Shown here one piece after another: positions 1-64,000 of a DNA stretch of 64,000 bases (its first letter is position 1; each line of letters begins with the position of its first letter). Origin of the DNA: Thermoanaerobaculales bacterium. Lineage in GTDB: Bacteria > Acidobacteriota > Thermoanaerobaculia > Thermoanaerobaculales > Sulfomarinibacteraceae. The stretch lies in contig JAZBOQ010000143.1 in the NCBI GenBank assembly GCA_036351195.1, forward strand, positions 29,526-93,525. The letters run 5' to 3'. The translations under genes and the position numbers were made by a program. The notes below the pieces were generated by a model, which was not told where the DNA came from, did no database searches, and was given only the letters and a program-made list of their open reading frames with translations.

Positions 1-1748
1 GAGGGTTCCTCGGCGGCCGCCACCTCGGCCTCGGCTTCGATCTCCTCTTCGACGATGCCCCCGGCCTTGAAAGCCGCCGCCATGGCGGTCTCCACAGCCG
101 GCGCGTCAACGGCGTCGATGACCTCGCCGGAGTCGTCCTGATCCACGCTGTGCATCGAAAGACCGATCCGGTTCTCGTTCCAGTCGATGCGGAGTATCCG
201 GCAGGTCACCTTTTGACCGCTGACGAAGGTGTCCGCGAGACTGAGCCCGCCGTCGCGATCGATCTCCGAGATGTGGCAGAGGCCCTCAACGCCGGGCGCG
301 AGCTCGACGAAGACGCCGAAATCGGTGACGTTGGTGACCACGCCGCCGGCGAGATCGCCGACACCGTGGGCGTTGGCGTACTCCTCCCACTCGTTGGGGA
401 GCAGCTCTTTCATGGACAGCGAGATCCGCTGGTTGATCACATCCACCGACGTGATCACCGCCTCGACCTCTTCGCCCTTCTGCACCACCTCGGAGGGGTG
501 ATTGATGCGGCGGGTCCACGACATGTCGGAGATGTGAACGAGGCCGTCGACGCCGGGGACGATCTCCACAAAGGCGCCGAAGTCGGTGAGATTGCGCACC
601 ACTCCCTTGATACGGCTACCCACGTGGTGGGTGTCGGCGACCTGCTCCCAAGGGTTCGGCTCGATGGCCCGAAGCGACAGGGAGAGGCGGCGCTTCTCGG
701 CGTCAACCTCGGAGACGACCACGTCGATCTCCTGTCCGATCTCCAGGATCGAGCGTGGGTTCTTCACCTTCTTGGTCCACGACATCTCACTGACGTGGAC
801 GAGACCCTCGACCCCCTCTTCCAGAGCGATGAAGGCGCCGTAATCGACGATGCTCACGACCTCGCCGTGAACCCGCTTGCCCACGGGGTACTTTTCAGGC
901 ACCAGGATCCAGGGATCCTCGAAACGCTGCTTGTAACCGAGTGACACGCGTTCGCGCTCACGGTCGAAGCGCAGCACGACCACGTCGACCTCGTCTCCGA
1001 CCTTGAAGTACTCGCTGGGGTGACCGACACGTCCCCAGGAGATGTCGGTGATGTGCAGCAGGCCGTCGAGACCACCGAGATCGACGAAGACACCGTAGTC
1101 GGTGATGTTCTTGGCGACTCCGTTGACCAACTTGCCCTCTTCCAGGTCAGCCATGGTCTCTTCTTTGATCTTGCCGATCTCCTCTTCGAGAACCGCCTTG
1201 CGCGACAGAACAACGTTGGACCGGCGACGGTCGAAAGAGATCACGCGCGCCTCGATCTCCTGATCGACATAGTCCTCGAGCCGTCGGTTCGGCCGCATGT
1301 CCACCAGCGAACCGGGCAGAAACGCCCGAATGCCGATGTCCACCGCCAGGCCACCCTTGACGCGCTCGAGAACCTTCCCGGTGACGATCTCACCGTTCTT
1401 GTAGGCCTCTTCAACCACGCCCCAGATCTTCAGTTTTGTGGCCCGGTCGCGGGAAAGGCGAACCCGGCCCTCGGATTCGTCGAGCCGTTCGACGAAGACT
1501 TCGATCACGTCGTTGACGGCCACCGTGGGCTCGCCCGTTTCGGGATCGGTGAGCTCGTTGATGGGCACGCTGCCCTCACACTTGTACCCGATATCAATCA
1601 GAACTTCGTCCGAGTTGACCGCGACTACCGTGCCGTTGACGACCTCGCCTTCGCGCAGGCTCTGGAGGGAGCTTTCCATCAGCTCTTCCATGGAAAGCTG
1701 GTCCATTCCCTCTTCGTTGTCCATTGTGTTGTTCTGTTCAGGGTCCAT
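1..1748 (-). CDS. rpsA: 30S ribosomal protein S1 (C-terminal end lies beyond window start)
   Basis: Absent from the ORF track because no stop lies in the window. My reverse-strand translation from ATG 1748 reads MDPEQNNTMDNEEGMDQLSMEELMESSLQSLREGEVVNGTVV... and stays open to base 1. It has repeated S1-domain signatures (GLDGLLHITDISW, VEGLVHVSEMSW, VDGLVHISDMSW, VEGLCHISEI). Exact start Met is uncertain. Confidence 0.9.
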   Translation of the reverse strand, partial: MDPEQNNTMDNEEGMDQLSMEELMESSLQSLREGEVVNGTVVAVNSDEVLIDIGYKCEGSVPINELTDPETGEPTVAVNDVIEVFVERLDESEGRVRLSRDRATKLKIWGVVEEAYKNGEIVTGKVLERVKGGLAVDIGIRAFLPGSLVDMRPNRRLEDYVDQEIEARVISFDRRRSNVVLSRKAVLEEEIGKIKEETMADLEEGKLVNGVAKNITDYGVFVDLGGLDGLLHITDISWGRVGHPSEYFKVGDEVDVVVLRFDRERERVSLGYKQRFEDPWILVPEKYPVGKRVHGEVVSIVDYGAFIALEEGVEGLVHVSEMSWTKKVKNPRSILEIGQEIDVVVSEVDAEKRRLSLSLRAIEPNPWEQVADTHHVGSRIKGVVRNLTDFGAFVEIVPGVDGLVHISDMSWTRRINHPSEVVQKGEEVEAVITSVDVINQRISLSMKELLPNEWEEYANAHGVGDLAGGVVTNVTDFGVFVELAPGVEGLCHISEIDRDGGLSLADTFVSGQKVTCRILRIDWNENRIGLSMHSVDQDDSGEVIDAVDAPAVETAMAAAFKAGGIVEEEIEAEAEVAAAEEP

Positions 1749-1750
1749 AA

Positions 1751-2557
1751 TCAAGACGATTCCTCCTCGATGGGCGCAGGTTCCCTGCGCACCAATCCTC
1801 CGTGGTTTCGAGACCTTATGGTGTTTCCACCAATTGTGTCAAGACGGTTTTCCATTCTCTGAGCCAGCTCGGCGAGCAGTCGCGCGACAACTTCGTCCAG
1901 AGACGATTCCGATGTATCCACGACAATCGAGCCCCGCGCCACGTGCAGGGGCGAGTCGGAGCGCGTGGAATCCTGCAGGTCGCGCTGGTGCTGTTCTCTG
2001 CGCACATCGTCCACTGTCGCCTCGATCCCCTTGGCGTGGAGATCCGCCTGCCGGCGCCGCGCCCTCTCGGCCGGGCTTGCAGTGAGGAAGACTTTCAAGA
2101 CAGCGTCCGGGAAAACAACGCTGCCGATGTCCCGGCCTTCCATGACGCCGCCGGATTCGAGCCCGATCCGCCGCTGGATCGCGACCAGGGCGCGCCGCAC
2201 CGCCGAAACTGCCGACACCGCCGATGCCATCAGGGCGCACTCCGGGGTCCGAATTACCTCGCTCACATCCTCGCCGTCCAACAGGACATGAAGATCCATT
2301 CCGGTGCCGGAGAGCTCGATGCGGTGGGTTGCCGCCAGTTCGGCGACCGCCGCCGCGTCCTTGTCATCCAGAGGCAGCTCGATGCCGGCACGCGCCGCCA
2401 GGAGACCGACGGCGCGATACATGGCCCCGGTGTCGATGTACGTCAATCCGAGACGCGACGCCAGGAGGCGCGCCACAGTGGATTTTCCCGCACCCGAGGG
2501 ACCGTCGATCGCGATGATCAGAGGTTTGGGGTTCACGGGGTCTGTGGTCGACGACAT
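1751..2557 (-). CDS. cmk: cytidylate kinase
   Basis: ORF 1751..2557. P-loop IAIDGPSGAGKST followed by LTYIDTGAMYRA. Classic cmk-rpsA adjacency, with the TGA stop 2 nt before the rpsA ATG. Confidence 0.9.
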   Translation of the reverse strand: MSSTTDPVNPKPLIIAIDGPSGAGKSTVARLLASRLGLTYIDTGAMYRAVGLLAARAGIELPLDDKDAAAVAELAATHRIELSGTGMDLHVLLDGEDVSEVIRTPECALMASAVSAVSAVRRALVAIQRRIGLESGGVMEGRDIGSVVFPDAVLKVFLTASPAERARRRQADLHAKGIEATVDDVRREQHQRDLQDSTRSDSPLHVARGSIVVDTSESSLDEVVARLLAELAQRMENRLDTIGGNTIRSRNHGGLVRREPAPIEEESS

Positions 2558-2661
2558 TTCGGGAGTTGCTTTCTTCCGCGACGAAACGGAACCGTCATTG
2601 TACGTCAGATCCTTCTTGAGTCCACCCCCCGACGAAACCGACCCGTGCTACGGTCGTCTCC

Positions 2662-4245
2662 ATGCCGCATCGGTCCCCGAAGCGACGTGCTCCCGACTAC
2701 CTTCGCGACGAGCGAAGGCTGTTTTCGCTTCCGTCTCACGGCCGCCTGAAGATCGGAGTGGGCTACCCGAACAGTTATTACGTGGCCCACTCTTCCCTCG
2801 CCTACCAGTGGGTTGTCGAGCTGACCGCCCGCACGTCGGAGACCGCAGTGTTCCGATTCTTCACGGATCCCCGGCCCGGTCGAACCCTCGAAAACGACCT
2901 GCCTCTCGGGTCGCTGGACCTTCTGGCGTGGAGCTGCTCCTTCGAGCTGGACGCGGTCCACGTTCTCGAGACGCTCGACGCCGCCGGGATCCCACGTCGG
3001 CGCCACAAGCGGAATGTCCGCCACCCGCTGATCGTCGTCGGGGGCGCCGTGGCCGCCATCAATCCCCTTCCCCTGGCAGCCGCCGTCGACATCTTCGTGG
3101 TCGGCGCCGCGGAACGTCTGTGGCCCGCGCTGCTGGAGTGTGTCCGCGAGATTCCCGACCGGGACGCGCTCCTGACCGAGCTCGCTTCCCGGGACGGCTA
3201 TTTCGTGCCCGGGCGCCACCTGGATGAACGGGGGCGGCCCCTGCGCCGGATCCGCCGGTTGGAAAAACGGGATCGGGAGATGGCGGACGAGGGAATGGTG
3301 CCCAGCTCCCACCTGGTGACCCCCAACACCGAGTACCGCAACCGGGGCCTGGTCGAGATGTCTCGCGGGTGCCCCGAGAAGTGCCGCTACTGCTGGGTGA
3401 GCTACAACTATGGTCGGCTCCGTTGTTACTCGAAAGAGGCGATTCTCCATCGGGTCCGGAGCCTCACCCGGATCACCGACCGAATCGGTTTCGTCGCCAC
3501 CGCTGTGGGCGATCATCCCGACCTGCCCGAGATTCTCTCCGAAAGCCGCCGTCTCGGACTCGACGTCGCGCTCTCGTCCCTGAGGATCCCGGCAATGATC
3601 CCTTCCATCCTTCAGCCTCTCGCCGAGTCCGGTGCCCGTTCGGTGACCATCGCCCCGGAGACCGGGTCCGACAGGCTCCGCCGCAGTCTCGGGAAACCGA
3701 TCGCCAACGACCGAATCCTCGCGGCCGTCGAGCATGCCCAGAGGTGCGGGATCACCGACCTGAAGATGTACTTCATCATCGGCCTTCCCGGTGAAACCGA
3801 CGACGACCTCGAATCCATCGGCGACCTGCTCGAAGCGGCTCGCGGCGTCATGCTCGATCACGCGAGGCGGCGCGGCCGGATGGGCATTCTGCACGCCGGT
3901 TGCAGCGTTCTGGTACCCAAGCCCTACACCCCGTTCTCCCGGGAGGCCTTTCTCCCGCGGCCCGAGTACCGGCGCAGACTCGCGCTGTTGGAGCGCCGGA
4001 TCAGGGGGTTGGACAACGTGAAGTTCGATCGCCCTTCGTACCGCGAAGCGCTGTGGCAGACCGTCCTCAGTCGCGGCGGGGCATCCACCTACGAGCTGCT
4101 GGATCAGCTCGCGGACCACGGCCACCTCGGCCGCCTGCTCACCGAGCACCGCGATGGCGCCGTCGCCGCCGCCGCCGCTGAGGCCGAAGACGCTCCCGTC
4201 TGGCGGTTCATCGCCTCAGCGCCGACTGTCACGAGCTCGGTGTGA
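2662..4245 (+). CDS. radical SAM protein (uncharacterised subfamily with N-terminal B12-binding-like region)
   Basis: ORF 2662..4245. CxxxCxxC cluster motif in MSRGCPEKCRYCWVSYNYG. The N-terminus (RLKIGVGYPNSYYVAHSSLAYQ) resembles uncharacterised rSAM families. Divergent from cmk. Confidence 0.8.
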   Translation: MPHRSPKRRAPDYLRDERRLFSLPSHGRLKIGVGYPNSYYVAHSSLAYQWVVELTARTSETAVFRFFTDPRPGRTLENDLPLGSLDLLAWSCSFELDAVHVLETLDAAGIPRRRHKRNVRHPLIVVGGAVAAINPLPLAAAVDIFVVGAAERLWPALLECVREIPDRDALLTELASRDGYFVPGRHLDERGRPLRRIRRLEKRDREMADEGMVPSSHLVTPNTEYRNRGLVEMSRGCPEKCRYCWVSYNYGRLRCYSKEAILHRVRSLTRITDRIGFVATAVGDHPDLPEILSESRRLGLDVALSSLRIPAMIPSILQPLAESGARSVTIAPETGSDRLRRSLGKPIANDRILAAVEHAQRCGITDLKMYFIIGLPGETDDDLESIGDLLEAARGVMLDHARRRGRMGILHAGCSVLVPKPYTPFSREAFLPRPEYRRRLALLERRIRGLDNVKFDRPSYREALWQTVLSRGGASTYELLDQLADHGHLGRLLTEHRDGAVAAAAAEAEDAPVWRFIASAPTVTSSV

Positions 4246-4257
4246 CGACGGGCGGAC

Positions 4258-5370
4258 CTACTCGAGAGGCCTCGGCTTGCCGGGCCGGCGGAGTCCCCGC
4301 GGCTCGATCAACACCGACACCTTCACCTCGGGGTTGTCGGGGTCATCGGTGGTGAGCACGAGGGTTTCCATGGCCCGGCGTTGGAGGGCTCCGGCCTGAA
4401 CGTCCTCGTCCAGGATCACCGCCACGGTGTGAACCTGCTGATCCACATCACCGTCGATCAACTCGGCCGTGAACAGCTCTGGCTTCGACGGCTCGGCCGC
4501 AGTGATCTTGAACTCGTCCGACCGATTGTGATGGACCCGCATCATCGCGGAACGTGCCGGCTCGTTGCCTTCTTGAAGGATCAAACGCACCTGCGTCGGC
4601 CTCGCTTCGATCACCGGTCGGAGACGCAGGGCATAGCTCACCGCCACATTGGGGACGTCGGGATGGTTGGTCGCGAACCGAAAGCGGCCGTTGATGCCCT
4701 GGGCTTCGAGATCGGGAGCGGTGGCGATGGTCATCAGTATGTCGCCTTCACGGCCCGCGAGCTCGCCCACGGTTCTCGGCGCTTCCAGCTTCTCCGTCGT
4801 CACGAGAATCCGCGGATCATGATGGTTGATACCGGTGATCTCCAGCGGTGCTCCATCTCTCCGGCGCACCAGCAGATAGCGCACGATCTCGTCGCCCTCG
4901 GTGCCGCTGAGGTAGACCTGCGGCCGCGGGAGCACCTCGATGGAGGCCACTGCGGTGAAACGGACGTTGAGGCTCAGCCGCTCGGCTCCCGTCGCATCGG
5001 TGGTCACCGAAATGCTCTTGGAGATTTTTCCGAACTGCGTCACCGAGGTTTTGACCTTCGCTGTGAGCTTTCCCGACCCACCTGCCGGGATGACCGAGTC
5101 GTGCTCGGCCACGGCGCATCCTCAAGACGGTTTGGCGCGGATGATCTTCACATCGACGTCGCCCCGGTTGTGGAAGATGAAGGTCGCCACCGCGTCCGTC
5201 CCCGCCTTGATCTCTCCGAGGTCGATGGTCGGTTCCTCCACGGTCAGCAGCGGCCCCACCTGGGGAGTGTTGCTGGCTCGTCCCTGGTCGCCGCCCTGTG
5301 CACTCATCGGCGCCGCGATCGCAAGCACACCGGCCAGCAGCACCGTCTTCAACGTTTCGCCACCCTTCAT
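4258..5370 (-). CDS. exported DUF1573-domain protein with in-frame TGA (candidate selenocysteine at codon 83)
   Basis: SD GGGAGGAA plus ATG 5370. Signal peptide MKGGETLKTVLLAGVLAIAAPMSA/QG. Reading through TGA 5124..5122 gives ...VKIIRAKPS-U-GCAVAEHDSVIPAGGSGKLTAKV..., the DUF1573 S-C-G-C-x...I-P-G-x-x-G core. Both track ORFs (5122..6414 tail and 4258..5112) are in the same frame. Confidence 0.6.
5090..5112 (-). promoter_or_regulatory. stem-loop 9 nt downstream of the in-frame UGA (SECIS-like position)
   Basis: mRNA sense GUGGCCGAG-CACGA-CUCGGUCAU forms 9 bp (including 2 G-U) with a 5-nt loop. The loop starts 18 nt after the UGA. Confidence 0.4.
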
Positions 5371-5435
5371 GGGTTCCTCCCGTTTATCGCGGACGCCGGA
5401 TTGTACCCCTTCCCGGGCCGGTCTTTGCCGGTTCT

Positions 5436-6212
5436 TTACACCAGATCGAGCTCCTGCTTGACGCCCCCATCGGTGGCGATGACCGTGCACCGCACGGGCA
5501 GCGAGCGCGAAGCCTGCTCCACCGCCTGCCTGACCAGGCGAACGAGTCCGCCGCAGCAGGGCACCTCCATCACCATGACGTGGATCGACCGGATCCCCGT
5601 CTGATCGATCATGGTGACGAGCTTGTCGAGATAGACCTGCTGGTTGGAATCGAGCTTCGGGCACGCGATGGCAAGGGAGTGGCCCGCCAGAAAGCGGCGG
5701 TGAAATCCCGCAGCCGCGAACGGCACACAGTCCGCCGCCAACAAGAGATCGGAGTCGGTCAGGAAGGGCGCCGTGGGCGGCACGAGGTGGAGCTGAACCG
5801 GCCAGTGCCGCAGCTGCGACGCCTCCCCACCGACAGCTTCTCTCCCCTCGGGCGCCGGCGGATCGAAGCTCCGGGTCGCGGAACCGGGGCAGCCACCCGC
5901 GGGTCCGGTGGTGATCGGGCTGATCAGGTCGAGAGAAGGGAGTGCGCCTTTCGGCGCCGGCGCCCGGCCGATCTTCTCGAGATGGGCGGCCACGGCATCC
6001 TCGTCGAAACCGTCCGCGTCTCGTTCGATGATGGTGATGGCGCCGGTGTGGCAGTCGCCGAGACAGGCCCCCAAACCGTCGCAATACGAGTCCTTCACGA
6101 GGGTCGCCTTGCCGTCGACGAGCTGAATCGCCCCTTCCGCGCACGCCGACACGCAGTCCCCGCACCCGTCGCAGAGTTCCTGGTCGATTTCGATGATCTG
6201 GCGAACAGCCAT
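5436..6212 (-). CDS. 4Fe-4S dicluster-type ferredoxin domain protein with Cys-rich C-terminal domain
   Basis: SD GGAGG plus ATG 6212 (MAVRQIIEID...). Motifs CDGCGDCVSAC and CDGLGACLGDC, then AADCVPF, IACPKLD and EVPCCGGL. Ends 65 nt upstream of the DUF1573 gene on the same strand. Confidence 0.75.
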   Translation of the reverse strand: MAVRQIIEIDQELCDGCGDCVSACAEGAIQLVDGKATLVKDSYCDGLGACLGDCHTGAITIIERDADGFDEDAVAAHLEKIGRAPAPKGALPSLDLISPITTGPAGGCPGSATRSFDPPAPEGREAVGGEASQLRHWPVQLHLVPPTAPFLTDSDLLLAADCVPFAAAGFHRRFLAGHSLAIACPKLDSNQQVYLDKLVTMIDQTGIRSIHVMVMEVPCCGGLVRLVRQAVEQASRSLPVRCTVIATDGGVKQELDLV

Positions 6213-6243
6213 GGTTGCCTCCGTCGTCCTCTTCCCGTTCAAT

Positions 6244-6287
6244 ATCGATTGATGACGATGGATATTCCTTGATATGGGTCAATCGAT
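6244..6287. promoter_or_regulatory. inverted repeat ATCGATTGA-N26-TCAATCGAT upstream of the Fe-S protein gene (possible operator)
   Basis: Perfect 9-bp arms at 6244-6252 and 6279-6287 in an AT-richer stretch, 32-75 nt upstream of ATG 6212. Confidence 0.25.
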
Positions 6288-6341
6288 TCACGCAATCTGC
6301 CGATGGGGTTGAATGTTTTCGAAACCAGCGAGCTGCTCCAT

Positions 6342-6518
6342 GAGGCACAATCGAACCGCGGAGGTGCTGAGATCGCAGAGTCTCCGCCGAGTCCTTTCTG
6401 ATCCATCGAATCATCCGATCGCGCGGTCTCCCTCCTGAATCGAAGGAGTCGGGGGGCAGAAAAACGATGCTCGGCGAATCTCAGCGTTCTTCGTGTCTCT
6501 GCGGTTCGTTTGTGCATC
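6342..6518. repeat. ~177-nt imperfect palindromic intergenic element (REP/MITE-like)
   Basis: Paired blocks 6342-6363/6497-6518 (19 of 22), 6366-6373/6478-6485 (8 of 8) and 6385-6391/6470-6476 (7 of 7). Central small hairpin CTCCT-GAATCGA-AGGAG. The right arm carries the core CTCTGCGGTTCGTTTGTGCATC. Confidence 0.55.
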
Positions 6519-6534
6519 CGCGTTCTTGTGCTGG

Positions 6535-7809
6535 TTACGATGTATCGCGCACACGAGGCCAGACCGGCGCTTCGGACATCACCGCGACGCGGTCCCGTGC
6601 GCCCTTGCTCCGCCAGCGGTCGGCGATCTCGTCGAGATCGATCACCGGGATGAACCCAAGGCGCTCGGCGATCTCGGGATCCAGCGCCGATTTCAGGTGG
6701 ACGCGGTATCGCGCGGTCTTTTCGACGATCCTCAGCGTCGTGTGGCCGTATTGAACATACCGTCGAGCCAGGCGATCGAGGATGGCCTCCGGACGAGGAT
6801 CAGCGAGAAACGGTTCCATGACCGACGACCCAACGCCGTCACCGAGCTTCGCAACGAACAGGACTTCCGCGCCCGGATTGGCGAATCGACAGATCGCGTC
6901 AAGTCTCTTGTGCGCCTGAATCAGCGTCGAGTCTCCCGGCCTTCCCCCACCACAACCCACCAGGTGGTCGAAGCCCGCTCCCACGACCCCGTACCACTCC
7001 ACGACCTTCTCCACCGCCGCGGCGAACGCCGTTCGCCACGGGCCACCAGACGCCCAGGCGATGCCGCCCAGCCGCCCGGGAACCAGGCAGACGGCAAAAT
7101 GCGGTGGATTGAGATCTGCGGCGCGCGAGATCTCCTCCGCCACCGGGTTTCCCTCGAGAACCCCCGGCTCGCAACTGGGATGGCGCTCGACGCCCTGGGC
7201 TCCCTGACGAAACACCAACGCGTGGTTGGCCTGAATCTCGTCGTAACCGGCGATGCCGGGGAAGATCATCTTCGGGCCGCCGCCGAATCCGGCGAAGTAG
7301 TGATGCATGACGCCACCGACAGTGACCAGAAGATCCGCCGCGGCGGCCTCGGCGTCGATGCGCAGCGCACGCCCCGGTCGAAGCTCCCCGACGGTGACCA
7401 GATGGTCATCCGAGCGACTGTCGTGCTGACGGACGGTGACTCCCAGCGGCACCTTCCCCACCAACTCGGCAATCTCGGACTTTACGACCTGGGGGTGGGT
7501 TCCGCACGCCACCAGGATGGTGATGGCGTCGGCCGGGACCGCCGCCGCCAGCAGTCGATTGACGATCACCGGCAGGACCTCGGGCAGGCACACCCGCCGG
7601 GTCGCGTCCGGAACCACGATGACCGCCGACCGCCGCTCTCTGGCCAGTTCGCTGAGATTCGGGCCTTCGACGGGGTAGTCCACCGCCCGCGAGAGCAGGC
7701 GGCCGAGATCGCCGACGCCGCGCGGCGCCGACGGCTGCAGTGGCCGGACTCGCAGTCCGCGCAGGTCCACCGCAACGTCATCCCGTCCATAGTCGAGCTT
7801 GACAATCAT
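6535..7809 (-). CDS. LarA-like (DUF2088, nickel-dependent lactate racemase family) protein
   Basis: Start ATG 7809 (MIVKLDYGRDDVAVDL...) inside track ORF 6535..8286. Motifs VACGTHPQ and HHYFAGFGGGPKMIFPG. ATGA overlap with the upstream AMMECR1 gene. Confidence 0.75.
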   Translation of the reverse strand: MIVKLDYGRDDVAVDLRGLRVRPLQPSAPRGVGDLGRLLSRAVDYPVEGPNLSELARERRSAVIVVPDATRRVCLPEVLPVIVNRLLAAAVPADAITILVACGTHPQVVKSEIAELVGKVPLGVTVRQHDSRSDDHLVTVGELRPGRALRIDAEAAAADLLVTVGGVMHHYFAGFGGGPKMIFPGIAGYDEIQANHALVFRQGAQGVERHPSCEPGVLEGNPVAEEISRAADLNPPHFAVCLVPGRLGGIAWASGGPWRTAFAAAVEKVVEWYGVVGAGFDHLVGCGGGRPGDSTLIQAHKRLDAICRFANPGAEVLFVAKLGDGVGSSVMEPFLADPRPEAILDRLARRYVQYGHTTLRIVEKTARYRVHLKSALDPEIAERLGFIPVIDLDEIADRWRSKGARDRVAVMSEAPVWPRVRDTS

Positions 7810-8381
7810 CGAAAATCCTCCTCGGAGAAGACCTCCGCCTGGAAGGCCGAGATCCTCGCAGCCGGATTTCGCCAGCACCCGGGCTGCATCCCGGCCTTGC
7901 GACAGGTTTGGTCGAGGAACTCCTCCGGGCTCCAATCGTATCGCTCGCCGACCTGGGGCAAGAGCAATCCGCGGAGGTGGCCCCGTTCGACGATGAGCCC
8001 GTCCCGTCCGACCCGGATCTCCTCGACGTTCGAGATCGTCCGCAGCGGAGACAGGGCCGAGATCTCGATGGTCAGCGAACTGAGCTCGGCGGAGGCCAGC
8101 GGCGGAAAACGGGGATCCTTGAAGGCTGCATTGATTGCGTTGCTCCGAACCGAAGACCACAACGACTCGGAGCCCACCACGTGCCCGATGCATCCGCGAA
8201 GCCGGTCGCCGTCCATCAGCGTGACGAACGCCCCTCTTTCTTGCCTCAGTGGTCCGTCGGCGGGCTCCTCGAGCTCGACGAGACACCCGTCGAGCGCACC
8301 GCGGATCACCGTGCGGGCGAGATCGAGGAGCAACCGACGCTCTCCCGCATCCAACGGCCTCGTCCAGCTCTCAGCCATCAC
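7806..8381 (-). CDS. AMMECR1 domain protein
   Basis: ORF 7806..8381. GAFVTL...LRGCIG...PRFPPL...LLLPQV pattern typical of AMMECR1. Confidence 0.8.
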   Translation of the reverse strand: MMAESWTRPLDAGERRLLLDLARTVIRGALDGCLVELEEPADGPLRQERGAFVTLMDGDRLRGCIGHVVGSESLWSSVRSNAINAAFKDPRFPPLASAELSSLTIEISALSPLRTISNVEEIRVGRDGLIVERGHLRGLLLPQVGERYDWSPEEFLDQTCRKAGMQPGCWRNPAARISAFQAEVFSEEDFR

Positions 8382-8455
8382 GATCCTCCGAACCCATTAC
8401 CGTAAGAGCGGCTCGTTGTGGTGTGCCGAACCGCATGGGTTTAGTATAGGCCCCC

Positions 8456-9211
8456 ATGCCCTTCGCCTCTGTCGTCCTCGTCGAACCTTCCATGCCCGGC
8501 AACCTGGGCGCCGCCATGCGAATTGCCGCCAACTTCCGGGTTCCCCGCCTCGATCTCGTCCGCCCGGCGGTCCAGCCGACGGATCCCGAGGTGCTGAACT
8601 GGGCCTGCGGCGCCGGAGAGCACCTGGAGATCCGAGTCCAGGACACCTTCGAGGCCGCCGTGACCGACTACCGAACGTTGGCGGCCACGGCGTCAGGAAG
8701 GGGCCGCGACAACCTGCCGGTCCTCACACCCGCCGAAGCTGCCTCTCATCTGCGCCGGCGCGGGCTCGCCGAGGCGGCGTTGGTCTTCGGCAACGAGACC
8801 CGCGGCCTGCGCAGGCGCCACCTCGACCGCGCCGACCTGGTAATCCGCATCCCCACCTCATCCACCTTTCCGGTGGTCAACCTCACCCAAAGCGTGGCCA
8901 TCCTCCTGGGGTATTTCGCCATCGACGTCACCCCACCGCCTCCGTCGGCGCCCGAGCCCGCCACGGTCTCCGAAGTGGATGGGCTCATGGACCATCTCGG
9001 GGCCTCGTTGTCCGACATCGGCTTTGCCGATCCCGGCAATCCCGAGCGCATCCAACGCAAGCTTCGCCGGCTCTTCGGGCGCGCCGGCATCACCGCCAAC
9101 GAGGTCAAGATCATCCGCGGCATCTGCCGTCAGATGCAGTGGGCCGCGAAGAACCCTCCCGAGATCGTCGCCAACGCCCGCCCCAACCGATCCCTGCGCG
9201 ACGACGACTGA
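8456..9211 (+). CDS. SpoU-class RNA 2'-O-methyltransferase (TrmJ-like)
   Basis: ORF 8456..9211. VVLVEPSMPGNLGAAMRIAANF at the N-terminus, plus FGNETRGL and NLTQSVAILL motifs. Confidence 0.8.
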   Translation: MPFASVVLVEPSMPGNLGAAMRIAANFRVPRLDLVRPAVQPTDPEVLNWACGAGEHLEIRVQDTFEAAVTDYRTLAATASGRGRDNLPVLTPAEAASHLRRRGLAEAALVFGNETRGLRRRHLDRADLVIRIPTSSTFPVVNLTQSVAILLGYFAIDVTPPPPSAPEPATVSEVDGLMDHLGASLSDIGFADPGNPERIQRKLRRLFGRAGITANEVKIIRGICRQMQWAAKNPPEIVANARPNRSLRDDD

Positions 9212-9222
9212 ACTCCCCGAAC

Positions 9223-9262
9223 CTCGGCGCCCTCGGTGCCTCTGCGGTCAGATTGTGCGACC
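9223..9262 (+). repeat. half-copy of the CTCTGCGGT...TTGTGC intergenic element
   Basis: CTCGGCG-N10-CTCTGCGGTCAGATTGTGCGACC aligns with the right arm of the 6.4 kb element (19 of 25 over the core). Confidence 0.4.
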
Positions 9263-9377
9263 AGGAACCGATCAGGACCCCCGGATGCCCAAATCTTCGA
9301 TCGGAACCGAAAGAGCGATGGGTGTGATGCTCTCGGTCGCGGTGGATTCCAGGGCCGTCTCCATTCCTGAGTTCAGC

Positions 9378-10631
9378 CTACCGGCGGGCGACCTCGGAGC
9401 GGAGGCGCTCGGCGAGACGCAGCAGTCGCGGGTCGGTGGGAAACCGTTGCAGGGCGTCCGACAGAATCACGGTGGCACCCATGAAGTCGCCGCGTCGCAA
9501 TTGATACTCCGCCAGCGCCGCCCGCATCGACGGGTTCTCCGGCGCCACCTGCACCGCACGCTCGAGAGCGAGCTTCGCGTCCTCCCAGGCGCCGGCACGT
9601 TCGGCCGTTCGCGCCACTGCCTGCAACAGATTGACATCGGTGGGGTTCATCCCCCACGCCCGGCGAAGGTGATGCAGCGCTGCCGCCGAGTCTCCTCTTC
9701 GTTCGGCCAGGGAGGCGAGCACTCGGTACGGTCCGATGGAACGGGGATCGTACCCGAGGGCGGTCTCCGCCGCGGCCACCGCTCCTTCGGGATCACCCTG
9801 CCCGTCCCTCGCCATGGCGATCACCGCCCAGGCGTCCGCAAGGACCGCCGAGGTCAACGCCGTACGGGAAACCAGTGCGTCCAATCGCGCTTCCCCGGCG
9901 GCGAAAAATCCGGAGCTCATGTCCCACCTCGCCAGCTCCAGCACCACTCTGGGGTCGCGGGCCTCGCTCTCGAGCAACTCTCTGCCCTCGTCATTGAGAT
10001 CCCGTTGCCGCAGCGCCCGGGCCAAACTGATCGCGCTCCGGCTTCGTGCGCGCGGATAGAAGACCATTCGTCTCCGCAGGCCCTCCATCACGACCATGTC
10101 GGACTCCTCCGGTGTGAGCTCAACCCGGCGTCTCCAGCTCCCGTTCCCCAGCGCCGCCGCCGTCGCGAGGCTGTCCAGCGCGTCCTCGTTTCGGCCTCCC
10201 GCGCGCGCGGCCATTCCGGCCAGACGGTGAAGCTCGGGCGCCGTCGGATCGCGAACGATGGCGGCGTTCAACGAGACCCAGGCCGCCTCCATTTCCCCTG
10301 TGATGAGCTCCCCTCGAGCACGGTTCACGAATCCGTGGGGGTCCGCCGGGCTCCACCGCAGCTGCAGATCCCCGACCGCACGGAGAGCGGCCACCATCGT
10401 TTCTCGCGGTGCGCCGGCCAGCAGCGAGACCGGCAGTCTGCGGGCTCGCCGCGCGACTGGGGGAAATCTCAAAACCCGATTGTTCACCAGGGAATTTGAA
10501 CCCTCGGTGGCCGAGTCGCGCAGACGATCGACCGCTCCGTTCCAACTCCACCACGCGGTCAGGCCGATCACTTCCACAAGAAGCGCCACCGCTGCGGCCA
10601 ACACCAACCAACGGATCGACGGCGCCTTCAC
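9378..10631 (-). CDS. TPR-repeat protein with N-terminal membrane anchor
   Basis: GTG 10631 overlaps the murB stop (GTGA). N-terminal TM IRWLVLAAAVALLVEVIGLTAWW, followed by Ala/Leu/Arg-rich TPR-like helices. Confidence 0.65.
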   Translation of the reverse strand: MKAPSIRWLVLAAAVALLVEVIGLTAWWSWNGAVDRLRDSATEGSNSLVNNRVLRFPPVARRARRLPVSLLAGAPRETMVAALRAVGDLQLRWSPADPHGFVNRARGELITGEMEAAWVSLNAAIVRDPTAPELHRLAGMAARAGGRNEDALDSLATAAALGNGSWRRRVELTPEESDMVVMEGLRRRMVFYPRARSRSAISLARALRQRDLNDEGRELLESEARDPRVVLELARWDMSSGFFAAGEARLDALVSRTALTSAVLADAWAVIAMARDGQGDPEGAVAAAETALGYDPRSIGPYRVLASLAERRGDSAAALHHLRRAWGMNPTDVNLLQAVARTAERAGAWEDAKLALERAVQVAPENPSMRAALAEYQLRRGDFMGATVILSDALQRFPTDPRLLRLAERLRSEVARR

Positions 10632-11668
10632 AGGGACACCGCCCGGCCGTCCTCGTCGAGGAAGACGAGAGCGGGAACCAGCTCGATGCCGGTAGCCGAA
10701 GCAACCCTGTCGCGGGCGCGGCGACACAGCTCGAGAACGTCCGAGGCGGTTGCCGATCTGCCGGCGAGCAGTTCGTTGCCCCGGGCGCCGCCGAACCGCA
10801 CACCGCCTAGCGCGGTTCCCGCATAACCCACCTCGTCGAGGAGATCCGCCGCCGTCGCATCATCGGCGTCGAGGAACACCGGCCCCATCCTTCGCAGTGG
10901 GCGGGAGAGACCGCCGAAGGCTCCGGTGGTCCTGATCTCACCCGCCCCCGGCCCCTTCAGCGCGAACCGTATCCTCGACACGACCCGCCGATGCATCTCG
11001 CTCGCCTCCGGAACGGTCTGAGACGGCGACCTGGTCCAACGGATGACAGGCGCGCCCGGCCCCTGCAGCTCGACCCAATCGAGCGCCACCCCGGCATCGA
11101 GGACCTGGTGAGCCGCACCGTGTACGAACCCACCGATACTGTGGTGCCGCCCGTCGAGATCTTCGATTCCCGAGAGGCCGGCTCTGCCCGCCGCGCGGCA
11201 CACCTGTGCCAAGTTGGCACCCGCACCCGCCACTATTCCGTCCGACTCGGCTTTCCATCGGGCAAGCTCGCCGGTCAAGCTGACCACCGGCACGCGAAAG
11301 CCGCGATCCGGCGCCACCAACCGTGAACCACCGCCGAGGACCACCCAACCCAGGCCGTGGGACGCAGCCAGGTCGATGACTTCACGGACTCCGTTCTCAC
11401 TGTGACAACGGGCAACCAGAGCCGCGATCCCGCCAACGCCGAGGGTCGTCCACGCGCGCAAATCCACCCGTTCGTGAATCTCCACGTGCGCTGTTCTGCG
11501 GAGCTCTCGAAGCGCCCCTTCCAGATTTTCGAGATCGCCGACCAGCAAAATTTCGCCCCGTTCCGAAAGTTGGCACGAGCCTTGCTTTAACAGAGGACAG
11601 CCGGGCACACAACGACCTGGTAACGCATCATACCTCCTCCTTCCTCCTGCGGGCCGCAAGGTCCGCAT
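10628..11668 (-). CDS. murB: UDP-N-acetylenolpyruvoylglucosamine reductase (5' end uncertain)
   Basis: ORF 10628..11668. DLRAWTTLGVGGIA and GLGWVVLGGGSRLV FAD-binding motifs. The conserved region begins about 70 codons into the ORF, so a downstream start (TTG near 11551) is possible. Confidence 0.8.
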   Translation of the reverse strand: MRTLRPAGGRRRYDALPGRCVPGCPLLKQGSCQLSERGEILLVGDLENLEGALRELRRTAHVEIHERVDLRAWTTLGVGGIAALVARCHSENGVREVIDLAASHGLGWVVLGGGSRLVAPDRGFRVPVVSLTGELARWKAESDGIVAGAGANLAQVCRAAGRAGLSGIEDLDGRHHSIGGFVHGAAHQVLDAGVALDWVELQGPGAPVIRWTRSPSQTVPEASEMHRRVVSRIRFALKGPGAGEIRTTGAFGGLSRPLRRMGPVFLDADDATAADLLDEVGYAGTALGGVRFGGARGNELLAGRSATASDVLELCRRARDRVASATGIELVPALVFLDEDGRAVSL

Positions 11669-11695
11669 CTTTTTTTCCGCGGTATTTCGGGTTTG

Positions 11696-11724
11696 CTTCT
11701 GCTGCGGGCAAGATTGTGGATGCC
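11696..11724 (+). repeat. degenerate copy of the CTGCGG...ATTGTG intergenic motif
   Basis: CTTCTGCTGCGGGCAAGATTGTGGATGCC resembles the 9.2 kb copy (CTGCGGTCAGATTGTGCGAC) with one indel. Lies between murB and the sigma-54 activator gene. Confidence 0.3.
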
Positions 11725-11753
11725 CACCGGTTCGGCCTTGGGTTCGGTGGGAT

Positions 11754-14700
11754 TCAGAGGTCTTTGAGCCCGAGCTTCCTGATCTGGTAGAGCAATCCCT
11801 GCCGCGATATTCCGAGCTCGCGGGCTGCGGCGCTCCGGTTTCCGTGGTGCCGGGCCAGGACCTCGGTGAGGAGTGTTCGCTTGAAGTCTGCCAGGGCGGA
11901 CTCCCACGAGCCTCGCACGGGGCGGTCCGCTTCGGGAATCGGAAGGTCGGCGGGCCGAATCTGCCGTCCCCCCGACCGCGCCATGGCGACCTCGACGGTG
12001 TGCTTGAGTTCCCGCACGTTTCCCGGCCACGAGTGACTCATGAGCATCTCTTCCGCCCGCCGGGACCATGTCGGAACGGGCAGCCCGTAACGCCGAGCCG
12101 CCTCGCGCTCGAAGATCGACCGCAGCACGGGAATGTCCAGCCTCCGCTCCCTCAGGGGCGGCACCTCAATCGTCGCCACCGCCATCCGGTAGTACAGGTC
12201 CTCACGGAATCGCGCCTGTCGCACCCGCCGCTTGAGATTCCGATGGGTGGCGCAGACAACCCGCGTGTCCACCTCCCGGACCTGATCCGATCCCACCGCC
12301 CGAACCTCTCCGGCCTCCATGAAGCGCAGCAATTTCACCTGCAGGGTCGCGTCCAGATCTCCGACCTCATCCAGGAAGAGGGTTCCTCCGTCGGCCGCCG
12401 CCACCAATCCTCTCCGGTGCCGATCGGCGCCGGTAAACGCCCCCTTGACGGCTCCGAAGAGCTCGGACTCCAGGAGGTTGCCAGGAATCGCTGCGACGTT
12501 GACGCAGACCAGATCGCCGGTTCGCCCGGAGAGGCGGTGGATTTCCCGCGCGACGATCTCCTTGCCGGAACCGGTCTCTCCGTGGATCAGCAGATTGAAG
12601 CTCGGGCCCGCCACCCGGAGAATCTCGCTCCTGAGACGTTCCGCGGCCGGCGAACCGCCGTCAATTCTCACCACTTCTTCCGAAGGCTCGGAAATCTCGA
12701 CTCCCTGGGTGGGCGCCAACAGGCTCAGAACATCGAGGAAGAGGTCCCAGGCCGGGCCAGGCAGTGGTTCGAAGCCCAGCGGGATCACCTCGAAGCCGCC
12801 TCGGCTCATGCCCCCGACGGGCCGCCCTTCACCGATGGCCAGGAGATCCCGGCCGCGGGCCGCCTCTCTCACCACGAGGCCGGTGACTCCGAGGGCTTCG
12901 AGCAGCCCCCCGGGGACCTGTTTCTGCAGGGTCCCCAGTCTCTGGCCGCGGATCACCTCCGACAGCGCCCGGTGAAACCCGTCCGCCTCTTCCGGGCCCC
13001 ACCGCATCCGCGACGCCCAACCGTCGATTCCGCAGTCGGACAGCACCCGCGCAGCCCGTTGACGGAGCCTGGAGGGCGGCCAACCCGGCCGGACGGCAAG
13101 CTCGCGGCACAACGCCACTGCCATGCCGTCCTTGAGGTCCAGCGGCCGTTCATCCCACGCCACCGCCCGGCTGTGCCGCAGCTCGACGGCCAGGGCAGCC
13201 GCCCGGCGGACTCCCCAACCGTCCTCTCCGCTCATGCCCGAAGGAATCTCGCCGACCAGCTCAAGCCATGCCTTTCCTTCCTCACCTCCTCGAGCCAGGA
13301 GAGACGTCGCGTCGGCTGTGCAGCCGTCGAACAGAGCTTCGACTCCCCGCAGCAGAAAAATCGCCTGGGCAATCTGTTCGTCGGCGCCGTCTTCCACCGC
13401 CGGAAGCTCTCCGAGACGTCGACGAAAGTCTTCCAAGTGCCCGGCCGCCAAAGCCAGCCGCACTCGCTCCACCTCTTCGAAGATCGAGGTCTCTAGCGCG
13501 CCCAAGCGGTCGAGACGCCGGGCGGCGCGTCTGAGGCGGAGCTGGTCGATGTCGGCCACCGCGAGGTTGTGCAGAGCAACCCATTCGCGGTGACGAAAAC
13601 CGGCCACCTGGAAGAGGCGATAAGCCCCGAGAGTCAACCGCTCAGAAACCGCAGGCCGCCCGAGTTCGCCTTCCACCAGCCCGAGGTTGACCTGCATCGA
13701 CGCCATTCGACCGGGAGCGCCCTCCCGGTCAATCAAGCGGCGCAGCAGTCGTCTCGCGAGAAGGTACTGACGATCCAGGATCGCTCGTGATGCGCGCTCG
13801 AAGAGCAGCAGGCCCTCGAGCTCGGGATGGCCGTCGGCAACCTCCTTTCGCCATTGACGGTCGTTCAGCCGCTCCGGTTTCATCCGCGCGGCGAATCGAA
13901 TGTCGATCCATCTTCGGGAAGGGCCGTGCAGTCGCTCCATGGCCTCGGTAATCACCACCACGGAGCGGCCCGCAGCTTCTGCGGACCGACCGACGCTCCT
14001 TCTCAGCGCAACCAGTGCGATCTCGGCACAGGCGCGCGGGGCGTGGCGCACGTCGATCGGTTGCGGGAGGGGAACCTCGCCCTGGGGCGTGCGATCCAGC
14101 AGTCGAAGCCAGTCGCGCCACGGGCCGGCGATCTCCCGGTCCATCCCTTTCAGGGCTCTGCGGGCGCCGGCAGCATCGGCCAGGCTCAGACACGCCTCGG
14201 CGTGGGCCGCCTGGACGCCGGATCCCAGCGCTCCCGCCTCGACCTCCTGCAGCAGGTCGCGAACCGCCGCCGCATCGAGATCGTCGAGCCGACTCCGCGC
14301 CCAGGTGAGAACCTCACCGGCGTTGCCCACCGCCAGACCACGGTGAAGCATGCCCTGCGGGGAGTCGGTCGGGAAGACTGCGGCAACCTCGGAGTGCAGG
14401 GGATCGACCTTCATCGAGGCTGCTTCGGGCAACATCAGCCGCCCGTCTCTGACCAGGACCGACTGCCCTTCGACGGCTGCGGCAAGCTCTTTGTCGGATG
14501 CCCCCGCCAGCTCCCTGCCGAGATCTTCCGGAATGCCCTCCGGAGCCAGACTCGCGACCCGGACCAACCGGGTGAAACGTTGTGTGGGTCGAGTCTTTTG
14601 GGCCTCGAAAAGCCGTCTTGCCGATTCCGTCAAACGACCGCGGTCAGCCGAGGACAAGGGGTCGAAACGTCCCTTCAACTCGTCGATGATGCGCTGTCGT

Positions 14701-15566
14701 CGCACCGGCCGAACGCCGACGATGCCGAGATGTGCCGCAAGACGCCCTGGATTGAAGAGCCGAAACGGGCGTGCGTTCCAACCACCCGGAAACGCCCCCA
14801 GCCCAACCGTCGCCACCGTCCCCGTCCCGCTCCGATCCACCAAAGAGGCAGCGCTCTCCGCGTCGAAGGACCCGGCGGCGACACGCACCCGGTCCGACCC
14901 CTCCGCCGCGGCCACCGTTACAGCCTCGGCGCCGTCGGTGGTCATCTCCAGGGTCGCTCCCCGGCCGGCGCGAGCCGCTGCGGCCCACAGCGAGGCTCCG
15001 AGTCTGCGCGCCAACCCCAGGTCGGCCACGTCCACCAACCGGGCATCCCCCGGGTCCGGCAAGGGCGGCGCCGACCACCGCCACATCCACAACGACCGAG
15101 CCGTCGCAATATCCAGGGGCGCTTCCAACCTTTCCAGAAGCTGGGCCAGGGCGCCGTCGAGAAAAAAGCCGGGCTCGAGGCCTCGGCGGCCGCCTGCCGC
15201 GGGCTCCACGCCGGTCACCTCGACGACGGCCTCGATCACCGCTCCCCGGGTCGCCCGAGCCGCTTCCTCGCCTCCCCCGAGCCGCGACCAGACCGCCGGG
15301 AGGGAGACCGGGAGGGCCGGAAGCCTGAGCACGAAACCGTCGCCCGTGGCCACGACCGATGCCGATGCGAGAGCCCGCCGGCCGGGCCAGAGCTCGGCAT
15401 CGCCCAGCAGGGAGCTCACCGCGACCATCTGGACTGCGATCCGACGCCGCTGCTCCGGGTCCAAATCGGCGACGGAAACCGCCTCGGCGCCGGGCTCACA
15501 GCCCTCGAAGGGCTGCGGCAAGGCCGGATGTTCAATCAGGAGCGACCGCGGAAGGGGCGGTCTCAC
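11754..15566 (-). CDS. sigma-54-dependent transcriptional activator with ~900-aa N-terminal region of unknown function
   Basis: C-terminal AAA+ region (LLIHGETGSGKE, GAFTGA, LFLDEVGDL, HSWPGNVRELKH) and Fis-type HTH (AAARELGISRQGLLYQIRKLGL). Start placed at GTG 15566, overlapping the aroA stop (GTGA), because the track ORF (to 15845) overlaps aroA. Confidence 0.8.
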   Translation of the reverse strand: MRPPLPRSLLIEHPALPQPFEGCEPGAEAVSVADLDPEQRRRIAVQMVAVSSLLGDAELWPGRRALASASVVATGDGFVLRLPALPVSLPAVWSRLGGGEEAARATRGAVIEAVVEVTGVEPAAGGRRGLEPGFFLDGALAQLLERLEAPLDIATARSLWMWRWSAPPLPDPGDARLVDVADLGLARRLGASLWAAAARAGRGATLEMTTDGAEAVTVAAAEGSDRVRVAAGSFDAESAASLVDRSGTGTVATVGLGAFPGGWNARPFRLFNPGRLAAHLGIVGVRPVRRQRIIDELKGRFDPLSSADRGRLTESARRLFEAQKTRPTQRFTRLVRVASLAPEGIPEDLGRELAGASDKELAAAVEGQSVLVRDGRLMLPEAASMKVDPLHSEVAAVFPTDSPQGMLHRGLAVGNAGEVLTWARSRLDDLDAAAVRDLLQEVEAGALGSGVQAAHAEACLSLADAAGARRALKGMDREIAGPWRDWLRLLDRTPQGEVPLPQPIDVRHAPRACAEIALVALRRSVGRSAEAAGRSVVVITEAMERLHGPSRRWIDIRFAARMKPERLNDRQWRKEVADGHPELEGLLLFERASRAILDRQYLLARRLLRRLIDREGAPGRMASMQVNLGLVEGELGRPAVSERLTLGAYRLFQVAGFRHREWVALHNLAVADIDQLRLRRAARRLDRLGALETSIFEEVERVRLALAAGHLEDFRRRLGELPAVEDGADEQIAQAIFLLRGVEALFDGCTADATSLLARGGEEGKAWLELVGEIPSGMSGEDGWGVRRAAALAVELRHSRAVAWDERPLDLKDGMAVALCRELAVRPGWPPSRLRQRAARVLSDCGIDGWASRMRWGPEEADGFHRALSEVIRGQRLGTLQKQVPGGLLEALGVTGLVVREAARGRDLLAIGEGRPVGGMSRGGFEVIPLGFEPLPGPAWDLFLDVLSLLAPTQGVEISEPSEEVVRIDGGSPAAERLRSEILRVAGPSFNLLIHGETGSGKEIVAREIHRLSGRTGDLVCVNVAAIPGNLLESELFGAVKGAFTGADRHRRGLVAAADGGTLFLDEVGDLDATLQVKLLRFMEAGEVRAVGSDQVREVDTRVVCATHRNLKRRVRQARFREDLYYRMAVATIEVPPLRERRLDIPVLRSIFEREAARRYGLPVPTWSRRAEEMLMSHSWPGNVRELKHTVEVAMARSGGRQIRPADLPIPEADRPVRGSWESALADFKRTLLTEVLARHHGNRSAAARELGISRQGLLYQIRKLGLKDL

Positions 15567-16834
15567 CGCAGCTCGCCCGAGCCGTCCAGGAGACCCTTCC
15601 ACATGCTCCAGAAGCCGGGGAAGGACTTTCCAACACAATCCGCGTCGTCGAGCTCGAGGCCGCCGGTCGCCAGACCGGCCACCGCCATGGCCATGGCGAT
15701 TCGATGATCCGCTGCCGCCGTCACGGCGACCCGCCGCTTCCGATGCCGGTCCATCGGTCGCACCACTCGGATCTCCCCTTGTTCGCGCTCGATACCAGCT
15801 CCAAGGCGACCGAGGTTCGACAGCATCACCGCCAGCCGATCGCACTCCTTGTGCCGAAGATGGTCGAGCCCGCGAAGCACGGTCCCCGGTGGCCCCGCCG
15901 CGGCCACCACCGCCAATGCCGGAAAGGCGTCAGGAGCGTCCTCGAGACTGGCGTCGAAGGGCCGGTCGGCGGGTCCCCGCACGTCCACGGTTTCGCCAAC
16001 GAAATCGATCGCCACCCCTGCCCGCCGGAGAATCCCGCAGATCGCGCGGTCACCCTGGGCGCTTTCGCCATCCAGGGGTCTGATGCCGACGCGGCCGCCG
16101 GCCACCGCGGCCGCCGCCGCCGGAAAGGCCATGGCGGACCAGTCTCCTTCCACCGCAAAGCTGGTCGGACGGATGCCTCCCGGCTCCACCCGCCATCGAT
16201 TCTCCAAGGCTTCGACGGTTGCGCCGAAGGCGGTCAGAGTCTGCTCGGTCAGATCCAGGTACGGACGCGACGGTACCGTGCCGAGCACCTCGAGATCGAG
16301 GCCGCGGGTCATGAGCGGCGCCGCAAGGAGGAGCGACGAGACGAACTGGGACGAAACTTCGGGCGTGATCCGAAGTTTGCCGCCGGCCAGGCGCCCGCCC
16401 TTCAGCGTCACCGGAAGCCTGCCGTCCCGACTCTCGATGGTCGAACCGAGCTCTCCCAACGCCTCGATGAGCGGCGCCATGGGCCGCTCCCGTAGCCGCG
16501 GGGTTCCGTCCACCGTGAACGACCCCGGCACACAGGCCAACAGGCCGAGAATGAGACGCGAACCGGTCCCCGAGTTGCCGAGGTCGACCCGAATCCGGGA
16601 CACCGTTTCCCGCGGACCGATCCGGATCGAGCTCCCCCACTCCACCGGCCATCCGGCCTGGCGCAGCGCATCGGCGAGGAGCCGAGTGTCTTCACAGTCC
16701 AGCGGCCGCAGGACTTCTCCGCCGTCGGCTGCCGCCGCGGCGATCAGGGCGCGGTTGGTGAGGCTCTTGGACGTCGGAACCCGAACATCAGCGTCGAGGT
16801 TGCCAACCGGGCCGGGAAGAAGGACGGAGTTCAT
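15563..16834 (-). CDS. aroA: 3-phosphoshikimate 1-carboxyvinyltransferase (EPSP synthase)
   Basis: ORF 15563..16834. VPTSKSLTNRALIAAA, LGNSGTGSRL and DHRIAMAMAVAG motifs. Confidence 0.9.
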   Translation of the reverse strand: MNSVLLPGPVGNLDADVRVPTSKSLTNRALIAAAAADGGEVLRPLDCEDTRLLADALRQAGWPVEWGSSIRIGPRETVSRIRVDLGNSGTGSRLILGLLACVPGSFTVDGTPRLRERPMAPLIEALGELGSTIESRDGRLPVTLKGGRLAGGKLRITPEVSSQFVSSLLLAAPLMTRGLDLEVLGTVPSRPYLDLTEQTLTAFGATVEALENRWRVEPGGIRPTSFAVEGDWSAMAFPAAAAAVAGGRVGIRPLDGESAQGDRAICGILRRAGVAIDFVGETVDVRGPADRPFDASLEDAPDAFPALAVVAAAGPPGTVLRGLDHLRHKECDRLAVMLSNLGRLGAGIEREQGEIRVVRPMDRHRKRRVAVTAAADHRIAMAMAVAGLATGGLELDDADCVGKSFPGFWSMWKGLLDGSGELR

Positions 16835-16889
16835 CCCGAACTCCGACCTGTCGAAGACGGCGCGTTCCGCTGGTGTCGAACTCTGGAGT

Positions 16890-17645
16890 TCACCCGCCCA
16901 TTTTGAGAAGGGGTCCGCAGGGTGTCAAGTTATTCTCCACCATCATCGCTCCCGCTTCATCATCCAACATGGCCGCTCGTCGGGAGTCCAACCATGCCGG
17001 GAGAATGATGGCCACCTTGTCATCGTGGTGGTACGACCACGACGCGTGAAAGTGTCCCCAGAGGACGACATCCACGCCCATTTCCCACGCATTCTCGGCG
17101 TCGCGTCGGAGGCACGACAGAGGCTTGCGGTAGCGGAACTTCTTGTTGGTCTCGGCGAGCCGCGCTTCCATGGTCTGTACGATCCATACGGCCAACGGCC
17201 TCGGCAGCAGCCGGGCCCACACCCGCGCCGGCATCGACTTGGACAACCACGACCAGAAGCGATACTGGACATCTCTCAGGTTCACCTTGTCTCCATGGAC
17301 CAGCCGGTACCGTCGTCCCGCCGACTCGAACTCGAGCTCGGTGCCCGCCCAGTCGATCTCCGCCGCGAGCTCCGGAGCGTCGAGGAAGAAGTCGCGATTC
17401 CCCTCGATCACGGCAATCCGAACGCCGGACTCCCGCAGGCGGCGCCAGCAATCGAGGACCCCCAGAAACCCCGACGTCCAGAACTTGGACATCCCGATGA
17501 GATACTGAAATCCATCTCCCAGGTAGATGATGTCCGTCACACCCGTTCTGCCCGCCGCACGTAACATGGAACACATGTCAGCCGCATCGCCGGTTCGTTG
17601 GCCGACGTGGGCATCAGCAATGATCAGTCGCTTCACAACGGTCAT
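16890..17645 (-). CDS. LpxH-like metallophosphoesterase (UDP-2,3-diacylglucosamine hydrolase family)
   Basis: ORF 16890..17645. IADAHVG, YLGDGFQY, EGNRDFF, LVHGD and WGHFH metallophosphoesterase motifs. Confidence 0.7.
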   Translation of the reverse strand: MTVVKRLIIADAHVGQRTGDAADMCSMLRAAGRTGVTDIIYLGDGFQYLIGMSKFWTSGFLGVLDCWRRLRESGVRIAVIEGNRDFFLDAPELAAEIDWAGTELEFESAGRRYRLVHGDKVNLRDVQYRFWSWLSKSMPARVWARLLPRPLAVWIVQTMEARLAETNKKFRYRKPLSCLRRDAENAWEMGVDVVLWGHFHASWSYHHDDKVAIILPAWLDSRRAAMLDDEAGAMMVENNLTPCGPLLKMGG

Positions 17646-17808
17646 ACTACCGCAGGGTCGCTCACCGGAGGGCGAGCAGGCCCTGGGGTATACTCGGCTA
17701 TCGCGTCCGGAATTCGGGTTCGTCGCACTGCGGTTGCACGAGTTCGGACGGCCATCTCGCGAAACCGCGCCCGCTCCGCACTGAGCGAGGCACGAAAGGA
17801 ACGCTCCG

Positions 17809-20800
17809 GTGCGACCCTGCCTTCAGATACTCATCGTGCTCGCGGCCTTGAATGGGGCGGCCGGTGCGGCGGGTTCCTTGGCCGGATCTCTCGCGGCCCC
17901 GCCGGCTGCCTCCGGCGTTGATCGTGTCTTGATTCACCTCGAGGCGCCAGCTGCAGCATTCGCACCTCTGCAGCCAGGACGTCACCATCGCGACGATCAA
18001 CGCCTGGCCGCGGTACGGGACGCCATCCAAACCTCCGTCGATGCATTCGCCCCGGCCATCGCCGCCGGCGACATCATCGTGGAGCGCTCCTTCCGCCTCC
18101 AACCGACCATTGAGGCGGTGGTCAGCCCCGCCGGGCTCGAGGCGCTCTCCCGAGACCCCGGGGTTCGGTTCGTCGAGCCCGACCGGCGCTGGCGGCTGCA
18201 GACCATCGAGGGACTCGAGCTCATCGGCGCCAGCGAGCTCCACCAGCTCGACATCTCCGGTGAGGGCACTGCGGTGGCGATCATCGACTCCGGCGTCGAC
18301 TACAACCACCCGTCCCTGGGCGGCGGACAGATCCCGAACGCCAAAGTCGTCTACGGCCTCGACACCGGTGACGGAGATGACGACCCCATGGACTGCAACG
18401 GACACGGTTCGGCGGTGGCGTCGGTGGCCGCCGGCTCGTCTCATCAGTGGAGCCCCACCCGTCGTTTCGGTGGTGGTGTCGCGCCGGCAGCGAAGATCCT
18501 CGCCTACAAGGTCACCACCGACTCGGAGTGCGGTATCGCCACCACGGGTGCGGTGGTGGAGGCCATCGAGGACGCCATCCTCCGCAGACACGGAGAAGAT
18601 TACGATCTGGCGGCTATCAACATCTCACTCGGCGGCGGTGCGTTCAGCGGCCCGTGCGATGGCGACAACCCCACCTATGCGGCCGCGGTTAACGCCGCCG
18701 TCGAGGCCGGAATCGCGGTGGTGGCGGCGGCCGGAAACAGCGGTTATCCCGACGCCATGAATGCACCCGCCTGCCTGAGCCGGGCCATCTCCGTCGGGTC
18801 GGTGTGGGATGTCGACCCAGGTTGGGTGCCCTACCTCTTTTGTCTCGATGACGCCTGCAATCACGCCTGCGACGACAGCTATCGATGGCGAGGCGCGGTG
18901 GCGTGCTACTCCAACTCCGGCCGTTTCCTGGACCTGATGGCGCCCTCGGAGTACCTGCGAGCTGCAGAATCCGGTGGCGTCACCATCGAGTTCGGAGGAA
19001 CGTCGGGAGCCGCTGCCTATGTCACGGGTGCCGCGGCTCTGCTCGCGCAATCCATGGGAGGCGGAGATCCCAACGCCATCCGTTACCACCTGGCCGCGAC
19101 CGGCGAGCCCACAATGGACGACAAGAACGGCCTCGTCCGTCCAGTGATCCATCTCGGAGCTGCAGCCGCCGCAACCACCGTTTTCACACCCCAGGAGGCT
19201 TCGCTTCCGATCCGGCACGGACCGGGTGTGCTCACCCGGTCTACCATCGACGTCGACGGAACGGGCACCGTTGGGCATCTCGAGGTCTATGTGGATATCG
19301 TCCACCCTGCGGCGGAACATCTCAGGCTGACGCTCAGTTCTCCCGACGGCACCTCGGTTCTGCTCCACGACCAGACCTCTTCACCGGAGGGCCTGGCGGG
19401 GTCCTACCCCAACGATCTGGCCCCCGTCGAGCCCCTGGCCCTTTTTTCCGGCCTTCCTGCCGCCGGCTCGTGGATGCTCACCATCGAGGACGGCCGGGTC
19501 GATCCTGTCGCCGATCGCCCCTCGCAGCTCGTGGGATGGGCCCTGAAGCTGGTCCCGCCCTCGCCGCCCGTTCCCGAAAATGTCGAACTCATGTACCCGG
19601 TCGTCGCCCATACGCGAGGCGCCCTCGACACCGACTGGCGTTCCGACATTCGTCTCTTCAACGCGGCCGGCGACCGCGAGGCCCGACTCCGGCTCCACCT
19701 GATCCCCCCGTCGGGATCCTACGAATTCGAGCCGCGCCAAACCGATATTGTCGTTCCCCACTCGTCGATCCTCGCCCTCAACGATGTGGTTCTAGAGCGC
19801 CTCGGCTTCGACTCGGCTCGCGGGAGCCTGGTCATCGAGTCCGACCAGGATCAAATCATTCATGGGTCATCCCGGACCTATACCACCGCCGGTGCGGGGA
19901 CCTTCGGGCAGTTCGTCGCTCCGATCATCGGCGGCCAGCCCGCCTCCGCCGCCGGTGATACCGCCATCGTGATCCTCCCGCCTGGCGGTGAGGGGCACCG
20001 GCTCAATCTCGGTCTTGTCGAGGTTTCCGGACACCCGATCCTCGCCGCCGTCACCCTCGTCGACAGCCAGACCGGGAGCTCCGTCGGCTCCTCGCTCTTC
20101 ACCCAGGTCGAGGCCTTCGCGAACCTCCAGCTCAATGACATCCTGAGCCGGCTCCATGCCGAGAACGCCGTAGATCCCTATGTCGCCGTCTCCGCCGTCC
20201 AGGGAGACGGACGGCTGACCGCCTACGGGTCCCTCGTCGACAACCTCTCCGGCGATGCCGTTTTCGTCATCGGCAGCGTTCCACGAACCACTCCGTACCT
20301 CCTCGTGCCGGTGGTCGCTCACACCGCAGGCCAGGCCGGGACGAGGTGGCGGAGCGACCTTCGAGTTCTGAACGACGGCGACTTCTCCATCAACATCGAC
20401 GCCGAGTTCCGGCTCCGGGGATCCTACGGCGTCCCTCCGGTGGTCGAGAGCTTCGAGCTCCGTCCCGGTCAGGCGATGACCATCGACGACGTGGTGCACA
20501 CCCTTTTCGAGCTCGACGACGCGGTGGGTTCCCTCCGGCTCGTCTCCCGGGAAGGGCCGGCGGTGTTCCACGCCTCTTCGAGAACCGCCAACCACGGGAG
20601 CACCGATGGCGCTTTCGGACAGTATGTCCCTGCCATCCGCAGCGACGACGGCCTTCGAGAAGCCGGCGTGCTGCTCCACCTGGCCAAAGGCCCGGACTCT
20701 CGATCGAACGTGGGCCTCGTCGAGACGGCGGGCGGCGCCGTCACCCTCGAACTCACCCTCTTCGATGAGGACGGTCGGGCGGTGGGGGGCGTTCAGAGGC

Positions 20801-20994
20801 GGGCCCTCGGACCGTGGGAGCTGGTGCAGATCAACGACGTCTTTTCGGCGCTCGGCGCCCCGGCACTCTCCGCCGCCAGGCTGGACATCGTCAGGGTGAG
20901 CGGAGAGGGCTCCTTCTTCGCCTACGCGTCGGTTGTGGACACCACCTCCGGCGATGCGATCTTCGTCCCTGTTTCGGACCACACGAGGAACTGA
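17809..20994 (+). CDS. secreted S8 subtilisin-family protease with P-domain and two tandem C-terminal domains of unknown function
   Basis: GTG 17809 followed by a signal peptide. Catalytic motifs AIIDSGVD (Asp), NGHGSAVASV (His) and GGTSGAAAYVTG (Ser). Proprotein-convertase P-domain-like region (GHLEVYVDIVHPAAEHLRLTLSSPDGT...SWMLTIEDG). Confidence 0.85.
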   Translation: MRPCLQILIVLAALNGAAGAAGSLAGSLAAPPAASGVDRVLIHLEAPAAAFAPLQPGRHHRDDQRLAAVRDAIQTSVDAFAPAIAAGDIIVERSFRLQPTIEAVVSPAGLEALSRDPGVRFVEPDRRWRLQTIEGLELIGASELHQLDISGEGTAVAIIDSGVDYNHPSLGGGQIPNAKVVYGLDTGDGDDDPMDCNGHGSAVASVAAGSSHQWSPTRRFGGGVAPAAKILAYKVTTDSECGIATTGAVVEAIEDAILRRHGEDYDLAAINISLGGGAFSGPCDGDNPTYAAAVNAAVEAGIAVVAAAGNSGYPDAMNAPACLSRAISVGSVWDVDPGWVPYLFCLDDACNHACDDSYRWRGAVACYSNSGRFLDLMAPSEYLRAAESGGVTIEFGGTSGAAAYVTGAAALLAQSMGGGDPNAIRYHLAATGEPTMDDKNGLVRPVIHLGAAAAATTVFTPQEASLPIRHGPGVLTRSTIDVDGTGTVGHLEVYVDIVHPAAEHLRLTLSSPDGTSVLLHDQTSSPEGLAGSYPNDLAPVEPLALFSGLPAAGSWMLTIEDGRVDPVADRPSQLVGWALKLVPPSPPVPENVELMYPVVAHTRGALDTDWRSDIRLFNAAGDREARLRLHLIPPSGSYEFEPRQTDIVVPHSSILALNDVVLERLGFDSARGSLVIESDQDQIIHGSSRTYTTAGAGTFGQFVAPIIGGQPASAAGDTAIVILPPGGEGHRLNLGLVEVSGHPILAAVTLVDSQTGSSVGSSLFTQVEAFANLQLNDILSRLHAENAVDPYVAVSAVQGDGRLTAYGSLVDNLSGDAVFVIGSVPRTTPYLLVPVVAHTAGQAGTRWRSDLRVLNDGDFSINIDAEFRLRGSYGVPPVVESFELRPGQAMTIDDVVHTLFELDDAVGSLRLVSREGPAVFHASSRTANHGSTDGAFGQYVPAIRSDDGLREAGVLLHLAKGPDSRSNVGLVETAGGAVTLELTLFDEDGRAVGGVQRRALGPWELVQINDVFSALGAPALSAARLDIVRVSGEGSFFAYASVVDTTSGDAIFVPVSDHTRN

Positions 20995-21064
20995 CGATCA
21001 CGTCGTGATCCCGGTCACCCAGCCACGATCGCCACTTCGTTATGATCGATGTGTAGGAGTGCTG

Positions 21065-22666
21065 GTGCGGAATTTCCTGATCATCGCCATCGTATTCACG
21101 AGCTTTGCTGCGGCCGGACCCTCCGGTGCGCAGACCTTCTGCGACGGCCCGCCGACGGCGAGCTTCCTCACCAACCAGAGCATCGTCGTGAGTGGGATGG
21201 GCAGCGAGGGACACCCGTCGTCTCTGTCCTGGTATATCACCCCGCCCGACGCCTCCGTTCCAGGCGCTCCCACGTCGCAGGAGGCCGAGTACGAGTTGCT
21301 TCTCGACTCCCCCGGTCTCTGGAGCATCGCCCTGGTGGCCGACTACGACCACGAGGCTGTCGGCGGTGGGCGCTGGTCTTCCGACCTCTGCGTCACCGTA
21401 AAGGTCAGCACCGTGGTCGCCGCCATCAGCCTCGGCGCCGCCCAGGTCACCACCGAGGAGAACCTCCCGCTCCACGGACACGATTCGCTCTGGGCCACCG
21501 GTGTGGCCCCCGAGGTCGAGTGGCGCATCGACGGCCAGCCCCTCGCCGCCTGTAACGGCGGGCCGGCACCGAGCACGCCCCTGGACCTGAACTGCACGGT
21601 TCCGTCCGGATGGCTCGACCCGGGCACGCACACCGCGGGGCTTCTCCTCACCGACCCCGGATCCGGTGAGAGCAGCTTCGCCCTGGACACCTTCGAGGTC
21701 ACCGAGGTGGTTCCCCTCTCCGTCGACTTCAGCTGGCACCCCTTCGAGCCCGATCCCGGCGTGAGCGTGAACTTCACGGCGGTGGTGGAACCCTTCATGG
21801 ACGAAGCCGACTTCACCCTGGTGGAGTGGGACTTCGGGGACGGAGCGGTCGTCTCCAATAGCAGCTGTCCCCTTCCCTGGGCCTCGTGCCTCGCCTGGCC
21901 CCACGCCTACGGCCTGGACGGTTGGTACGACATCACCGTCACCGTCGAAACGGAAGATGAAACCGCGTCCGCGACCCACCGCATCAAGGTGGGTGATCCC
22001 GTGGAGCCTCCAGTGGCGTCGTTCTCCGCCACGTCAACGACGCCGTCACTGTACGAAGCCGTGGCTCTCGACTTCGACGGCACCTGCGAGGGGGCCTGCC
22101 AGTGGTCCTGGAGTTTCGACGACGGCACCTTCAGCTCCACCGAGGACACCGTCCACGCGTGGGAGCTCCCCAACACCTACGCCGTTACTCTCACCGTCAC
22201 CAACCAGAGCGGCAGCGACGCCGTTGAGCACGCCGTCACCGTCGGCAGCTGCTGGACTCCGATTTCACCGACTCAGAGCGGGTCCTGCTTCGGCGGCCCG
22301 GTCAGCCTCACCGGGGCGTTCGGCAACGCCTGGCGGTGGAGCACCGGGGAACAGACGAGGGTGATCTCCGCACCCTTCGAGGGCGAATACTGGGTCAACG
22401 TGGACGACGGCGCGGGCTGCTGGGGATACTCCACCACCACGGTTGTGCTCTCCAACTGCGGCGACCCCGACGGCGACACCAATCTCGACGGCGCCGTCGA
22501 TGCGGCGGATCTCGCCGCTCTCATCCCGGAGCTCACCGACGGCGACGGCGATACCGTGGTGGGCGCCGGCGGTGGCGACCTTACGGCTCCCGGCGGCGAT
22601 GTGACCGGGGAAGGCTTGCTGCGGGCCGACGACCTGCTGTCGGTCGTCGTGGCGCTTTTCGAGTAG
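21065..22666 (+). CDS. secreted PKD-domain protein with C-terminal dockerin/EF-hand-like repeats
   Basis: AGGAG SD followed after 5 nt by GTG 21065. Signal peptide RNFLIIAIVFTSFAAAGPSGA/QT. PKD-like units (WDFGDGAVV, WSFDDGTFSS...YAVTLTVTNQSG). C-terminal DPDGDTNLDGAVDAADLAALI...GDVTGEGLLRADDLL. Confidence 0.75.
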   Translation: MRNFLIIAIVFTSFAAAGPSGAQTFCDGPPTASFLTNQSIVVSGMGSEGHPSSLSWYITPPDASVPGAPTSQEAEYELLLDSPGLWSIALVADYDHEAVGGGRWSSDLCVTVKVSTVVAAISLGAAQVTTEENLPLHGHDSLWATGVAPEVEWRIDGQPLAACNGGPAPSTPLDLNCTVPSGWLDPGTHTAGLLLTDPGSGESSFALDTFEVTEVVPLSVDFSWHPFEPDPGVSVNFTAVVEPFMDEADFTLVEWDFGDGAVVSNSSCPLPWASCLAWPHAYGLDGWYDITVTVETEDETASATHRIKVGDPVEPPVASFSATSTTPSLYEAVALDFDGTCEGACQWSWSFDDGTFSSTEDTVHAWELPNTYAVTLTVTNQSGSDAVEHAVTVGSCWTPISPTQSGSCFGGPVSLTGAFGNAWRWSTGEQTRVISAPFEGEYWVNVDDGAGCWGYSTTTVVLSNCGDPDGDTNLDGAVDAADLAALIPELTDGDGDTVVGAGGGDLTAPGGDVTGEGLLRADDLLSVVVALFE

Positions 22667-22889
22667 CGCCCTTCGGATCCGGCCGTGGCCCACGACGCGG
22701 TCAACCACGAATACCTCGTGGTCTGGACCGCGGACACCCTCATTCCCTTCTCTCACGTTGACGACGAGTTCGAGTCCTGGGGCCAGCTGTACGCCGGTGG
22801 GTTGATCGACAGCGACGGTTTCAAGTCCAAGGGAACCGGTGGTGGTCCGTGGTTCATCCCTCACCGCCCGGCGATCGTTTCCACGAGAA

Positions 22890-22912
22890 ACCCCCCGGCC
22901 TCGGGCCGGGGG
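22890..22912. terminator. GC hairpin between convergent genes (bidirectional intrinsic terminator candidate)
   Basis: CCCCCCGGCC-TCG-GGCCGGGGGG followed by ATGTTGTTT on the + strand and by TTTCTCG on the - strand. Confidence 0.6.
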
Positions 22913-22941
22913 GATGTTGTTTCAATCTGACGGCGGCCGTC

Positions 22942-24027
22942 TCAGCCGTTCGCCTCCGCGAACTTCTTCATGAAGTCGGCGAGGAACTCGACGCCCTCCA
23001 TGGGCATGGCGTTGTAGATCGAGGCCCGGCAGCCGCCCACCGAGCGGTGGCCCTTGAGCCCGCACATGCCGGCGGCGAGAGCTTCGGCGACGAACTTCGC
23101 CTCGAGCTCCTCCGACGGAAGGCGCCAGACCACGTTCATGTACGAGCGGCTCTCGAGCTCAACCGGGCAGCTGTAGAAGTCCGGGAACTGGTTCATCACC
23201 CCGTAGAGCAGATCGCCCTTGGTGCGGTTGTGCCGCTCCATGGCCTCGAGGCCGCCCTGAGCCTTCACGATCTCGAGCACGTTGCGCACCATGTAGATGG
23301 CGAAGGTCGGCGGCGTGTTGAACAGCGAGTCCTTGGCCGAGTGGGTCTTGTAGGCGAACATCGTCGGCAGGTTGTCGTTGGCCTGCTCGATCCAGCTCTT
23401 GCGGATGATCACGATGGTCACGCCCGAAGGCCCGATGTTCTTCTGGGCGCCGGCGTAGATCAAAGAAAACCTGTTGGCGTCGAAAGGCCGCCACAGGATA
23501 TCCGACGACATGTCGGCCACCAACGGGGTGCCTCCCAGGTCCGGGAAGTCGTGGAACTGGGTGCCCTTGATGGTGTTGTTGCTGGTGATGTGGACGTAGG
23601 CGGCGTTGGGGTCCAGGTCCCACTCGTCGAGCTTCGGAATCCGGGTGAAGCCGTCGGCCTCCGATGAGGCGGCCTCGCGGGCGTTGGCGATGATCTTCGC
23701 CTCCTTGATGGCCTTGGCAGACCAGGTTCCTGTGTTGACGAAGTCCGCCGACCCGTCGGGCGGGATGAAGTTCATGGGCACCATGGCGAACTGGGTCGAG
23801 GCGCCTCCCTGGAGGAAGAGCACCTGGTGGTCGTCATCGAGGCCGAGAAGCTCGCTCATCAGCTCCATGGCGCCGTAGTGGACGGCGTCGTACTCCTTGG
23901 AGCGGTGCGAGGTCTCCATCACCGACATGCCGGTGCCTTCCCACTCGGGAAGCTCGGCTTTTGCGCGCTCCAGCGCGGCCAGCGGCAGGGTTGCGGGACC
24001 GGCGTAGAAGTTGAATGCTCGGGTCAT
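22942..24027 (-). CDS. serC: phosphoserine aminotransferase
   Basis: SD GAGGAGG plus ATG 24027. MTRAFNFYAGPATLPLAALERAK... and ETSHRSKEY motifs. Confidence 0.9.
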   Translation of the reverse strand: MTRAFNFYAGPATLPLAALERAKAELPEWEGTGMSVMETSHRSKEYDAVHYGAMELMSELLGLDDDHQVLFLQGGASTQFAMVPMNFIPPDGSADFVNTGTWSAKAIKEAKIIANAREAASSEADGFTRIPKLDEWDLDPNAAYVHITSNNTIKGTQFHDFPDLGGTPLVADMSSDILWRPFDANRFSLIYAGAQKNIGPSGVTIVIIRKSWIEQANDNLPTMFAYKTHSAKDSLFNTPPTFAIYMVRNVLEIVKAQGGLEAMERHNRTKGDLLYGVMNQFPDFYSCPVELESRSYMNVVWRLPSEELEAKFVAEALAAGMCGLKGHRSVGGCRASIYNAMPMEGVEFLADFMKKFAEANG

Positions 24028-24037
24028 GGTTACCTCC

Positions 24038-24919
24038 TCAGGCTGTCTGGTGGGCGAAGTCTTCGAGGATCCGTACCACCACGTCACCGATTCGCAGCAT
24101 GTTTTCACTGGACGAAGCGCCGATGTGCGGGGTCATGATCACGTTGGGCGCATCGTAGAGCGGGCTGTCGTCCGCCGGCGGGTCGGACAGGAACACGTCC
24201 GTGGCGTAAGCGCGGACCTTGCCCGACTTCAGCGCCGCCTTGATGTCGTTCTCGTCGACGCAGCCGCCGCGGGCGGTGTTCACGATGATGACGCCGTCTT
24301 TCATGCGGCCGATAGAGTCCGCGTTGATCATGTTGCGGGTCTCATCGGTCAGCGGAACGTGGATCGACAGGTAGTCGGACTCGCTGAGCAGCTCGTCCAT
24401 GCTCACCAGGTCGAGGACGTCGTGGCCCTTGAGAAAGGGGTCGTAGGCGATGACCCGCATCCCGAAGGCGATGGCCCTCCGGGCGAGCTCGGTGCCGATG
24501 TTCCCGGCGCCGAACAGCCCCAGCGTCTTGCCCATGAGCTCGGTGCGTTTGAGCTGCTTCTTCCTCCACTCGTACTCCATCATGCCCAGGTGGCCTTCGA
24601 CCAGGCGGGTCGGAACCGAGATCATGAGGGCGAAGGCGAGTTCGGCAACCGCCACCGCCGACGCTTCCGCGGTGTTGAAAACCTGGACCCCCTTCGAGCG
24701 GGCGTACTCCACATCGATGTTGTCGAGACCGACGCCGCCGCGGATGATCAGCCGCAGATTCTTGGCGGTGTCGATGTAGTCTTTGCGGCACTTGGTCTTC
24801 GAGCGCACCAGCACGACGTCGACCTCGGCGAGGCGCTCCTTGTCTTCGGTGACCTCTCCGAAAGCCGCGAGCTTGTCCGGGAGTGAAGCGTCGAACGCGT
24901 CTGAGATCAGGATCTTCAT
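24038..24919 (-). CDS. serA: D-3-phosphoglycerate dehydrogenase (short form, D-2-hydroxyacid dehydrogenase family)
   Basis: ORF 24038..24919. GLFGAGNIGTELARRA NAD-binding motif. Immediately upstream of serC. Confidence 0.8.
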   Translation of the reverse strand: MKILISDAFDASLPDKLAAFGEVTEDKERLAEVDVVLVRSKTKCRKDYIDTAKNLRLIIRGGVGLDNIDVEYARSKGVQVFNTAEASAVAVAELAFALMISVPTRLVEGHLGMMEYEWRKKQLKRTELMGKTLGLFGAGNIGTELARRAIAFGMRVIAYDPFLKGHDVLDLVSMDELLSESDYLSIHVPLTDETRNMINADSIGRMKDGVIIVNTARGGCVDENDIKAALKSGKVRAYATDVFLSDPPADDSPLYDAPNVIMTPHIGASSSENMLRIGDVVVRILEDFAHQTA

Positions 24920-24959
24920 GACACCTCCTGGGTGAACGCCGCAGCAGCTCCCTGCGGTC

Positions 24960-26198
24960 CTAGTCCAGCGGCCTGACCACCAGACCCGACCGGAGCTTCG
25001 GCTCGAACCAGGTGGATTTCGGCGGCATCACCGTGTCGGCGTCCGCCACCGCGAAGAGCTGGGTGATCGCCGTGGGGTAGAGGGCGAAGGCCACCCACCA
25101 GTCGCCGGTGTCCACCCGCTTCTCGAGCTCGGCGAGGCCGCGGATGCCGCCGACGAAGTCGATGTTCTCGTCGGAGCGAGGGTCGCCGATGCCGAGGATC
25201 GGCGCGAGCAGGTTGTCCTGAAGAATGGCCACGTCCAGGCTCTTCACCGGATCGTCGGCGGGGAAGGACCCGCTCTTGGCGGTCAGCCGGTACCAGCTGC
25301 CGTCCAGGTACATCCCGAAGGTCTTCGCCTCGGCCGGTTTGACGGCCTCGCTGAGGACCACGTCGAAAGCTTCCCCTACCGTGGCCAAAAAGGAACCCTT
25401 GTCCAGTCCCTTGGCGTTCTTCACGACCCGGTTGTAGTCCATGATCAGCATCTGGTCGTGGGGGAAGATCACGCTGAGGAAGAAGTTGTAGGACTCCTCC
25501 CCGGTGTGGCCGGGGTTACCGTCCTTCCGGATGGTCCGAACTCGGGTCGCCGCCGCGGACCGGTGGTGCCCGTCGGCGACGTAGAGCTCCGGCACGTCGC
25601 CGAATGCGTCCACCAGGGCCCTCACCTCCGCCGGGTCGTCCACGACCCACATTGTGTGGGCGATCCCGTCGGGGGCGGTGAAATCGTACGCCGGAGCGCC
25701 GGCCGTCAACCGCGACACCAGTTCGTCGATCTCGGGTTTGGCGCGGTAGGTCAGAAAGACCGGCCCGGTGTTGGCGTTCAGCGCCTCCACGTGGCGGGTG
25801 CGGTCGTCTTCCTTCTTCGGCCGCGTGTGCTCGTGCTTCTTGATCAGGTCGGCCTCGTACTCATCGATGCTCGCACCTGCAACCAATCCGGTCTGGACGT
25901 GGTCGCCCATCTTCTGCCGGTACAGGTAGAGCGCGGGCCGCGCTTCGCGAACGAGCACGCCGTCGTCCTTGAGCCGCTGCAGGTTTTCCGCCCCTTTGGC
26001 GTACACCTCGTCCGAGTAGAGGTCGGTCCCGGGCGGCAAATCGATTTCCGGTTTGACCACGTGGAGGAAGGAGAGCGGGTTGTCCGCCGCCATTTCCCGA
26101 GCCTCGTCGCTGTTCAACACATCGTAGGGCGGGCTGGCCACCCGCTCGGCGAGATCCGCCGTCGGCCGCCACGCGCGGAAGGGTTCGATTCGTGCCAT
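24960..26198 (-). CDS. DUF1015 family protein
   Basis: ATG 26198 (MARIEPFRAWRPTADLAERVASPPYDVLNSDEAR...) matches the characteristic DUF1015 N-terminus. Sits upstream of serA-serC. Confidence 0.8.
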   Translation of the reverse strand: MARIEPFRAWRPTADLAERVASPPYDVLNSDEAREMAADNPLSFLHVVKPEIDLPPGTDLYSDEVYAKGAENLQRLKDDGVLVREARPALYLYRQKMGDHVQTGLVAGASIDEYEADLIKKHEHTRPKKEDDRTRHVEALNANTGPVFLTYRAKPEIDELVSRLTAGAPAYDFTAPDGIAHTMWVVDDPAEVRALVDAFGDVPELYVADGHHRSAAATRVRTIRKDGNPGHTGEESYNFFLSVIFPHDQMLIMDYNRVVKNAKGLDKGSFLATVGEAFDVVLSEAVKPAEAKTFGMYLDGSWYRLTAKSGSFPADDPVKSLDVAILQDNLLAPILGIGDPRSDENIDFVGGIRGLAELEKRVDTGDWWVAFALYPTAITQLFAVADADTVMPPKSTWFEPKLRSGLVVRPLD

Positions 26199-26273
26199 TT
26201 TCGTACTCCGTTTTCCTGAAATGACCTCCTCCACGGAAGCCACGTGAAACCTAGCACAAGAAGGCCAGTGTGG

Positions 26274-27206
26274 CTACATCGACGGCCCGTCGGCGGCTGG
26301 CGTCTCGACGCCGAGACCCCGGCCGGTCTCGATATAGGTTTCTAAGCCCTTGGCCGTGTTGGCGAGCACGCCCGGTTCCACCGCCCATCTCCCGGGCTCG
26401 CCGATCACGATCAGCGTGGATCCGCCGAAGAGGAACATCCCCTTCTCGTCCCCGCGTCGGAACGGACCGCCACGGTGGAGCGAGACGATCCTCCCAACAC
26501 AGGTGGCGCCGATCTCCACGTAGGCGAGGCGACCCAGGTGGGCGGTTTGGAGAATCGACACGTTGCGCTCGTTGAGCATGAAGATGTCCGGTCGACCCGC
26601 CAACGCCCATGGGTTCACCGAGTGCAACACGCCGGCAACCCGCCACTGGGCAACCACCTCGCCATCGTCGGGAAAGTGGAAACGGTGGTAGTCCACCGGG
26701 CAGAGCCGCGCGACGAACCCCGGGCCGCCTTGGAAGATGCGGCTCCACTCCGGGTCGCGGAGCAGCGCCTGGGCCGTGAAGAACGTGCCCTTGACCGGCA
26801 CCGACACCGCCTCGTCGAGGCGGTCGTAGGCGAAGTAGCGTGCGTCGGCGGGCGCCGGCACCTGGGGGTGCTGAACGAAGGGTCTCGCTCCTGCCGCCAG
26901 CCGCCGGGTGAAGAAGGCGTTGAAGCTCGAGTACGGTGATTCGGGTGATCGGCCCTCCTCGGAAACGAAGTCCTCCAGACGGATGCCGTAGCGTTGGACG
27001 AAGGGACCCACCTTGCGCGCCGAGGACGGCCGGTCCTGCAACCAGCCGCAGAGTCGGCTCACCGGCGGCGCCGCGACCAGTATCGACAGCAGGCGGCCGA
27101 TGGACGTGCCGTAGAGAGCGCGGACCCAAAATCCGCCATAGACCGCTTCCTCGCAGACCTTACCGGACTCCATATCCACATACCGGATGGGTTGGTACTT
27201 GGTCAC
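26274..27206 (-). CDS. psd: phosphatidylserine decarboxylase proenzyme
   Basis: ORF 26274..27206. FFTRRL motif and a C-terminal self-cleavage-type motif FLFGGSTLIV. Confidence 0.8.
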   Translation of the reverse strand: MTKYQPIRYVDMESGKVCEEAVYGGFWVRALYGTSIGRLLSILVAAPPVSRLCGWLQDRPSSARKVGPFVQRYGIRLEDFVSEEGRSPESPYSSFNAFFTRRLAAGARPFVQHPQVPAPADARYFAYDRLDEAVSVPVKGTFFTAQALLRDPEWSRIFQGGPGFVARLCPVDYHRFHFPDDGEVVAQWRVAGVLHSVNPWALAGRPDIFMLNERNVSILQTAHLGRLAYVEIGATCVGRIVSLHRGGPFRRGDEKGMFLFGGSTLIVIGEPGRWAVEPGVLANTAKGLETYIETGRGLGVETPAADGPSM

Positions 27207-27237
27207 CTGCGCCTTCCCGATTTCTTTCCCTGCAATT

Positions 27238-30200
27238 CTACCGCCGCACCCGCACCGGAAACGGCGGCCGGACCGGCTCCACGGGGGGTGCGGCGTCGAG
27301 CATCTCGAGGACGACCTCGATGGCCTTCTCGAGCTGGGGATCGCGGCCGGCGATGACCTCGGCGGGCCACTGCTCGACCTCGATGTCCGGCGGCACCCCG
27401 ACGTTCTCGACGATGAAACCGTCCTCGGTCCAGATGCCGAGATTCGGCGCGGTGACGTAGCCGCCGTCCATGAGGATCGGAAAACCGAGGGTACCGACCA
27501 GCCCGCCCCACGTCGGACGGCCGATGAGCAGCCCGAGTTCGAGCTGCCGGAACATCCACGGCAGAAGGTCGCCGCCGGAGCCCGCGTTCTCGTCGATGAT
27601 CATGACCTTGGGCCCCTGGATCGCCGACAGCGGCGTCTTGATGTCGGCGCCGTAGCGCATGGCCCAGCGGCAGAGTTCGGGCCGGCGGAGGAGATCGATG
27701 TAGTAGTCGGCCACCTGTCCGCCGCCGTTGTAGCGCTCGTCGATGATGATGGCGTCCCGGTCGGCCTGGGGAAAGAAGTAGCGCTTGAAATAGGTGTGGC
27801 CCAGGGTTGTCGTGTTGGGGACGTAGACATAGGCCACCCTGCCGTCGGTGGCCTCGTCCACTTTCCGCAGGTTTCCCTCGACCCAGGCGCGATTTCGCAA
27901 GGCGCGTTCGTTGGCCACCGGCACCACCTCGACGGTGCGCGATCCGGAACCGTCGGCGTTCGGACCGACCGTCAGGTCGACGATGGTTCCGGCGGTCTTC
28001 TCGAAACGGGCGAAGAGGTTCGCGGGCGGTGTGAGGTCGACTCCGTTGACGGCGAGTAGGTACTCACCCTCCTCGACCGAAACGCCGGGCTCAGACAGTG
28101 GCGCGCGCAGCTCGGGGTTCCAGTTGAGGCCCCCAAAAACGCGTTTGAAACGGTAGCGCCCGTCGACGATCTCGTAGTCCGCACCAAGGAGCCCGCCTGG
28201 GATTTCGTCGGGTCTCGAGAGCCGGTCACCCCCGCCGACTCGGTGGTGGCCGACACCCAGCTCCGAGCACAGCCAGCGGATGAGGCGGTTGAGGTCCGAG
28301 CGGCAGGCCACATCCTCGAGGAACGGCTGGTACTTCGCCCTCATGGCGGACCAGTCCGCGCCGTGCATGCCGGAATCGTAGAAGAAGTCCCGGTTGATCC
28401 GCCACGCCTCATCGAAAATCTGCGCCCACTCGGCGCGGGGGTCGATCTTCACCGAGATCGAGGCGGTGTCCAGATCGCCCTTTCCGGCCTCCACCGGTGA
28501 TCCGGCGTCCGCTATGATCCAGGCCGACCCGGTGCTCACCAGGAGCTTGGTGCCATCGGCGCTGACGGTGAAACCCTCAACCCCGTCCAGGAGCTTCGTC
28601 TCTTCCCGTTCGGCGAGATCGTAGCGATAAAGCGCCGCCTCGCCGCCGCCGATACGGCGCCCCGCGGCGCCGGTCCTCATATAGTGGAGGACACCATCGG
28701 CTCCCGGAGCCAGATTGCCGTGGACACCCTCTGCCGTGGAAACCGCGAGAATTCTCTGATCGAGACCTTCCAGGTCGATGCGGACCTCGGTCTCGCCGCC
28801 TTCATCGTCAACCTGGTCATCCCCGTTCTCGCCCGACTCCTCGTCGCTCTCGGCCGCGAGAGGCGACGGCTCGTCGGCGGCGAGCACCGCGAGATAGAGG
28901 CCGTTTGTCATCCTCATGTCGGCGTTGGACATGGCGAACCAGGAACGCACCGGCCCGGCGTCGGTGGACCCGGTGAACCACAGAAACTTCCCGTTCGCGT
29001 CGAAACAGGGCTCGCCGACATCTGAAAGCCCGTCGGTGACCTCATACGACCGATCTTCCGCCACCGAGTAGAGCCACACCTGTTGCAGGTAGGTCGGAGT
29101 ATTTCGGGTGTAGACCAGCCACTTGGAGTCCGGCGACCAGTTGTGGTGTTGGGTTTTCACCGGACCGTAGACCACCTCCGAAGCGATCCGGCGTTGCTCG
29201 CCCGACGCAGCATCGATGACCCAGATGGTCCATGAGTTGTCGGAGTAGCTCAGGCGGGCCCCGTCGGGGGACCATTTGAGGTCCGAGTAGAAACCCGATC
29301 CTCCAAGGGTGTGGATCGTCACCTCGCCCCGCCCGTTCCGGGGTCCGATGTGAAGGGCCACCTCGCCGGAGGCGTCCGAAAAATACGCGATCTGCGCGCC
29401 GTTGGGCGACCATGCCGGACCGCGCTCGTGGGCCCCCGGGGTATTGGTGAGCACCCGCGGGTCTCCCTTGGCGGCCGGGACCGTGACGATCTCACCGCGA
29501 AACTCGAAGACCGCTCTCGCTCCCGACGGTGAGATGTCGGCGGCGCGGATGAAACGATCTCCTGTCGCGAACCGGGGGCGCGCCTCGTTGAGGTCGGCAG
29601 CGACGCCGATGGTCAACCGGGTCGAGGACCCGGCCATCGGATCGAAGATGTGCAGCGCCCCGGCCTGCTCGTAGACCACCATGCCCCCACCCGCCCGGGC
29701 GGCCTGAATCGGGTAGTCCTCGTGGAAGGTGAGCTGGATCGGTTCAATCCCGTGCCGATCCGAGGAGAACAGATTGAACTCACCGCTGCGGTCCGAGATG
29801 AAGTAGAGCGTGTCGTCAATCCACGTCGCGTCAACGTCGTTGCAACGCCCTTCGGGCTGAGGAACCTGCACCACCGAGTGATCCGCAGTGTCGTAGATCC
29901 AGATCCGCGACGCCGTCCCGCCGCGGTAGTTCTTCCACTGGCGGAAGGCTTCGCGCAACGGGTTGTAGGCGATGAACCGCCCGTCCGGCGAGTACGAGCC
30001 GTCGAATGCCGACGGCAGGGGCAACCGGGTCGGCCAGCCGCCGTCCACCGGGACGGTGAAAAACTGGACGAATCGGCGGGTGTGGGTCTCTCTCTCGGAT
30101 GAGAAGAGCACGGCCGTCCCGTCGGGGGTGAATCCCTGCACGACGTCCCGGTCCGGGTGCCAGGTCAGGCGAATCGGCGAGCCTCCGGCCGCCGGAATGA

Positions 30201-30489
30201 CGAAAATGTCCCGGTTGCCATCGTAGTGCCCGGTGAAGGCCACGAGCTCACCGTCAGGTGAGAAGCGCGGGTCCGATTCGACCCCCGGATGCGAGGTCAG
30301 CCGACGGGCGGTGCCGCCGTCTCTCCCCACGATCCAGAGGTCGTCGGCGTAGACGAACACGATGTCCGTGGCGCTCACTGCCGGATCGTGGAGCATGAGG
30401 GTGTCGTGGATGTCCACCGCAAGGACCGGTGCGGCCGCCGCCGCCAACCCGCCGATGAGCAGGATGGACACAGTGCGTAAGATGTTCAT
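27238..30489 (-). CDS. tricorn-like protease (beta-propeller N-terminal domains plus S41 peptidase core)
   Basis: ORF 27238..30489 with a signal peptide. TolB/WD40-like repeats (SPDGELVAFTG, SPDGRFIAYN, SPNGAQIAYFSD, SPDGARLSYS). C-terminal S41-like region (IIDENAGSGGDLL). Confidence 0.85.
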   Translation of the reverse strand: MNILRTVSILLIGGLAAAAAPVLAVDIHDTLMLHDPAVSATDIVFVYADDLWIVGRDGGTARRLTSHPGVESDPRFSPDGELVAFTGHYDGNRDIFVIPAAGGSPIRLTWHPDRDVVQGFTPDGTAVLFSSERETHTRRFVQFFTVPVDGGWPTRLPLPSAFDGSYSPDGRFIAYNPLREAFRQWKNYRGGTASRIWIYDTADHSVVQVPQPEGRCNDVDATWIDDTLYFISDRSGEFNLFSSDRHGIEPIQLTFHEDYPIQAARAGGGMVVYEQAGALHIFDPMAGSSTRLTIGVAADLNEARPRFATGDRFIRAADISPSGARAVFEFRGEIVTVPAAKGDPRVLTNTPGAHERGPAWSPNGAQIAYFSDASGEVALHIGPRNGRGEVTIHTLGGSGFYSDLKWSPDGARLSYSDNSWTIWVIDAASGEQRRIASEVVYGPVKTQHHNWSPDSKWLVYTRNTPTYLQQVWLYSVAEDRSYEVTDGLSDVGEPCFDANGKFLWFTGSTDAGPVRSWFAMSNADMRMTNGLYLAVLAADEPSPLAAESDEESGENGDDQVDDEGGETEVRIDLEGLDQRILAVSTAEGVHGNLAPGADGVLHYMRTGAAGRRIGGGEAALYRYDLAEREETKLLDGVEGFTVSADGTKLLVSTGSAWIIADAGSPVEAGKGDLDTASISVKIDPRAEWAQIFDEAWRINRDFFYDSGMHGADWSAMRAKYQPFLEDVACRSDLNRLIRWLCSELGVGHHRVGGGDRLSRPDEIPGGLLGADYEIVDGRYRFKRVFGGLNWNPELRAPLSEPGVSVEEGEYLLAVNGVDLTPPANLFARFEKTAGTIVDLTVGPNADGSGSRTVEVVPVANERALRNRAWVEGNLRKVDEATDGRVAYVYVPNTTTLGHTYFKRYFFPQADRDAIIIDERYNGGGQVADYYIDLLRRPELCRWAMRYGADIKTPLSAIQGPKVMIIDENAGSGGDLLPWMFRQLELGLLIGRPTWGGLVGTLGFPILMDGGYVTAPNLGIWTEDGFIVENVGVPPDIEVEQWPAEVIAGRDPQLEKAIEVVLEMLDAAPPVEPVRPPFPVRVRR

Positions 30490-30543
30490 GGTGTCTCCTC
30501 GGGTTCGCGATCGCTCCCACCCCGGTTTCAGGGCAGCCCGAGT

Positions 30544-31839
30544 CTACTCGACGCCCGTCGCGGAGTTCCAGCGCTCGCCGCCGGATTCCCGGAACGTTGG
30601 CTCGAAGGCCGGAGTGGGCGCCGGATCTCCCCCTGCGAGCCGCTCTTCGACGCGTCGCAGGTTGGCGCGGAAGATCTCGACGAGAGGATCATCCGTTTGC
30701 TCGGCCTGCGCCACCGCCTTGCGATACCACCGCATGGCTCCGGGGAGCTTGCCGCTGCGCTCGAGAGCTTCCCCAAGGCTGTCGTAGACGTTGGCCGAAT
30801 TCGGGTACAGCGCCACGTTGTACTCGAAGACCTCGACCGCATCATCGAGCTGCTCTTGCCCCAGGAGCCGGTAGCCGAGGAGGTTCACCATCACCTCGGG
30901 GGGCCGGACCTCGAAGCCCAGGCGCGCCGACAGATCTTCGAAGCGCGACGTAACGTCGTCCAGCGTCCCTTCCGCGACCAGGCCGCTGGTGTCCCAATCG
31001 GCATTGATGAAGCGCAGTCCGTGGTAGACGCTGCCGAGCACGGTCGTCCCGTGGTCCTCGCCGTGCATCTCCCGGTACGTCCATCGAAGGTCACCGGGGG
31101 CCGCCCCCCGCAGCACCGACCTGATGGAATCGAGATCCGTCGTCCACCGCGCGTCCTCGCGGTCGCTCATGGTGATGAACAGGGACACGGGCCAGGACTC
31201 CCGGTCGGCGAGGACTTTCCCGAGCCTGTCGGAGATCGGCAGGGCGCCGTCCCCCACCCGCTCGTCATTGGTAACCGCCGGGCTGATCGCGACGACGGCG
31301 TCGAAGAGATCCGGCCGTTCCACCAGGGCGTGCAGGACGAAAAGCCCACCGAGGGAGTGACCGATCACTGTCCGGTGGGGCGCGGTACGGAAGTTGCCCT
31401 CGATGAACGGGATCAGCTCGGATTGGAAAAAGTCGAGGAAGCGGTCGGCGCCGCCCGAGGAGCGATCTTCCGTCACCACCGCCGTGAAATCGCGGCTGCG
31501 GTCCGTATTGGCGATGCCCACCACCATTGAGCGCGGCATTCTCGCGTTGACGACGAGCAGGTCCACCGTCGCCGTGGTGTGAGCGAAGTTCGCCCGCCCG
31601 TCGAGCAGGTAGATCACCGGCAGGGGCTGTTGGTTTCGTCCGTAGTCTCCAGGGAGATAGACGAGGACGTCCCGTTGTTCGTCCAGCACCTCGGAAATCA
31701 GAGTGAGCGCGTGGCCGATGACCAGTGGTTTCGCTCCGTCGAGGATCGCGGCCTCCCCGCCCGTTGCGACCGCAGCATTCGCCCGCGTCACGATCACGAA
31801 GAGGCACAGCGTCACGCTAACGAGAAACCTTCGCGCCAT
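30544..31839 (-). CDS. secreted alpha/beta-hydrolase (putative esterase family) with C-terminal TPR
   Basis: ATG 31839 followed by signal peptide MARRFLVSVTLCLFVIVTRANA. Nucleophile elbow GHSLGG. C-terminal TPR-like YNVALYPNSANVYDSLGEALERSG. Confidence 0.75.
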   Translation of the reverse strand: MARRFLVSVTLCLFVIVTRANAAVATGGEAAILDGAKPLVIGHALTLISEVLDEQRDVLVYLPGDYGRNQQPLPVIYLLDGRANFAHTTATVDLLVVNARMPRSMVVGIANTDRSRDFTAVVTEDRSSGGADRFLDFFQSELIPFIEGNFRTAPHRTVIGHSLGGLFVLHALVERPDLFDAVVAISPAVTNDERVGDGALPISDRLGKVLADRESWPVSLFITMSDREDARWTTDLDSIRSVLRGAAPGDLRWTYREMHGEDHGTTVLGSVYHGLRFINADWDTSGLVAEGTLDDVTSRFEDLSARLGFEVRPPEVMVNLLGYRLLGQEQLDDAVEVFEYNVALYPNSANVYDSLGEALERSGKLPGAMRWYRKAVAQAEQTDDPLVEIFRANLRRVEERLAGGDPAPTPAFEPTFRESGGERWNSATGVE

Positions 31840-31883
31840 ACCCAGTTCGTACGTTTTAGAAAGACTCGGGTTTTCCCACCGGC

Positions 31884-32525
31884 TCAGTCGAGAACCATCC
31901 CGAGATGGACCGGCGCGGACCACCCCACCGCCTGGACCTCGAGGATCAGAGCTCCTCCGGCGGTAAAGCCCTGAGGTTTGGCGAAGTAGAGGATGTCGAT
32001 TATGGCGTACCCATTGGCCAGGGTGATCTCGTCGATGACCAGCGCCCGCCGGGAGTCCATCAGGTTGGGGAAGAAGTTCGACTGAACCAACCGCCGGTCG
32101 CGGGCCCAGACCTCCCACGGGATTCCGGTGCCCGAAACCGCCCGGGCGTCCCGTCCCAGCTGACGGTAGCCCTTGCGAAGCTCCTTCAGGGTCGGCATGG
32201 GGTAGCGCCTGCCGTCAGGGCCGATCAGACGGAAGCTGTCCCGGTCGAGCTCCACCGGCCGATCCGCCCGGTTGACCACCATCACCACCATGGGGAGGTA
32301 GTCCTCCTTGAACCGCTGCCGGGTGAGGCTGACGTTGGCCCACACCTCGCCCTCGACATTCTCTCCTTCGAACAGGACCTTCGGCGGTGCGTTCTCCTGT
32401 GCCGAAAGCGCCGGCGTCAACGCACTGAACAGGATCGCCGCCCCGAGGATTGCCACGAAAGGTCTCACCCCACCACCATAGGCCAACGTTGGACACACCG
32501 CAAAGGAGTTCCTCGCCTCGGACAT
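31884..32525 (-). CDS. hypothetical secreted protein
   Basis: ORF 31884..32567. Signal-like segment VRPFVAILGAAILFSALTPALSA/QE. No recognisable motifs, and the start is uncertain. Confidence 0.5.
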   Translation of the reverse strand: MSEARNSFAVCPTLAYGGGVRPFVAILGAAILFSALTPALSAQENAPPKVLFEGENVEGEVWANVSLTRQRFKEDYLPMVVMVVNRADRPVELDRDSFRLIGPDGRRYPMPTLKELRKGYRQLGRDARAVSGTGIPWEVWARDRRLVQSNFFPNLMDSRRALVIDEITLANGYAIIDILYFAKPQGFTAGGALILEVQAVGWSAPVHLGMVLD

Positions 32526-32610
32526 CACGCTCTCTGCCTCGGACTCCTCGATTCCGGAGAGAGACAATCTGCCGAAATCGTGCGACGAATCAGGAACGAA
32601 TCAGCGTAGA

Positions 32611-33804
32611 ATGCGCGCCGTGCCTGTGAACGATCTCAAACGGGCCCTTGTGGCCACCCTCTTCTTCGGCGCTGCCGGCGGCATCGTCATGGCCACGCTG
32701 AACAACTACCTCGCCGAGGTCCACCAGCTCAGCGCCGAAGCCCGGGGATGGCTCGAGCTGCCGCGCGAGCTCCCCGGGCTCGTCATCGTCTTCGTCGCCG
32801 GCGCCCTGCTCACCGTGATGCGGGAGACGCGCATGGCCGCCGCCGCCATGATCTTCACCGCTGTCGGCGCCCTCGGTCTCGGTTTCCTCACACCCAATCA
32901 CGCCCTGCTGGTGGTGTTCATCGTCATCTGGTCCCTCGGGGATCACATCATCTTTGCCGTGGAGGGCCCCATCGGTCTCAAGCTGTCCAAAGGCGGCAAG
33001 GAGGGCCGGCGTCTGGGTCAGTTCGGCGGAGCCCGCAACCTGGGCACGATCATCGGGGTCGGGACGATTTTCCTCCTCGCACGCGTTGTTGGCGACGACT
33101 TCGCGCTCTTCTTCGCCATCGCTGCAGGCTGCGCTCTCGCCGCCGGGGTGTGCTACGCGGGTCTCACGGTCGGCGATGGCGACCCCCCATCGCGGCGCCT
33201 CGTGTTCAAGCGTCGGTACTCGATCTTCTACGCCATCTCCGCCCTCTTCGGCATCCGGAAGCAGATCTTTCTCGCTTTCGGCGCCTGGGTGCTGGTGGAG
33301 ATCCACGGCGTGCCGGTGAGCACCATCGCCCTGCTCTACTTCATTGCCGCCACCCTCGGAGTGGTCTTTCGGCCGCTCCTGGGCGAGGTCATCGACTGGC
33401 TCGGCGAGCGCACCGTTCTGGCCGTCGACGAGTTGCTCCTGCTCACCATCTGCCTCGCCTACGCCTTCGCCAGCGACCTCCTGGCCCCACCATACGATCT
33501 GTGGCTCCTCTGCGCCGCCTACATCTTCGACAGCGTTCTCTTCGCCCTGAGAGTCGCCCGCACCACCTACCTCAAGAAGATCGCCGAGGACCCGTCGGAC
33601 ATCACGCCCACCATCTCGGCGGGCATCACCATCGACCACGCTGTGGCCACCACCCTGCCGATTCTGTCGGGCTACATCTGGGAGGCCTACGGCTTCCGGT
33701 GGGTGTTCATCCTGGCCGGCGCCATCGCCCTGATCGGATTCTTCGTGTGCCTGCAGGTGAGGATCCCGTATCCTGACGACGACGAGCCCGCGCTCGTTTC
33801 CTGA
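32611..33804 (+). CDS. MFS-type transporter
   Basis: ORF 32611..33804. About 12 hydrophobic spans and a two-halves organisation typical of the major facilitator superfamily. Confidence 0.7.
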   Translation: MRAVPVNDLKRALVATLFFGAAGGIVMATLNNYLAEVHQLSAEARGWLELPRELPGLVIVFVAGALLTVMRETRMAAAAMIFTAVGALGLGFLTPNHALLVVFIVIWSLGDHIIFAVEGPIGLKLSKGGKEGRRLGQFGGARNLGTIIGVGTIFLLARVVGDDFALFFAIAAGCALAAGVCYAGLTVGDGDPPSRRLVFKRRYSIFYAISALFGIRKQIFLAFGAWVLVEIHGVPVSTIALLYFIAATLGVVFRPLLGEVIDWLGERTVLAVDELLLLTICLAYAFASDLLAPPYDLWLLCAAYIFDSVLFALRVARTTYLKKIAEDPSDITPTISAGITIDHAVATTLPILSGYIWEAYGFRWVFILAGAIALIGFFVCLQVRIPYPDDDEPALVS

Positions 33805-33861
33805 AGACGGCTTGCTATTGCTGCCTCAACCGTTGTTAGAATCACCCTTCGGAGGATTCAC

Positions 33862-34947
33862 ATGCGTTCAGCCACCACATCGATCGTCTGCTTCGCCTTC
33901 CTGCTGTCTGCAATCGTGCCGGCGATTCCCGCGGACGCCTGCACCTCGTTTCTCATCAAACACCCCGATGGACCACTGATGGCCAAGAACTACGACTGGG
34001 ACGTGGCCGACGGATTCTTGGTGGTCAACCCTCGATCTCTCTCGAAGACGGCTCTCGTCGCCGAGGGCCTCACGCCCGTCCGGTGGTCCTCGCGCTACGG
34101 CAGCGTGACCTTCAACCAGTACGGCCGTGAGTTTCCCCTCGGGGGCATGAACGAGGTCGGACTCGCCATGGAAGTCCTGTGGCTCGACGGCACTGAGTAT
34201 CCCGACGCCGCCGGACGACGTTCCATCGGCACTCTGCAGTGGGTCCAGTACTGCCTTGACTCGTATCGCTCGGTGGACGACGTGGTTGCCAGTGCGTCAG
34301 AGCTCGCCATCAGCGGAACCGCGTCCGTCCACTTTCTCGCCTGCGACGCCACCGCCAACTGCGCCGTCATCGAGTTCCTCGACGGCACGCTGGTCTCGCG
34401 CAGCGAGCGCACGCTTCCCTTGCCGGTACTCACCAACAACACCTTCGCCGAGTCCCTCGATTACCTCAACCTCACCCTCGGTTACGGCGGCGAGCCCGTG
34501 GAGCCAAAGGGGACAGGCTCCTTGGCGCGCTTCGCGAGGGCGGCCAACGGCTCCCACCGCGCTCGCACCACCCCCGGGGGGAACCGCATCAATGACGCCT
34601 TCGCGGTCCTGGCCGACGTGGCTCAGCCCGATTCCACCCAGTGGAGCATCGTCTACGACCTCAGAGGACGCACCGTCCACTACCGGACGGCCGCCAACCC
34701 CAAGACCCGCACCTTCACCATGCGGGGGGTGGACCTCGAATGCAGCGGTCACACCGTCGTCGCCGATTTGCTGGCCGATGGTGAGGGCCCCGCCGTCATG
34801 AAACCGTTCAGCGGGGAAGCGAACCGGGCCGTCATCGAGGCCGCATTCGCGGCAGAAGCGCTCAAGGCGCCGGCTCCCGAGGTGATCGACGCCATGGCCA
34901 CCTACTCCGATCACGTGCGCTGCATCTTCGAACCCCACGTCGATTGA
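33862..34947 (+). CDS. secreted Ntn-hydrolase of the choloylglycine hydrolase / penicillin V acylase family
   Basis: Signal peptide ending ...AIPADA followed by C-T-S-F (N-terminal nucleophile Cys). NYDW motif follows. Confidence 0.75.
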   Translation: MRSATTSIVCFAFLLSAIVPAIPADACTSFLIKHPDGPLMAKNYDWDVADGFLVVNPRSLSKTALVAEGLTPVRWSSRYGSVTFNQYGREFPLGGMNEVGLAMEVLWLDGTEYPDAAGRRSIGTLQWVQYCLDSYRSVDDVVASASELAISGTASVHFLACDATANCAVIEFLDGTLVSRSERTLPLPVLTNNTFAESLDYLNLTLGYGGEPVEPKGTGSLARFARAANGSHRARTTPGGNRINDAFAVLADVAQPDSTQWSIVYDLRGRTVHYRTAANPKTRTFTMRGVDLECSGHTVVADLLADGEGPAVMKPFSGEANRAVIEAAFAAEALKAPAPEVIDAMATYSDHVRCIFEPHVD

Positions 34948-34975
34948 CCTGACGGGCGACTGAATCTGGCGGGAG

Positions 34976-35228
34976 CTACCAGACGAATGCGTAACCGAGC
35001 TTGAGAAACAAGGTTCGGTCGGTTGCGGTTCGCCAGACATCCTGGTTTTCGAACCCGGTCTCGCTGTAGCCGAGAAAAAGCACCGTCCGGGGATTGACCT
35101 CGTACGAGAACAGCAACTGGAGAAAGAGGTCCCGGCTGGTTTCGTCATAGTCCTCCGGCTCATCGTACAAACGGAGGTCACGTTCGATGTCGGCGTTCGA
35201 GGAGCGTTCGATGCGGCTGGCGGCATGT
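34976..35228 (-). pseudogene. possible remnant of an outer-membrane beta-barrel protein C-terminus
   Basis: Track ORF 34976..35356 ends ...RTVLFLGYSETGFENQDVWRTATDRTLFLKLGYAFVW, with alternating hydrophobics and a terminal aromatic. Its only ATG overlaps the acyltransferase gene by 128 nt. No start codon or SD lies after 35229. Confidence 0.3.
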
Positions 35229-35816
35229 TCAACCTCGGCGCCGACCGTGGATGCCCTCGTAGAACGCCTCGAGCGCCCGAAGGTCGACGACCACGTTGCC
35301 AGTGGGCTCGAAACACTGCCCGAGCCAGATGCACCGTGCGCCCCAGTCGAACGCAACGGGGATGATGGGGACCCCGCCGTCGACAGCGATACGGTAAAAC
35401 CCGGTCTTCCAACGTTTCACGTTGCTCCGCGTGCCCTCCGGCGACAGGGCCAGGATCATCTTTTCGCGATCGTTGAACAATCGAACCGTCTCCCCCACCA
35501 CCCCGCTCGGCGCACTCCGATCGACGGGAATACCGCCGAGCCACCGCATCGTCGGGCCCAGGGCTCGACCGAACAGGGTGTGTTTGCCGAGAAAGGTGAC
35601 CCGAAGACCGAGGGCGAACATGGCGGCGACCCCGAGTGGGAAGTCCCAATTGGAGGTGTGGGGGGCGACGATGACCACTCCTTTGGGCACGTCGGGGATG
35701 GCGCCGTCGAATCGCCACCCGGAGAGCCGCAGCGCACAGCGTCCCAGTGCCGCCGAAAGAGCATTCCCGCGTTGCGGGGTCGAACCGCCGAGCTTCGGCA
35801 CCTGTGGTGTTCCCAT
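35229..35816 (-). CDS. PlsC-family acyltransferase
   Basis: ORF 35229..35816. HX4D motif (HTSNWD) and PEGTRS motif. Confidence 0.8.
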   Translation of the reverse strand: MGTPQVPKLGGSTPQRGNALSAALGRCALRLSGWRFDGAIPDVPKGVVIVAPHTSNWDFPLGVAAMFALGLRVTFLGKHTLFGRALGPTMRWLGGIPVDRSAPSGVVGETVRLFNDREKMILALSPEGTRSNVKRWKTGFYRIAVDGGVPIIPVAFDWGARCIWLGQCFEPTGNVVVDLRALEAFYEGIHGRRRG

Positions 35817-35881
35817 CCGCGCCAGTGTACCCGGAGTCGCCCGCCGGGTCGCTTCGGCGCCGCGTCTGTTACGATTTCGTG

Positions 35882-38647
35882 ATGAGAGGCTATCGCTTGT
35901 TCTTCCATCGACCTGTATGTTCCGCTCTGTTTGCAGTCATTGCAGTCATTCCACTCGCCGCCGCCGGAACCGGCGACGACGTCTCGGCGTTGACGACTGC
36001 GACCCGGATTTCCAGTCTCGTCACCGATCCGGCTACGGGCAATCCCCAGTACCTCCGATTCGCAAGCGCGCCCCCGGCGAACGGGGTCGCCGACACGGCG
36101 GTGCGGGCACGATCCGTGCTGGTGGAGAACCGCGCAATCCTCGGCATCGACGACCCTGAGGCCCAGCTCCGGTTGGTCGACACCCGAACCGACCCCATCG
36201 GCGGCAATCAGGCCGTTTTTCAACAGGTCCATCACGGCCTCCCGGTCTTCGGGACGTTGATACGGGTGCACTTCGACTCTGCGGGAGCCCTGACGACCGT
36301 CAACGGATCATTCGTCTCGGAGATCGATCTCGATCCCGTGCCCCTGGTCGATGCTGCTGATGCCGAAACCTCGGCAACCCGAATCATGGCCAAGGAGGTC
36401 CGACGAGCCGCCGACGCGCTCGACGTGAACTCGGCCCGACTCCTCGTGTACCGCACCAATCTCGTCCGCGGCTTTCCCGGAGAGAACCACCTGGCCTGGG
36501 AGGTCGAGGTTGCCTGTCCTCCACACGTTCGCGAGGTTCTCTACATCGATGCTCACGACGGAGGTCTGCTCGACCGCCGATCAGAAATCCACCACCTCCA
36601 CCGTTCCATCCACCTCGGCAGCTACCCGCACGTCATCTGGTCGGAGGGAGACCCCCTGCCCTACGCCGACGCCAGCGTCCAGCGCGAGGCAGAGGTCAAC
36701 GAGCTCATCGCCGCAACCGGCGACGCCCACGCGCTCTTCCGCAACATCACCGGAGGCGCCTATCTGAGCTTCGACGGTGACGACGCCGTCATGAACGCGA
36801 TCTACGACGCCGACGACCTCGACTGCCCCAACGCCCAGGAGTCCAACGGCTTCACCGCCTACTGCACCGGCATGGTCAGCGACGACGTGGTGGCCCACGA
36901 GTGGACCCACGCCTACACCGAGTGGACCCACAGTCTCGTCTACCAGTGGCAGCCGGGAGCGCTCAACGAGGCCTACTCCGATATCTACGGTGAACTCGTC
37001 GACCTGATCAACGGCCGCGGAACCGACAGTCCGGGAGGTGTTCGGCCTCCCGAAAGCTGTTCGGTGTACGGAGGCAGCCCACGACCGGCCTTCTTCGTCA
37101 ACAGCCCGGCACCCTTGTCGGGGGCCTATCCCGTGGGTGGCGCGGTCTTCAATCCGCCCCAGCCGTGGACGGTCACCGCCGATGTCGAGCTGGTGGACGA
37201 CGGCAGCGGCCTTCCCAGCGATGCCTGCGAGACGATCGCGGGATTCACCCCCGGGTCCATCGCTCTCATCGACCGCGGCAATTGTTACTTTCGCGACAAG
37301 GTCGTCCGCGCCGCCGCCGCCGGCGCCGTCGGTGTCATCGTGATCAACAACCAGGGCGACGACATCATCGACATGGGCGGCGACCCCACCGCGGCTGGCA
37401 TCCCCGCCGTCTTCCTCGGTGGCGCCGACGGTGAGCGGCTCAAGGGCGCTCTCGACGGCGGCGTCAACGCCACCCTCACCCTCGACGGTTCGCTCACCGG
37501 GTCGTTCCGTTGGCTGATCGGGGAGGACACGGCCGAGCTCGGCGCCATGCGGGACATGTGGTCACCCACCTGTTTCGGCGATCCCGGCCGGGTCGGCAGC
37601 GGCAACTACCACTGCCACGAAACCGACAACGGCGGCGTCCACACCAACAGCGGCGTTCCCAACCACGCCTTCGCCCTGCTGGTCGACGGCGGCAGCTTCA
37701 ACGGCCGCACCATCGGGGCCATTGGCGCCACCCGCGCCGCCCGCATCTTCTGGCGCGCCATGTCCGTGTACCAGACGCCGGTGACCGGTTTTCGAGCCCA
37801 CGCCGACCTGCTCGAGGCATCCTGTCGCGACCTCATCGGGCAGCCGCTCTACGACCCGGCGACCGGGACGCTCTCGTCTGAGACGATCCGGCTGACGGAC
37901 TGCGACCAGGTCGCCGCGGCCATGGCCGCGGTGGAGATGAGAGACAACCCGGTGCAGTGCAACTTCGACACCCTTCTCGACGGCGAAGCGCCGCCACTGC
38001 CCGGCAATATCGTTGTCTTCTCGGAACTCTTCGACACCGATCCCGGCGACGCATGGGAGCTGAGCAACAGCGGCGTGTACCCGGAGTACTCTCCCAGGGA
38101 TTGGATCTGGACCGAGGAGACCCCCGGCGGCGACGGCGGCGCATTCTTCGCCCTGGACAGCGTCCGGATCGGGGACTGCCAACCCGGCAGCGACGACCAG
38201 AGCGGCGTCATGAGGCTCACCAGCCCACCAATCATCATCCCCCAGGGCACCATTGACTCGCTCCTGGCCTTCGACCACTGGATGGCTTCGGAGGCCGCCT
38301 GGGACGGCGGCAACGTCAAGCTCAGCGTCAACAACGGGCCCTTTTTCGCGATCCCGAGCTCGCAGTTCCTCCACAATCCCTACAACGCCAGGATCAACTC
38401 CTCCAACAGCAACCCGCTGGCGGGCGAGTGGGCGTGGACCGGAACCGACCAGGGAACCATGAGCGGCAGTTGGGGACAGACCCAGATCACGCTGGCGCCC
38501 CTGGTTCAGGCCGGCGACATCGTCTCCATCCGCTTCGATCTCGGCGTCGACGGCTGCAACGGCGCCCACGGGTGGTACGTGGACAACGTCAAGGTCCTCG
38601 CCACCGGGGCATCCGCGAGGCGTGGAGGCGGCCGGGTCACGCCGTAG
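35882..38647 (+). CDS. secreted M4 (thermolysin-like) metalloprotease with PA domain and C-terminal extension
   Basis: ATG 35882 followed by a signal peptide. Zinc motif VVAHEWTHAYTE plus GALNEAYSD. PA-like insert (IALIDRGNCYFRDKVVRAAAAGAVGVIVINN). Confidence 0.85.
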   Translation: MRGYRLFFHRPVCSALFAVIAVIPLAAAGTGDDVSALTTATRISSLVTDPATGNPQYLRFASAPPANGVADTAVRARSVLVENRAILGIDDPEAQLRLVDTRTDPIGGNQAVFQQVHHGLPVFGTLIRVHFDSAGALTTVNGSFVSEIDLDPVPLVDAADAETSATRIMAKEVRRAADALDVNSARLLVYRTNLVRGFPGENHLAWEVEVACPPHVREVLYIDAHDGGLLDRRSEIHHLHRSIHLGSYPHVIWSEGDPLPYADASVQREAEVNELIAATGDAHALFRNITGGAYLSFDGDDAVMNAIYDADDLDCPNAQESNGFTAYCTGMVSDDVVAHEWTHAYTEWTHSLVYQWQPGALNEAYSDIYGELVDLINGRGTDSPGGVRPPESCSVYGGSPRPAFFVNSPAPLSGAYPVGGAVFNPPQPWTVTADVELVDDGSGLPSDACETIAGFTPGSIALIDRGNCYFRDKVVRAAAAGAVGVIVINNQGDDIIDMGGDPTAAGIPAVFLGGADGERLKGALDGGVNATLTLDGSLTGSFRWLIGEDTAELGAMRDMWSPTCFGDPGRVGSGNYHCHETDNGGVHTNSGVPNHAFALLVDGGSFNGRTIGAIGATRAARIFWRAMSVYQTPVTGFRAHADLLEASCRDLIGQPLYDPATGTLSSETIRLTDCDQVAAAMAAVEMRDNPVQCNFDTLLDGEAPPLPGNIVVFSELFDTDPGDAWELSNSGVYPEYSPRDWIWTEETPGGDGGAFFALDSVRIGDCQPGSDDQSGVMRLTSPPIIIPQGTIDSLLAFDHWMASEAAWDGGNVKLSVNNGPFFAIPSSQFLHNPYNARINSSNSNPLAGEWAWTGTDQGTMSGSWGQTQITLAPLVQAGDIVSIRFDLGVDGCNGAHGWYVDNVKVLATGASARRGGGRVTP

Positions 38648-38664
38648 AGCGTCGCGAGGAGAAA

Positions 38665-38745
38665 GTTAGAAGGTGAGAAAGTCAGAAAGTACGCAGGACT
38701 GGAGCTCCCGAACCTTCTAACTCTCTCACCCTCTCACCTTCTAAC
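38665..38745. terminator. low-GC imperfect long hairpin between convergent genes
   Basis: GTTAGAAGGTGAGA (38665-38678) is the perfect complement of TCTCACCTTCTAAC (38732-38745). A second partial right arm, CCTTCTAAC, lies at 38713-38721. Confidence 0.5.
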
Positions 38746-39358
38746 CCTCGACCCTCGGCGGGACGACAACCCAGAACCATCCGCGCAGGTCGCCCTCGGC
38801 AAAGCCCACCGCCCGGTCGTCCGGGTAGCTCTCCGCGAGGGCGGCAGCCACGGTTGGGTCCAGGGACTCGGCGGGGCCGTGACAGGCCAGGCACGGCGGC
38901 GCGACCCTGATCGGGTGCATCACTCCGAGCTCGCCGGCAGGGCCGCGGAAGTAGGTCTTCTCGCCCGTCGCCTCCGCCACCGTCTGCTCGGCCCATGTCG
39001 GAGCGACGTTGCCGCTGTTGCGGAGCTTGTGGGAGGTTCGGCCGATGCCGAGGTCGTGCTTCTCGGACACGTCGACTGCAACCATCGGTGCGAGATCCCG
39101 GCACACGGTGACCGCTGACGCCGGCCCCCCCGCCTGGAGCTCTTTCTTGAGCTCACCCATGAGGGTGCCTGCCAACTCCTTCTGCGCTGCCTTGGCGCGC
39201 TCGAGCTGACCGACCTCAGTTGCACTCAGATCCGCTTCAGCCACCACCGTCCAGTCGGTTGCGGCCGCGCCCGACGCCACTGAATCGGCGCCCGGATCCC
39301 CCGCACCACATCCCCAGAGCTGCGCCACGCACACCAACACGATTCCGGTTCCTCGCAT
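38741..39358 (-). CDS. DUF3365-like lipoprotein with a c-type haem motif
   Basis: ATG 39358. Lipobox LWGC. Single CxxCH (PPCLACHGP). Overall pattern resembles DUF3365/Tll0287-like haem sensor domains. Confidence 0.65.
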   Translation of the reverse strand: MRGTGIVLVCVAQLWGCGAGDPGADSVASGAAATDWTVVAEADLSATEVGQLERAKAAQKELAGTLMGELKKELQAGGPASAVTVCRDLAPMVAVDVSEKHDLGIGRTSHKLRNSGNVAPTWAEQTVAEATGEKTYFRGPAGELGVMHPIRVAPPCLACHGPAESLDPTVAAALAESYPDDRAVGFAEGDLRGWFWVVVPPRVEG

Positions 39359-39440
39359 CTCAGCCCCCTTTTCCGCCACGTGCCACATTTCACAATCAGC
39401 TCCGATACAATTGTTTTACAAAGCTAATTCACTGATATCG

Positions 39441-39469
39441 TTGACAAATTAACCTAATGCTTATACAGT
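39441..39469 (+). promoter_or_regulatory. sigma-70-like promoter TTGACA-N17-TACAGT with no annotated downstream gene
   Basis: TTGACA at 39441-39446 and TACAGT at 39464-39469 with exactly 17-nt spacing, inside an AT-rich island in a GC-rich genome. Confidence 0.35.
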
Positions 39470-39654
39470 GACTCCCAGATGAATAGGGATTCATCCCGAG
39501 TTCATCAGATTCGTTCGATAAGCCCGTGTCAACAACCTACCAACCTATCCCCACATATTTCCCGCCAGAATCAACCCACCTTGCATCCCACCAACCACGG
39601 GCTTGGAACGAGTCTGTGCGGGAGTCCTCCCCCATCATCCCACAGTCCCGCTCG

Positions 39655-40308
39655 TCACCGCCCTTCGCCGAGCCAGCGGGCGCCGGCAAAACCAAGATGG
39701 GCGTGACTGTTCACCAGCCGAACCACCGGCCGAGAGCTCCAGTCCACAACGCTGACGGTTGCCGGATCGAGAAAGATCCTCGCCGCCGCGGTCAGCGGGA
39801 GACCCAGTGCGGCCAGCAGGAGGGTCTTGATCGGCCCCATGTGACTGACCAGTACGAGAGTGCTCCCCGAACGCGCACGAGTCAGGTCGTTCGCGAGGTT
39901 CACGACCCGCTCCTGAAGCTGGGCGAGGGACTCCCCTCCCGGCACCGGTAACGTCGGATCGGCCTCCCAGGCCTGCACTCGACGCCGGTCGCCCTCGCTG
40001 GTCGCCACCACCTCAGCACGCGACCGGCCGTCCCAATCGCCAAAGTCCAACTCGAGGAGGCGGACCTCGAGCTCCACAGCCAAACCGCCCGGGCCTGCGA
40101 TGGTCTGGGCGGTGTCCAACGCCCGCTTGAGCGGGCTCGAGATCACGGCGTCCACGGGGAGCTCCGAGAGCGCGACGGCCAAGGCTTCCGCTTGGCGTCT
40201 CCCGGCGTCCGTGAGAACGTCGTCCCGTCGCCCGAGATAACGGTAGCTGCGGTTGGCTTCCACCTCGCCGTGGCGAACGAGCACGAGCCGGGCCCAATCC
40301 GATCCCAT
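39655..40308 (-). CDS. histidine phosphatase family protein (phosphoglycerate mutase-like)
   Basis: ORF 39655..40371. LVLVRHGE catalytic motif near the N-terminus. The start could be 40308, 40326 or 40371. Confidence 0.75.
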   Translation of the reverse strand: MGSDWARLVLVRHGEVEANRSYRYLGRRDDVLTDAGRRQAEALAVALSELPVDAVISSPLKRALDTAQTIAGPGGLAVELEVRLLELDFGDWDGRSRAEVVATSEGDRRRVQAWEADPTLPVPGGESLAQLQERVVNLANDLTRARSGSTLVLVSHMGPIKTLLLAALGLPLTAAARIFLDPATVSVVDWSSRPVVRLVNSHAHLGFAGARWLGEGR

Positions 40309-40386
40309 GGGATGAGTATGGCACATGGATACAGGTCGAGATACACCATCCCAGAGAAGTTCGAGTAGCATCTCCGTGGAGGTTCC

Positions 40387-41310
40387 ATGATCCGGATCGA
40401 GGGCCTGAAGAAATCATTCGGTGAGCTGGCCGCCATCGACGACGTGTCCTTCGAGGTCCGAGACGGCGAAGTCTTTGGGCTCCTTGGCCCCAACGGCGCC
40501 GGCAAATCCACCACCATCAACACCATCTCCGGTGTCCTTCAGCCGGATGGCGGCCGAGTTCTCGTGGATGGCCGGGACATCTGGCTCGAACCGAAGGCCG
40601 TCAAATGCACCTTGGGCGTGGTGCCGCAGGAGATTTCGGTCTACGACGATCTCACCGCCCGCGACAACCTCTCCTTCTGGGGCTCTCTTTACGGTCTCCG
40701 GGGCGCCGAGCTCAAGGCCCGCATCGATGAGTCCTTGGAGCGCGTCGGGCTGACTCAACGAGCCGGGGATACGGTCAGGACGTTCTCCGGCGGTATGAAA
40801 CGCCGCCTCAATCTTTGTATGGGCCTTCTCCACCGGCCCAAGTTCCTCCTCCTCGACGAACCCACGGTAGGTATCGACCCGCAAGCACGGCTCACGATTC
40901 TCGACGTCATCCGCGAGGTCGCTTCGGCAGGCACCACGGTCCTCTACACCACCCACTACATGGAGGAGGCCGAGCGGCTCTGCGACCGGATCGCCATCAT
41001 CGACCACGGCAGGATTCTCGCCATCGGAACCCTGAGCGAACTCATCCGCCGGGCCGGCGAGGCAGAAGTACTCAGGGTGCGGGGAGACTTCACCGACGAC
41101 AGCCTCCGCGAACGCCTCCACCGCCTGTCCGGCATTCGGGTCCTGCGCGCCGAGGAGGACGCGGCGGTCCTCTCCATCGACACCGACGGACCCGGTCTGA
41201 TGAAGGTCCTGCCCGACGTCCTCGCTCTCGAGGTGGATGATGTGGCCATCCAACGGCCAAGTCTGGAGGGTGTCTTCATTGCTCTCACCGGCCGCGAGCT
41301 CCGCGACTGA
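40387..41310 (+). CDS. ABC transporter ATP-binding protein (ABC-2 exporter type)
   Basis: GGAGG SD. Walker A GPNGAGKST, signature FSGGMKRRL and Walker B LLLDEPT. Confidence 0.9.
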   Translation: MIRIEGLKKSFGELAAIDDVSFEVRDGEVFGLLGPNGAGKSTTINTISGVLQPDGGRVLVDGRDIWLEPKAVKCTLGVVPQEISVYDDLTARDNLSFWGSLYGLRGAELKARIDESLERVGLTQRAGDTVRTFSGGMKRRLNLCMGLLHRPKFLLLDEPTVGIDPQARLTILDVIREVASAGTTVLYTTHYMEEAERLCDRIAIIDHGRILAIGTLSELIRRAGEAEVLRVRGDFTDDSLRERLHRLSGIRVLRAEEDAAVLSIDTDGPGLMKVLPDVLALEVDDVAIQRPSLEGVFIALTGRELRD

Positions 41311-42566
41311 TGGCGATCGGCGCCCTCATCTGCCGCGACCTCAACCGCTATCGCCGCAATCCCGGTCGAACGGCTCTCCTCTTTGCCCTACCCCTCGTCA
41401 TGTCCGGTCTCTTCGCCCTCGTTTTCGGCGGCGGAGGTGGTGGAGACGTCTCGATCCGGGTTCTTCTGTGGGACGAGGACGACAGCCTGCTGACCATCCT
41501 CGCCGAGGGCGCCGCGGGCCGCAGCGGCGAGGCTGCCCGCCTGGATGTCATTCCGGTGGGCAGCGAAGGCCCGGACATGATGGAGAACGGCGAGGCATCG
41601 GCACTCCTCCACATTCCGGCAGGGTTCACCGATGCCTACCTGAAAGGGGAGCCCGCTACCCTCGGGGTCCTCAAGAACCCTGCGGAGCGGTTCCTTCCCA
41701 AGCTCGTCGACGAGGGGATCCACCTGGGCGCCGGGGTGCTCTCGGTGGGATCGAGAATGTTCCGCCCCGAGCTCGAGCAGATCGACGCCATGCGGAGGAC
41801 CGACGGATTCCCCTCCGATCCCGCTGTTGCAGCTCTCAGCACCGGCATCACCTCGAGGCTCTCCGAGCTCGAAGGTACCCTCTTCCCCCCCCTCATCGGG
41901 CTCGAGACACCGGAGCCCGACCAGCACCTCGATGCTGAGGACGATGAATCCAGCGCCACCCGCAGCGTTCTGGCGCTGTTCCTGCCGGGCTTCGCGGTCA
42001 TGGGCGTCCTCTTCATCGCCCAGAGCGCCACCCGGGACATCCTCCGCGATCGGGAGACCGGCCTGCTTCGCCATCTGCTCACCGCACCGGTGTCGCCGGT
42101 CGAGGTGCTTCTCGCCAAGTGTCTCACCGTCATTCTGGTGTGCGCGGTGGGGTTCATCGTGCTGATCGGGGTTGGCGCCGTGGTCGGGCTGTCGTGGGGG
42201 CCGCCCACCCCCGTCGCCGTCCTCGTGGCGGCGACCTCGGTGGCGGCATCGGGAACGCTGCTGCTGATCATGAGCCTCGTCGGCACCGAGCGCCAGGGCG
42301 ACGCCCTGACCACCATCGTCATCATCGTCTGGTCCCTGCTCGGGGGTGTGTTCATGCCCCTGTCTCAGATGCCCGCTTTCGTGAAACCCCTGTCGTCCAC
42401 GACCCTCACGTTCTGGGCGATCGACGCCTGCAACACCCTCATTCTCGACGACGGCAGCCTGAACGAGATCAGGCTCAATTTGGCGGTCCTCTTCGGTGTG
42501 GGGACCCTCTTTCTCCTGGCCGGCGCCGGGATTCTCGGCAGGCGGATCCGACGGGGAGGCGTCTGA
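41310..42566 (+). CDS. ABC-2 type transporter permease
   Basis: ATG overlaps the ATPase stop (TGATG). N-terminal TM, a large extracytoplasmic loop, then a C-terminal cluster of TMs. Confidence 0.75.
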   Translation: MAIGALICRDLNRYRRNPGRTALLFALPLVMSGLFALVFGGGGGGDVSIRVLLWDEDDSLLTILAEGAAGRSGEAARLDVIPVGSEGPDMMENGEASALLHIPAGFTDAYLKGEPATLGVLKNPAERFLPKLVDEGIHLGAGVLSVGSRMFRPELEQIDAMRRTDGFPSDPAVAALSTGITSRLSELEGTLFPPLIGLETPEPDQHLDAEDDESSATRSVLALFLPGFAVMGVLFIAQSATRDILRDRETGLLRHLLTAPVSPVEVLLAKCLTVILVCAVGFIVLIGVGAVVGLSWGPPTPVAVLVAATSVAASGTLLLIMSLVGTERQGDALTTIVIIVWSLLGGVFMPLSQMPAFVKPLSSTTLTFWAIDACNTLILDDGSLNEIRLNLAVLFGVGTLFLLAGAGILGRRIRRGGV

Positions 42567-43729
42567 TGCACCGCGTCACCGCCATCGCCCTGCACGACCT
42601 CAGGCTGGTCCTCACCGACCGCAGCGCGGTCATGTGGCTTTTTTTCCTGCCCATCGTCTTCGCCGGATTTTTCGGCCTCGTCACGCGCGGCGGCTCGGAC
42701 CCCACCAAGGCCGCCGCCCAGCTGCACGTATTGAATGCCGATGGCGGACCAGTGGCAGAGTTTCTCATCCAGGAGCTCGAGGGCGACGGCCTCTCGCTGG
42801 TTCCGGTGAACCCGGAGGAGATTGACCCCGACGCGCCCCCACTGCGAACCCTCACCCTGCCCGAAGGACTCTCCGAGGCGGTGTTCGCCGGCCGCAGGAG
42901 CGACCTCATGCTCGACGTTCAATCCGGCGCTTCTCCCGACGCCACGCTGGTCGCCCGGGCGCGGATCATCAAGGCTGTGGCCGCGTTTCTCGGACGTCTG
43001 GTCGAGCTCCGGGCCGAGCTCGCCGTGAACGAGGCCCCCAACGCCGGCGATCTCCTCGCCCACGAGTCGGATGAAGACCTCGTCCAGGTCGCGAGCCGCT
43101 TCGCCGGCGAGGCCCGGATCGCGCCCGGCGGATTCTCACAGTCGGTTCCCGGCATGGCGGTGATGTTCGTGATGCTGGTGGCGCTCACCTACGGCGCCGC
43201 GGCCGTCAGTGGTGAGCGCAGCACCGGGATGCTCCGGCGACTGGCGACCACCCCCGCCGGACGTTTCGAGATCGTCGCCGGCAAGATCGCCGGACGCCTG
43301 GTCATCGCCTGGCTCCAGATCACCATTCTCATCGTTGTCGCCCTTCTCGCCCGGACCTTCATCGGCATCGACACCGGCGGCAACCTCATGACGGCCTGGT
43401 TCATCCTGGCGGTCTTCGCCTTCGCCGTCGCGCCCCTGGGCGTCGCCCTCGGCGGCTGGATCGCTGATCCCGACCGGGCATCCAGTGTCGGCGTGATCGC
43501 CACCATGGTCATGGCGGCGCTGGGCGGATGCTGGTGGCCTTTGGAGGTCGTCTCCGAGCCTCTTCAACGACTGGCCCTCGCCCTGCCCTCGGGCTGGGCG
43601 ATGACCGCGCTCCACGACACCATCTCATTCGGCCGGAATCTCCCCGATGTCGTGCTTCCCATCGCGGTGCTGGCGGGCTTCGGCCTGATGCTCTCGGCCG
43701 TCGCGGCGAGGTTCCTCAGGTTCGACTGA
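42566..43729 (+). CDS. ABC-2 type transporter permease (second subunit)
   Basis: SD GGGGAGG plus ATG 42566 overlapping the previous stop. Same architecture as the first permease. Confidence 0.75.
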   Translation: MHRVTAIALHDLRLVLTDRSAVMWLFFLPIVFAGFFGLVTRGGSDPTKAAAQLHVLNADGGPVAEFLIQELEGDGLSLVPVNPEEIDPDAPPLRTLTLPEGLSEAVFAGRRSDLMLDVQSGASPDATLVARARIIKAVAAFLGRLVELRAELAVNEAPNAGDLLAHESDEDLVQVASRFAGEARIAPGGFSQSVPGMAVMFVMLVALTYGAAAVSGERSTGMLRRLATTPAGRFEIVAGKIAGRLVIAWLQITILIVVALLARTFIGIDTGGNLMTAWFILAVFAFAVAPLGVALGGWIADPDRASSVGVIATMVMAALGGCWWPLEVVSEPLQRLALALPSGWAMTALHDTISFGRNLPDVVLPIAVLAGFGLMLSAVAARFLRFD

Positions 43730-45125
43730 CCCCCGTCGGGCAGCACCTCACGATCACCATGGTGACGTCGTCGACCTGCTCCGCCTGCCCCTTGAAGTCC
43801 CAGACCTCGCGGAGAATGCGATCGCGGATCTCGTTGGCGGCTTCTCCGCCTTCGAGATCTTCCAGGAGGCGCTCGAGGCGGTCCCATCCGAACTGGTCAC
43901 CGGCGTCATTCACGGACTCGACCAGCCCGTCGCTGTAGATCACGAGCACATCGCCGGGATCGAGAGCCACCCGGTCCTCCCGATACTCGGCGTCGGCCAT
44001 CGCCCCGAGGGGGAATGAGCCCGCACCCACCTCATCGACGTTCCCGTCGCCGCGGCGCACCAGCACCGGAGGATGCCCGGCGGTGGACACCACCGCGCTG
44101 CGCTCGTCCCGGTCCAGGACCACCATGGCGAGGGTCATGTGCATGCGCGGCGCCGAGGTCCGCTTGAGCATCAGGTTCACCCGGTGAAAGACCGCGCCGG
44201 GGGACGCCATGTCGTCGCGCAGGAGGTTGAGGCTCGAGCGAACCCCGGAGAGAACCAGGCCACTGGCGACCCCGTGCCCGGTCACGTCGCCGACCACCAT
44301 GGCAATCCGGCCAGCGCCGAGATCGAAGTAGTCGTAGTAGTCCCCGCCGACCTCCGTGGCCGGAAGCGAAAGCGCCGCCACCTCGAGCCAATCCAGCTTC
44401 GGGGCCGACCGGGGCAGCATGCTGAGCTGGATCTCGCGCGCGTACTCGAGCTCCTGTTTCATCCGCAACCGATCTCGGTGGCGCGCCGACTCGGACCTCC
44501 AGCGCGTCAGAAAGCGCGCTTCCTGACGACGGCTCAGCGCCCACGAAAAGGTGAAGCAAACGGTGAACAGGACGGCGAGGAGCGCGAGGCTGAGAAACGG
44601 CGGCGACTGCCGCAGCACCAGGCTCTCCCCCACCAGTCGAACCGCCACCACCGCGAAAAGCGAGGCGAAGAGTGCGACCGTCTCCCCCGAGGCCAACCTG
44701 AATCGGGCCGCCACCATGGGAAAAACGACGAACCAGAAGCCGATACCGCCGGTGGCAGAGCCGTGAAAGATCTGCAGGACCACGAGGTGGCCGATGAGCA
44801 CCGCCGCCCCGATCTGGCGGATGTTGGCCGAGAGCCACGGCTTTCCCCTCTGCCGAATGAGCAGCAGGTCTCCCACCACCACCAGGCCGGCCACGACTCC
44901 GCGAGTCACAGCACCTGAGCTGAACATCGTCACGGCGTAGATGGCCATGACGCATGCGAGCACCCAGAGGGTGAATGCCAGGCGGCGAGCATTGGTCACG
45001 TCGAAAAAGGCGTCCAGAGCAACCCGCTCGCCAGCCAGCAATTCGTCGTCGCTCACCGGCAGGCCCTCCGGATCAATCGTCGATGCCGGGCCGATGCCGT
45101 CGAACCGTGTCTTCAGGTCGGTCAT
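43716..45125 (-). CDS. membrane-anchored PP2C/SpoIIE-family protein phosphatase
   Basis: ORF 43716..45125. N-terminal multi-TM region followed by GGDYYDY, DVTGHGVASG and YSDGLVE motifs. Confidence 0.85.
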   Translation of the reverse strand: MTDLKTRFDGIGPASTIDPEGLPVSDDELLAGERVALDAFFDVTNARRLAFTLWVLACVMAIYAVTMFSSGAVTRGVVAGLVVVGDLLLIRQRGKPWLSANIRQIGAAVLIGHLVVLQIFHGSATGGIGFWFVVFPMVAARFRLASGETVALFASLFAVVAVRLVGESLVLRQSPPFLSLALLAVLFTVCFTFSWALSRRQEARFLTRWRSESARHRDRLRMKQELEYAREIQLSMLPRSAPKLDWLEVAALSLPATEVGGDYYDYFDLGAGRIAMVVGDVTGHGVASGLVLSGVRSSLNLLRDDMASPGAVFHRVNLMLKRTSAPRMHMTLAMVVLDRDERSAVVSTAGHPPVLVRRGDGNVDEVGAGSFPLGAMADAEYREDRVALDPGDVLVIYSDGLVESVNDAGDQFGWDRLERLLEDLEGGEAANEIRDRILREVWDFKGQAEQVDDVTMVIVRCCPTGVSRT

Positions 45126-45181
45126 CGCCGGTCATTCTACGCGAACCGCCTCAAACCTTGGATCTTGAGCTATCATGCGCC

Positions 45182-46231
45182 ATGCTCCGGAGGTCCTCAC
45201 CCGCCGCTCGGAATGCCGCACTCGCTCCCGTCATCGCCGCTTTTTTGGCGGCCGGAGCCCTTCATTCAGCCGCCGCCAACCAGATCACCTCCCTCAGCCG
45301 CGGCTACGACGCGGAAGGTTGCACGATCATCACCGCCACCTTCGACGAGCCCGTTTCCCGAGAGCTGGTGCGGCGCTTCGACATCGCCGACCCACCGCGC
45401 GCCGCAGTCGCCATCGAGGGCATCCACCGAAGCCTCGACCCCGGTGAGCTCTTCATCGGCGACGCCCACGTGGTGCGGGTTCGCCTCGTTCACCACGCCG
45501 ACCGGACTCCGCCGGAGCTTCTCGTGGTCATGGACCTGACCGGACCCGAGTCCGAAATTTCCGATCTTCGCGTCGACGGCAGCCGGGTGGAGATCGCCGT
45601 CGGATCCCGGACCACCGCCCCGACGCCTCCGCCGTCCCCCACCTCACCCTCCCCCACTCCGACTCCGCAGGCGACTGGGGCGCCCGAACCGACTCCGACG
45701 ACCACCCCCACAGCAACGCCTCCAGCGTCCATCAGCCCACCCCCGACGCCCACCGCCGCGCCTCCACCTACCGCCACCTTCGAACCGTCGCCCACGCCGT
45801 CACCGACACCATCGAGCACCGCCACGCCATCCAGCGCGCTCCCGCCACCGATCGCGACACCCGCCACGGTCCAGAAAGCCGCCTCCCGGATCGAAGAGAT
45901 CACGCTGAGCAACCGCAGTGACGGGGCGACCCTCCTGCTGGTGTCCGCCAACGGGCGCCTTCCACGGGGTTGTGCCCGGCACATGAACATCGCCGGAACC
46001 GAACCCGCCATCGTGGTCACCCTGCGGGGCCTCAGTGCCCCCGACCTTTCCCGGACCCTGACCTTCGACGACCGCAACATCCACCGCATCCGGTTGGTCC
46101 ACGACGCCGGGACCACCGAGGGGGAGCTCCACCTGCTGATCACACCGACCTCGGACACGGTCGAGGTCCGGCGCTTCGAAACGGCAGGGTCCAACCTGGT
46201 GGTCCTCCTCCAGGGCGGCAGCGACCGGTGA
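45182..46231 (+). CDS. secreted protein with two AMIN domains joined by a Pro/Thr-rich linker
   Basis: ATG 45182 (MLRRSSPAARNAALAPVIAAFLAAGALHSAAA). AMIN-like units (...PPRAAVAIEG...VVRVRLVHH...LLVVMDL; ...PAIVVTLRG...IHRIRLVHD...LHLLITP). Confidence 0.6.
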   Translation: MLRRSSPAARNAALAPVIAAFLAAGALHSAAANQITSLSRGYDAEGCTIITATFDEPVSRELVRRFDIADPPRAAVAIEGIHRSLDPGELFIGDAHVVRVRLVHHADRTPPELLVVMDLTGPESEISDLRVDGSRVEIAVGSRTTAPTPPPSPTSPSPTPTPQATGAPEPTPTTTPTATPPASISPPPTPTAAPPPTATFEPSPTPSPTPSSTATPSSALPPPIATPATVQKAASRIEEITLSNRSDGATLLLVSANGRLPRGCARHMNIAGTEPAIVVTLRGLSAPDLSRTLTFDDRNIHRIRLVHDAGTTEGELHLLITPTSDTVEVRRFETAGSNLVVLLQGGSDR

Positions 46232-47016
46232 ATGCCGGCGTCTCGACCCCCGGCGGCGCCGCGATCGACAGCCTCAGGATGGACCGGCTGATCGGCGAGA
46301 TCACCGTCGCTGACGAAGAGCGGCCATCCCTTCTGCGACTGATGGAGCTTCTCATCGAGCTCCCGCCTCCGCCGCGGGTCGACGACGACTTCCCGCGCTA
46401 CGGCGAGCTCAAGGAGGCCTTCGTCCGCTCCTGCGGCGGAGAGGACGCCGAGATTTTCGAGGAGTCCTTCCTCGAGCTCTACGCCCACCTGCACATGCAC
46501 GAGGCCAGCTACACCCCCTGCGAGCGGCGACGAATGGACTCCACCGGTGGCTACTGGGCCCACGCGGGCGGACTGAGCCCGATCCTCAGGGCTGGACCGT
46601 GGCTCGCCCCCGAATCGCGGAGCGTCGACCTCGGGGCCGGCAACGGTCTTCAGGCCCTGCTCATGCAGCGGCTCTATCCCCACGATCGCTGCTGCCAGGT
46701 CGAGATCTCGGCCTCGGCGGTGGAGATCGGACGCCGACTGCAGGGGTGGCTCGGAATCCCCGACGGTTGCGTAGAGTGGCGGGTGGACGACGTCCTGGAG
46801 ACCCCCCTCGGGGGATGGGACTTCGTCTACCTCTATCGACCGGTGCGACCCGACGGCCCCGGCCGGGTCTTCTACGAGCGCTTGGCGGCCGCCCTGCACG
46901 CCGAGCCGGGCGAGGTGGTGGTCTTCAGCATCGCCGACTGCCTGGGCGATTTCCTGCCGTCGTCCTTCCACCGCTTCTACTCCGACGGCCACCTCACCTG
47001 CTTCCGCAAACTCTGA
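46228..47016 (+). CDS. class I SAM-dependent methyltransferase-like protein
   Basis: GTG 46228 overlaps the AMIN gene stop (GTGA); an alternative ATG lies at 46279. SAM-binding-like VDLGAGNGLQALLM. Confidence 0.55.
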   Translation: MNAGVSTPGGAAIDSLRMDRLIGEITVADEERPSLLRLMELLIELPPPPRVDDDFPRYGELKEAFVRSCGGEDAEIFEESFLELYAHLHMHEASYTPCERRRMDSTGGYWAHAGGLSPILRAGPWLAPESRSVDLGAGNGLQALLMQRLYPHDRCCQVEISASAVEIGRRLQGWLGIPDGCVEWRVDDVLETPLGGWDFVYLYRPVRPDGPGRVFYERLAAALHAEPGEVVVFSIADCLGDFLPSSFHRFYSDGHLTCFRKL

Positions 47017-47058
47017 AGACTCCTCGAACCCGAATCGACACCCACACGCATGGTCGGC

Positions 47059-48654
47059 TCACTCAACCTCTTCCGGGACCGCCTCGTCGAAGCCGAGGAT
47101 CGACCGGATGGCTATCGCAGCATCATCGGCGACGGCGTCGAGGTCGCCGGCGGGGCCCTTGACGGTCGGCACGATGAGGATCTCGTCGGCCTCGATGTCC
47201 TGGATGCGGGCATCGAGACGGACGGTCCCCTCGTCGGTGAAGACCGCATAGGAGCCGAGGACCACGAAGTCGGCGTCCAGTCGTTCGCGCAACCTGGAGA
47301 GGTCCTCCGGCCCGAGGGTGGTCAGGCGGTCGATCTTGAGCTCCGAACGAACCCGCCGGACATCCTCCAGAGACCCCACGGTCAGCACCCCCGGGACCAC
47401 CAAACGGTCGCCGATCAACCGGCACAGGTCGTCCGAGACCCCGGCAGCCGCCGGATTGCCGGTGAGGTTCTCGAAACCGAGGACCGACACCGCCGCCGCG
47501 ACGTCGGCGACGGCGGATTCTACCGGCGCTCTCGCTTCGTGCTGCTGTGGTGCGGGGACGACGGGTCTCCGGTCCAGCACGCCCGCGATCTTCAGCCCGG
47601 CCAGGGACACCGCAGCCAGCAGCATTCCCGCCGCCACCACGTAACCCATTCGCCGTCTGTTCGCGGGGTTGACGGCACGACCGAGAGCTCTCTCGTCCGA
47701 GAGGGCGACGGCGATCTCCTCCACCCGCTCGAAGCGGTCCGCGGGATCGGTCTCGAGGCAGCGCAGCACGACGTCGTCCCAGTGGGCGGGTACACCGCGC
47801 ACCAGCGAGCTCGGGCCGGAGGGCTTTTCGCGCATCTTGTTCAGAGCCATCTGAAAGGCGCTGGATCCCTCGAAGGGCCGCGCCCCGGTGAGCAGTTCGT
47901 AGATCACGAGACCGAGGGCATAGATGTCCGACGCGGTGGTGGCCTCCAGACCCTCCATCTGCTCGGGCGCCATGTACGCGGGAGTTCCCAGCAGCTCTCC
48001 GGTACGGGTCACGGTGAGGTCTTCGTCCCCCAGCGACTCGCGCCTGGCGAGGCCGAAGTCCGCGATCACCACCCGATCGCCATGCTCCTCGGGAACCAGG
48101 AAGATGTTGGAAGGCTTGAGATCGCGGTGGATGATCCCCTGCCCGTGAGCCGCGGACAGGCCGTCGCAGAGCTGCCTGACCACCTCCATCGCGTCGCCCG
48201 GGCTCAGGCCGCCGTCGGCGAGCCGGGCGCGCAGCGACACTCCTTGCAGCAGCTCCATGGTGAGGAAGACCACATCATCGCCATCGCCGGTGGGGTGGCG
48301 GCCGAGATCGAAGATCCGGCACACATTGCGATGGCTCACCCGGCGGGCAATCTGAATCTCGCGCCGGAATCGGTCCAAAGTGGTGGGGTCGTTCAGCGCC
48401 TTGGGCAGGATGGTCTTCAACGCCACCGACTCACCGAGCTCGCGGTCGTGCACCCGGTAAACCTCTCCCATGCCGCCACGTGCAAGGAAACCCTCCACCT
48501 CATATCGCTGGGCGATGAGATCGCCCGGGTTGAATGCTGGTCCGAGGTCGAGATCGGGGTCGATGACTTCGCCGCGGCCCGCAGGAACCTCGGTCAGGGA
48601 AATGTCCCCACCCCCTCCGGGCTTAGCCCGCCGGCCGCTCGTCTCGTCAGCCAC
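47059..48654 (-). CDS. Ser/Thr protein kinase with TM and extracytoplasmic C-terminal domain
   Basis: Kinase motifs [30 protein letters not shown] and APE. A single TM ([17 protein letters not shown]) is followed by [13 protein letters not shown]..., a TolB-N/LpoB-like pattern. GTG 48654 overlaps the upstream stop by 8 nt. Confidence 0.85.
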
Positions 48655-50368
48655 CGACCCTCCGCGCCAGTGCCCGCGCCAGCATCCGGAGCCGTTCACT
48701 CCACGAGAAGCGCCAGAAGTTGGTGGCCACCACGCCGCGGCTGAAGTAGGTCTTCTCCGAGTAGTCCACCGACACTTCGACCATCACCGGGGTCCCTTGG
48801 CGAACCAGCGCCAGCGCCGCGGGAATCACCGCGTCGAGCTCGCCGTCGCGGATCACCCGGAAGTACCGGCAGCCCACCGCCTCCGCCACGGACTGCACAT
48901 GGTAGTCGCCGATGGTGCTGCAGGTCTGCCGGTTGAGCGGCGTCTTCTGGAACTCGGAGATGAGACCGTGCATGCCGTCCCTCAGGACGCAGATCAACGG
49001 GGCGGCGCCGTAGGTTGTCGCGGTCAGCGCTTCGAGACCCGTCATCAGGAAGGCGCCGTCGCCGGCGAGGGTCACCACGTCCCTCCCCGGGTTGGCGAAG
49101 GCCGCCCCGACGGAGGCGGGCACCGAGTAGCCCATGCACGAGAAATCCACCGGCGCAATGAACCGGCCGGGGCGTTCCAGCCGCAGGTGCTCGGCGGCGA
49201 GGAAGGTGCCGTTGCCGCTGTCGGCAACGTAGATGGCGTCCTCCCCGCAGTGCCGCTGAAGGGCCTGAAACAGCGACGCCGGGCTGACCCGGTTCTTGGA
49301 CAGGCCCTTCGTCCAACCACGCGCGACCCTGGCGTGTCCGTCGGCGATCTCCCTGATGAGCTCTTCGGCGGGCGTCCGCCCCTCGATCATTCCGCCGAGG
49401 GCGTCGAGAAACTCGACGGCGTCGGCGACCACCGCCAGAGTGGCGGGTGCGTTCCGCCCCATCACCTCCGGGTCCAGATCGACGTGAATCACGGTCTCCG
49501 GCGCCTGGAATCCGTACGAGCCCGTCGCCACCTCGCCGAATCGACAGCCCACCGCCAGCAGGCAGTCACAGCGCTTGAGAATCGCCCTGGCGAAAGGCGG
49601 CGTCGCCCGGCCGAGGCCATTCCACACCCACAGCGGGTGAGATTCTGGAAAGACGCCCTTGCCCTGAAAGGTCGTCAGCACCGGGGCGCCGAGCTGCTCG
49701 GCAAGCCGGACCAGGCGTTCGCCACCACCGGCCGCGCCGGCCCCGAGGTAGAGAACCGGTCGGGATGCCTCTCCGAGCATGCGGGCGGCCCGTTCCACGA
49801 GCTCGCGATCCAGATACCGTTCGGGCTCCGGATCGGGAACCCACCCCACCTGGGCGACCTCCTGGGTCAGCATCAGAAAGTTGGCCGGGATCTCCACCGC
49901 CACCGGGCCGGCCGGGGGCCGCCGGGCGATCTGGAAGGCGCGCCGGATGGTCGGGTAGATCTCTTCGGCCGTCTCCACCCGAACCGCGCTCTTGGTCACC
50001 GGCGCGAGCACCGCCAGCTGGTCGATGTCGTGCAGCTGGTAGGCGGCTCCGGTGTCCCGGCGGATGCCACACGCCAGGATCACCAGCGGCACCTGATCCA
50101 TGTAGGCCTCGGCGATGCCCGACATGCTGTGGGTGACCCCGGCGCCGGGCACCACGTTGAGCACGCCCACCTGGTCCGAGGTGCGGGAGACGCCGTCGCC
50201 CATGAAGGCGCCCGCCACCTCGGAGGTCACCAGAATCGCCTCCACGCCGGGCTCCGACTCGAGCGCGTCGTACAGCTCGATGTTGTGCGTCCCCGGGATG
50301 CCGAAGGTCAACGTGACGCCCTCGTCGGCGAGAGCGCGGGCAACGAGCTTCGATCCGCGCGTCTTCAT
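48647..50368 (-). CDS. thiamine-diphosphate-dependent enzyme (acetolactate synthase large-subunit-like)
   Basis: ORF 48647..50368. GVTLTFGIPG N-terminus and TPP motif LAGDGAFLM. The ATG overlaps the GMC gene stop (ATGA). Confidence 0.8.
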   Translation of the reverse strand: MKTRGSKLVARALADEGVTLTFGIPGTHNIELYDALESEPGVEAILVTSEVAGAFMGDGVSRTSDQVGVLNVVPGAGVTHSMSGIAEAYMDQVPLVILACGIRRDTGAAYQLHDIDQLAVLAPVTKSAVRVETAEEIYPTIRRAFQIARRPPAGPVAVEIPANFLMLTQEVAQVGWVPDPEPERYLDRELVERAARMLGEASRPVLYLGAGAAGGGERLVRLAEQLGAPVLTTFQGKGVFPESHPLWVWNGLGRATPPFARAILKRCDCLLAVGCRFGEVATGSYGFQAPETVIHVDLDPEVMGRNAPATLAVVADAVEFLDALGGMIEGRTPAEELIREIADGHARVARGWTKGLSKNRVSPASLFQALQRHCGEDAIYVADSGNGTFLAAEHLRLERPGRFIAPVDFSCMGYSVPASVGAAFANPGRDVVTLAGDGAFLMTGLEALTATTYGAAPLICVLRDGMHGLISEFQKTPLNRQTCSTIGDYHVQSVAEAVGCRYFRVIRDGELDAVIPAALALVRQGTPVMVEVSVDYSEKTYFSRGVVATNFWRFSWSERLRMLARALARRVGG

Positions 50369-51867
50369 GATGTCAGCAACTCCCCGGCGTTGTCTCGGAT
50401 GAACTCGGCGGTACGGTCGGCGAGAGCCATCACCGTCACGTAGGGGTTGACCTCAGAGCACTGCGGGAAGAGGCTCGAGTCCCCGACGAAGAGTCTGGTG
50501 GTCCCGTGGACTCGCCCCCAGCCATCGGTCACCGAGTCGCCGGCGCCGCGACCCATGCGGCAACCGCCCATGAGATGGGCGCTGGTCACCGACATGCGAC
50601 CGGGGACCACGTTGGCACGCGGGATCATCTCATCGACGCGATGTGCGTCCTCGGCGTTGATGAAGAACGAAGATCCGGCGGGCGCATGCACCCGCCTTGC
50701 TCCCGCCGCGAAGAAGATCCGCGAGCTCTCGACCATGCTCCGGTGGAGGGAGTCCAGCACCGCAGGCGTCATCGTGTAGTCGACGACGGGCTCACCGTCG
50801 CCGTTCAGCTCGATCCGGTTGGAGGACAGCGCCGGGTCGATGGCGAGCACCAGGATCATCTGCAGTCTCGGGAAGGCGCGCATGAGCTCCGAGTGTTCGG
50901 CGCCGAATCCGATGAGGTTCTTGGCGGTGGTGAAGGGGAAGTACATGCAGGTCTCGAGGAGAAAGCGCTCCGACTCGACGAAATCGTCGCAGTAGAAGCT
51001 CTTGGGGTGCCCGTGGTCGTTGGTGATCTCCCGCGGGTGCTCTCCGACGAGAATCAGGGCGGGGTGGAGCGTCAGATAGCGGCCGAGGACGGGCAGATGG
51101 TCGCCGAAGCCCGATCGCAGCAGGAGCGCGGTGGAATTGACCGCGCCCCCGGCCACCACCACGACCCGGGCCGTCACCCGGTAGGTTCCCGGCTCCCAGG
51201 CCGACGGCAGGCCGAAACCGGGATCGGCAACCACAGCATCGCAGCCCTCCTCGTCCACCCGGGTCACCCGGCAGTTGGTGACCACCTCGACCCCGGCCGC
51301 TTCCGCCACCGGCAGTTGGACCTTGTGGGTGCCCTGCTTGGCGCCGTTGGGACAGCCCAGGTTGCACAGACTCGACGCGCGACACCCTTTGACGTTGATG
51401 GGAAACTGACGGCAGCGATAACCGAGCTTCGTGCACCCGGCGCGGAAGAGAAGGTTGTTCTCGTTGATCTTCGATTCGTCCAACAGGTGAACGTTGTTCT
51501 CCTCGAGGACCTTGGCCGAACGCCGCTGGAGATCGTCGTGGACGATGCCGGGAACGTCCCAGCGCTCCACGACCTCCCGCGGCATCACCAGCGAGGTGCC
51601 GGTGTAGACCACCGTGGAGCCACCGTAGGCCCGCCCGTAGGCCAGAGTCATGGTCCGGTCTCGGGTGAGCACCCCGCCCGAGTCGAAGTAGAGCTGCTTC
51701 GCCATCTCCACCTCGTGGCCGGTGTAGGCGTCATCGGCCAGCCTCGGTCCCCACTCCAACACCGCGATGCGCTTGCCGGCCTCCACCAGAGGCGCCAGCT
51801 CCTTGGCCAGGGTGCCGCCGGCCGCCCCCGAGCCCACGATGACGACGTCGAAGTCTCTCTCACGCAC
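50365..51867 (-). CDS. GMC-family FAD-dependent oxidoreductase
   Basis: FAD motif DVVIVGSGAAGG right after GTG 51867. C-terminal GMC-like HLMGGCRMG. 8-nt overlap with the upstream small gene. Confidence 0.8.
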   Translation of the reverse strand: MRERDFDVVIVGSGAAGGTLAKELAPLVEAGKRIAVLEWGPRLADDAYTGHEVEMAKQLYFDSGGVLTRDRTMTLAYGRAYGGSTVVYTGTSLVMPREVVERWDVPGIVHDDLQRRSAKVLEENNVHLLDESKINENNLLFRAGCTKLGYRCRQFPINVKGCRASSLCNLGCPNGAKQGTHKVQLPVAEAAGVEVVTNCRVTRVDEEGCDAVVADPGFGLPSAWEPGTYRVTARVVVVAGGAVNSTALLLRSGFGDHLPVLGRYLTLHPALILVGEHPREITNDHGHPKSFYCDDFVESERFLLETCMYFPFTTAKNLIGFGAEHSELMRAFPRLQMILVLAIDPALSSNRIELNGDGEPVVDYTMTPAVLDSLHRSMVESSRIFFAAGARRVHAPAGSSFFINAEDAHRVDEMIPRANVVPGRMSVTSAHLMGGCRMGRGAGDSVTDGWGRVHGTTRLFVGDSSLFPQCSEVNPYVTVMALADRTAEFIRDNAGELLTS

Positions 51868-52276
51868 GGCCGAGTCCTCCGCGGCCGTCGAACTCGGGCG
51901 CGTACCCGACCTCGGCCCGAGCCTCGGGCCGGCCGTAGTAGCCCATGAAGACCATCGCCTTGAGGCCCCAGAAACCTTGCCTGAAAAGCCCAACCGGACC
52001 GTCCTGGAACCACCGAAGAACAGCGACTCGGCGCTCCGGACCCAACCGGTCGAAGGTGCGCCCGTAGCGCAGCACCGGAGCGAAACGGATGAGCTTCAAG
52101 AACGTGCCGATCTGCTGTCTCGTGCCCGAGTCCCGGTCCATCAGCGCCGCGTCCACGATGCCGATCATTCGGCTGCGGCCTTCAGCATCCAGGGTCGCAA
52201 CCTCGGGCGTGACCGTTTCCGCGACATCCAGGAAAACCTCCGCCGCACTTTTCGGAAGGGACTTCATGGCATTCAT
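51860..52276 (-). CDS. small hypothetical protein co-transcribed with GMC oxidoreductase (possible accessory subunit)
   Basis: ORF 51860..52276, 138 aa. No motifs recognised. Overlaps the GMC start. Confidence 0.5.
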   Translation of the reverse strand: MNAMKSLPKSAAEVFLDVAETVTPEVATLDAEGRSRMIGIVDAALMDRDSGTRQQIGTFLKLIRFAPVLRYGRTFDRLGPERRVAVLRWFQDGPVGLFRQGFWGLKAMVFMGYYGRPEARAEVGYAPEFDGRGGLGRA

Positions 52277-52395
52277 TGTAACCGGCCGGTCATCGGGATC
52301 GCCGGGTCTTCACCCGCGACGACTCTACCGGGAGTCGATGAGTCCGGATCCGATTCGGTCGCGTTAGAATCTGGTGAGGGCTCGTTGGAGGTTGT

Positions 52396-52806
52396 GTGAA
52401 GGCATCGACACTCTTGGTCGTTACTGCCGTCGCGGTGGTGGTGATGGTCGGCTGCGGCGGCGGTGGTGGGTGCGGCTGCGACCTGCCCCGCCGGGCCAAC
52501 GACTGGCTCATCGCCATCGACTTCAGCGGCATCCCCGACGAGGTCGTCGATTACCCCGTCTTCGTGAACACCAGCGTCCGAGTAACCCACTTCGAGACCG
52601 GGCGTCCGGCGCCTGACGGGATCTTCATCTATCTGGCCATTGCCCCCGGGAACTTCGAGGGCGACGATGCCGAGGTCGAAATTCCCGCCGCCAACGGGCG
52701 GGTGGATGCGGCGATCGAGGTCAACGGCCCCGGCCGGTACACCCTCACCGTCACGGTTTCGGGCGGCGGCATCCCCGTCACCTCTTCGTTCAACGTCGGC
52801 CCATGA
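52396..52806 (+). CDS. hypothetical lipoprotein
   Basis: GGAGG SD plus GTG 52396. Signal and lipobox VVMVGC followed by a Gly/Cys run (GGGGGCGC). Ig-like-sounding C-terminus. Confidence 0.6.
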   Translation: MKASTLLVVTAVAVVVMVGCGGGGGCGCDLPRRANDWLIAIDFSGIPDEVVDYPVFVNTSVRVTHFETGRPAPDGIFIYLAIAPGNFEGDDAEVEIPAANGRVDAAIEVNGPGRYTLTVTVSGGGIPVTSSFNVGP

Positions 52807-52816
52807 GGACAAACGC

Positions 52817-53647
52817 CTAACGCAGACCGAACCTGCGCCCGAGAATCACTGCGAGGAGCTTCTTCGGCAAGCGTGAAATCATCGGCACCAGCCAGGCGCC
52901 GCCGCCGATCTTGAGCAGAGCCGGAGGGTTCGGCTTCGTCGCCGCCCGGACCACCCTCCGGGCGAAATCGTCCGCCGCCATGGCCATGTTCCTCGACATT
53001 CCCGCCCGTTCCACCATGGCATCGACGTGGTCGCTGTACAGCGACGACGGGTCCCGGTAGCGATCGAGGCCCCGGGCTGCCGAATCCGGAAAGCTCGTCG
53101 CCACCGCTCCGGCGCGCACCACCATCACCGAAATACCGAACGGATCGAGCTCGGGGCGGAGGGCGTCCGACAGCAGGTGCAGGGCCGCCTTGCTCGCGGA
53201 GTAGGCGCCGCCGTAGGGGGTGGCGAGCAGGCTGGAGACGGAACCGATGTTGACCAGGCACCCTCGGCCTCGCGCCGCCATGTGGGGCACCACCGCGCGG
53301 ATCATCTCCACGGCGCCGACCACGTTGGTCTCCAGCTGGCGCCGAAGATCCTCGGCCTCGAGCTCGGCCACCGGTCCGATGAGACCGTAGCCGGCGTTGT
53401 TGACGAGCACGTCGATGTGCCCCATCGAGTCCACGGCCGCCGCCACCGCAGACCTGATGCTCGCCGCCTCGGTCACGTCCAGGGCAAGGCACGTCACCCC
53501 GCGGCCGGCCAGATCCTCGATGGACTCCGGGCGCCGGGCCGTGGCCACCACCCCCCACCCGGCGTCGACGAAGGCGCCGACCAGTGCCCGCCCGATTCCC
53601 GACGAACATCCGGTGACCAGCGCCACCGGGCTCTCACTCACCGCCAT
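52817..53647 (-). CDS. short-chain dehydrogenase/reductase (SDR)
   Basis: SD GGAGGGAGG plus ATG 53647. TGCSSGIG cofactor motif, NNAG and YSASK catalytic motif. Confidence 0.85.
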   Translation of the reverse strand: MAVSESPVALVTGCSSGIGRALVGAFVDAGWGVVATARRPESIEDLAGRGVTCLALDVTEAASIRSAVAAAVDSMGHIDVLVNNAGYGLIGPVAELEAEDLRRQLETNVVGAVEMIRAVVPHMAARGRGCLVNIGSVSSLLATPYGGAYSASKAALHLLSDALRPELDPFGISVMVVRAGAVATSFPDSAARGLDRYRDPSSLYSDHVDAMVERAGMSRNMAMAADDFARRVVRAATKPNPPALLKIGGGAWLVPMISRLPKKLLAVILGRRFGLR

Positions 53648-54554
53648 GTTCAGCCTCCCTCCGTCCCGCCCCGCAGTGCGCCACGAAGTTTCGAATCTCG
53701 TTGAAGTACCGATCACCGCCGCGCAGCCAGGTCTCATTGTGGGCCGCCCCCGGAATCTCGACGAAACGGACATCTCCCCGAGCGGCCTCGAACAGCCGGC
53801 GGCCGAGCTCGAAGGGAACCACCTCGTCGGCAGGTGAGTGGGCGACCATCACCGGGCAGGACACCCGGGCGATCTTCTCCTTCGAGTCCATGCGGGTTCT
53901 GATCAACCAGCCTGGAACGAAGGGGTAGTGGCGCCGCGCCATGTCCGGCACCGACGTGAAGCTCGACTGCACGATGAGACCGGCCGGCTCGACCTCAGCG
54001 GCAAGGTCCACCGCCACGCCACCACCCAGGCTCACTCCGTAGATCACGACCCGCTTCGGTGGAACGCCCAGGTCTCCGGTGAGATGCCTCCACGCACCCC
54101 GGGCGTCCCGGTAAAGGCCCCCTTCCGTCGGCCGGCCTTCGCTGCGGCCGTAGCCCCGGTAGTCGACAATGAAGACCTGTGCCGGCAGGCGGGACAGCAT
54201 CAGCATGACATCGGCGCGGTGGGCCAGGTTGCCGGCGTTGCCGTGGAACCACAGCAAGGTCATCGGCGGCGAGTCCGGTCGATCTTTGCCGACGCCTTCC
54301 GGGCGGCAGAGCCACCCGTGCAGGCGGGTACCGTCCTCCGCCGTAAAGAACCGGTCGGTCACGATCGCACCCGAACCCGCCGCCACTGCGGCGGTGTCCC
54401 ACTCCCCGGAGGGGTAGGGATCAGGAAAGAAGATCAACGACTCTTCGAACCACGCCATGGTGACGAAGATCGTAGCGCAGAGCACCGCGGCGCTCACCAG
54501 CGGCCGAAACCACACCGGCCGCTTTCGCCGTCGGAGAGTCCACGGTTCCGCCAT
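53634..54554 (-). CDS. membrane-anchored alpha/beta hydrolase
   Basis: ATG 54554. N-terminal TM LVSAAVLCATIFVTMAWF and nucleophile elbow GVSLGG. 14-nt overlap with the SDR start. Confidence 0.75.
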   Translation of the reverse strand: MAEPWTLRRRKRPVWFRPLVSAAVLCATIFVTMAWFEESLIFFPDPYPSGEWDTAAVAAGSGAIVTDRFFTAEDGTRLHGWLCRPEGVGKDRPDSPPMTLLWFHGNAGNLAHRADVMLMLSRLPAQVFIVDYRGYGRSEGRPTEGGLYRDARGAWRHLTGDLGVPPKRVVIYGVSLGGGVAVDLAAEVEPAGLIVQSSFTSVPDMARRHYPFVPGWLIRTRMDSKEKIARVSCPVMVAHSPADEVVPFELGRRLFEAARGDVRFVEIPGAAHNETWLRGGDRYFNEIRNFVAHCGAGRREAEHGGE

Positions 54555-54635
54555 ACCCAAGTATCGCCCCGTTCCGCCGGTTTTGCACAACGCCGTCGGT
54601 GGAGTCGGCACCCGATAATCAGTTAGAGTGAGGTC

Positions 54636-57600
54636 ATGTCAACACTCGATACCGTTTCGGACCCCTTCGACGAGCTCCTCGAGGCCAACCCGGAGGCCGC
54701 CGCTGCCGAGCTCGCCCGACTCCTCGCCGCCGACACCGATACACGAGAGGCCGCCGACTCGCGCGCGGTTCAGCTCCTCGAGGACCGTCTCATGGGCGAC
54801 GGTCTCCTCGAGCACGTCGACCTCCGTGTTCTCGAAGCGTTGACCCGCCGGGTCACGGATCGTCAGGATCCCGGCAACCTGCGGCCTGACGACGAGCGTC
54901 GATGGGAGGCCTGGTCCCTTCTCGACACGCTTCGGCGTTCCGCACTGCTGGTGCGTATTGCGGCTGCCGATGAGGTGGACCTCTGGGCGGACCTCATCCT
55001 CGATCTCGTCGAGGCCTCCAACTTCACCTTCGGTCCGCTCTTCGAGCAACGGGTCGCCGGTTACGGAGCACAGACCCTCTTCGAATCCGGCGGTAGCCGC
55101 ATCACCTGGCACCAGGCCGCCGGCCGGGTCGGTCTCATCGCCCGCGGACTCCTCGCCTTGACCGCCGAGGACGAGGGTCGGCCGGTGGCCATCCTCTCGG
55201 AGAACTCCCTGGAGATGGCGCTCACCGACCTCGCCTGCCTCACCACGGGGATCGTCAACGTGATGATTCCGGCCACCGCCACCGACACCGAGGTCGGGTA
55301 CATCCTCGGCCACTCGAAGGCCGGAACCGTCATCGTCTCCGGCTCGACCCAGCTGAAGAAAGTGCATGCATGCCGCGCGCGGCTTCCTGAGCTCCGCCGC
55401 GTCGTCACCGTTTCGGCCGCCGACGCCGACGCCAACACCCTCGCCTTCGACGAGGTTCTCCGCCGCGCCACCGAGGTGAGCGCGGAGGAGGTCGGCCACC
55501 GCCGCGCCGCGGTGGCCATCGGCGACATGGCGACGGTCATGTACACCTCCGGCACCACGGGCCGGCCGAAGGGCATTCGATTCTCCCAGCGGAACATTGT
55601 CTTCAAGCGCTTCGCCCGCGCCCTGGCCCTGCCCGAGATCGGCGACGGCGACCGGTTGCTCTCCTACCTCCCTCTCTTCCACACCTTCGGCCGCTTTCTC
55701 GAGCTCTGCGGCAGCATCTTCTGGGGCGCTACCTACCGATTCGCCGAGAGTCCGAACATCGACAGCCTGGTCCGCGAGATGCGGGACTACCGCCCCACGG
55801 TCTTCATCAGCATTCCCATGAAGTGGATGCAGCTGCTCGATCTCATCCGCCGCGATGTCACGCTGGAGTCGGACCCCGACGACGTCATCGCACCCGTGGT
55901 GGAACGGATGACCGGCGGCGCCCTCCGATGGGGGCTTTCCGCCGCCGGCTATCTCGATCCCGAGGTCTTTCGTTTTTTCCAACGGTACGGCGTCGAGCTG
56001 ATGAGCGGCTTCGGCATGACCGAGGCCACCGGCGGCATCACCATGACCCAGCCGGGAGACTACTCGGAGGACTCCCTCGGGACGCCGCTGCCCGGCATCG
56101 AAGCCGCTCTGGCCGACGACGGCGAGCTCATCATGCGGGGACCCTACGTGATGATGGGGTACCTGGACGATCCCGAGGGACGTCCATCCTTCGACGACGA
56201 CGGCTGGTTTCACAGCGGCGATCTCATGGAGCAGAGCGCCGACGGGCACTTCCACATGGTGGACCGCAAGAAAGAGATCTACAAGAACGTCAAGGGTCAG
56301 ACCATCGCCCCCCAAAAAGTGGAGAATCTTTTTCGCGACTTCGACTCGGTGGCCAGAGTTTTCCTCGTGGGGGACCACCGGCCCTTCAACACCCTGTTGA
56401 TCTACCCGAATCACGAGTTCGAGGAGGAGGATCTTTCGGCTCTGGAACCGGAGGAGCTCAAGGCGCACTTTCGCTCACTGGTGGTCAGCGCCAACACCTT
56501 TCTCGCCCCCTTCGAGCGCATCTTGGACTTCGCGATCATCGACCGCGACTTCGACCCCGAACTGGGCGAGCTGACGCCCAAGGGGACCTATCGGCGCAAG
56601 GTCATCGAACGGAACTTCGCCGACTCCATCAAGCTGCTCTACCGCCGGACGACCATCACTGTGGGGAAAATGCCGGTCACCGTGCCCAACTGGCTCTTTC
56701 AGGCGATGGGCATCACCTCCCAGGAGCTCACGGTCGAGGGCGACGAGCTCAGTCTCGGCAGCGTCGGTGAACCGATCTCCATTCGGGCCATGGAAGACAG
56801 CGAGGTTCGAGTGGGATCGGTGCACTACCGACACAGCGAACGGGTACCGCTTCCCCTCGGGCTCATCCTCTCCACTCCCTCCCTGTGGCTCGGCAACGAC
56901 GAGGCGGTTCGCTTCGCGCCGCTGGACATGGAGCATCGCGACCGCCGGCGCCACCGACTCACGGGTCTCGAGTGGTTGCACCGGGACAGCACCCACCACG
57001 TCACCGACGAGGAGATCGCAGCCGCCACCGAAGCCCTGGCGAGCGACGAGATCGGGCTTCTGGAGCTTCACCTCGCCTCGCTTCTGCTCAACGCCGATCA
57101 CGCCGAGGCGGGCCGCACCGCCGTCCGAATCCTCGATCGGGTGTTGCAGCAGGGAGAAGGAGAGCTGACCGGAATCGTGCTCAAGCTCCTCCGCCACGCC
57201 GCCGCCGGCGCCCTCCCCGAGGTGGTTCGAGAGGCGTTTCTGGTTCTCATCTTCACCGAGCGTCCAGCGCAGTTCTCCGCCACCCTTCGCGCTTTCGTGG
57301 ACGCCGAACCAGAGCTCTTCGACGACGCCACCGCAGCGTCCCTCATCGAGCACGAGCTGCCGCCGGAGACCATCGGCGCTCTGGTGTCCGAAGCCGAGCG
57401 CCGGATGAGTGCCGGCGACCCCACCGCGGGCTCCATTTTAGGTTTTCTCGCCGAATACGGCGCCCTCCACCCGGCCCGCTACCGCCAGCTCCGCGCCTTC
57501 CTGACGCGCATGGCCGTAACCTCCGACGATCCTGGCGATGCCGATCGCGCCCGCCGGTCCCTGGAACGTCTCAACGACGGCTTTCGGACCTGGCTCGGGC

Positions 57601-59360
57601 CGCCGTCGCGAATCGCCATCGATCCTGAGACCGGCCTCGAGTACCGGTGGGACGACGTGGTCGGCTTCGATGATGAGGTGGACGACGAGGCGCGACGACG
57701 CATCATGGCTGCCATCAAGAGCACCACCCTCGTGCGCGAGGGGGTCTTTCTGTTTTCCCACGGCATTTCCGTCCGTTTGGACGACATTCTTCCCGGCGGG
57801 ATCTGGGTCCGCCATCTCGGATCCGGACACGGTAAGTCGGTCTTCCGGGTTGACATTCGCACCCGAAACCGAGGCCAGTACGATCTCGCCGTGAACCTCA
57901 ACCGAGATCTCGACGAGCGCGCCGTCACCGAGGAGATCGACTGGCTCGTGATCTGCGCCGAGGATCGTGACCTCGGCCCCCTTGTCGAGGACTACGGCGG
58001 CTACTGGCCAGAGCACGGACTCTGGTCCGAGGAGTTCATCCCCGGCGAGACCCTCGACCGAAGCATCCTGCGCCTCTCGCGCCCGGAGCCCGACCGGGAT
58101 CGGCTTGAGGCGCTGTGGCCCTTCGCCGCGTGGAGCGCCATGTCGGCCTACGTGGATTTCTGGAATCGAACCGGCCGTCGTCTGGTGGTTTCCAAACCCT
58201 CGCCCGGCAATGTCATCGTTCCCACTCACGACTACCACACCGGAGCGCGGCTGGTCTCCATCGCGGATCGCAGTCCGTTTGCCGGCCTGCCCGCCCTGCT
58301 CGAAAGCCTCCGTCGCGAGCTCATCTCACCGGTGGAGTCCGCCGTGCCACTCCTCGAAGGTGTGGTGGGGTGGGACGTGGTCTTCTCCTCCCTGCTCGAG
58401 ATCGTCGGTGAGCACGAGGGCCGCGAGCTCCTTTCAGGAGTTCTCGAGCACGCCTTGGCTGAAGGACGCGAGTACGCGGAAGAGCTGGCGAACTACCTCG
58501 AGGTGGTGGCGCTCCGGGGCTTCCTCCCCCGCCGGCTGTTCTTCGCCGCCAAGCGATTCCGCACCTGGGACCGTCTCGCTCCGGATGCGACCCACACCGT
58601 GCGGGCGCGGACGCTGCGGGAGCTCTATGAGACATACCGTCTGGAAGATCTCCGAGGAACCTATCCCGAGAGCCGGGCACGCTTCTTCCGCGAAACCGTC
58701 CTCCGCGACGCCCCCGACACTCTGGCGGCGGGCCTTGAAGAGATCATCACCGGGTTGCGTCGGGGCGATCTTCCGGTGGAGGAGCTGAGCTCGGCGGTGG
58801 CCGACCTCAGAGCCCACCTCGACCTCCCCGCCGAGTACGACTTCTTCCTCGCTCGGCTCTCCTACCCCTACCTCAGGCCCGAGACGGACGCGGTCTACGT
58901 CGACGCGATCAGCAGCGGCGTACAACGAAGCGAGATGGTGGTCACCTTCGAGGATCCGGACGGCCACCCCTACCGAATCCGCCACGCGCTGAATCCCAAA
59001 GAGATCGCTCGACTCCACCGGCTGTCATTGGCCGCCCGGCTGCCGGTTCAGTTTCGACCGGAGCACCGATTCCTGGTCGCCGTCTCGGACCGAGGCCACC
59101 TCCTCGGCGGTCTCTACTACGAGGTCGAGACCGAGGCGCAGACTGCGCACATGGACAAGGTCGTCGTGGCCGAGAGCGCCCGCGGCAAGGGCGTCGCCAG
59201 CAACCTCCTCGAGGAGCTCTTCAACCGCCTTCGGGTGGAGGACTACCGCTGGTTGACCACCGGGTTCTTCCGGCCCCAGTTCTTCTACCGGTTCGGCTTC
59301 AAGGTCGAGAGGCGGTACGCTGGTCTGGTTCGATCGCTGGAACACGAGGACGGAGAGTAA
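54636..59360 (+). CDS. 1574-aa fusion: AMP-forming long-chain acyl-CoA ligase-like domain, long unknown middle region, C-terminal GNAT acyltransferase
   Basis: ORF 54636..59360. Adenylation motifs YTSGTTGRPKG, GFGMTEATGG, WFHSGD and LTPKGTYRRK. C-terminal GNAT motif A (VVAESARGKGVASNLLEELFNRL). Confidence 0.85.
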   Translation: MSTLDTVSDPFDELLEANPEAAAAELARLLAADTDTREAADSRAVQLLEDRLMGDGLLEHVDLRVLEALTRRVTDRQDPGNLRPDDERRWEAWSLLDTLRRSALLVRIAAADEVDLWADLILDLVEASNFTFGPLFEQRVAGYGAQTLFESGGSRITWHQAAGRVGLIARGLLALTAEDEGRPVAILSENSLEMALTDLACLTTGIVNVMIPATATDTEVGYILGHSKAGTVIVSGSTQLKKVHACRARLPELRRVVTVSAADADANTLAFDEVLRRATEVSAEEVGHRRAAVAIGDMATVMYTSGTTGRPKGIRFSQRNIVFKRFARALALPEIGDGDRLLSYLPLFHTFGRFLELCGSIFWGATYRFAESPNIDSLVREMRDYRPTVFISIPMKWMQLLDLIRRDVTLESDPDDVIAPVVERMTGGALRWGLSAAGYLDPEVFRFFQRYGVELMSGFGMTEATGGITMTQPGDYSEDSLGTPLPGIEAALADDGELIMRGPYVMMGYLDDPEGRPSFDDDGWFHSGDLMEQSADGHFHMVDRKKEIYKNVKGQTIAPQKVENLFRDFDSVARVFLVGDHRPFNTLLIYPNHEFEEEDLSALEPEELKAHFRSLVVSANTFLAPFERILDFAIIDRDFDPELGELTPKGTYRRKVIERNFADSIKLLYRRTTITVGKMPVTVPNWLFQAMGITSQELTVEGDELSLGSVGEPISIRAMEDSEVRVGSVHYRHSERVPLPLGLILSTPSLWLGNDEAVRFAPLDMEHRDRRRHRLTGLEWLHRDSTHHVTDEEIAAATEALASDEIGLLELHLASLLLNADHAEAGRTAVRILDRVLQQGEGELTGIVLKLLRHAAAGALPEVVREAFLVLIFTERPAQFSATLRAFVDAEPELFDDATAASLIEHELPPETIGALVSEAERRMSAGDPTAGSILGFLAEYGALHPARYRQLRAFLTRMAVTSDDPGDADRARRSLERLNDGFRTWLGPPSRIAIDPETGLEYRWDDVVGFDDEVDDEARRRIMAAIKSTTLVREGVFLFSHGISVRLDDILPGGIWVRHLGSGHGKSVFRVDIRTRNRGQYDLAVNLNRDLDERAVTEEIDWLVICAEDRDLGPLVEDYGGYWPEHGLWSEEFIPGETLDRSILRLSRPEPDRDRLEALWPFAAWSAMSAYVDFWNRTGRRLVVSKPSPGNVIVPTHDYHTGARLVSIADRSPFAGLPALLESLRRELISPVESAVPLLEGVVGWDVVFSSLLEIVGEHEGRELLSGVLEHALAEGREYAEELANYLEVVALRGFLPRRLFFAAKRFRTWDRLAPDATHTVRARTLRELYETYRLEDLRGTYPESRARFFRETVLRDAPDTLAAGLEEIITGLRRGDLPVEELSSAVADLRAHLDLPAEYDFFLARLSYPYLRPETDAVYVDAISSGVQRSEMVVTFEDPDGHPYRIRHALNPKEIARLHRLSLAARLPVQFRPEHRFLVAVSDRGHLLGGLYYEVETEAQTAHMDKVVVAESARGKGVASNLLEELFNRLRVEDYRWLTTGFFRPQFFYRFGFKVERRYAGLVRSLEHEDGE

Positions 59361-59361
59361 C

Positions 59362-60264
59362 GTGAAGAGAACGCTGCTGACTCGGTCATCGCTGGTTTTC
59401 GACAGTCTCGAGGCGAGGTGGGAGACCCTTTCCACCCAGCGCTGGGTCGCATCCGTGCTCACCTTCGTCTTTCTCGTCGGGATGCTCATCATTGAAGCCA
59501 ACCGCCGTGGCTGGTTTCCCCGAGGCCTCTCCGAACACATCCCGTACAAGCATTTCGACGCTATCCTGTGGGCCTTCACCCTGCTGCTGCTGGCCGAGGT
59601 GGTATCGCTGATTTTCGCGTTGGCGAAATCGGTGGCGACCGCCGTCGGCAAGCAGCTCGAGATCATGTCGCTGATCCTGGTCCGGCAGTCGTTCAAGGAG
59701 TTGACCACGTTCTCCGAGCCCATCGAGTGGTCCGACACGGTTCAGAAACAAGTGCTCTATATCCTCTCGGACGCCTTCGGGGCGTTGGTCATCTTCGCGC
59801 TGCTGGTGCTCTTCACGCGTCTCCAGCGCCACCAGCCGATCAGCAACGACGATGCCGAGCGCACGAGCTTCATTGCCGCCAAGAAGCTCGTGTCCCTGCT
59901 GCTCCTGGCGAGTCTGGCGGTGATCGGCCTCCATGTCGTCCTGAGCTGGCATGGTGGCATCATTCCGGGAACCCTGTTCAACGCCTTCTCAGACGACTTC
60001 TTCGAGATCTTCTACACCTTGCTCATCTTCGCCGACGTCCTGCTGGTCCTCATCTCCATGCGGTACACCATCGCCTACACCATCGTCTTTCGCTACTTCG
60101 GCTTTGCGGTGGCCACCGTCCTCATCCGACTCGCCCTGACCGCCCCGCGCTTCATCGACGCCGGGCTCGGCATCACCGCCGCCCTCTTCGCCGTCGGTCT
60201 GACCTGGATCTTCAACCTCGGCGCGGCCGCCTCCGAAGCGCCGGAACACCACGGCAGCGGCTGA
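59362..60264 (+). CDS. polytopic integral membrane protein, unknown function
   Basis: GTG 59362 lies 1 nt after the TAA of the giant gene and is preceded by AGGACGGAGAG. About 7-8 hydrophobic spans. Confidence 0.65.
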   Translation: MKRTLLTRSSLVFDSLEARWETLSTQRWVASVLTFVFLVGMLIIEANRRGWFPRGLSEHIPYKHFDAILWAFTLLLLAEVVSLIFALAKSVATAVGKQLEIMSLILVRQSFKELTTFSEPIEWSDTVQKQVLYILSDAFGALVIFALLVLFTRLQRHQPISNDDAERTSFIAAKKLVSLLLLASLAVIGLHVVLSWHGGIIPGTLFNAFSDDFFEIFYTLLIFADVLLVLISMRYTIAYTIVFRYFGFAVATVLIRLALTAPRFIDAGLGITAALFAVGLTWIFNLGAAASEAPEHHGSG

Positions 60265-60300
60265 GGAAAAGGTTCCACCGCCACGACGCAAAGGCCGCAC

Positions 60301-60403
60301 CGCAACGCATTCATCCCGGAAACCGCAGATCGCGCAGATCGGCGCAGATCCATCGCACCACCCAACACCAACGCGGGTCTCTGCGGTTCGGTCGTGCATT
60401 GCC
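60301..60403. repeat. palindromic intergenic element related to the 6.4 kb copy, containing CGCAGATC x3
   Basis: CGCAGATC at 60324, 60333 and 60343. AACCGCAGA (60321-60329) is complementary to TCTGCGGTT (60380-60388). GTCTCTGCGGTTCG is identical to 6495-6508. Confidence 0.5.
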
Positions 60404-60497
60404 GGACGGATCACGGCGGATAGCCCGAAATTCGTGGGATGCGGCGTCGGATATCTCACGTCAGAGGTGGCGACGTCGCGAGTCACCCACGAAAAAG

Positions 60498-60530
60498 AGA
60501 CACGCCCCGCGGGGGGCGTGTTCGTTCTCG
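60498..60530 (-). terminator. intrinsic terminator of the multihaem cytochrome gene
   Basis: Minus-strand sense CACGCCCC-CCGC-GGGGCGTG followed by TCTCTTTTT, 15-45 nt after the stop at 60545. Confidence 0.7.
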
Positions 60531-60544
60531 TTGACCCGTCAGGT

Positions 60545-63500
60545 CTATCGGTAGCCGAAGACCATGGTGTAGACGATCAGGAAGATCAGCGTGAGCCCGA
60601 TCCCGAGAGCGGTGAAACCGATGATCTTGGCCGCCTTATCAATCCAGGGCTTGGCTGGGCCCTTGACCCGTCCACCGAAGTCTTCCCCACGCCGCCCGTG
60701 GAAGAACTCCTCGTACTCGCGCGGTTTGTCGTGCTTGAGCTCATCCAATGGAACACGGCCGGTGAAAATCACCGGGTCCATGGGGAACTTGTCGGGCCGG
60801 AAGTGGGTGTTGAAGAAGTGGATGGTGAAGATGAACCCCACCGCCAGGAGCGCCTCGTCCGAGTGGACAATGGTCGCGACGTTGACCGACCAGCCGGGCA
60901 GGAACCGAGTGAAGAACTCGGGGAACCAGAGCACCAGGCCGGTGGAGCCGATGATGAAGTTGCCCCAGAAGACCGCGAAGTAGTCGAACTTCTCCCAGTA
61001 GGTGAAGCGGCCGTAGTGGGGACGCGGCCCGCGACCCAGGAACCACTTGGCGCTCTGCCAGAACTGCGTGATGTCCGTGAGGTTGAACATCAGCGAGTTG
61101 GGTCCGAAGATGAATCGGATCCAGCTGTCGCTCGACGCCCGTTTGATCTTGACGAGATCGACCAGGTGGTACGCGAAGAGGGTCAGCAGCGCGACGCCGG
61201 CGATGCGGTGGAGCGTGCCCATCGTGGCGTAGCCGCCGAGGATCTGCGTCAGGTAGTGCGCCCAGGTCATGAACGAGAACTTCAACGCCATTCCCGACAG
61301 TGCCAGCGTGAAGAAGCTCAGGATCATGATGAAGTGCATGATCCGCTGCTTCGAGGTAAAGCGGATGTAGAAACGGTCCTCCTTGTGCGCCTCTTCGCGG
61401 ATCGGCATCCACACCTCGCGGGTCCGCCACAGTCGGAAGAGCCACAGCAGGGTGTGGAGCAGGAAGAAGCTCAGCGTGCCGACGAGCAGAATGGTCATGA
61501 ACCAGAAGGAGTAGAAGAGAAACGGGTATTTGTCCTTGTCGTGGTGCGTGGCGTGGCTCAGGTATCCGGCGAACTGGAGGTGGGCCCGTGGGTGGCACTG
61601 ACCGCAGGTCTCCACGACGTGGATCTTGCTCAGCGACGAGTCCGGGTTGTCGGAGGGAAGGATGTTGTGCGTTCCGTGGCAGTCGTAGCACTTGGCAGCG
61701 CCTTCCGAACCGAGGTTGGTGACCTTGCCGTGATAAGTGTCGAAGAAGGTCTCCGCGAAGTCCTCGTGGCAGTGGCCGCACTGGTCCATCATCATGAACC
61801 GGAAGCCCTGGGCGTCGATGCGGCTGATCTCGTGCGAGGTGTGGCAGCTCTCGCAGGTCGGGAGCTCGTCGTTGGTCACCACATTGTCCTTATGGTGGAT
61901 GCTGGCGCGGAACTCTTCCTCGATGCCCTTGTGGCAGCTGCCGCACATGTCGAGCACGTTGTCCTGGTGAACCGTCGAGCGCGGGTCCTCCTGGGGCAGC
62001 GCCTTGTGTGCCGTGTGGCAGTCGACACAGCTGGCGGAGACCACGAGCCCGCTGCCCATGAGTCCGCGTCCGTGGGTACTTTCCAGGTAGCTGGCGACGA
62101 TGTCCCGATCATCGTCGAGGCGCGCCGCAGCCGGCGCTCCGGCGGCGTGGCAGCTGCCGCAGAGCTCGGGGACGTTTCGTGAGTAGGTCGGCGAGGTCGG
62201 CAGGCGATACCCGAGGGTCGCGTGGGAATCGCCGTGGCACGTGGCGCAGGTCGGCGCGTCGGGATCCCCTTCGGCCGCGAGCTCCCCGTGGCGGCTCAGT
62301 ACCTGCTCCTGCACCTGCTCCGCGTGACAGATGCTGCAGTCCACCGGTGTGGTGATGGTGGCGCAGGCCCGCTCCGGGTGATTCGGATTCACCTCGGTGT
62401 GGCACTGGGCGCAGGCGGTGCGCGAGTGCGACGACAGGCCAAAGGCCTGCTCGTCCACCCAGAGAGAGATCAGCTCACCATCCCGTTCGACCTCGAGCGC
62501 GGGATCCGCGTGGCACTCGAGACAGCTCTGGGACGTCGCCTCCTGATAGGTCACCGGCCGGCGCCGGATTTCGTGGGGTTGGTGGCACTCCACACAGGAC
62601 GGCACCTTGTGCGGCTCCTCTTCCCAGAGCCGCCCCTCGACGACCTTGACGTGGACTTCTTCGATGCGGGCGTGGCATTTCATGCAGGTCTGGGCCACGT
62701 TCGCACGATTGATGCTCGAGGCCGGGTTGTTGTGATCGAGAATGTTGTGCGCCGTGTGGCACGAGGTGCAGACCGCGGTAACGGTGAGGCCCTTGAGGAA
62801 CAGGCCCTCTCCGTGCACCGACATGGAGAAGTTCTCCAGAATGCGGTCCTGATCGATGTCGTGCTGGAGCGTGACCTCGGTGCCTTCGCGGTGGCACCGG
62901 CCGCAGAGCAGCGGAATGTGTTGGGTTGCCGTGGGCGAGGCCGGATCGTCGGCGGGTTTGATGTCGTGGTGGTCGTGACAGAAGATGCAGTTCGGCGCCG
63001 CAGGGTCGCCCTTGACGGCGGCGCGGCCGTGCAGGGAGCCGCGGTGCTGCTGCGCCACGTCTTGGTGGCAGTCGCCGCAGGCCTCGAGCTGGGCCAGCGG
63101 CTCGGTCGGGGCGGTGACGTTGTGGCCGTGGTGGCAGTCCGCGCAGCTCGCTGCGGGAGCGTCGCCGAGCATGCGGCCGTGCGGACTTCCCGACACCTCA
63201 CGCAGGTCCGAGGCGTGGCACCGTGCGCACAGGTCGTTGACTCGACTCCGGGCCGTCCTGGCCTCCGGATCGATGTCCGCTCGGACGTCGTGGACGCCGT
63301 GGCAGCTGGCACAGGCGACCGACGGCGACGACGGATCCGAGGCCCACTTACCGTGAGGGCCGATTGCCATGTCCTCGGCGACGTCGTCGTGGCACATGCC
63401 GCAGTCCACCGCTTCCAGCTCATCCTCATGGGGCAATTCGGCGCCGTCGAGGTCCATGTGGCAGTCAATGCAGGCGAAATCCGCATGGACCGATGCCGCG

Positions 63501-63691
63501 TAGGCGTCCGGATCGACGTACACGGAAATCTCGTTACCCGCCCGTTGCCCTTCGAGCTCGGGATCCTCGTGGCACATGAAGCAGTCGTCGTTCTCCTGCG
63601 CCCCCAGGGGTGCGGCCGCGACTGCGACCAACGCCGTGAGAAGCACGATCCAGATCTGCCAAGAGACCTCGCAGCCCTCGAAATGCCTCAT
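60545..63691 (-). CDS. 23-haem c-type cytochrome fused to a C-terminal cytochrome b-like membrane domain
   Basis: SD AAGGAG plus ATG 63691 and a signal/anchor segment WQIWIVLLTALVAVAAAPLGA. I count 23 CxxCH motifs. The C-terminal ~330 aa has about 6 TMs and conserved-looking His residues (RIMHFIMILSFF, TLHRIAGVALL, IVHSDEALLAVGFIFTIHFFNTHF). Confidence 0.9.
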   Translation of the reverse strand: MRHFEGCEVSWQIWIVLLTALVAVAAAPLGAQENDDCFMCHEDPELEGQRAGNEISVYVDPDAYAASVHADFACIDCHMDLDGAELPHEDELEAVDCGMCHDDVAEDMAIGPHGKWASDPSSPSVACASCHGVHDVRADIDPEARTARSRVNDLCARCHASDLREVSGSPHGRMLGDAPAASCADCHHGHNVTAPTEPLAQLEACGDCHQDVAQQHRGSLHGRAAVKGDPAAPNCIFCHDHHDIKPADDPASPTATQHIPLLCGRCHREGTEVTLQHDIDQDRILENFSMSVHGEGLFLKGLTVTAVCTSCHTAHNILDHNNPASSINRANVAQTCMKCHARIEEVHVKVVEGRLWEEEPHKVPSCVECHQPHEIRRRPVTYQEATSQSCLECHADPALEVERDGELISLWVDEQAFGLSSHSRTACAQCHTEVNPNHPERACATITTPVDCSICHAEQVQEQVLSRHGELAAEGDPDAPTCATCHGDSHATLGYRLPTSPTYSRNVPELCGSCHAAGAPAAARLDDDRDIVASYLESTHGRGLMGSGLVVSASCVDCHTAHKALPQEDPRSTVHQDNVLDMCGSCHKGIEEEFRASIHHKDNVVTNDELPTCESCHTSHEISRIDAQGFRFMMMDQCGHCHEDFAETFFDTYHGKVTNLGSEGAAKCYDCHGTHNILPSDNPDSSLSKIHVVETCGQCHPRAHLQFAGYLSHATHHDKDKYPFLFYSFWFMTILLVGTLSFFLLHTLLWLFRLWRTREVWMPIREEAHKEDRFYIRFTSKQRIMHFIMILSFFTLALSGMALKFSFMTWAHYLTQILGGYATMGTLHRIAGVALLTLFAYHLVDLVKIKRASSDSWIRFIFGPNSLMFNLTDITQFWQSAKWFLGRGPRPHYGRFTYWEKFDYFAVFWGNFIIGSTGLVLWFPEFFTRFLPGWSVNVATIVHSDEALLAVGFIFTIHFFNTHFRPDKFPMDPVIFTGRVPLDELKHDKPREYEEFFHGRRGEDFGGRVKGPAKPWIDKAAKIIGFTALGIGLTLIFLIVYTMVFGYR

Positions 63692-63889
63692 CACGTCTCC
63701 TTCCGGAGAAACAATATCGCTGAACAGTGAAATACTCAAGTCATCCACTCGCCCTTAAATTGCGTACTGATCTCAATTTACAAGCGCCTCCTTGTCAAAA
63801 CCGCCGCTTCGCCCGAGCTGTCTAAAAGGACCTTTTTCTGAATTGAACGCGGTGGTAAAGTAGCGCTTTACGAGAAAGAAACGGACACC

Positions 63890-64000
63890 ATGAACTGGAT
63901 CGATCAAAACCTCGACGCCTACCGTGTCATCGCCGAGATTCTCACCGATCTGCGCCCCCTCGTTCGAGAGCGCCTGGAGGCCGCCCACGGCAAGGAGTGG
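63890..64000 (+). CDS. 5' end of a hypothetical gene running off the window
   Basis: ATG 63890 opens MNWIDQNLDAYRVIAEILTDLRPLVRERLEAAHGKEW with no stop before the window end. Divergent from the cytochrome gene. Confidence 0.4.
   Translation, partial: MNWIDQNLDAYRVIAEILTDLRPLVRERLEAAHGKEW

Follow-up and report, generated by a model that had tools for sequence, protein, structure and literature searches.

A DUF1573 gene interrupted by a conserved in-frame UGA in Acidobacteriota: a probable exported selenoprotein of the OS_HP2 family

In the window (the whole 64,000-nucleotide stretch of DNA that was analysed), the gene at 4258..5370 on the minus strand very probably encodes an exported OS_HP2/DUF1573 selenoprotein with three Ig-like domains, in which an in-frame UGA is read as selenocysteine (Sec) under the direction of mRNA structure downstream of it. 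Local recoding of UGA to Sec in an exported DUF1573 protein had been proposed in an earlier, sequence-only reading of this DNA, and the proposal is now supported by the conservation of the TGA, by covariation and synonymous constraint in the hairpins that follow it, and by signal peptides conserved among the orthologues.

Gene structure and conservation of the UGA

The minus-strand gene is a single frame of 371 codons that runs from ATG 5370..5368 to TAG 4260..4258, and its only internal stop is TGA 5124..5122. Across this junction the peptide reads IIRAKPS, the stop, and then GCAVAEHDSVIPAGGSGKLTAKVKT; in a longer view, IIRAKPS and the stop are followed by GCAVAEHDSVIPAGGSGK. The features of the gene and its product are as follows.

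4258..5370, minus strand: complete candidate selenoprotein gene, 370 codons including Sec83, then TAG 4260..4258
5374..5381, minus strand: Shine-Dalgarno sequence GGGAGGAA, three bases 5' of ATG 5370
5299..5370, minus strand: predicted Sec-type signal peptide, read from the sequence, MKGGETLKTVLLAGVLAIAAPMSA with QG following the inferred cleavage site
4969..5247, minus strand: DUF1573/OS_HP2-type Ig-like domain with U-G-C, residues 42-134, matching PF07610 and NF041425
5122..5124, minus strand: UGA codon, predicted Sec, residue 83, matching the first Cys of P-S-C-G-C
5116..5118, minus strand: TGC codon, Cys85, putative resolving partner in U-G-C; the Cys is invariant
4261..4968, minus strand: two more beta-sandwich (Ig-like) domains, conserved in all orthologues (alignment A2); see the model of P0047 below

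The layout had been described as two same-frame ORFs parted only by this TGA, with an upstream part that supplies the Shine-Dalgarno sequence, the ATG at 5370 and the signal peptide, and a downstream part that on its own would begin in mid-domain at a GTG and without a signal peptide. Each element of that description holds, as there is one frame with exactly one internal stop, GGGAGGAA at 5381..5374 precedes the ATG, the predicted signal peptide is conserved in the orthologues, and the GTG at 5112, the start of the downstream ORF taken alone, lies within the DUF1573 domain. Ribosome-binding motifs of the GGAGG type are also found 5' of the start codon in most orthologues. When the frame is read through with Cys at the UGA, residues 42-134 match Pfam DUF1573 (PF07610) with an E-value of 5.2e-15 and 55.7 bits (gathering threshold 26.1), so the TGA stop falls inside a domain.

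The TGA had been placed at the position of the first Cys of the CGC pair, and alignment with Cys homologues confirms a Cys in that column: in 11 Cys-containing relatives (P0047-P0057), drawn from a collection of 5.8 billion proteins, the first Cys of P-[ST]-C-G-C stands in the TGA column. The sequence-only reading had also suggested a look for orthologues that carry the TGA; it is found at the identical codon in all 44 of the 44 related loci that cover the site, with the peptide in frame on both sides and with protein identities of 31-60% to the window protein. The loci comprise 43 from a scan of one genome per species together with L001 and L002, and one more ends at a contig edge. With the TGA read as Sec, the window protein and all orthologues share the motif P-S-U-G-C, and the codon for Cys85 is TGC in 42 of 43 sequences. 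The carriers are metagenome-assembled genomes labelled Thermoanaerobaculia, Thermoanaerobaculales, Candidatus Sulfomarinibacteraceae or plain Acidobacteriota, with a few under other labels, and no cultured organism was identified among them.

Hairpins and codon constraint downstream of the UGA

The RNAalifold consensus for an RNA alignment of 72 nt around the TGA (A3, 44 sequences) consists of two adjacent hairpins.

5091..5111, minus strand: hairpin 1, candidate SECIS upper stem-loop, 8 bp with a 5-nt loop YWYGA
5071..5090, minus strand: hairpin 2, 5-7 bp with the loop AGGUGG, which contains GGU; directly abuts hairpin 1

A hairpin just 3' of the UGA, at 5090-5112, was part of the sequence-only reading, and it folds as claimed: GUGGCCGAG-CACGA-CUCGGUCAU (5112..5090) has an energy of -12.6 kcal/mol (z = -3.67), and 0 of 200 shuffles were as stable. 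Its core of 6 bp (5093..5109), all of them invariant or covarying, can be extended to 8-9 bp, and its stem starts 12 nt and its loop 18 nt from the UGA. That account was right in that the first hairpin is real and conserved, but it missed the second conserved hairpin, which has an energy of -10.9 kcal/mol (z = -2.88). Both hairpins recur in single-sequence folds of four divergent orthologues, and the whole region of 57-71 nt is weakly stabler than its shuffles (z = -0.55 to -2.0).

The strongest signal of constraint at the RNA level comes from the synonymous sites. Over conserved residues with 4- or 6-fold degenerate codons, codon entropy averages 0.38 bits at codons +5 to +17 after the UGA, whereas in the rest of the gene it averages 1.63 bits (Mann-Whitney p = 4e-6). 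Three rare codons are fixed in the element, namely GGT (41 of 43 sequences, against a usage of 17% elsewhere), GCA (35 of 43, against 10%) and GGA (39 of 43, against 18%), and all three fall in hairpin 2. The codon preceding the UGA is similarly skewed, being TCT in 26 of 38 sequences compared with a usage of 7% elsewhere. Strong RNA-level selection spans both adjacent hairpins, ~42 nt in all.

The pairing is conserved as well, since 96% of the alignment cells at the hairpin pairs hold standard pairs, a share that drops to 24-54% once the partners are offset by 1-3 columns. The covariation score was reached by 0 of 500 shuffles, a control that overstates the significance because the sequences are related. 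The covariation is confined to two pairs, both of them in hairpin 1. Pair 26-34 is A:U in 40 sequences and G:C in 3, and as the switch from A:U to G:C alters two amino acids (Glu to Gly and Ser to Pro), it argues that the pairing itself is selected. Pair 21-39, formed by the third positions of two Val codons, is G:C in 18 sequences, C:G in 11, U:G in 1 and unpaired in 13. Of the 8 pairs of hairpin 1, just 3 and 2, respectively, are possible in two Cys homologues that have TGC in place of the TGA.

Judged by the published loop rule, both hairpins depart from the textbook SECIS. The bSECIS consensus in the literature calls for an apical loop that lies 16-37 nt away from the UGA and has G within its first two positions. 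Hairpin 1, at a spacing of 18 nt, has the loop YWYGA without a G in its first two positions, and hairpin 2 has a G-rich loop at the edge of the distance range, 36-38 nt from the UGA depending on the pairs counted. At the gathering score, no Rfam SECIS family matched in the window, and at E <= 10 over 5030..5150 there was again no SECIS match, just a chance match to a snoRNA. The loop of the E. coli fdhF SECIS bears the motif G-G-U. Compared with fdhF, the arrangement here is alike in having a stem-loop in the coding sequence directly after the UGA, with the upper stem 11 nt after the UGA there versus 12 nt here and the loop at 18 nt in both; it differs in that the loop is GGUC in fdhF and YWYGA in hairpin 1, and in that a second, equally conserved hairpin with a GGU loop follows here.

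In the scheme that we favour, the recoding would be directed by this conserved mRNA structure, with hairpin 1 at the canonical SECIS distance and hairpin 2 abutting it. It is possible, if rather unlikely, that hairpin 2 is instead the SelB-binding SECIS, or that both hairpins make up one bipartite element, with hairpin 1 then a mere spacer or helper. Hairpin 2 is conserved as much as hairpin 1, being held by the fixed rare codons, it is present in the consensus and in every single-sequence fold tried, and its loop has the G-G-U of the fdhF loop; moreover, if its stem is counted as 5 bp, the first base of the loop is a G 36 nt after the UGA, within the range of 16-37 nt. However, its stem is almost invariant and shows no compensatory change in the alignment, its pairs being either unchanged or occasionally broken (the inner pairs in 7 of 43 and 3 of 43 sequences). 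One Cys homologue forms 6 of the 7 equivalent pairs from its IPAGGSG codons, which implies that the pairing comes partly free with the peptide, and both the classical spacing (loop at 18 nt) and the covariation belong to hairpin 1. That the recoding signal is a two-hairpin SECIS of an unusual kind, peculiar to this acidobacterial lineage, is a tentative idea that we consider improbable. If it were true, the SelB of the lineage could recognise a bipartite element; alternatively, hairpin 2 could have a separate role, for example in ribosome pausing or in regulating Sec insertion. The presence of a two-hairpin element after the UGA is in itself well supported, if somewhat unusual, and a clean 44-sequence alignment of this acidobacterial candidate SECIS is now at hand for work on SelB.

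Decoding of the UGA

The genetic code is unchanged. The sequence-only reading regarded TGA as the normal stop of cmk, aroA and murB, and all three, cmk (1751..2557), murB (10628..11668) and aroA (15563..16924), do terminate in TGA, which ends 31 of the 40 coding-like ORFs listed for the window and is its commonest stop codon. Since TGA ends these genes and most others in the window, a genome-wide reassignment of TGA was rejected. Elsewhere in the window, a second candidate for read-through, TGA 47059..47061 after a Ser/Thr kinase gene, was also rejected, as the frame downstream of it is not protein-like.

For the UGA at 5124..5122 we infer SelB-dependent decoding as Sec. Sec decoding is on record for some Acidobacteria (PMC1794560), and a literature search for selenocysteine in Thermoanaerobaculia, Sulfomarinibacter and Thermoanaerobaculum gave nothing useful. 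In the 64-kb window, no tRNA was found by ARAGORN, Rfam gave no component of the Sec machinery, and no SelA, SelB or SelD domain was found with Pfam among its ~47 ORFs. Likewise, ARAGORN found no tRNA-Sec in the 45 related loci (~20 kb per genome), and tblastn with approximate E. coli queries found no match to SelD or SelB in 812 kb (again ~20 kb per genome). Because such regions make up very little of each genome, the lack of the machinery in them is uninformative on Sec decoding.

It is very improbable that the UGA is decoded as Cys or another residue by a suppressor tRNA, either a SelC*-like tRNA-Cys(UCA) or an acidobacterial allo-tRNA. Acidobacteria are reported to have tRNAs with 8/4 or 9/3 acceptor branches that are able to suppress nonsense codons, and SelC* tRNA-Cys that mimics tRNA-Sec has been reported in other anaerobes, but the reports of SelC* concern Firmicutes, Thermodesulfobacteria, Nitrospirae and Proteobacteria rather than Acidobacteria (PMC5389517). 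A general UGA suppressor would also clash with TGA as the main stop of the window, while the conserved hairpin at the SECIS distance is in keeping with Sec, as is membership of a family already on record with U at precisely this position.

In public collections the gene is split into P0108 (82 aa) and P0001 (284 aa), which NCBI lists as the 82-aa 'hypothetical protein V2I67_11010 [Thermoanaerobaculales bacterium]' and a separate 284-aa 'DUF1573 domain-containing protein'. The same is seen among the relatives in the protein collection, where ~46 were called as fragments of 278-311 aa confined to the stretch past the TGA and >80 as fragments of ~61-107 aa (mostly 70-80 aa) confined to the stretch ahead of it. 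These matching sets of fragments imply that gene callers halt at the same conserved UGA in many independent assemblies. A true stop, whether between two genes, in a decaying pseudogene or through a sequencing or assembly error, is effectively refuted: in its favour are the two public ORFs and the possible GTG start at 5112, but it would cut one beta-sandwich domain in two and leave the second piece without a signal peptide, and all three versions of it are ruled out by the retention of an identical in-frame TGA in 44 independent assemblies, whose proteins share 31-60% identity with that of the window, and by purifying selection on the sequence to either side.

Family, architecture and predicted role of the protein

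The sequence-only reading was not aware of DUF1573 as an established selenoprotein family, which it is, and the implied novelty of the family fails. The OS_HP2 family was defined in 2007 by Zhang and Gladyshev from the symbionts of Olavius algarvensis (PMC1976440), the 2008 GOS analysis gave it as pfam07610 with the motif UxC, 2 Sec forms and 354 Cys homologues (PMC2398784), reviews of 2022 and 2026 carry 'DUF1573 ... UGC' as a selenoprotein entry (PMC9312934, PMC13188914), and the NCBIfam collection holds the model NF041425, 'OS_HP2 family (seleno)protein'. This model is the best NCBIfam match of the window protein (71.9 bits) and of all 30 orthologue domains tested (best E-value 2.7e-22), although its cut-off of 100 bits is reached neither by the window protein nor by the 30 orthologues (68-75 bits). 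The Cys homologue P0047, in comparison, passes it with 106.8 bits.

The window protein is therefore a divergent, mis-annotated and clade-wide member of the known OS_HP2/DUF1573 family, and its clade, mostly Thermoanaerobaculia and with Sec in every member seen, is a divergent sister of OS_HP2. The clade resembles OS_HP2 in having the same Pfam domain with Sec at the first Cys of C-G-C, and it shares the three-domain architecture and the signal peptide of P0047; it differs in falling below the 100-bit cut-off at ~29% identity to P0047, and in its origin, since the sequences first described were those of deltaproteobacterial symbionts of worms and of ocean samples and those here come from Acidobacteriota. 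Public records split the gene because the cut-off of the curated model misses the clade, and a lower cut-off for NF041425 or a clade-specific model would mend dozens of records. The finding opens no new kind of system; it extends a poorly studied and purely computational selenoprotein family to another phylum.

The architecture can be seen from P0047, a Cys homologue of 340 residues that has the same layout and 29% identity to the window protein. Its AlphaFold model (pLDDT 93.3) consists of three tandem beta-sandwiches, with the C-G-C in a tight turn between two strands of the first. In a Foldseek search of the PDB, this model matched only tandem Ig-like/ASH proteins, namely ciliary central-apparatus proteins, adhesins and cadherins, and these matches offered no enzyme or catalytic clue. 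Pfam gave no match for the two domains at 4261..4968, and a search of solved structures by sequence gave no significant match. The N-termini of the orthologues have a basic start, a hydrophobic core (mean Kyte-Doolittle value of 2-3.7 over 10 aa) and a cleavage region of small residues, and no lipobox was found in them. Judged from these N-termini, export through the Sec pathway is likely, and the signal peptide would direct the still unfolded protein to the cell envelope by way of the Sec translocon.

Decoding of UGA 5124..5122 as Sec would place P-S-U-G-C in the first, DUF1573-type domain of a 370-residue protein. Sec almost always replaces a catalytic redox Cys, and C-x-C rings are strained and reactive. 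For these two reasons, the U-G-C most likely acts as a redox centre in the cell envelope, where the Sec-Gly-Cys pair would cycle between the selenol/thiol and the selenenylsulfide; alternatively, the selenol/thiol pair might bind a metal or metalloid. The presence of Sec in every member seen speaks for a U-G-C centre that matters to function in the envelope.

Redox-active pairs of this kind, with C-x-C or with adjacent Cys and Sec, include the Cys-Gly-Cys shuttle of Erv2, the CGC peptide that mimics protein disulfide isomerase, and the Gly-Cys-Sec-Gly tail of mammalian thioredoxin reductase. Here, as in those cases, the two chalcogen residues are one or zero residues apart and a strained, reactive (selenenyl)sulfide ring would be possible; unlike in those cases, the fold is an Ig-like beta-sandwich, which is unrelated to theirs, and the proposed chemistry is wholly putative. 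A parallel in location is offered by the DsbA-like and DsbG-like predicted exported selenoproteins of marine metagenomes (PMC2398784), which are likewise Sec proteins with a signal peptide and presumably act in the cell envelope, but which have a thioredoxin fold with UxxC in place of the Ig-like fold with UxC. A literature search found no functional study of DUF1573, and in the literature examined no selenium incorporation is reported for any OS_HP2/DUF1573 member.

No partner reductase or oxidase was found in either of the two conserved types of gene neighbourhood. In the first, at ~30 loci, the DUF1573 gene lies in the order Lar_N, Fer4/AF_0155, DUF1573 gene, radical SAM, cmk, rpsA, and in the second, at ~10 loci, it lies between a TPR gene and genes for an AAA ATPase and a sigma-54 activator.

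Two conserved contexts of the selenoprotein gene

The block around the selenoprotein gene (window 5436..8396, minus strand, and 2662..4245, plus strand) is conserved in about 30 related genomes and comprises AMMECR1, a protein with the lactate-racemase N-terminal domain (Lar_N), a 4Fe-4S/AF_0155 protein and a radical SAM gene on the opposite strand, with cmk and rpsA coming next. Comparison of the block across these roughly 30 genomes established no functional tie between its genes and the selenoprotein. A different conserved context surrounds the gene in the related loci L018, L019, L022, L025, L028, L029 and L034-L037, where the order is a TPR protein, the selenoprotein, an AAA ATPase, an unknown protein of 229 aa and an FHA-sigma-54 activator. 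Three loci with this second context, L025, L028 and L029, show the compensatory switch from A:U to G:C in the stem of hairpin 1, the candidate SECIS element downstream of the UGA.

The same gene, in Thermoanaerobaculia-type synteny, was also found in MAGs labelled Methylomirabilota (L009), Deltaproteobacteria (L027) and Holophagae (L008, L033 and L038), and the occurrence of this synteny under such labels suggests that the bins are mislabelled or contaminated.

The sequence around the UGA

The codon immediately 5' of the UGA is the Ser codon TCT in 26 of the 38 sequences compared (window 5125..5127 and the same codon in the related loci L001-L044), while TCT makes up only 7% of the Ser codons elsewhere in the selenoprotein genes of the window and the related loci. 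Selection acting on the nucleotide that precedes the recoded stop may account for this preference. Two of the loci depart from the expected peptide: in L043, at about 9970..10104, the part upstream of the TGA shifts out of frame, and in L044, downstream of the domain, unrelated sequence stands where the first domain should end. Frameshifts introduced during MAG assembly are the probable cause in both, and not true gene decay.

Other stops and open reading frames in the window

The TGA at 47059..47061 (minus strand) terminates a Ser/Thr kinase gene and is followed in the same phase by an open frame of 522 codons. It was rejected as a second recoding site, since the downstream translation is not protein-like, and is thus an ordinary stop.

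Four further open reading frames are considered here:

13791..15707, plus strand: long, coding-looking shadow ORF
11754..15845, minus strand: sigma-54 activator, 1363 residues
54627..59360, plus strand: AMP-binding/GNAT fusion, 1577 residues
60545..63754, minus strand: multi-haem ORF, 1069 residues

The first of these, which has no Pfam match, overlaps the sigma-54 activator, which is the real gene here. Shadow ORFs of this kind are common in the window sequence, which has 66% GC. The fusion joins an AMP-binding (acyl-adenylate-forming) enzyme to a GNAT acetyltransferase domain at its C-terminal end. In the multi-haem ORF a cytochrome b561-type membrane domain accompanies many c-type haem motifs, which comprise cytochrome c7/c3, paired CXXCH and an MtrC/MtrF-like domain, and its product is possibly an extracellular electron-transfer protein.

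Follow-up and report, generated by a model that had tools for sequence, protein, structure and literature searches.

Few gates are known that connect the quinone pool with electron acceptors outside the cell; CbcL-type proteins are one kind, of which only the 9-haem Geobacter member has been studied. This protein, CbcL of G. sulfurreducens (GSU0274, 619 aa), is composed of a Sec signal, a multihaem c domain and six transmembrane (TM) helices with an FdnI/HydC-like dihaem cytochrome b, and is known by genetics and biochemistry as a low-potential menaquinol oxidase that donates electrons to PpcA. Its c domain, whose haems are low-spin and bis-His-ligated, can reduce PpcA (PMC9129911). A quinone site at the cytoplasmic face follows from the FdnI-type topology (10.1101/2022.08.31.506072). 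The fusion architecture is common to MtoC and 'MtrH', for example Rhodoferax ferrireducens Rfer_4073 (662 aa, 9 haems); the name MtrH, used here sensu Zhong & Shi, has also been given to an unrelated outer-membrane cytochrome of the MtrC family (PMC8805035). In the 2018 survey of Zhong & Shi, CbcL/MtrH/MtoC homologues carry 3–23 CX2CH motifs and share 28.6–100% identity with CbcL, MtrH or MtoC (PMC6295460).

A 23-haem relative of CbcL

The stretch of DNA analysed here (64 kb, referred to as the window) carries on its minus strand, at 60545..63691, a gene for a protein of 1048 aa whose parts follow the same order as those of CbcL. Behind a signal peptide lies a c-haem domain with 23 CxxCH motifs, a number inside the range published for the family. 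The C-terminal half contains six TM helices, as in CbcL/MtrH/MtoC proteins, and their starts (residues 734, 784, 830, 905, 939 and 1023) are spaced in parallel with those published for GSU0274 (285, 351, 399, 477, 511 and 589). It also holds a HydC/FdnI-like dihaem b region with conserved His, as is required of family members. Overall, we consider it likely that the gene product is a bc-type cytochrome of the inner membrane and belongs to the CbcL/MtoC family, and this judgement covers the whole explanation, including the mechanism proposed below.

To compare the protein with CbcL we used P0154, a layout-matched stand-in for the G. sulfurreducens protein, with 617 aa, 9 CxxCH motifs and a motif spacing nearly that published for GSU0274. 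BLASTP aligned the two over 515 aa at 36% identity (E 2e-108), comprising the last six haems and the whole b domain. Together with a row of the 2018 survey showing the same motif layout (see below), this gives strong if indirect support to the CbcL-like architecture proposed in an earlier note, as well as its statement that the haem number is more than twice that of CbcL (23 versus 9). Immediately ahead of the membrane part, the final three spacings between motifs (25, 30 and 28) agree exactly with those of MtoC/MtrH-type proteins. The early c-domain spacing differs from that of CbcL (23, 25, 23, 24, 29, 28, 43, 28). The N-terminal excess over MtoC/MtrH and over the 11-haem paralogues described below amounts to 12 to 14 haems.

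The expanded 23-haem architecture is not new, as it is already contained in the 2018 survey. Table S2 lists GBD91784.1 ('bacterium BMS3Abin04 fdoI', 1034 aa; PMC6295460), with six TM helices and 23 CX2CH motifs at residues 28, 65, 88, 118, 146, 175, 197, 227, 255, 300 ... 686, which is the spacing seen here shifted by 8–10 residues. Judged from this table row, GBD91784.1 is evidently an orthologue from a different organism in the same 23-haem clade.

The limits of the gene were set from the ORF list, the CxxCH count, homologue lengths and a conserved ATG. The longest frame (60545..63748, minus strand) opens with a GTG, and the JGI start call uses this codon (63748) to give 1067 aa. Starting at ATG 63691 yields 1048 aa, in line with homologue lengths of 1044–1059 aa. 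Reading the sequence 5 nt upstream of this ATG, we found a Shine–Dalgarno-like GGAAGGAG (63697..63704, minus strand), in keeping with the SD named in the earlier note; both ATG and SD are kept in the closest relative, L085, where the SD is identical. The frame is uninterrupted down to its stop codon (60545–60547), with a GC3 of 0.87 and all motifs conserved, and a 94.7-kb JGI contig encodes the identical protein. The signal peptide (aa 1–31; 63599..63691, minus strand) was placed by hydropathy and family consensus; its hydrophobic core spans aa 13–31 with a hydropathy peak of 2.32. Cleavage is likely after PLGA and before QEND, as judged from these two features rather than from a dedicated prediction tool, and the family consensus immediately before haem 1 reads ...AQxNxDC.

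The two domains

The periplasmic multihaem c domain (aa 32–733; 61493..63598, minus strand) was delimited by motif positions, Pfam matches, internal repeats and a module map. It contains exactly 23 CxxCH motifs (aa 37–696), or one haem per ~30 residues, so that the count of 23 over ~700 periplasmic residues in the earlier note holds. Shuffling the same protein gave 0.16 such motifs on average and never more than 3, and the other five frames together with the rest of the window held only two more. The paired-CxxCH context that had been noticed is likewise real: CxxCHxxHx[IVLA] occurs at 8 of the 23 motifs, and Pfam Paired_CXXCH_1 matches six stretches with an E value of 1.4e-19. Other Pfam matches in the domain are to c7, c3 and MtrC-domain families. 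With 60 His, among them at least 21 non-motif residues invariant in the homologue alignment, the domain has the capacity for bis-His ligation. The CxxCH of haem 23 sits 38 residues ahead of the first TM helix.

Internal repeats in the c domain reached z-scores of 9–38, and the domain is built of repeated 4-haem modules, a description that is new relative to earlier ones. In a module map against 11-, 19- and 21-haem relatives, the 11-haem paralogue corresponds to haems 13–23, and insertions among haems 3–7 distinguish the 19-, 21- and 23-haem forms. Haems 13–23 and the b domain can be aligned column for column with the 11-haem paralogues, in which His786, His828, His842, His943 and His958 are kept. 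Both the relation to the 11-haem paralogue and the insertion pattern are new here as read from these alignments, and the long c domain would have arisen by tandem addition of 4-haem modules onto an 11-haem core. The best NCBIfam match of the c domain was DmsE/MtrA (TIGR03508), with aa 96–343 covering profile positions 4–251 of 258. Membership was rejected at 96.2 versus 192.2 bits, the match reflecting shared modules: Paired-CXXCH and NrfB-like modules are common to MtrA/DmsE wires and this domain, whereas MtrA/DmsE carries 10 haems and is inserted in a porin, and the window protein carries 23 and is anchored via cytochrome b. The NapC/NirT/CymA/NrfH group was also rejected, as there was no PF03264 match, TIGR03153 scored 19.8 versus 134.2 bits over a 40-aa stretch, and the architecture differs.

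The membrane domain (aa 734–1048; 60548..61492, minus strand) consists of a linker TM helix, a four-helix FdnI/HydC-like dihaem core and a C-terminal TM helix. Six hydrophobic helices were located in the C-terminal ~330 aa (734–752, 784–802, 830–848, 905–923, 939–957 and 1023–1041), with loop charges consistent with the positive-inside rule, and an AlphaFold2 model showed six long helices agreeing with the hydropathy peaks. A profile search with this domain, as the earlier note had advised, matched TIGR01583 (FdnI) with an E value of 6.6e-10, and Ni_hydr_CYTB (PF01292) at 29.9 bits, 0.2 bits short of the Pfam gathering threshold of 30.1. Many homologues carry a precomputed PF01292 match, and this superfamily is the one to which the domain is best assigned, as a divergent member. 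The best Foldseek match was FdnI itself (PDB 1kqf chain C; probability 1.00, TM-score 0.76, rmsd 3.8 Å), and the next relevant one was the Hyd-1 cytochrome b (4gd3_A). The proposed FdnI/HydC-like dihaem b domain with about six TM helices is thus borne out by profile, alignment and fold.

In the alignment with 1kqf_C (E 5e-4; identity ~20%), the four axial His of FdnI (His18, His57, His155 and His169) pair with His786, His828, His943 and His958. All four are invariant in 52 homologues, which disposes of the concern that the haem-b ligands might be lacking. They form putative ligand pairs, His786 with His958 on the cytoplasmic side and His828 with His943 on the periplasmic side. His842 and His963 are also invariant across the long clade, whereas P0154, the CbcL-layout proxy, does not keep His842. 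The FdnI segment that aligns with the loop bearing an invariant TYWEKFDY motif (aa 897–904) presumably lines the quinone site. FdnI differs in being a subunit of its own (217 aa), fed by the FeS clusters of FdnH; the b domain here is flanked by an additional TM helix at either end and joined to a multihaem c domain.

Transcription unit, distribution and neighbours

The gene lies between a convergent gene (59362..60264, plus strand) and a divergent gene starting at ~63888 (plus strand), and is therefore monocistronic by geometry, as had been claimed. A terminator-like GC-rich hairpin followed by CTCTTTTTCG (60500..60521, minus strand) was picked up by the terminator scan 24 nt past the stop codon. 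This hairpin is readable on both strands and sits between the convergent genes. As the scan of the region found 3 sites versus 2.1 expected, the hairpin carries weight only by its place right after the stop codon, and the terminator described as clear in the earlier note stands in position, whereas the scan count is near chance. The promoter named there is a weak candidate. The string TTGACA-N17-TGAGAT is present (63798..63770, minus strand), but its second hexamer shares no more than 3 of 6 positions with TATAAT, a promoter scan of the region made no call and the TTGACA -35 is not conserved in L085. The TGAGAT falls inside an upstream block, GTAAATTGAGATCAGTACGCAATTTAAGG (63753..63781, minus strand), which L085 matches at 27 of 29 positions, in contrast to the poorly conserved intergenic DNA around it. 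Within this block lies an inverted repeat, AAATTG-N11-CAATTT (63757–63779), which is unique in the window (0 expected) and was absent from the other 84 loci. The block is possibly a promoter core or an operator.

More than 100 full-length homologues with 53–84% identity were found in independent assemblies, and relatives are encoded in at least 596 species-representative genomes, which belong to many phyla. A search with the b domain gave 2393 cluster representatives at E<=1e-3, of which the full-length ones form a continuum of 9–22 CxxCH motifs. The b-domain clades separate, with orthologues at E values of 1e-92 to 1e-136 and adjacent paralogues at ~1e-25 to 1e-40. The 19–23-haem clade is large and well conserved, and spans Acidobacteriota, Gemmatimonadota, Woeseiaceae, Zixibacteria, Bacteroidota, Verrucomicrobiota and others; the gene in the window is a clean, typical member of its 23-haem sub-clade. 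As members of the family are also found in many groups without a known capacity for metal reduction (Bryobacterales, Gemmatimonadota, Akkermansiaceae), one universal physiological role is unlikely.

Among 84 orthologue loci, 55 have a further cytochrome ORF (>=5 haems) nearby, 30 a second bc-cytochrome of 9–13 haems, and ~25 a cytochrome of ~490 aa with ImcH-like motif spacing. MtrCAB clusters include some of the orthologues, as they do mtoC and mtrH: in Woeseiaceae, at loci L022 and L026, the orthologue adjoins MtrB/PioB (377 bits versus an NCBIfam cut-off of 240), MtrA/DmsE (282 versus 192; this true member adjoins the orthologue in L022) and MtrC/OmcA (480 versus 209). The frequent association with an 11–13-haem paralogue and an ImcH-like cytochrome, and that with MtrCAB in Woeseiaceae, are new here. 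In the window itself, which extends for 60 kb on one side of the gene, there is no other multihaem cytochrome or porin and no visible outer-membrane partner; the gene stands alone. The ImcH-like gene is absent from this genome and from its closest relative at the position used in other Thermoanaerobaculales. The remaining genes of the window include secreted peptidases.

Direction and range of electron transfer

In the mechanism we propose, the N-terminal domain would be exported by Sec and haem attached at the 23 CxxCH motifs. The linker helix would return the chain to the cytoplasm, and the four-helix FdnI-type bundle would bind two b haems, one by His786/His958 near the cytoplasmic face and one by His828/His943 near the periplasmic face, as suggested by the FdnI alignment and the fold. 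Menaquinol would be oxidised beside the cytoplasmic-side b haem, from where electrons would traverse the membrane via the two b haems, enter c haem 23 and be passed along a bis-His c-haem chain to periplasmic or outer-membrane cytochromes. If the quinol protons are released to the cytoplasm, as argued for CbcL, the step would therefore dispose of electrons without conserving energy. Going further, the 19–23-haem clade might form a single-polypeptide bridge from the quinone pool to outer-membrane conduits that makes shuttles unnecessary, with 2- and 4-haem insertions (11, 19, 21, 23 and, independently, 22 haems) tuning its length to the width of the periplasm and the 23-haem version spreading between phyla as a unit. 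We regard this extension as speculative and rather improbable. If true, hundreds of lineages in sediment and soil, belonging to more than 12 phyla, would have a major path for extracellular electron transfer that has been overlooked. The periplasm-spanning wire raised in the earlier note is likewise conjectural, the model of the c domain being of low confidence (pTM 0.39) and the window showing no outer-membrane partner.

Running in the opposite direction, the protein would be a quinone reductase that takes electrons from an extracellular or periplasmic donor (candidates are Fe(II), reduced humics, sulfur species or a syntrophic partner) into the quinone pool. This is the direction of the FdnI template, as Fdn-N runs inward from a periplasmic donor to menaquinone, and it would conserve energy; orthologues in Woeseiaceae and other facultative chemolithotroph lineages also speak for it. 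An inward role has been proposed for MtoC in Fe(II) oxidisers. Organisms that reduce Fe(III) and organisms that oxidise Fe(II) both have CbcL/MtrH/MtoC homologues, and nothing in the sequences tells the two directions apart (Zhong & Shi, PMC6295460). However, CbcL, the nearest characterised relative, works outward, and the gene content of the window fits a heterotroph rather than a lithotroph. A cytochrome with ImcH-like spacing is also a frequent neighbour, and homologues of ImcH are reported only from Fe(III) reducers (Zhong & Shi, PMC6295460). Overall, inward flow seems unlikely to us. Somewhat less doubtful, though still a minority view, is that the 23-haem domain mainly stores electrons. 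Compact or flexible in shape, it would work as a capacitor, buffering the quinone pool against an intermittent supply of acceptors and discharging to soluble carriers near the membrane. Multihaem cytochromes including CbcL and PpcA have been described as electron reservoirs (PMC9129911), and the AlphaFold2 model of the c domain, of low confidence (pTM 0.39), shows no confident extended shape. Genes for small cytochromes of the periplasm are common in orthologous loci, L022, L026, L034 and L037 for instance having a PdsA-like dihaem shuttle; this counts for storage because a shuttle would be needless if the wire reached the outer membrane. Against this, the module types match linear-chain cytochromes, with DmsE/MtrA matched over nearly the whole profile and NrfB (2ozy) and GSU1996 (3ov0) among the profile-versus-PDB matches, and the haem count shifts by discrete modules at one place, a pattern expected if length is selected.

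It is very improbable that the protein serves as membrane subunit to a formate dehydrogenase or hydrogenase. The JGI name, 'cytochrome b subunit of formate dehydrogenase', and the TIGR01583 and PF01292 matches of the b domain point that way, but the equivalog scores fall far under their cut-offs (TIGR01583, 39.3 versus 115.85 bits; PRK10179, 24.5 versus 339 bits), no catalytic or FeS gene is adjacent in the window, L001, L002 or L085, and the fused 23-haem domain stands where those subunits would. Because the cut-offs are missed and catalytic subunit genes are not adjacent, the JGI name is misleading. A chimeric assembly or decaying pseudogene joining an unrelated multihaem gene to a cytochrome b gene, a danger named in the earlier note, is next to impossible and was refuted by the homologues, conserved motifs and confirmed species-representative genomes described above, the same full-length architecture recurring on hundreds of independent contigs. 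This question was prompted only by the unusual length of the protein.

Outward transfer from menaquinol through the fused b and c haems, as in CbcL, remains the reading we prefer, even though CbcL is known by experiment and the 19–23-haem clade from sequence. For the window itself the result is modest: a typical 23-haem member with no visible partners. For the family, the clade offers a marker gene for the potential to respire metals or electrodes in abundant uncultured sediment bacteria, and a natural length series for asking how far one polypeptide carries electrons.

Haem count and family membership

The gene at 60545..63691 (minus strand) had been described in the earlier note as encoding a 23-haem cytochrome c fused to a cytochrome b-like membrane domain, an expanded CbcL-like architecture, with many motifs in a paired-CxxCH context. 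We counted exactly 23 CxxCH motifs in its 1048-aa product, spread over residues 37-696, as against a mean of 0.16 and a maximum of three in shuffles of the same residues. Only two further CxxCH occur in all six frames of the rest of the window. Eight of the motifs read CxxCHxxHx[IVLA], and the paired-CXXCH family is among the Pfam matches of the product, together with c7, c3 and MtrC-domain. By hydropathy, a signal-like N-terminal segment lies at aa 13-31.

To relate the protein to CbcL, we used published motif coordinates and a layout-matched protein as proxies. We searched 1.84 billion cluster representatives exhaustively with the b domain (aa 715-1048; HMMER) and obtained 2393 matches at E<=1e-3 and 415 at E<=1e-30; the full-length matches carried 9, 10, 11, 13, 15, 17, 18, 19 or 22 CxxCH. 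In several of the 9-haem proteins (615-654 aa), the CxxCH motifs are spaced almost as in GSU0274, the CbcL of Geobacter sulfurreducens: 23, 25, 24, 26, 28, 31, 40 and 28 in the 617-aa representative P0154, compared with 23, 25, 23, 24, 29, 28, 43 and 28 in GSU0274. The window protein aligned with P0154, our layout-matched proxy for CbcL, over 515 residues (BLASTP, E 2e-108, 36% identity), a stretch that takes in the whole b domain and the last six haems, and its transmembrane spacing is parallel to that of GSU0274. On the strength of the match to P0154, with its GSU0274-like layout, and of the parallel transmembrane spacing, we place the protein, by way of these proxies, in the CbcL/MtrH/MtoC family.

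This family has been surveyed by Zhong & Shi (2018; PMC6295460), who collected homologues of CbcL, Rhodoferax 'MtrH' and MtoC from 15 phyla, 416-1034 aa long and with 3 to 23 CX2CH, mostly with six transmembrane helices and conserved candidate b-haem histidines. Their Table S2 includes GBD91784.1 ('bacterium BMS3Abin04 fdoI'; 1034 aa, 23 motifs, six transmembrane helices), whose motifs at 28, 65, 88, 118, 146, 175, 197, 227, 255, 300 ... 686 have the same spacing as those of the window protein, at an offset of 8-10 residues. Because of this entry, a table row only, the 23-haem architecture is already on record as the upper extreme of the family. We found nothing relevant in the literature on CbcL in the phyla concerned or on Zixibacteria RBG-1. 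The finding of the earlier note was thus accurate and its interpretation sound, with an object that belongs to a published family; the extreme haem count has been tabulated since 2018, and the gene exemplifies a 23-haem sub-clade rather than a discovery.

A chimeric assembly, which the earlier note had considered, is excluded by the recurrence of the same full-length protein across independent assemblies. A word-indexed protein search gave 2989 relatives. Almost all of the top 120 are full-length proteins, the lowest identity being 47%, and their sources are JGI, ENA, NCBI and Logan assemblies; one relative, on a 94.7-kb contig, is 100% identical. The 30 relatives that we chose for alignment share 53-84% identity with the window protein; among the named sources are Thermoanaerobaculales, Gemmatimonadetes, Planctomycetota, Kiritimatiellaeota and Methylomirabilota. 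Scanning one genome per GTDB species gave at least 596 confirmed loci. The best 80 of these are all from MAGs: Acidobacteriota (including Thermoanaerobaculia, Ca. Sulfomarinibacteraceae, Holophagae, Bryobacterales, Solibacter), Gemmatimonadota, Woeseiaceae, Zixibacteria, Eisenbacteria, Krumholzibacteriia, KSB1, Calditrichota, Ignavibacteriales, Bacteroidota, Myxococcota, Akkermansiaceae, Phycisphaerae and several others. Among the matches listed, the nearest species representatives (Thermoanaerobaculales, Sulfomarinibacteraceae) are 71-72% identical, which makes a member of the Thermoanaerobaculia the very probable source of the window.

Modules of the haem domain

The haem domain has a modular build. 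Distances between consecutive motifs are 37, 23, 30, 28; 28, 22, 30, 28; 45, 28, 30, 24; 37, 25, 30, 29; 44, 28, 30, 25; and 30, 28 (to haem 23). In pairwise local alignments, the 4-haem segments score 9 to 38 SD above shuffles against each other, and internal alignment places haems 13-23 lengthwise on haems 1-13. In a joint alignment with relatives, the 11-haem paralogues fall on haems 13-23 and the b domain, and 23-haem forms from four phyla have all positions in common. Haems 5-6 are missing from 21-haem forms, and 19-haem forms have four motifs fewer, haems 3-7 being unmatched in the alignment, one of them as an off-register motif. Across the 84 loci compared, 19 haems is the commonest count; 21 occur in 9 loci, 22 in one and 23 in 11.

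A rough neighbour-joining tree built from the b domains alone, without support values, keeps the 23-haem proteins together: those of Acidobacteriota, Gemmatimonadota, Kiritimatiellaeota, Marinimicrobia and an FCB-group MAG are contiguous, which suggests a single origin of this form and transfer between phyla. The 21-haem forms are scattered over at least three places in the same tree, suggesting that a 2-haem unit was gained or lost repeatedly. In another representative, P0134 (1005 aa), the 22 CxxCH repeat the 11-haem unit exactly twice in tandem. As read from the motif pattern, this doubling is a second, independent route to a long c domain, so that long forms have at least two origins. The representative P0186 (1126 aa) joins a response-regulator/sigma-54-activator N-terminal half to an 11-haem bc-cytochrome and may be a gene-call or assembly fusion.

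Of the 60 histidines in the c domain, at least 21 outside the motifs are invariant and three more are nearly so, which would suffice to give every one of the 23 haems bis-His ligation, the state measured for the nine haems of CbcL (PMC9129911). No structure has been solved for any CbcL-type protein; in a profile-versus-PDB search, the nearest solved relatives of the c domain were a 278-aa 'cytochrome c' (28pb_A), the HAO haem core, NrfB and GSU1996.

Membrane domain and electron path

Hydropathy places six membrane helices at 734-752, 784-802, 830-848, 905-923, 939-957 and 1023-1041, in line with the ~6 of the earlier note; the loop charges obey the positive-inside rule, and the AlphaFold2 model shows these helices too. 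The proposed resemblance to FdnI/HydC-type dihaem cytochrome b was borne out at several levels. A profile search of the C-terminal domain gave 29.9 bits for Pfam PF01292, 0.2 bits short of its cut-off of 30.1, and E 6.6e-10 for NCBIfam TIGR01583 (formate dehydrogenase gamma), far under the equivalog cut-off. A PDB sequence search found E. coli FdnI (1kqf_C), with His18, His57, His155 and His169 of FdnI aligned on His786, His828, His943 and His958. Alignments of 31 and of 52 homologues show these four histidines and His842 as invariant, and the 11-haem paralogues retain them, so the haem-b ligands, on whose conservation the note had made its reading depend, are kept. When the full-length model was compared with the PDB by Foldseek, 1kqf_C was the sole strong match (probability 1.00, TM 0.76 normalised to FdnI, rmsd 3.8 Å), followed by Hyd-1 cytochrome b (4gd3_A, TM 0.50).

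The most conserved motif of the family, TYWEKFDY (aa 897-904), lies at the cytoplasmic end of the fourth helix, opposite FdnI residues 110-117 in the 1kqf_C alignment, a segment that we take to contribute to the menaquinone/HQNO pocket beside the cytoplasmic-side haem. This makes the loop a putative part of the quinone site, as a lead and not a test. The two b haems would span the membrane and, as in FdnI, the quinone site would lie at the cytoplasmic face, a case also argued for CbcL (10.1101/2022.08.31.506072). From the b haem on the periplasmic side, electrons would reach c haem 23 and then move along the chain. With outward flow, quinol protons would be released to the cytoplasm, so that the outward step would conserve no energy.

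The ten haems of MtrA span about 80 Å and the 20-haem chain of MtrCAB about 185 Å; by analogy, a fully extended 23-haem chain could approach the width of the periplasm. The full-length AlphaFold2 model has a pLDDT of 65.9 and a pTM of 0.39, with moderate confidence in the membrane domain and partly poor confidence in the c domain, and because of this low confidence we claim no extended wire. Small periplasmic cytochromes are frequent in orthologous loci, which argues that shuttles are still used.

Gene signals and neighbourhood

The long open reading frame at 60545..63748 (minus strand) has its first in-frame ATG at 63691, giving a product of 1048 aa compared with 1044-1059 aa in homologues. 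As the earlier note had proposed, the gene has its own Shine-Dalgarno sequence, GGAAGGAG, 5 nt ahead of this ATG, both being kept in the closest relative, L085, and a putative terminator, for which a scan found a GC-rich hairpin followed by a T-rich tail 24 nt past the stop codon. One flanking gene is convergent and the other divergent, and by this geometry the cytochrome gene is a single transcription unit, in line with its description as monocistronic. The promoter claim is weak. TTGACA-N17-TGAGAT is present at 63798..63770 (minus strand), but a consensus scan calls no sigma-70 promoter, and L085 has unrelated bases in place of TTGACA. As this -35 is not conserved in the nearest relative, we rejected it as promoter evidence. 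TGAGAT falls within a 29-nt block, GTAAATTGAGATCAGTACGCAATTTAAGG (63753-63781, minus strand; 5908-5936 in L085), that is 27/29 identical between the two loci, the remaining intergenic DNA around it being poorly conserved. Within the block, AAATTG-N11-CAATTT forms an inverted repeat that occurs nowhere else in the window (0 expected by chance) and in none of the other 84 loci. The block may act as a promoter core or as an operator of one of the divergent gene pair.

Within 60 kb on one side of the gene, we found no redox partner gene and no multihaem cytochrome; this side encodes peptidases, a sigma-54 activator, a Ser/Thr kinase, and TPP and GMC oxidoreductases. The convergent neighbour (59362-60264, plus strand) encodes a 300-aa polytopic membrane protein with no Pfam match, and its start overlaps by 1 nt (GAGTGA) the stop codon of a gene for a 1574-aa protein (54636-59360, plus strand). 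The latter begins with an N-terminal AMP-binding part that is acyl/aryl-CoA ligase-like (aa 136-671) and carries a GNAT acetyltransferase domain at its C-terminal end (aa 1470-1556); the ~800 residues between them match no Pfam family. These genes neighbour the orthologue in 3/84 (300-aa) and 7/84 (1574-aa) loci, close relatives only, and homologues of the 300-aa protein were found only in 3 closely related loci. Because the adjacency is confined to close relatives, we attribute it to synteny and rejected a functional link to the cytochrome. Elsewhere in the window, there is only one other CxxCH-containing gene (38741-39388, minus strand), whose 215-aa product combines a single haem c motif with a Tll0287-like domain (PF11845, E 1.3e-12). 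A 1363-aa sigma-54-dependent activator (11754-15845, minus strand) has C-terminal AAA+ and Fis-type HTH domains and ~1000 N-terminal residues without a Pfam match at E<=1e-5.

Orthologous loci are richer in cytochromes. For the DNA beyond the end of the window, the relatives L001, L002 and L085 served as guides. At least one further cytochrome ORF with 5 or more haems lies within 8-10 kb in 55 of the 84 loci, and 30 have a second, shorter bc-cytochrome of 9-13 haems. About 25 encode a ~490-aa membrane cytochrome with a NapC/NirT-like N-terminal part, whose motifs at 141 (CX3CH), 166, 215, 325, 442 and 463 match those of ImcH (GSU3259; 132, 156, 205, 311, 428, 448, 486) bar the last haem. In other Thermoanaerobaculales (L001, L002, L005, L006, L013), this ImcH-like gene is found upstream of the 23-haem gene in divergent orientation. 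In several Thermoanaerobaculales MAGs, as in L001 (6675-9758), a 362-aa gene is separated from the 23-haem gene by the ImcH-like gene, which encodes a 5-6-haem membrane cytochrome, and by a CoA_binding_2 gene. Both are absent at this position in the window and in L085, where the homologue of the 362-aa gene (MNWIDQNLDAY...) abuts directly (window 63888-64000, plus strand; L085 4681-5800), which points to lineage-specific loss or relocation.

In two Woeseiaceae MAGs (L022 and L026), a 19-haem orthologue stands beside a full outer-membrane conduit: MtrB/PioB (377 bits, cut-off 240), decahaem MtrA/DmsE (282, cut-off 192) and decahaem MtrC/OmcA (480, cut-off 209), with a PdsA-like dihaem cytochrome, an 11-haem paralogue and an ImcH-like gene. 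All lie within 13 kb (L022, CAZTQL010000001.1, 1226-14113; also L026), forming a complete candidate electron-export cluster. That mtrCAB occurs in sediment Woeseiaceae has also been observed independently (PMC12175321). Of the evidence available, this association speaks most strongly for a role of the clade in extracellular electron transfer. Overall, the analysis adds to the published family a map of the modules, the extent of the long clade in numbers and across phyla, and its recurrent gene neighbours: an 11-13-haem paralogue, an ImcH-like cytochrome and, in some lineages, MtrCAB.
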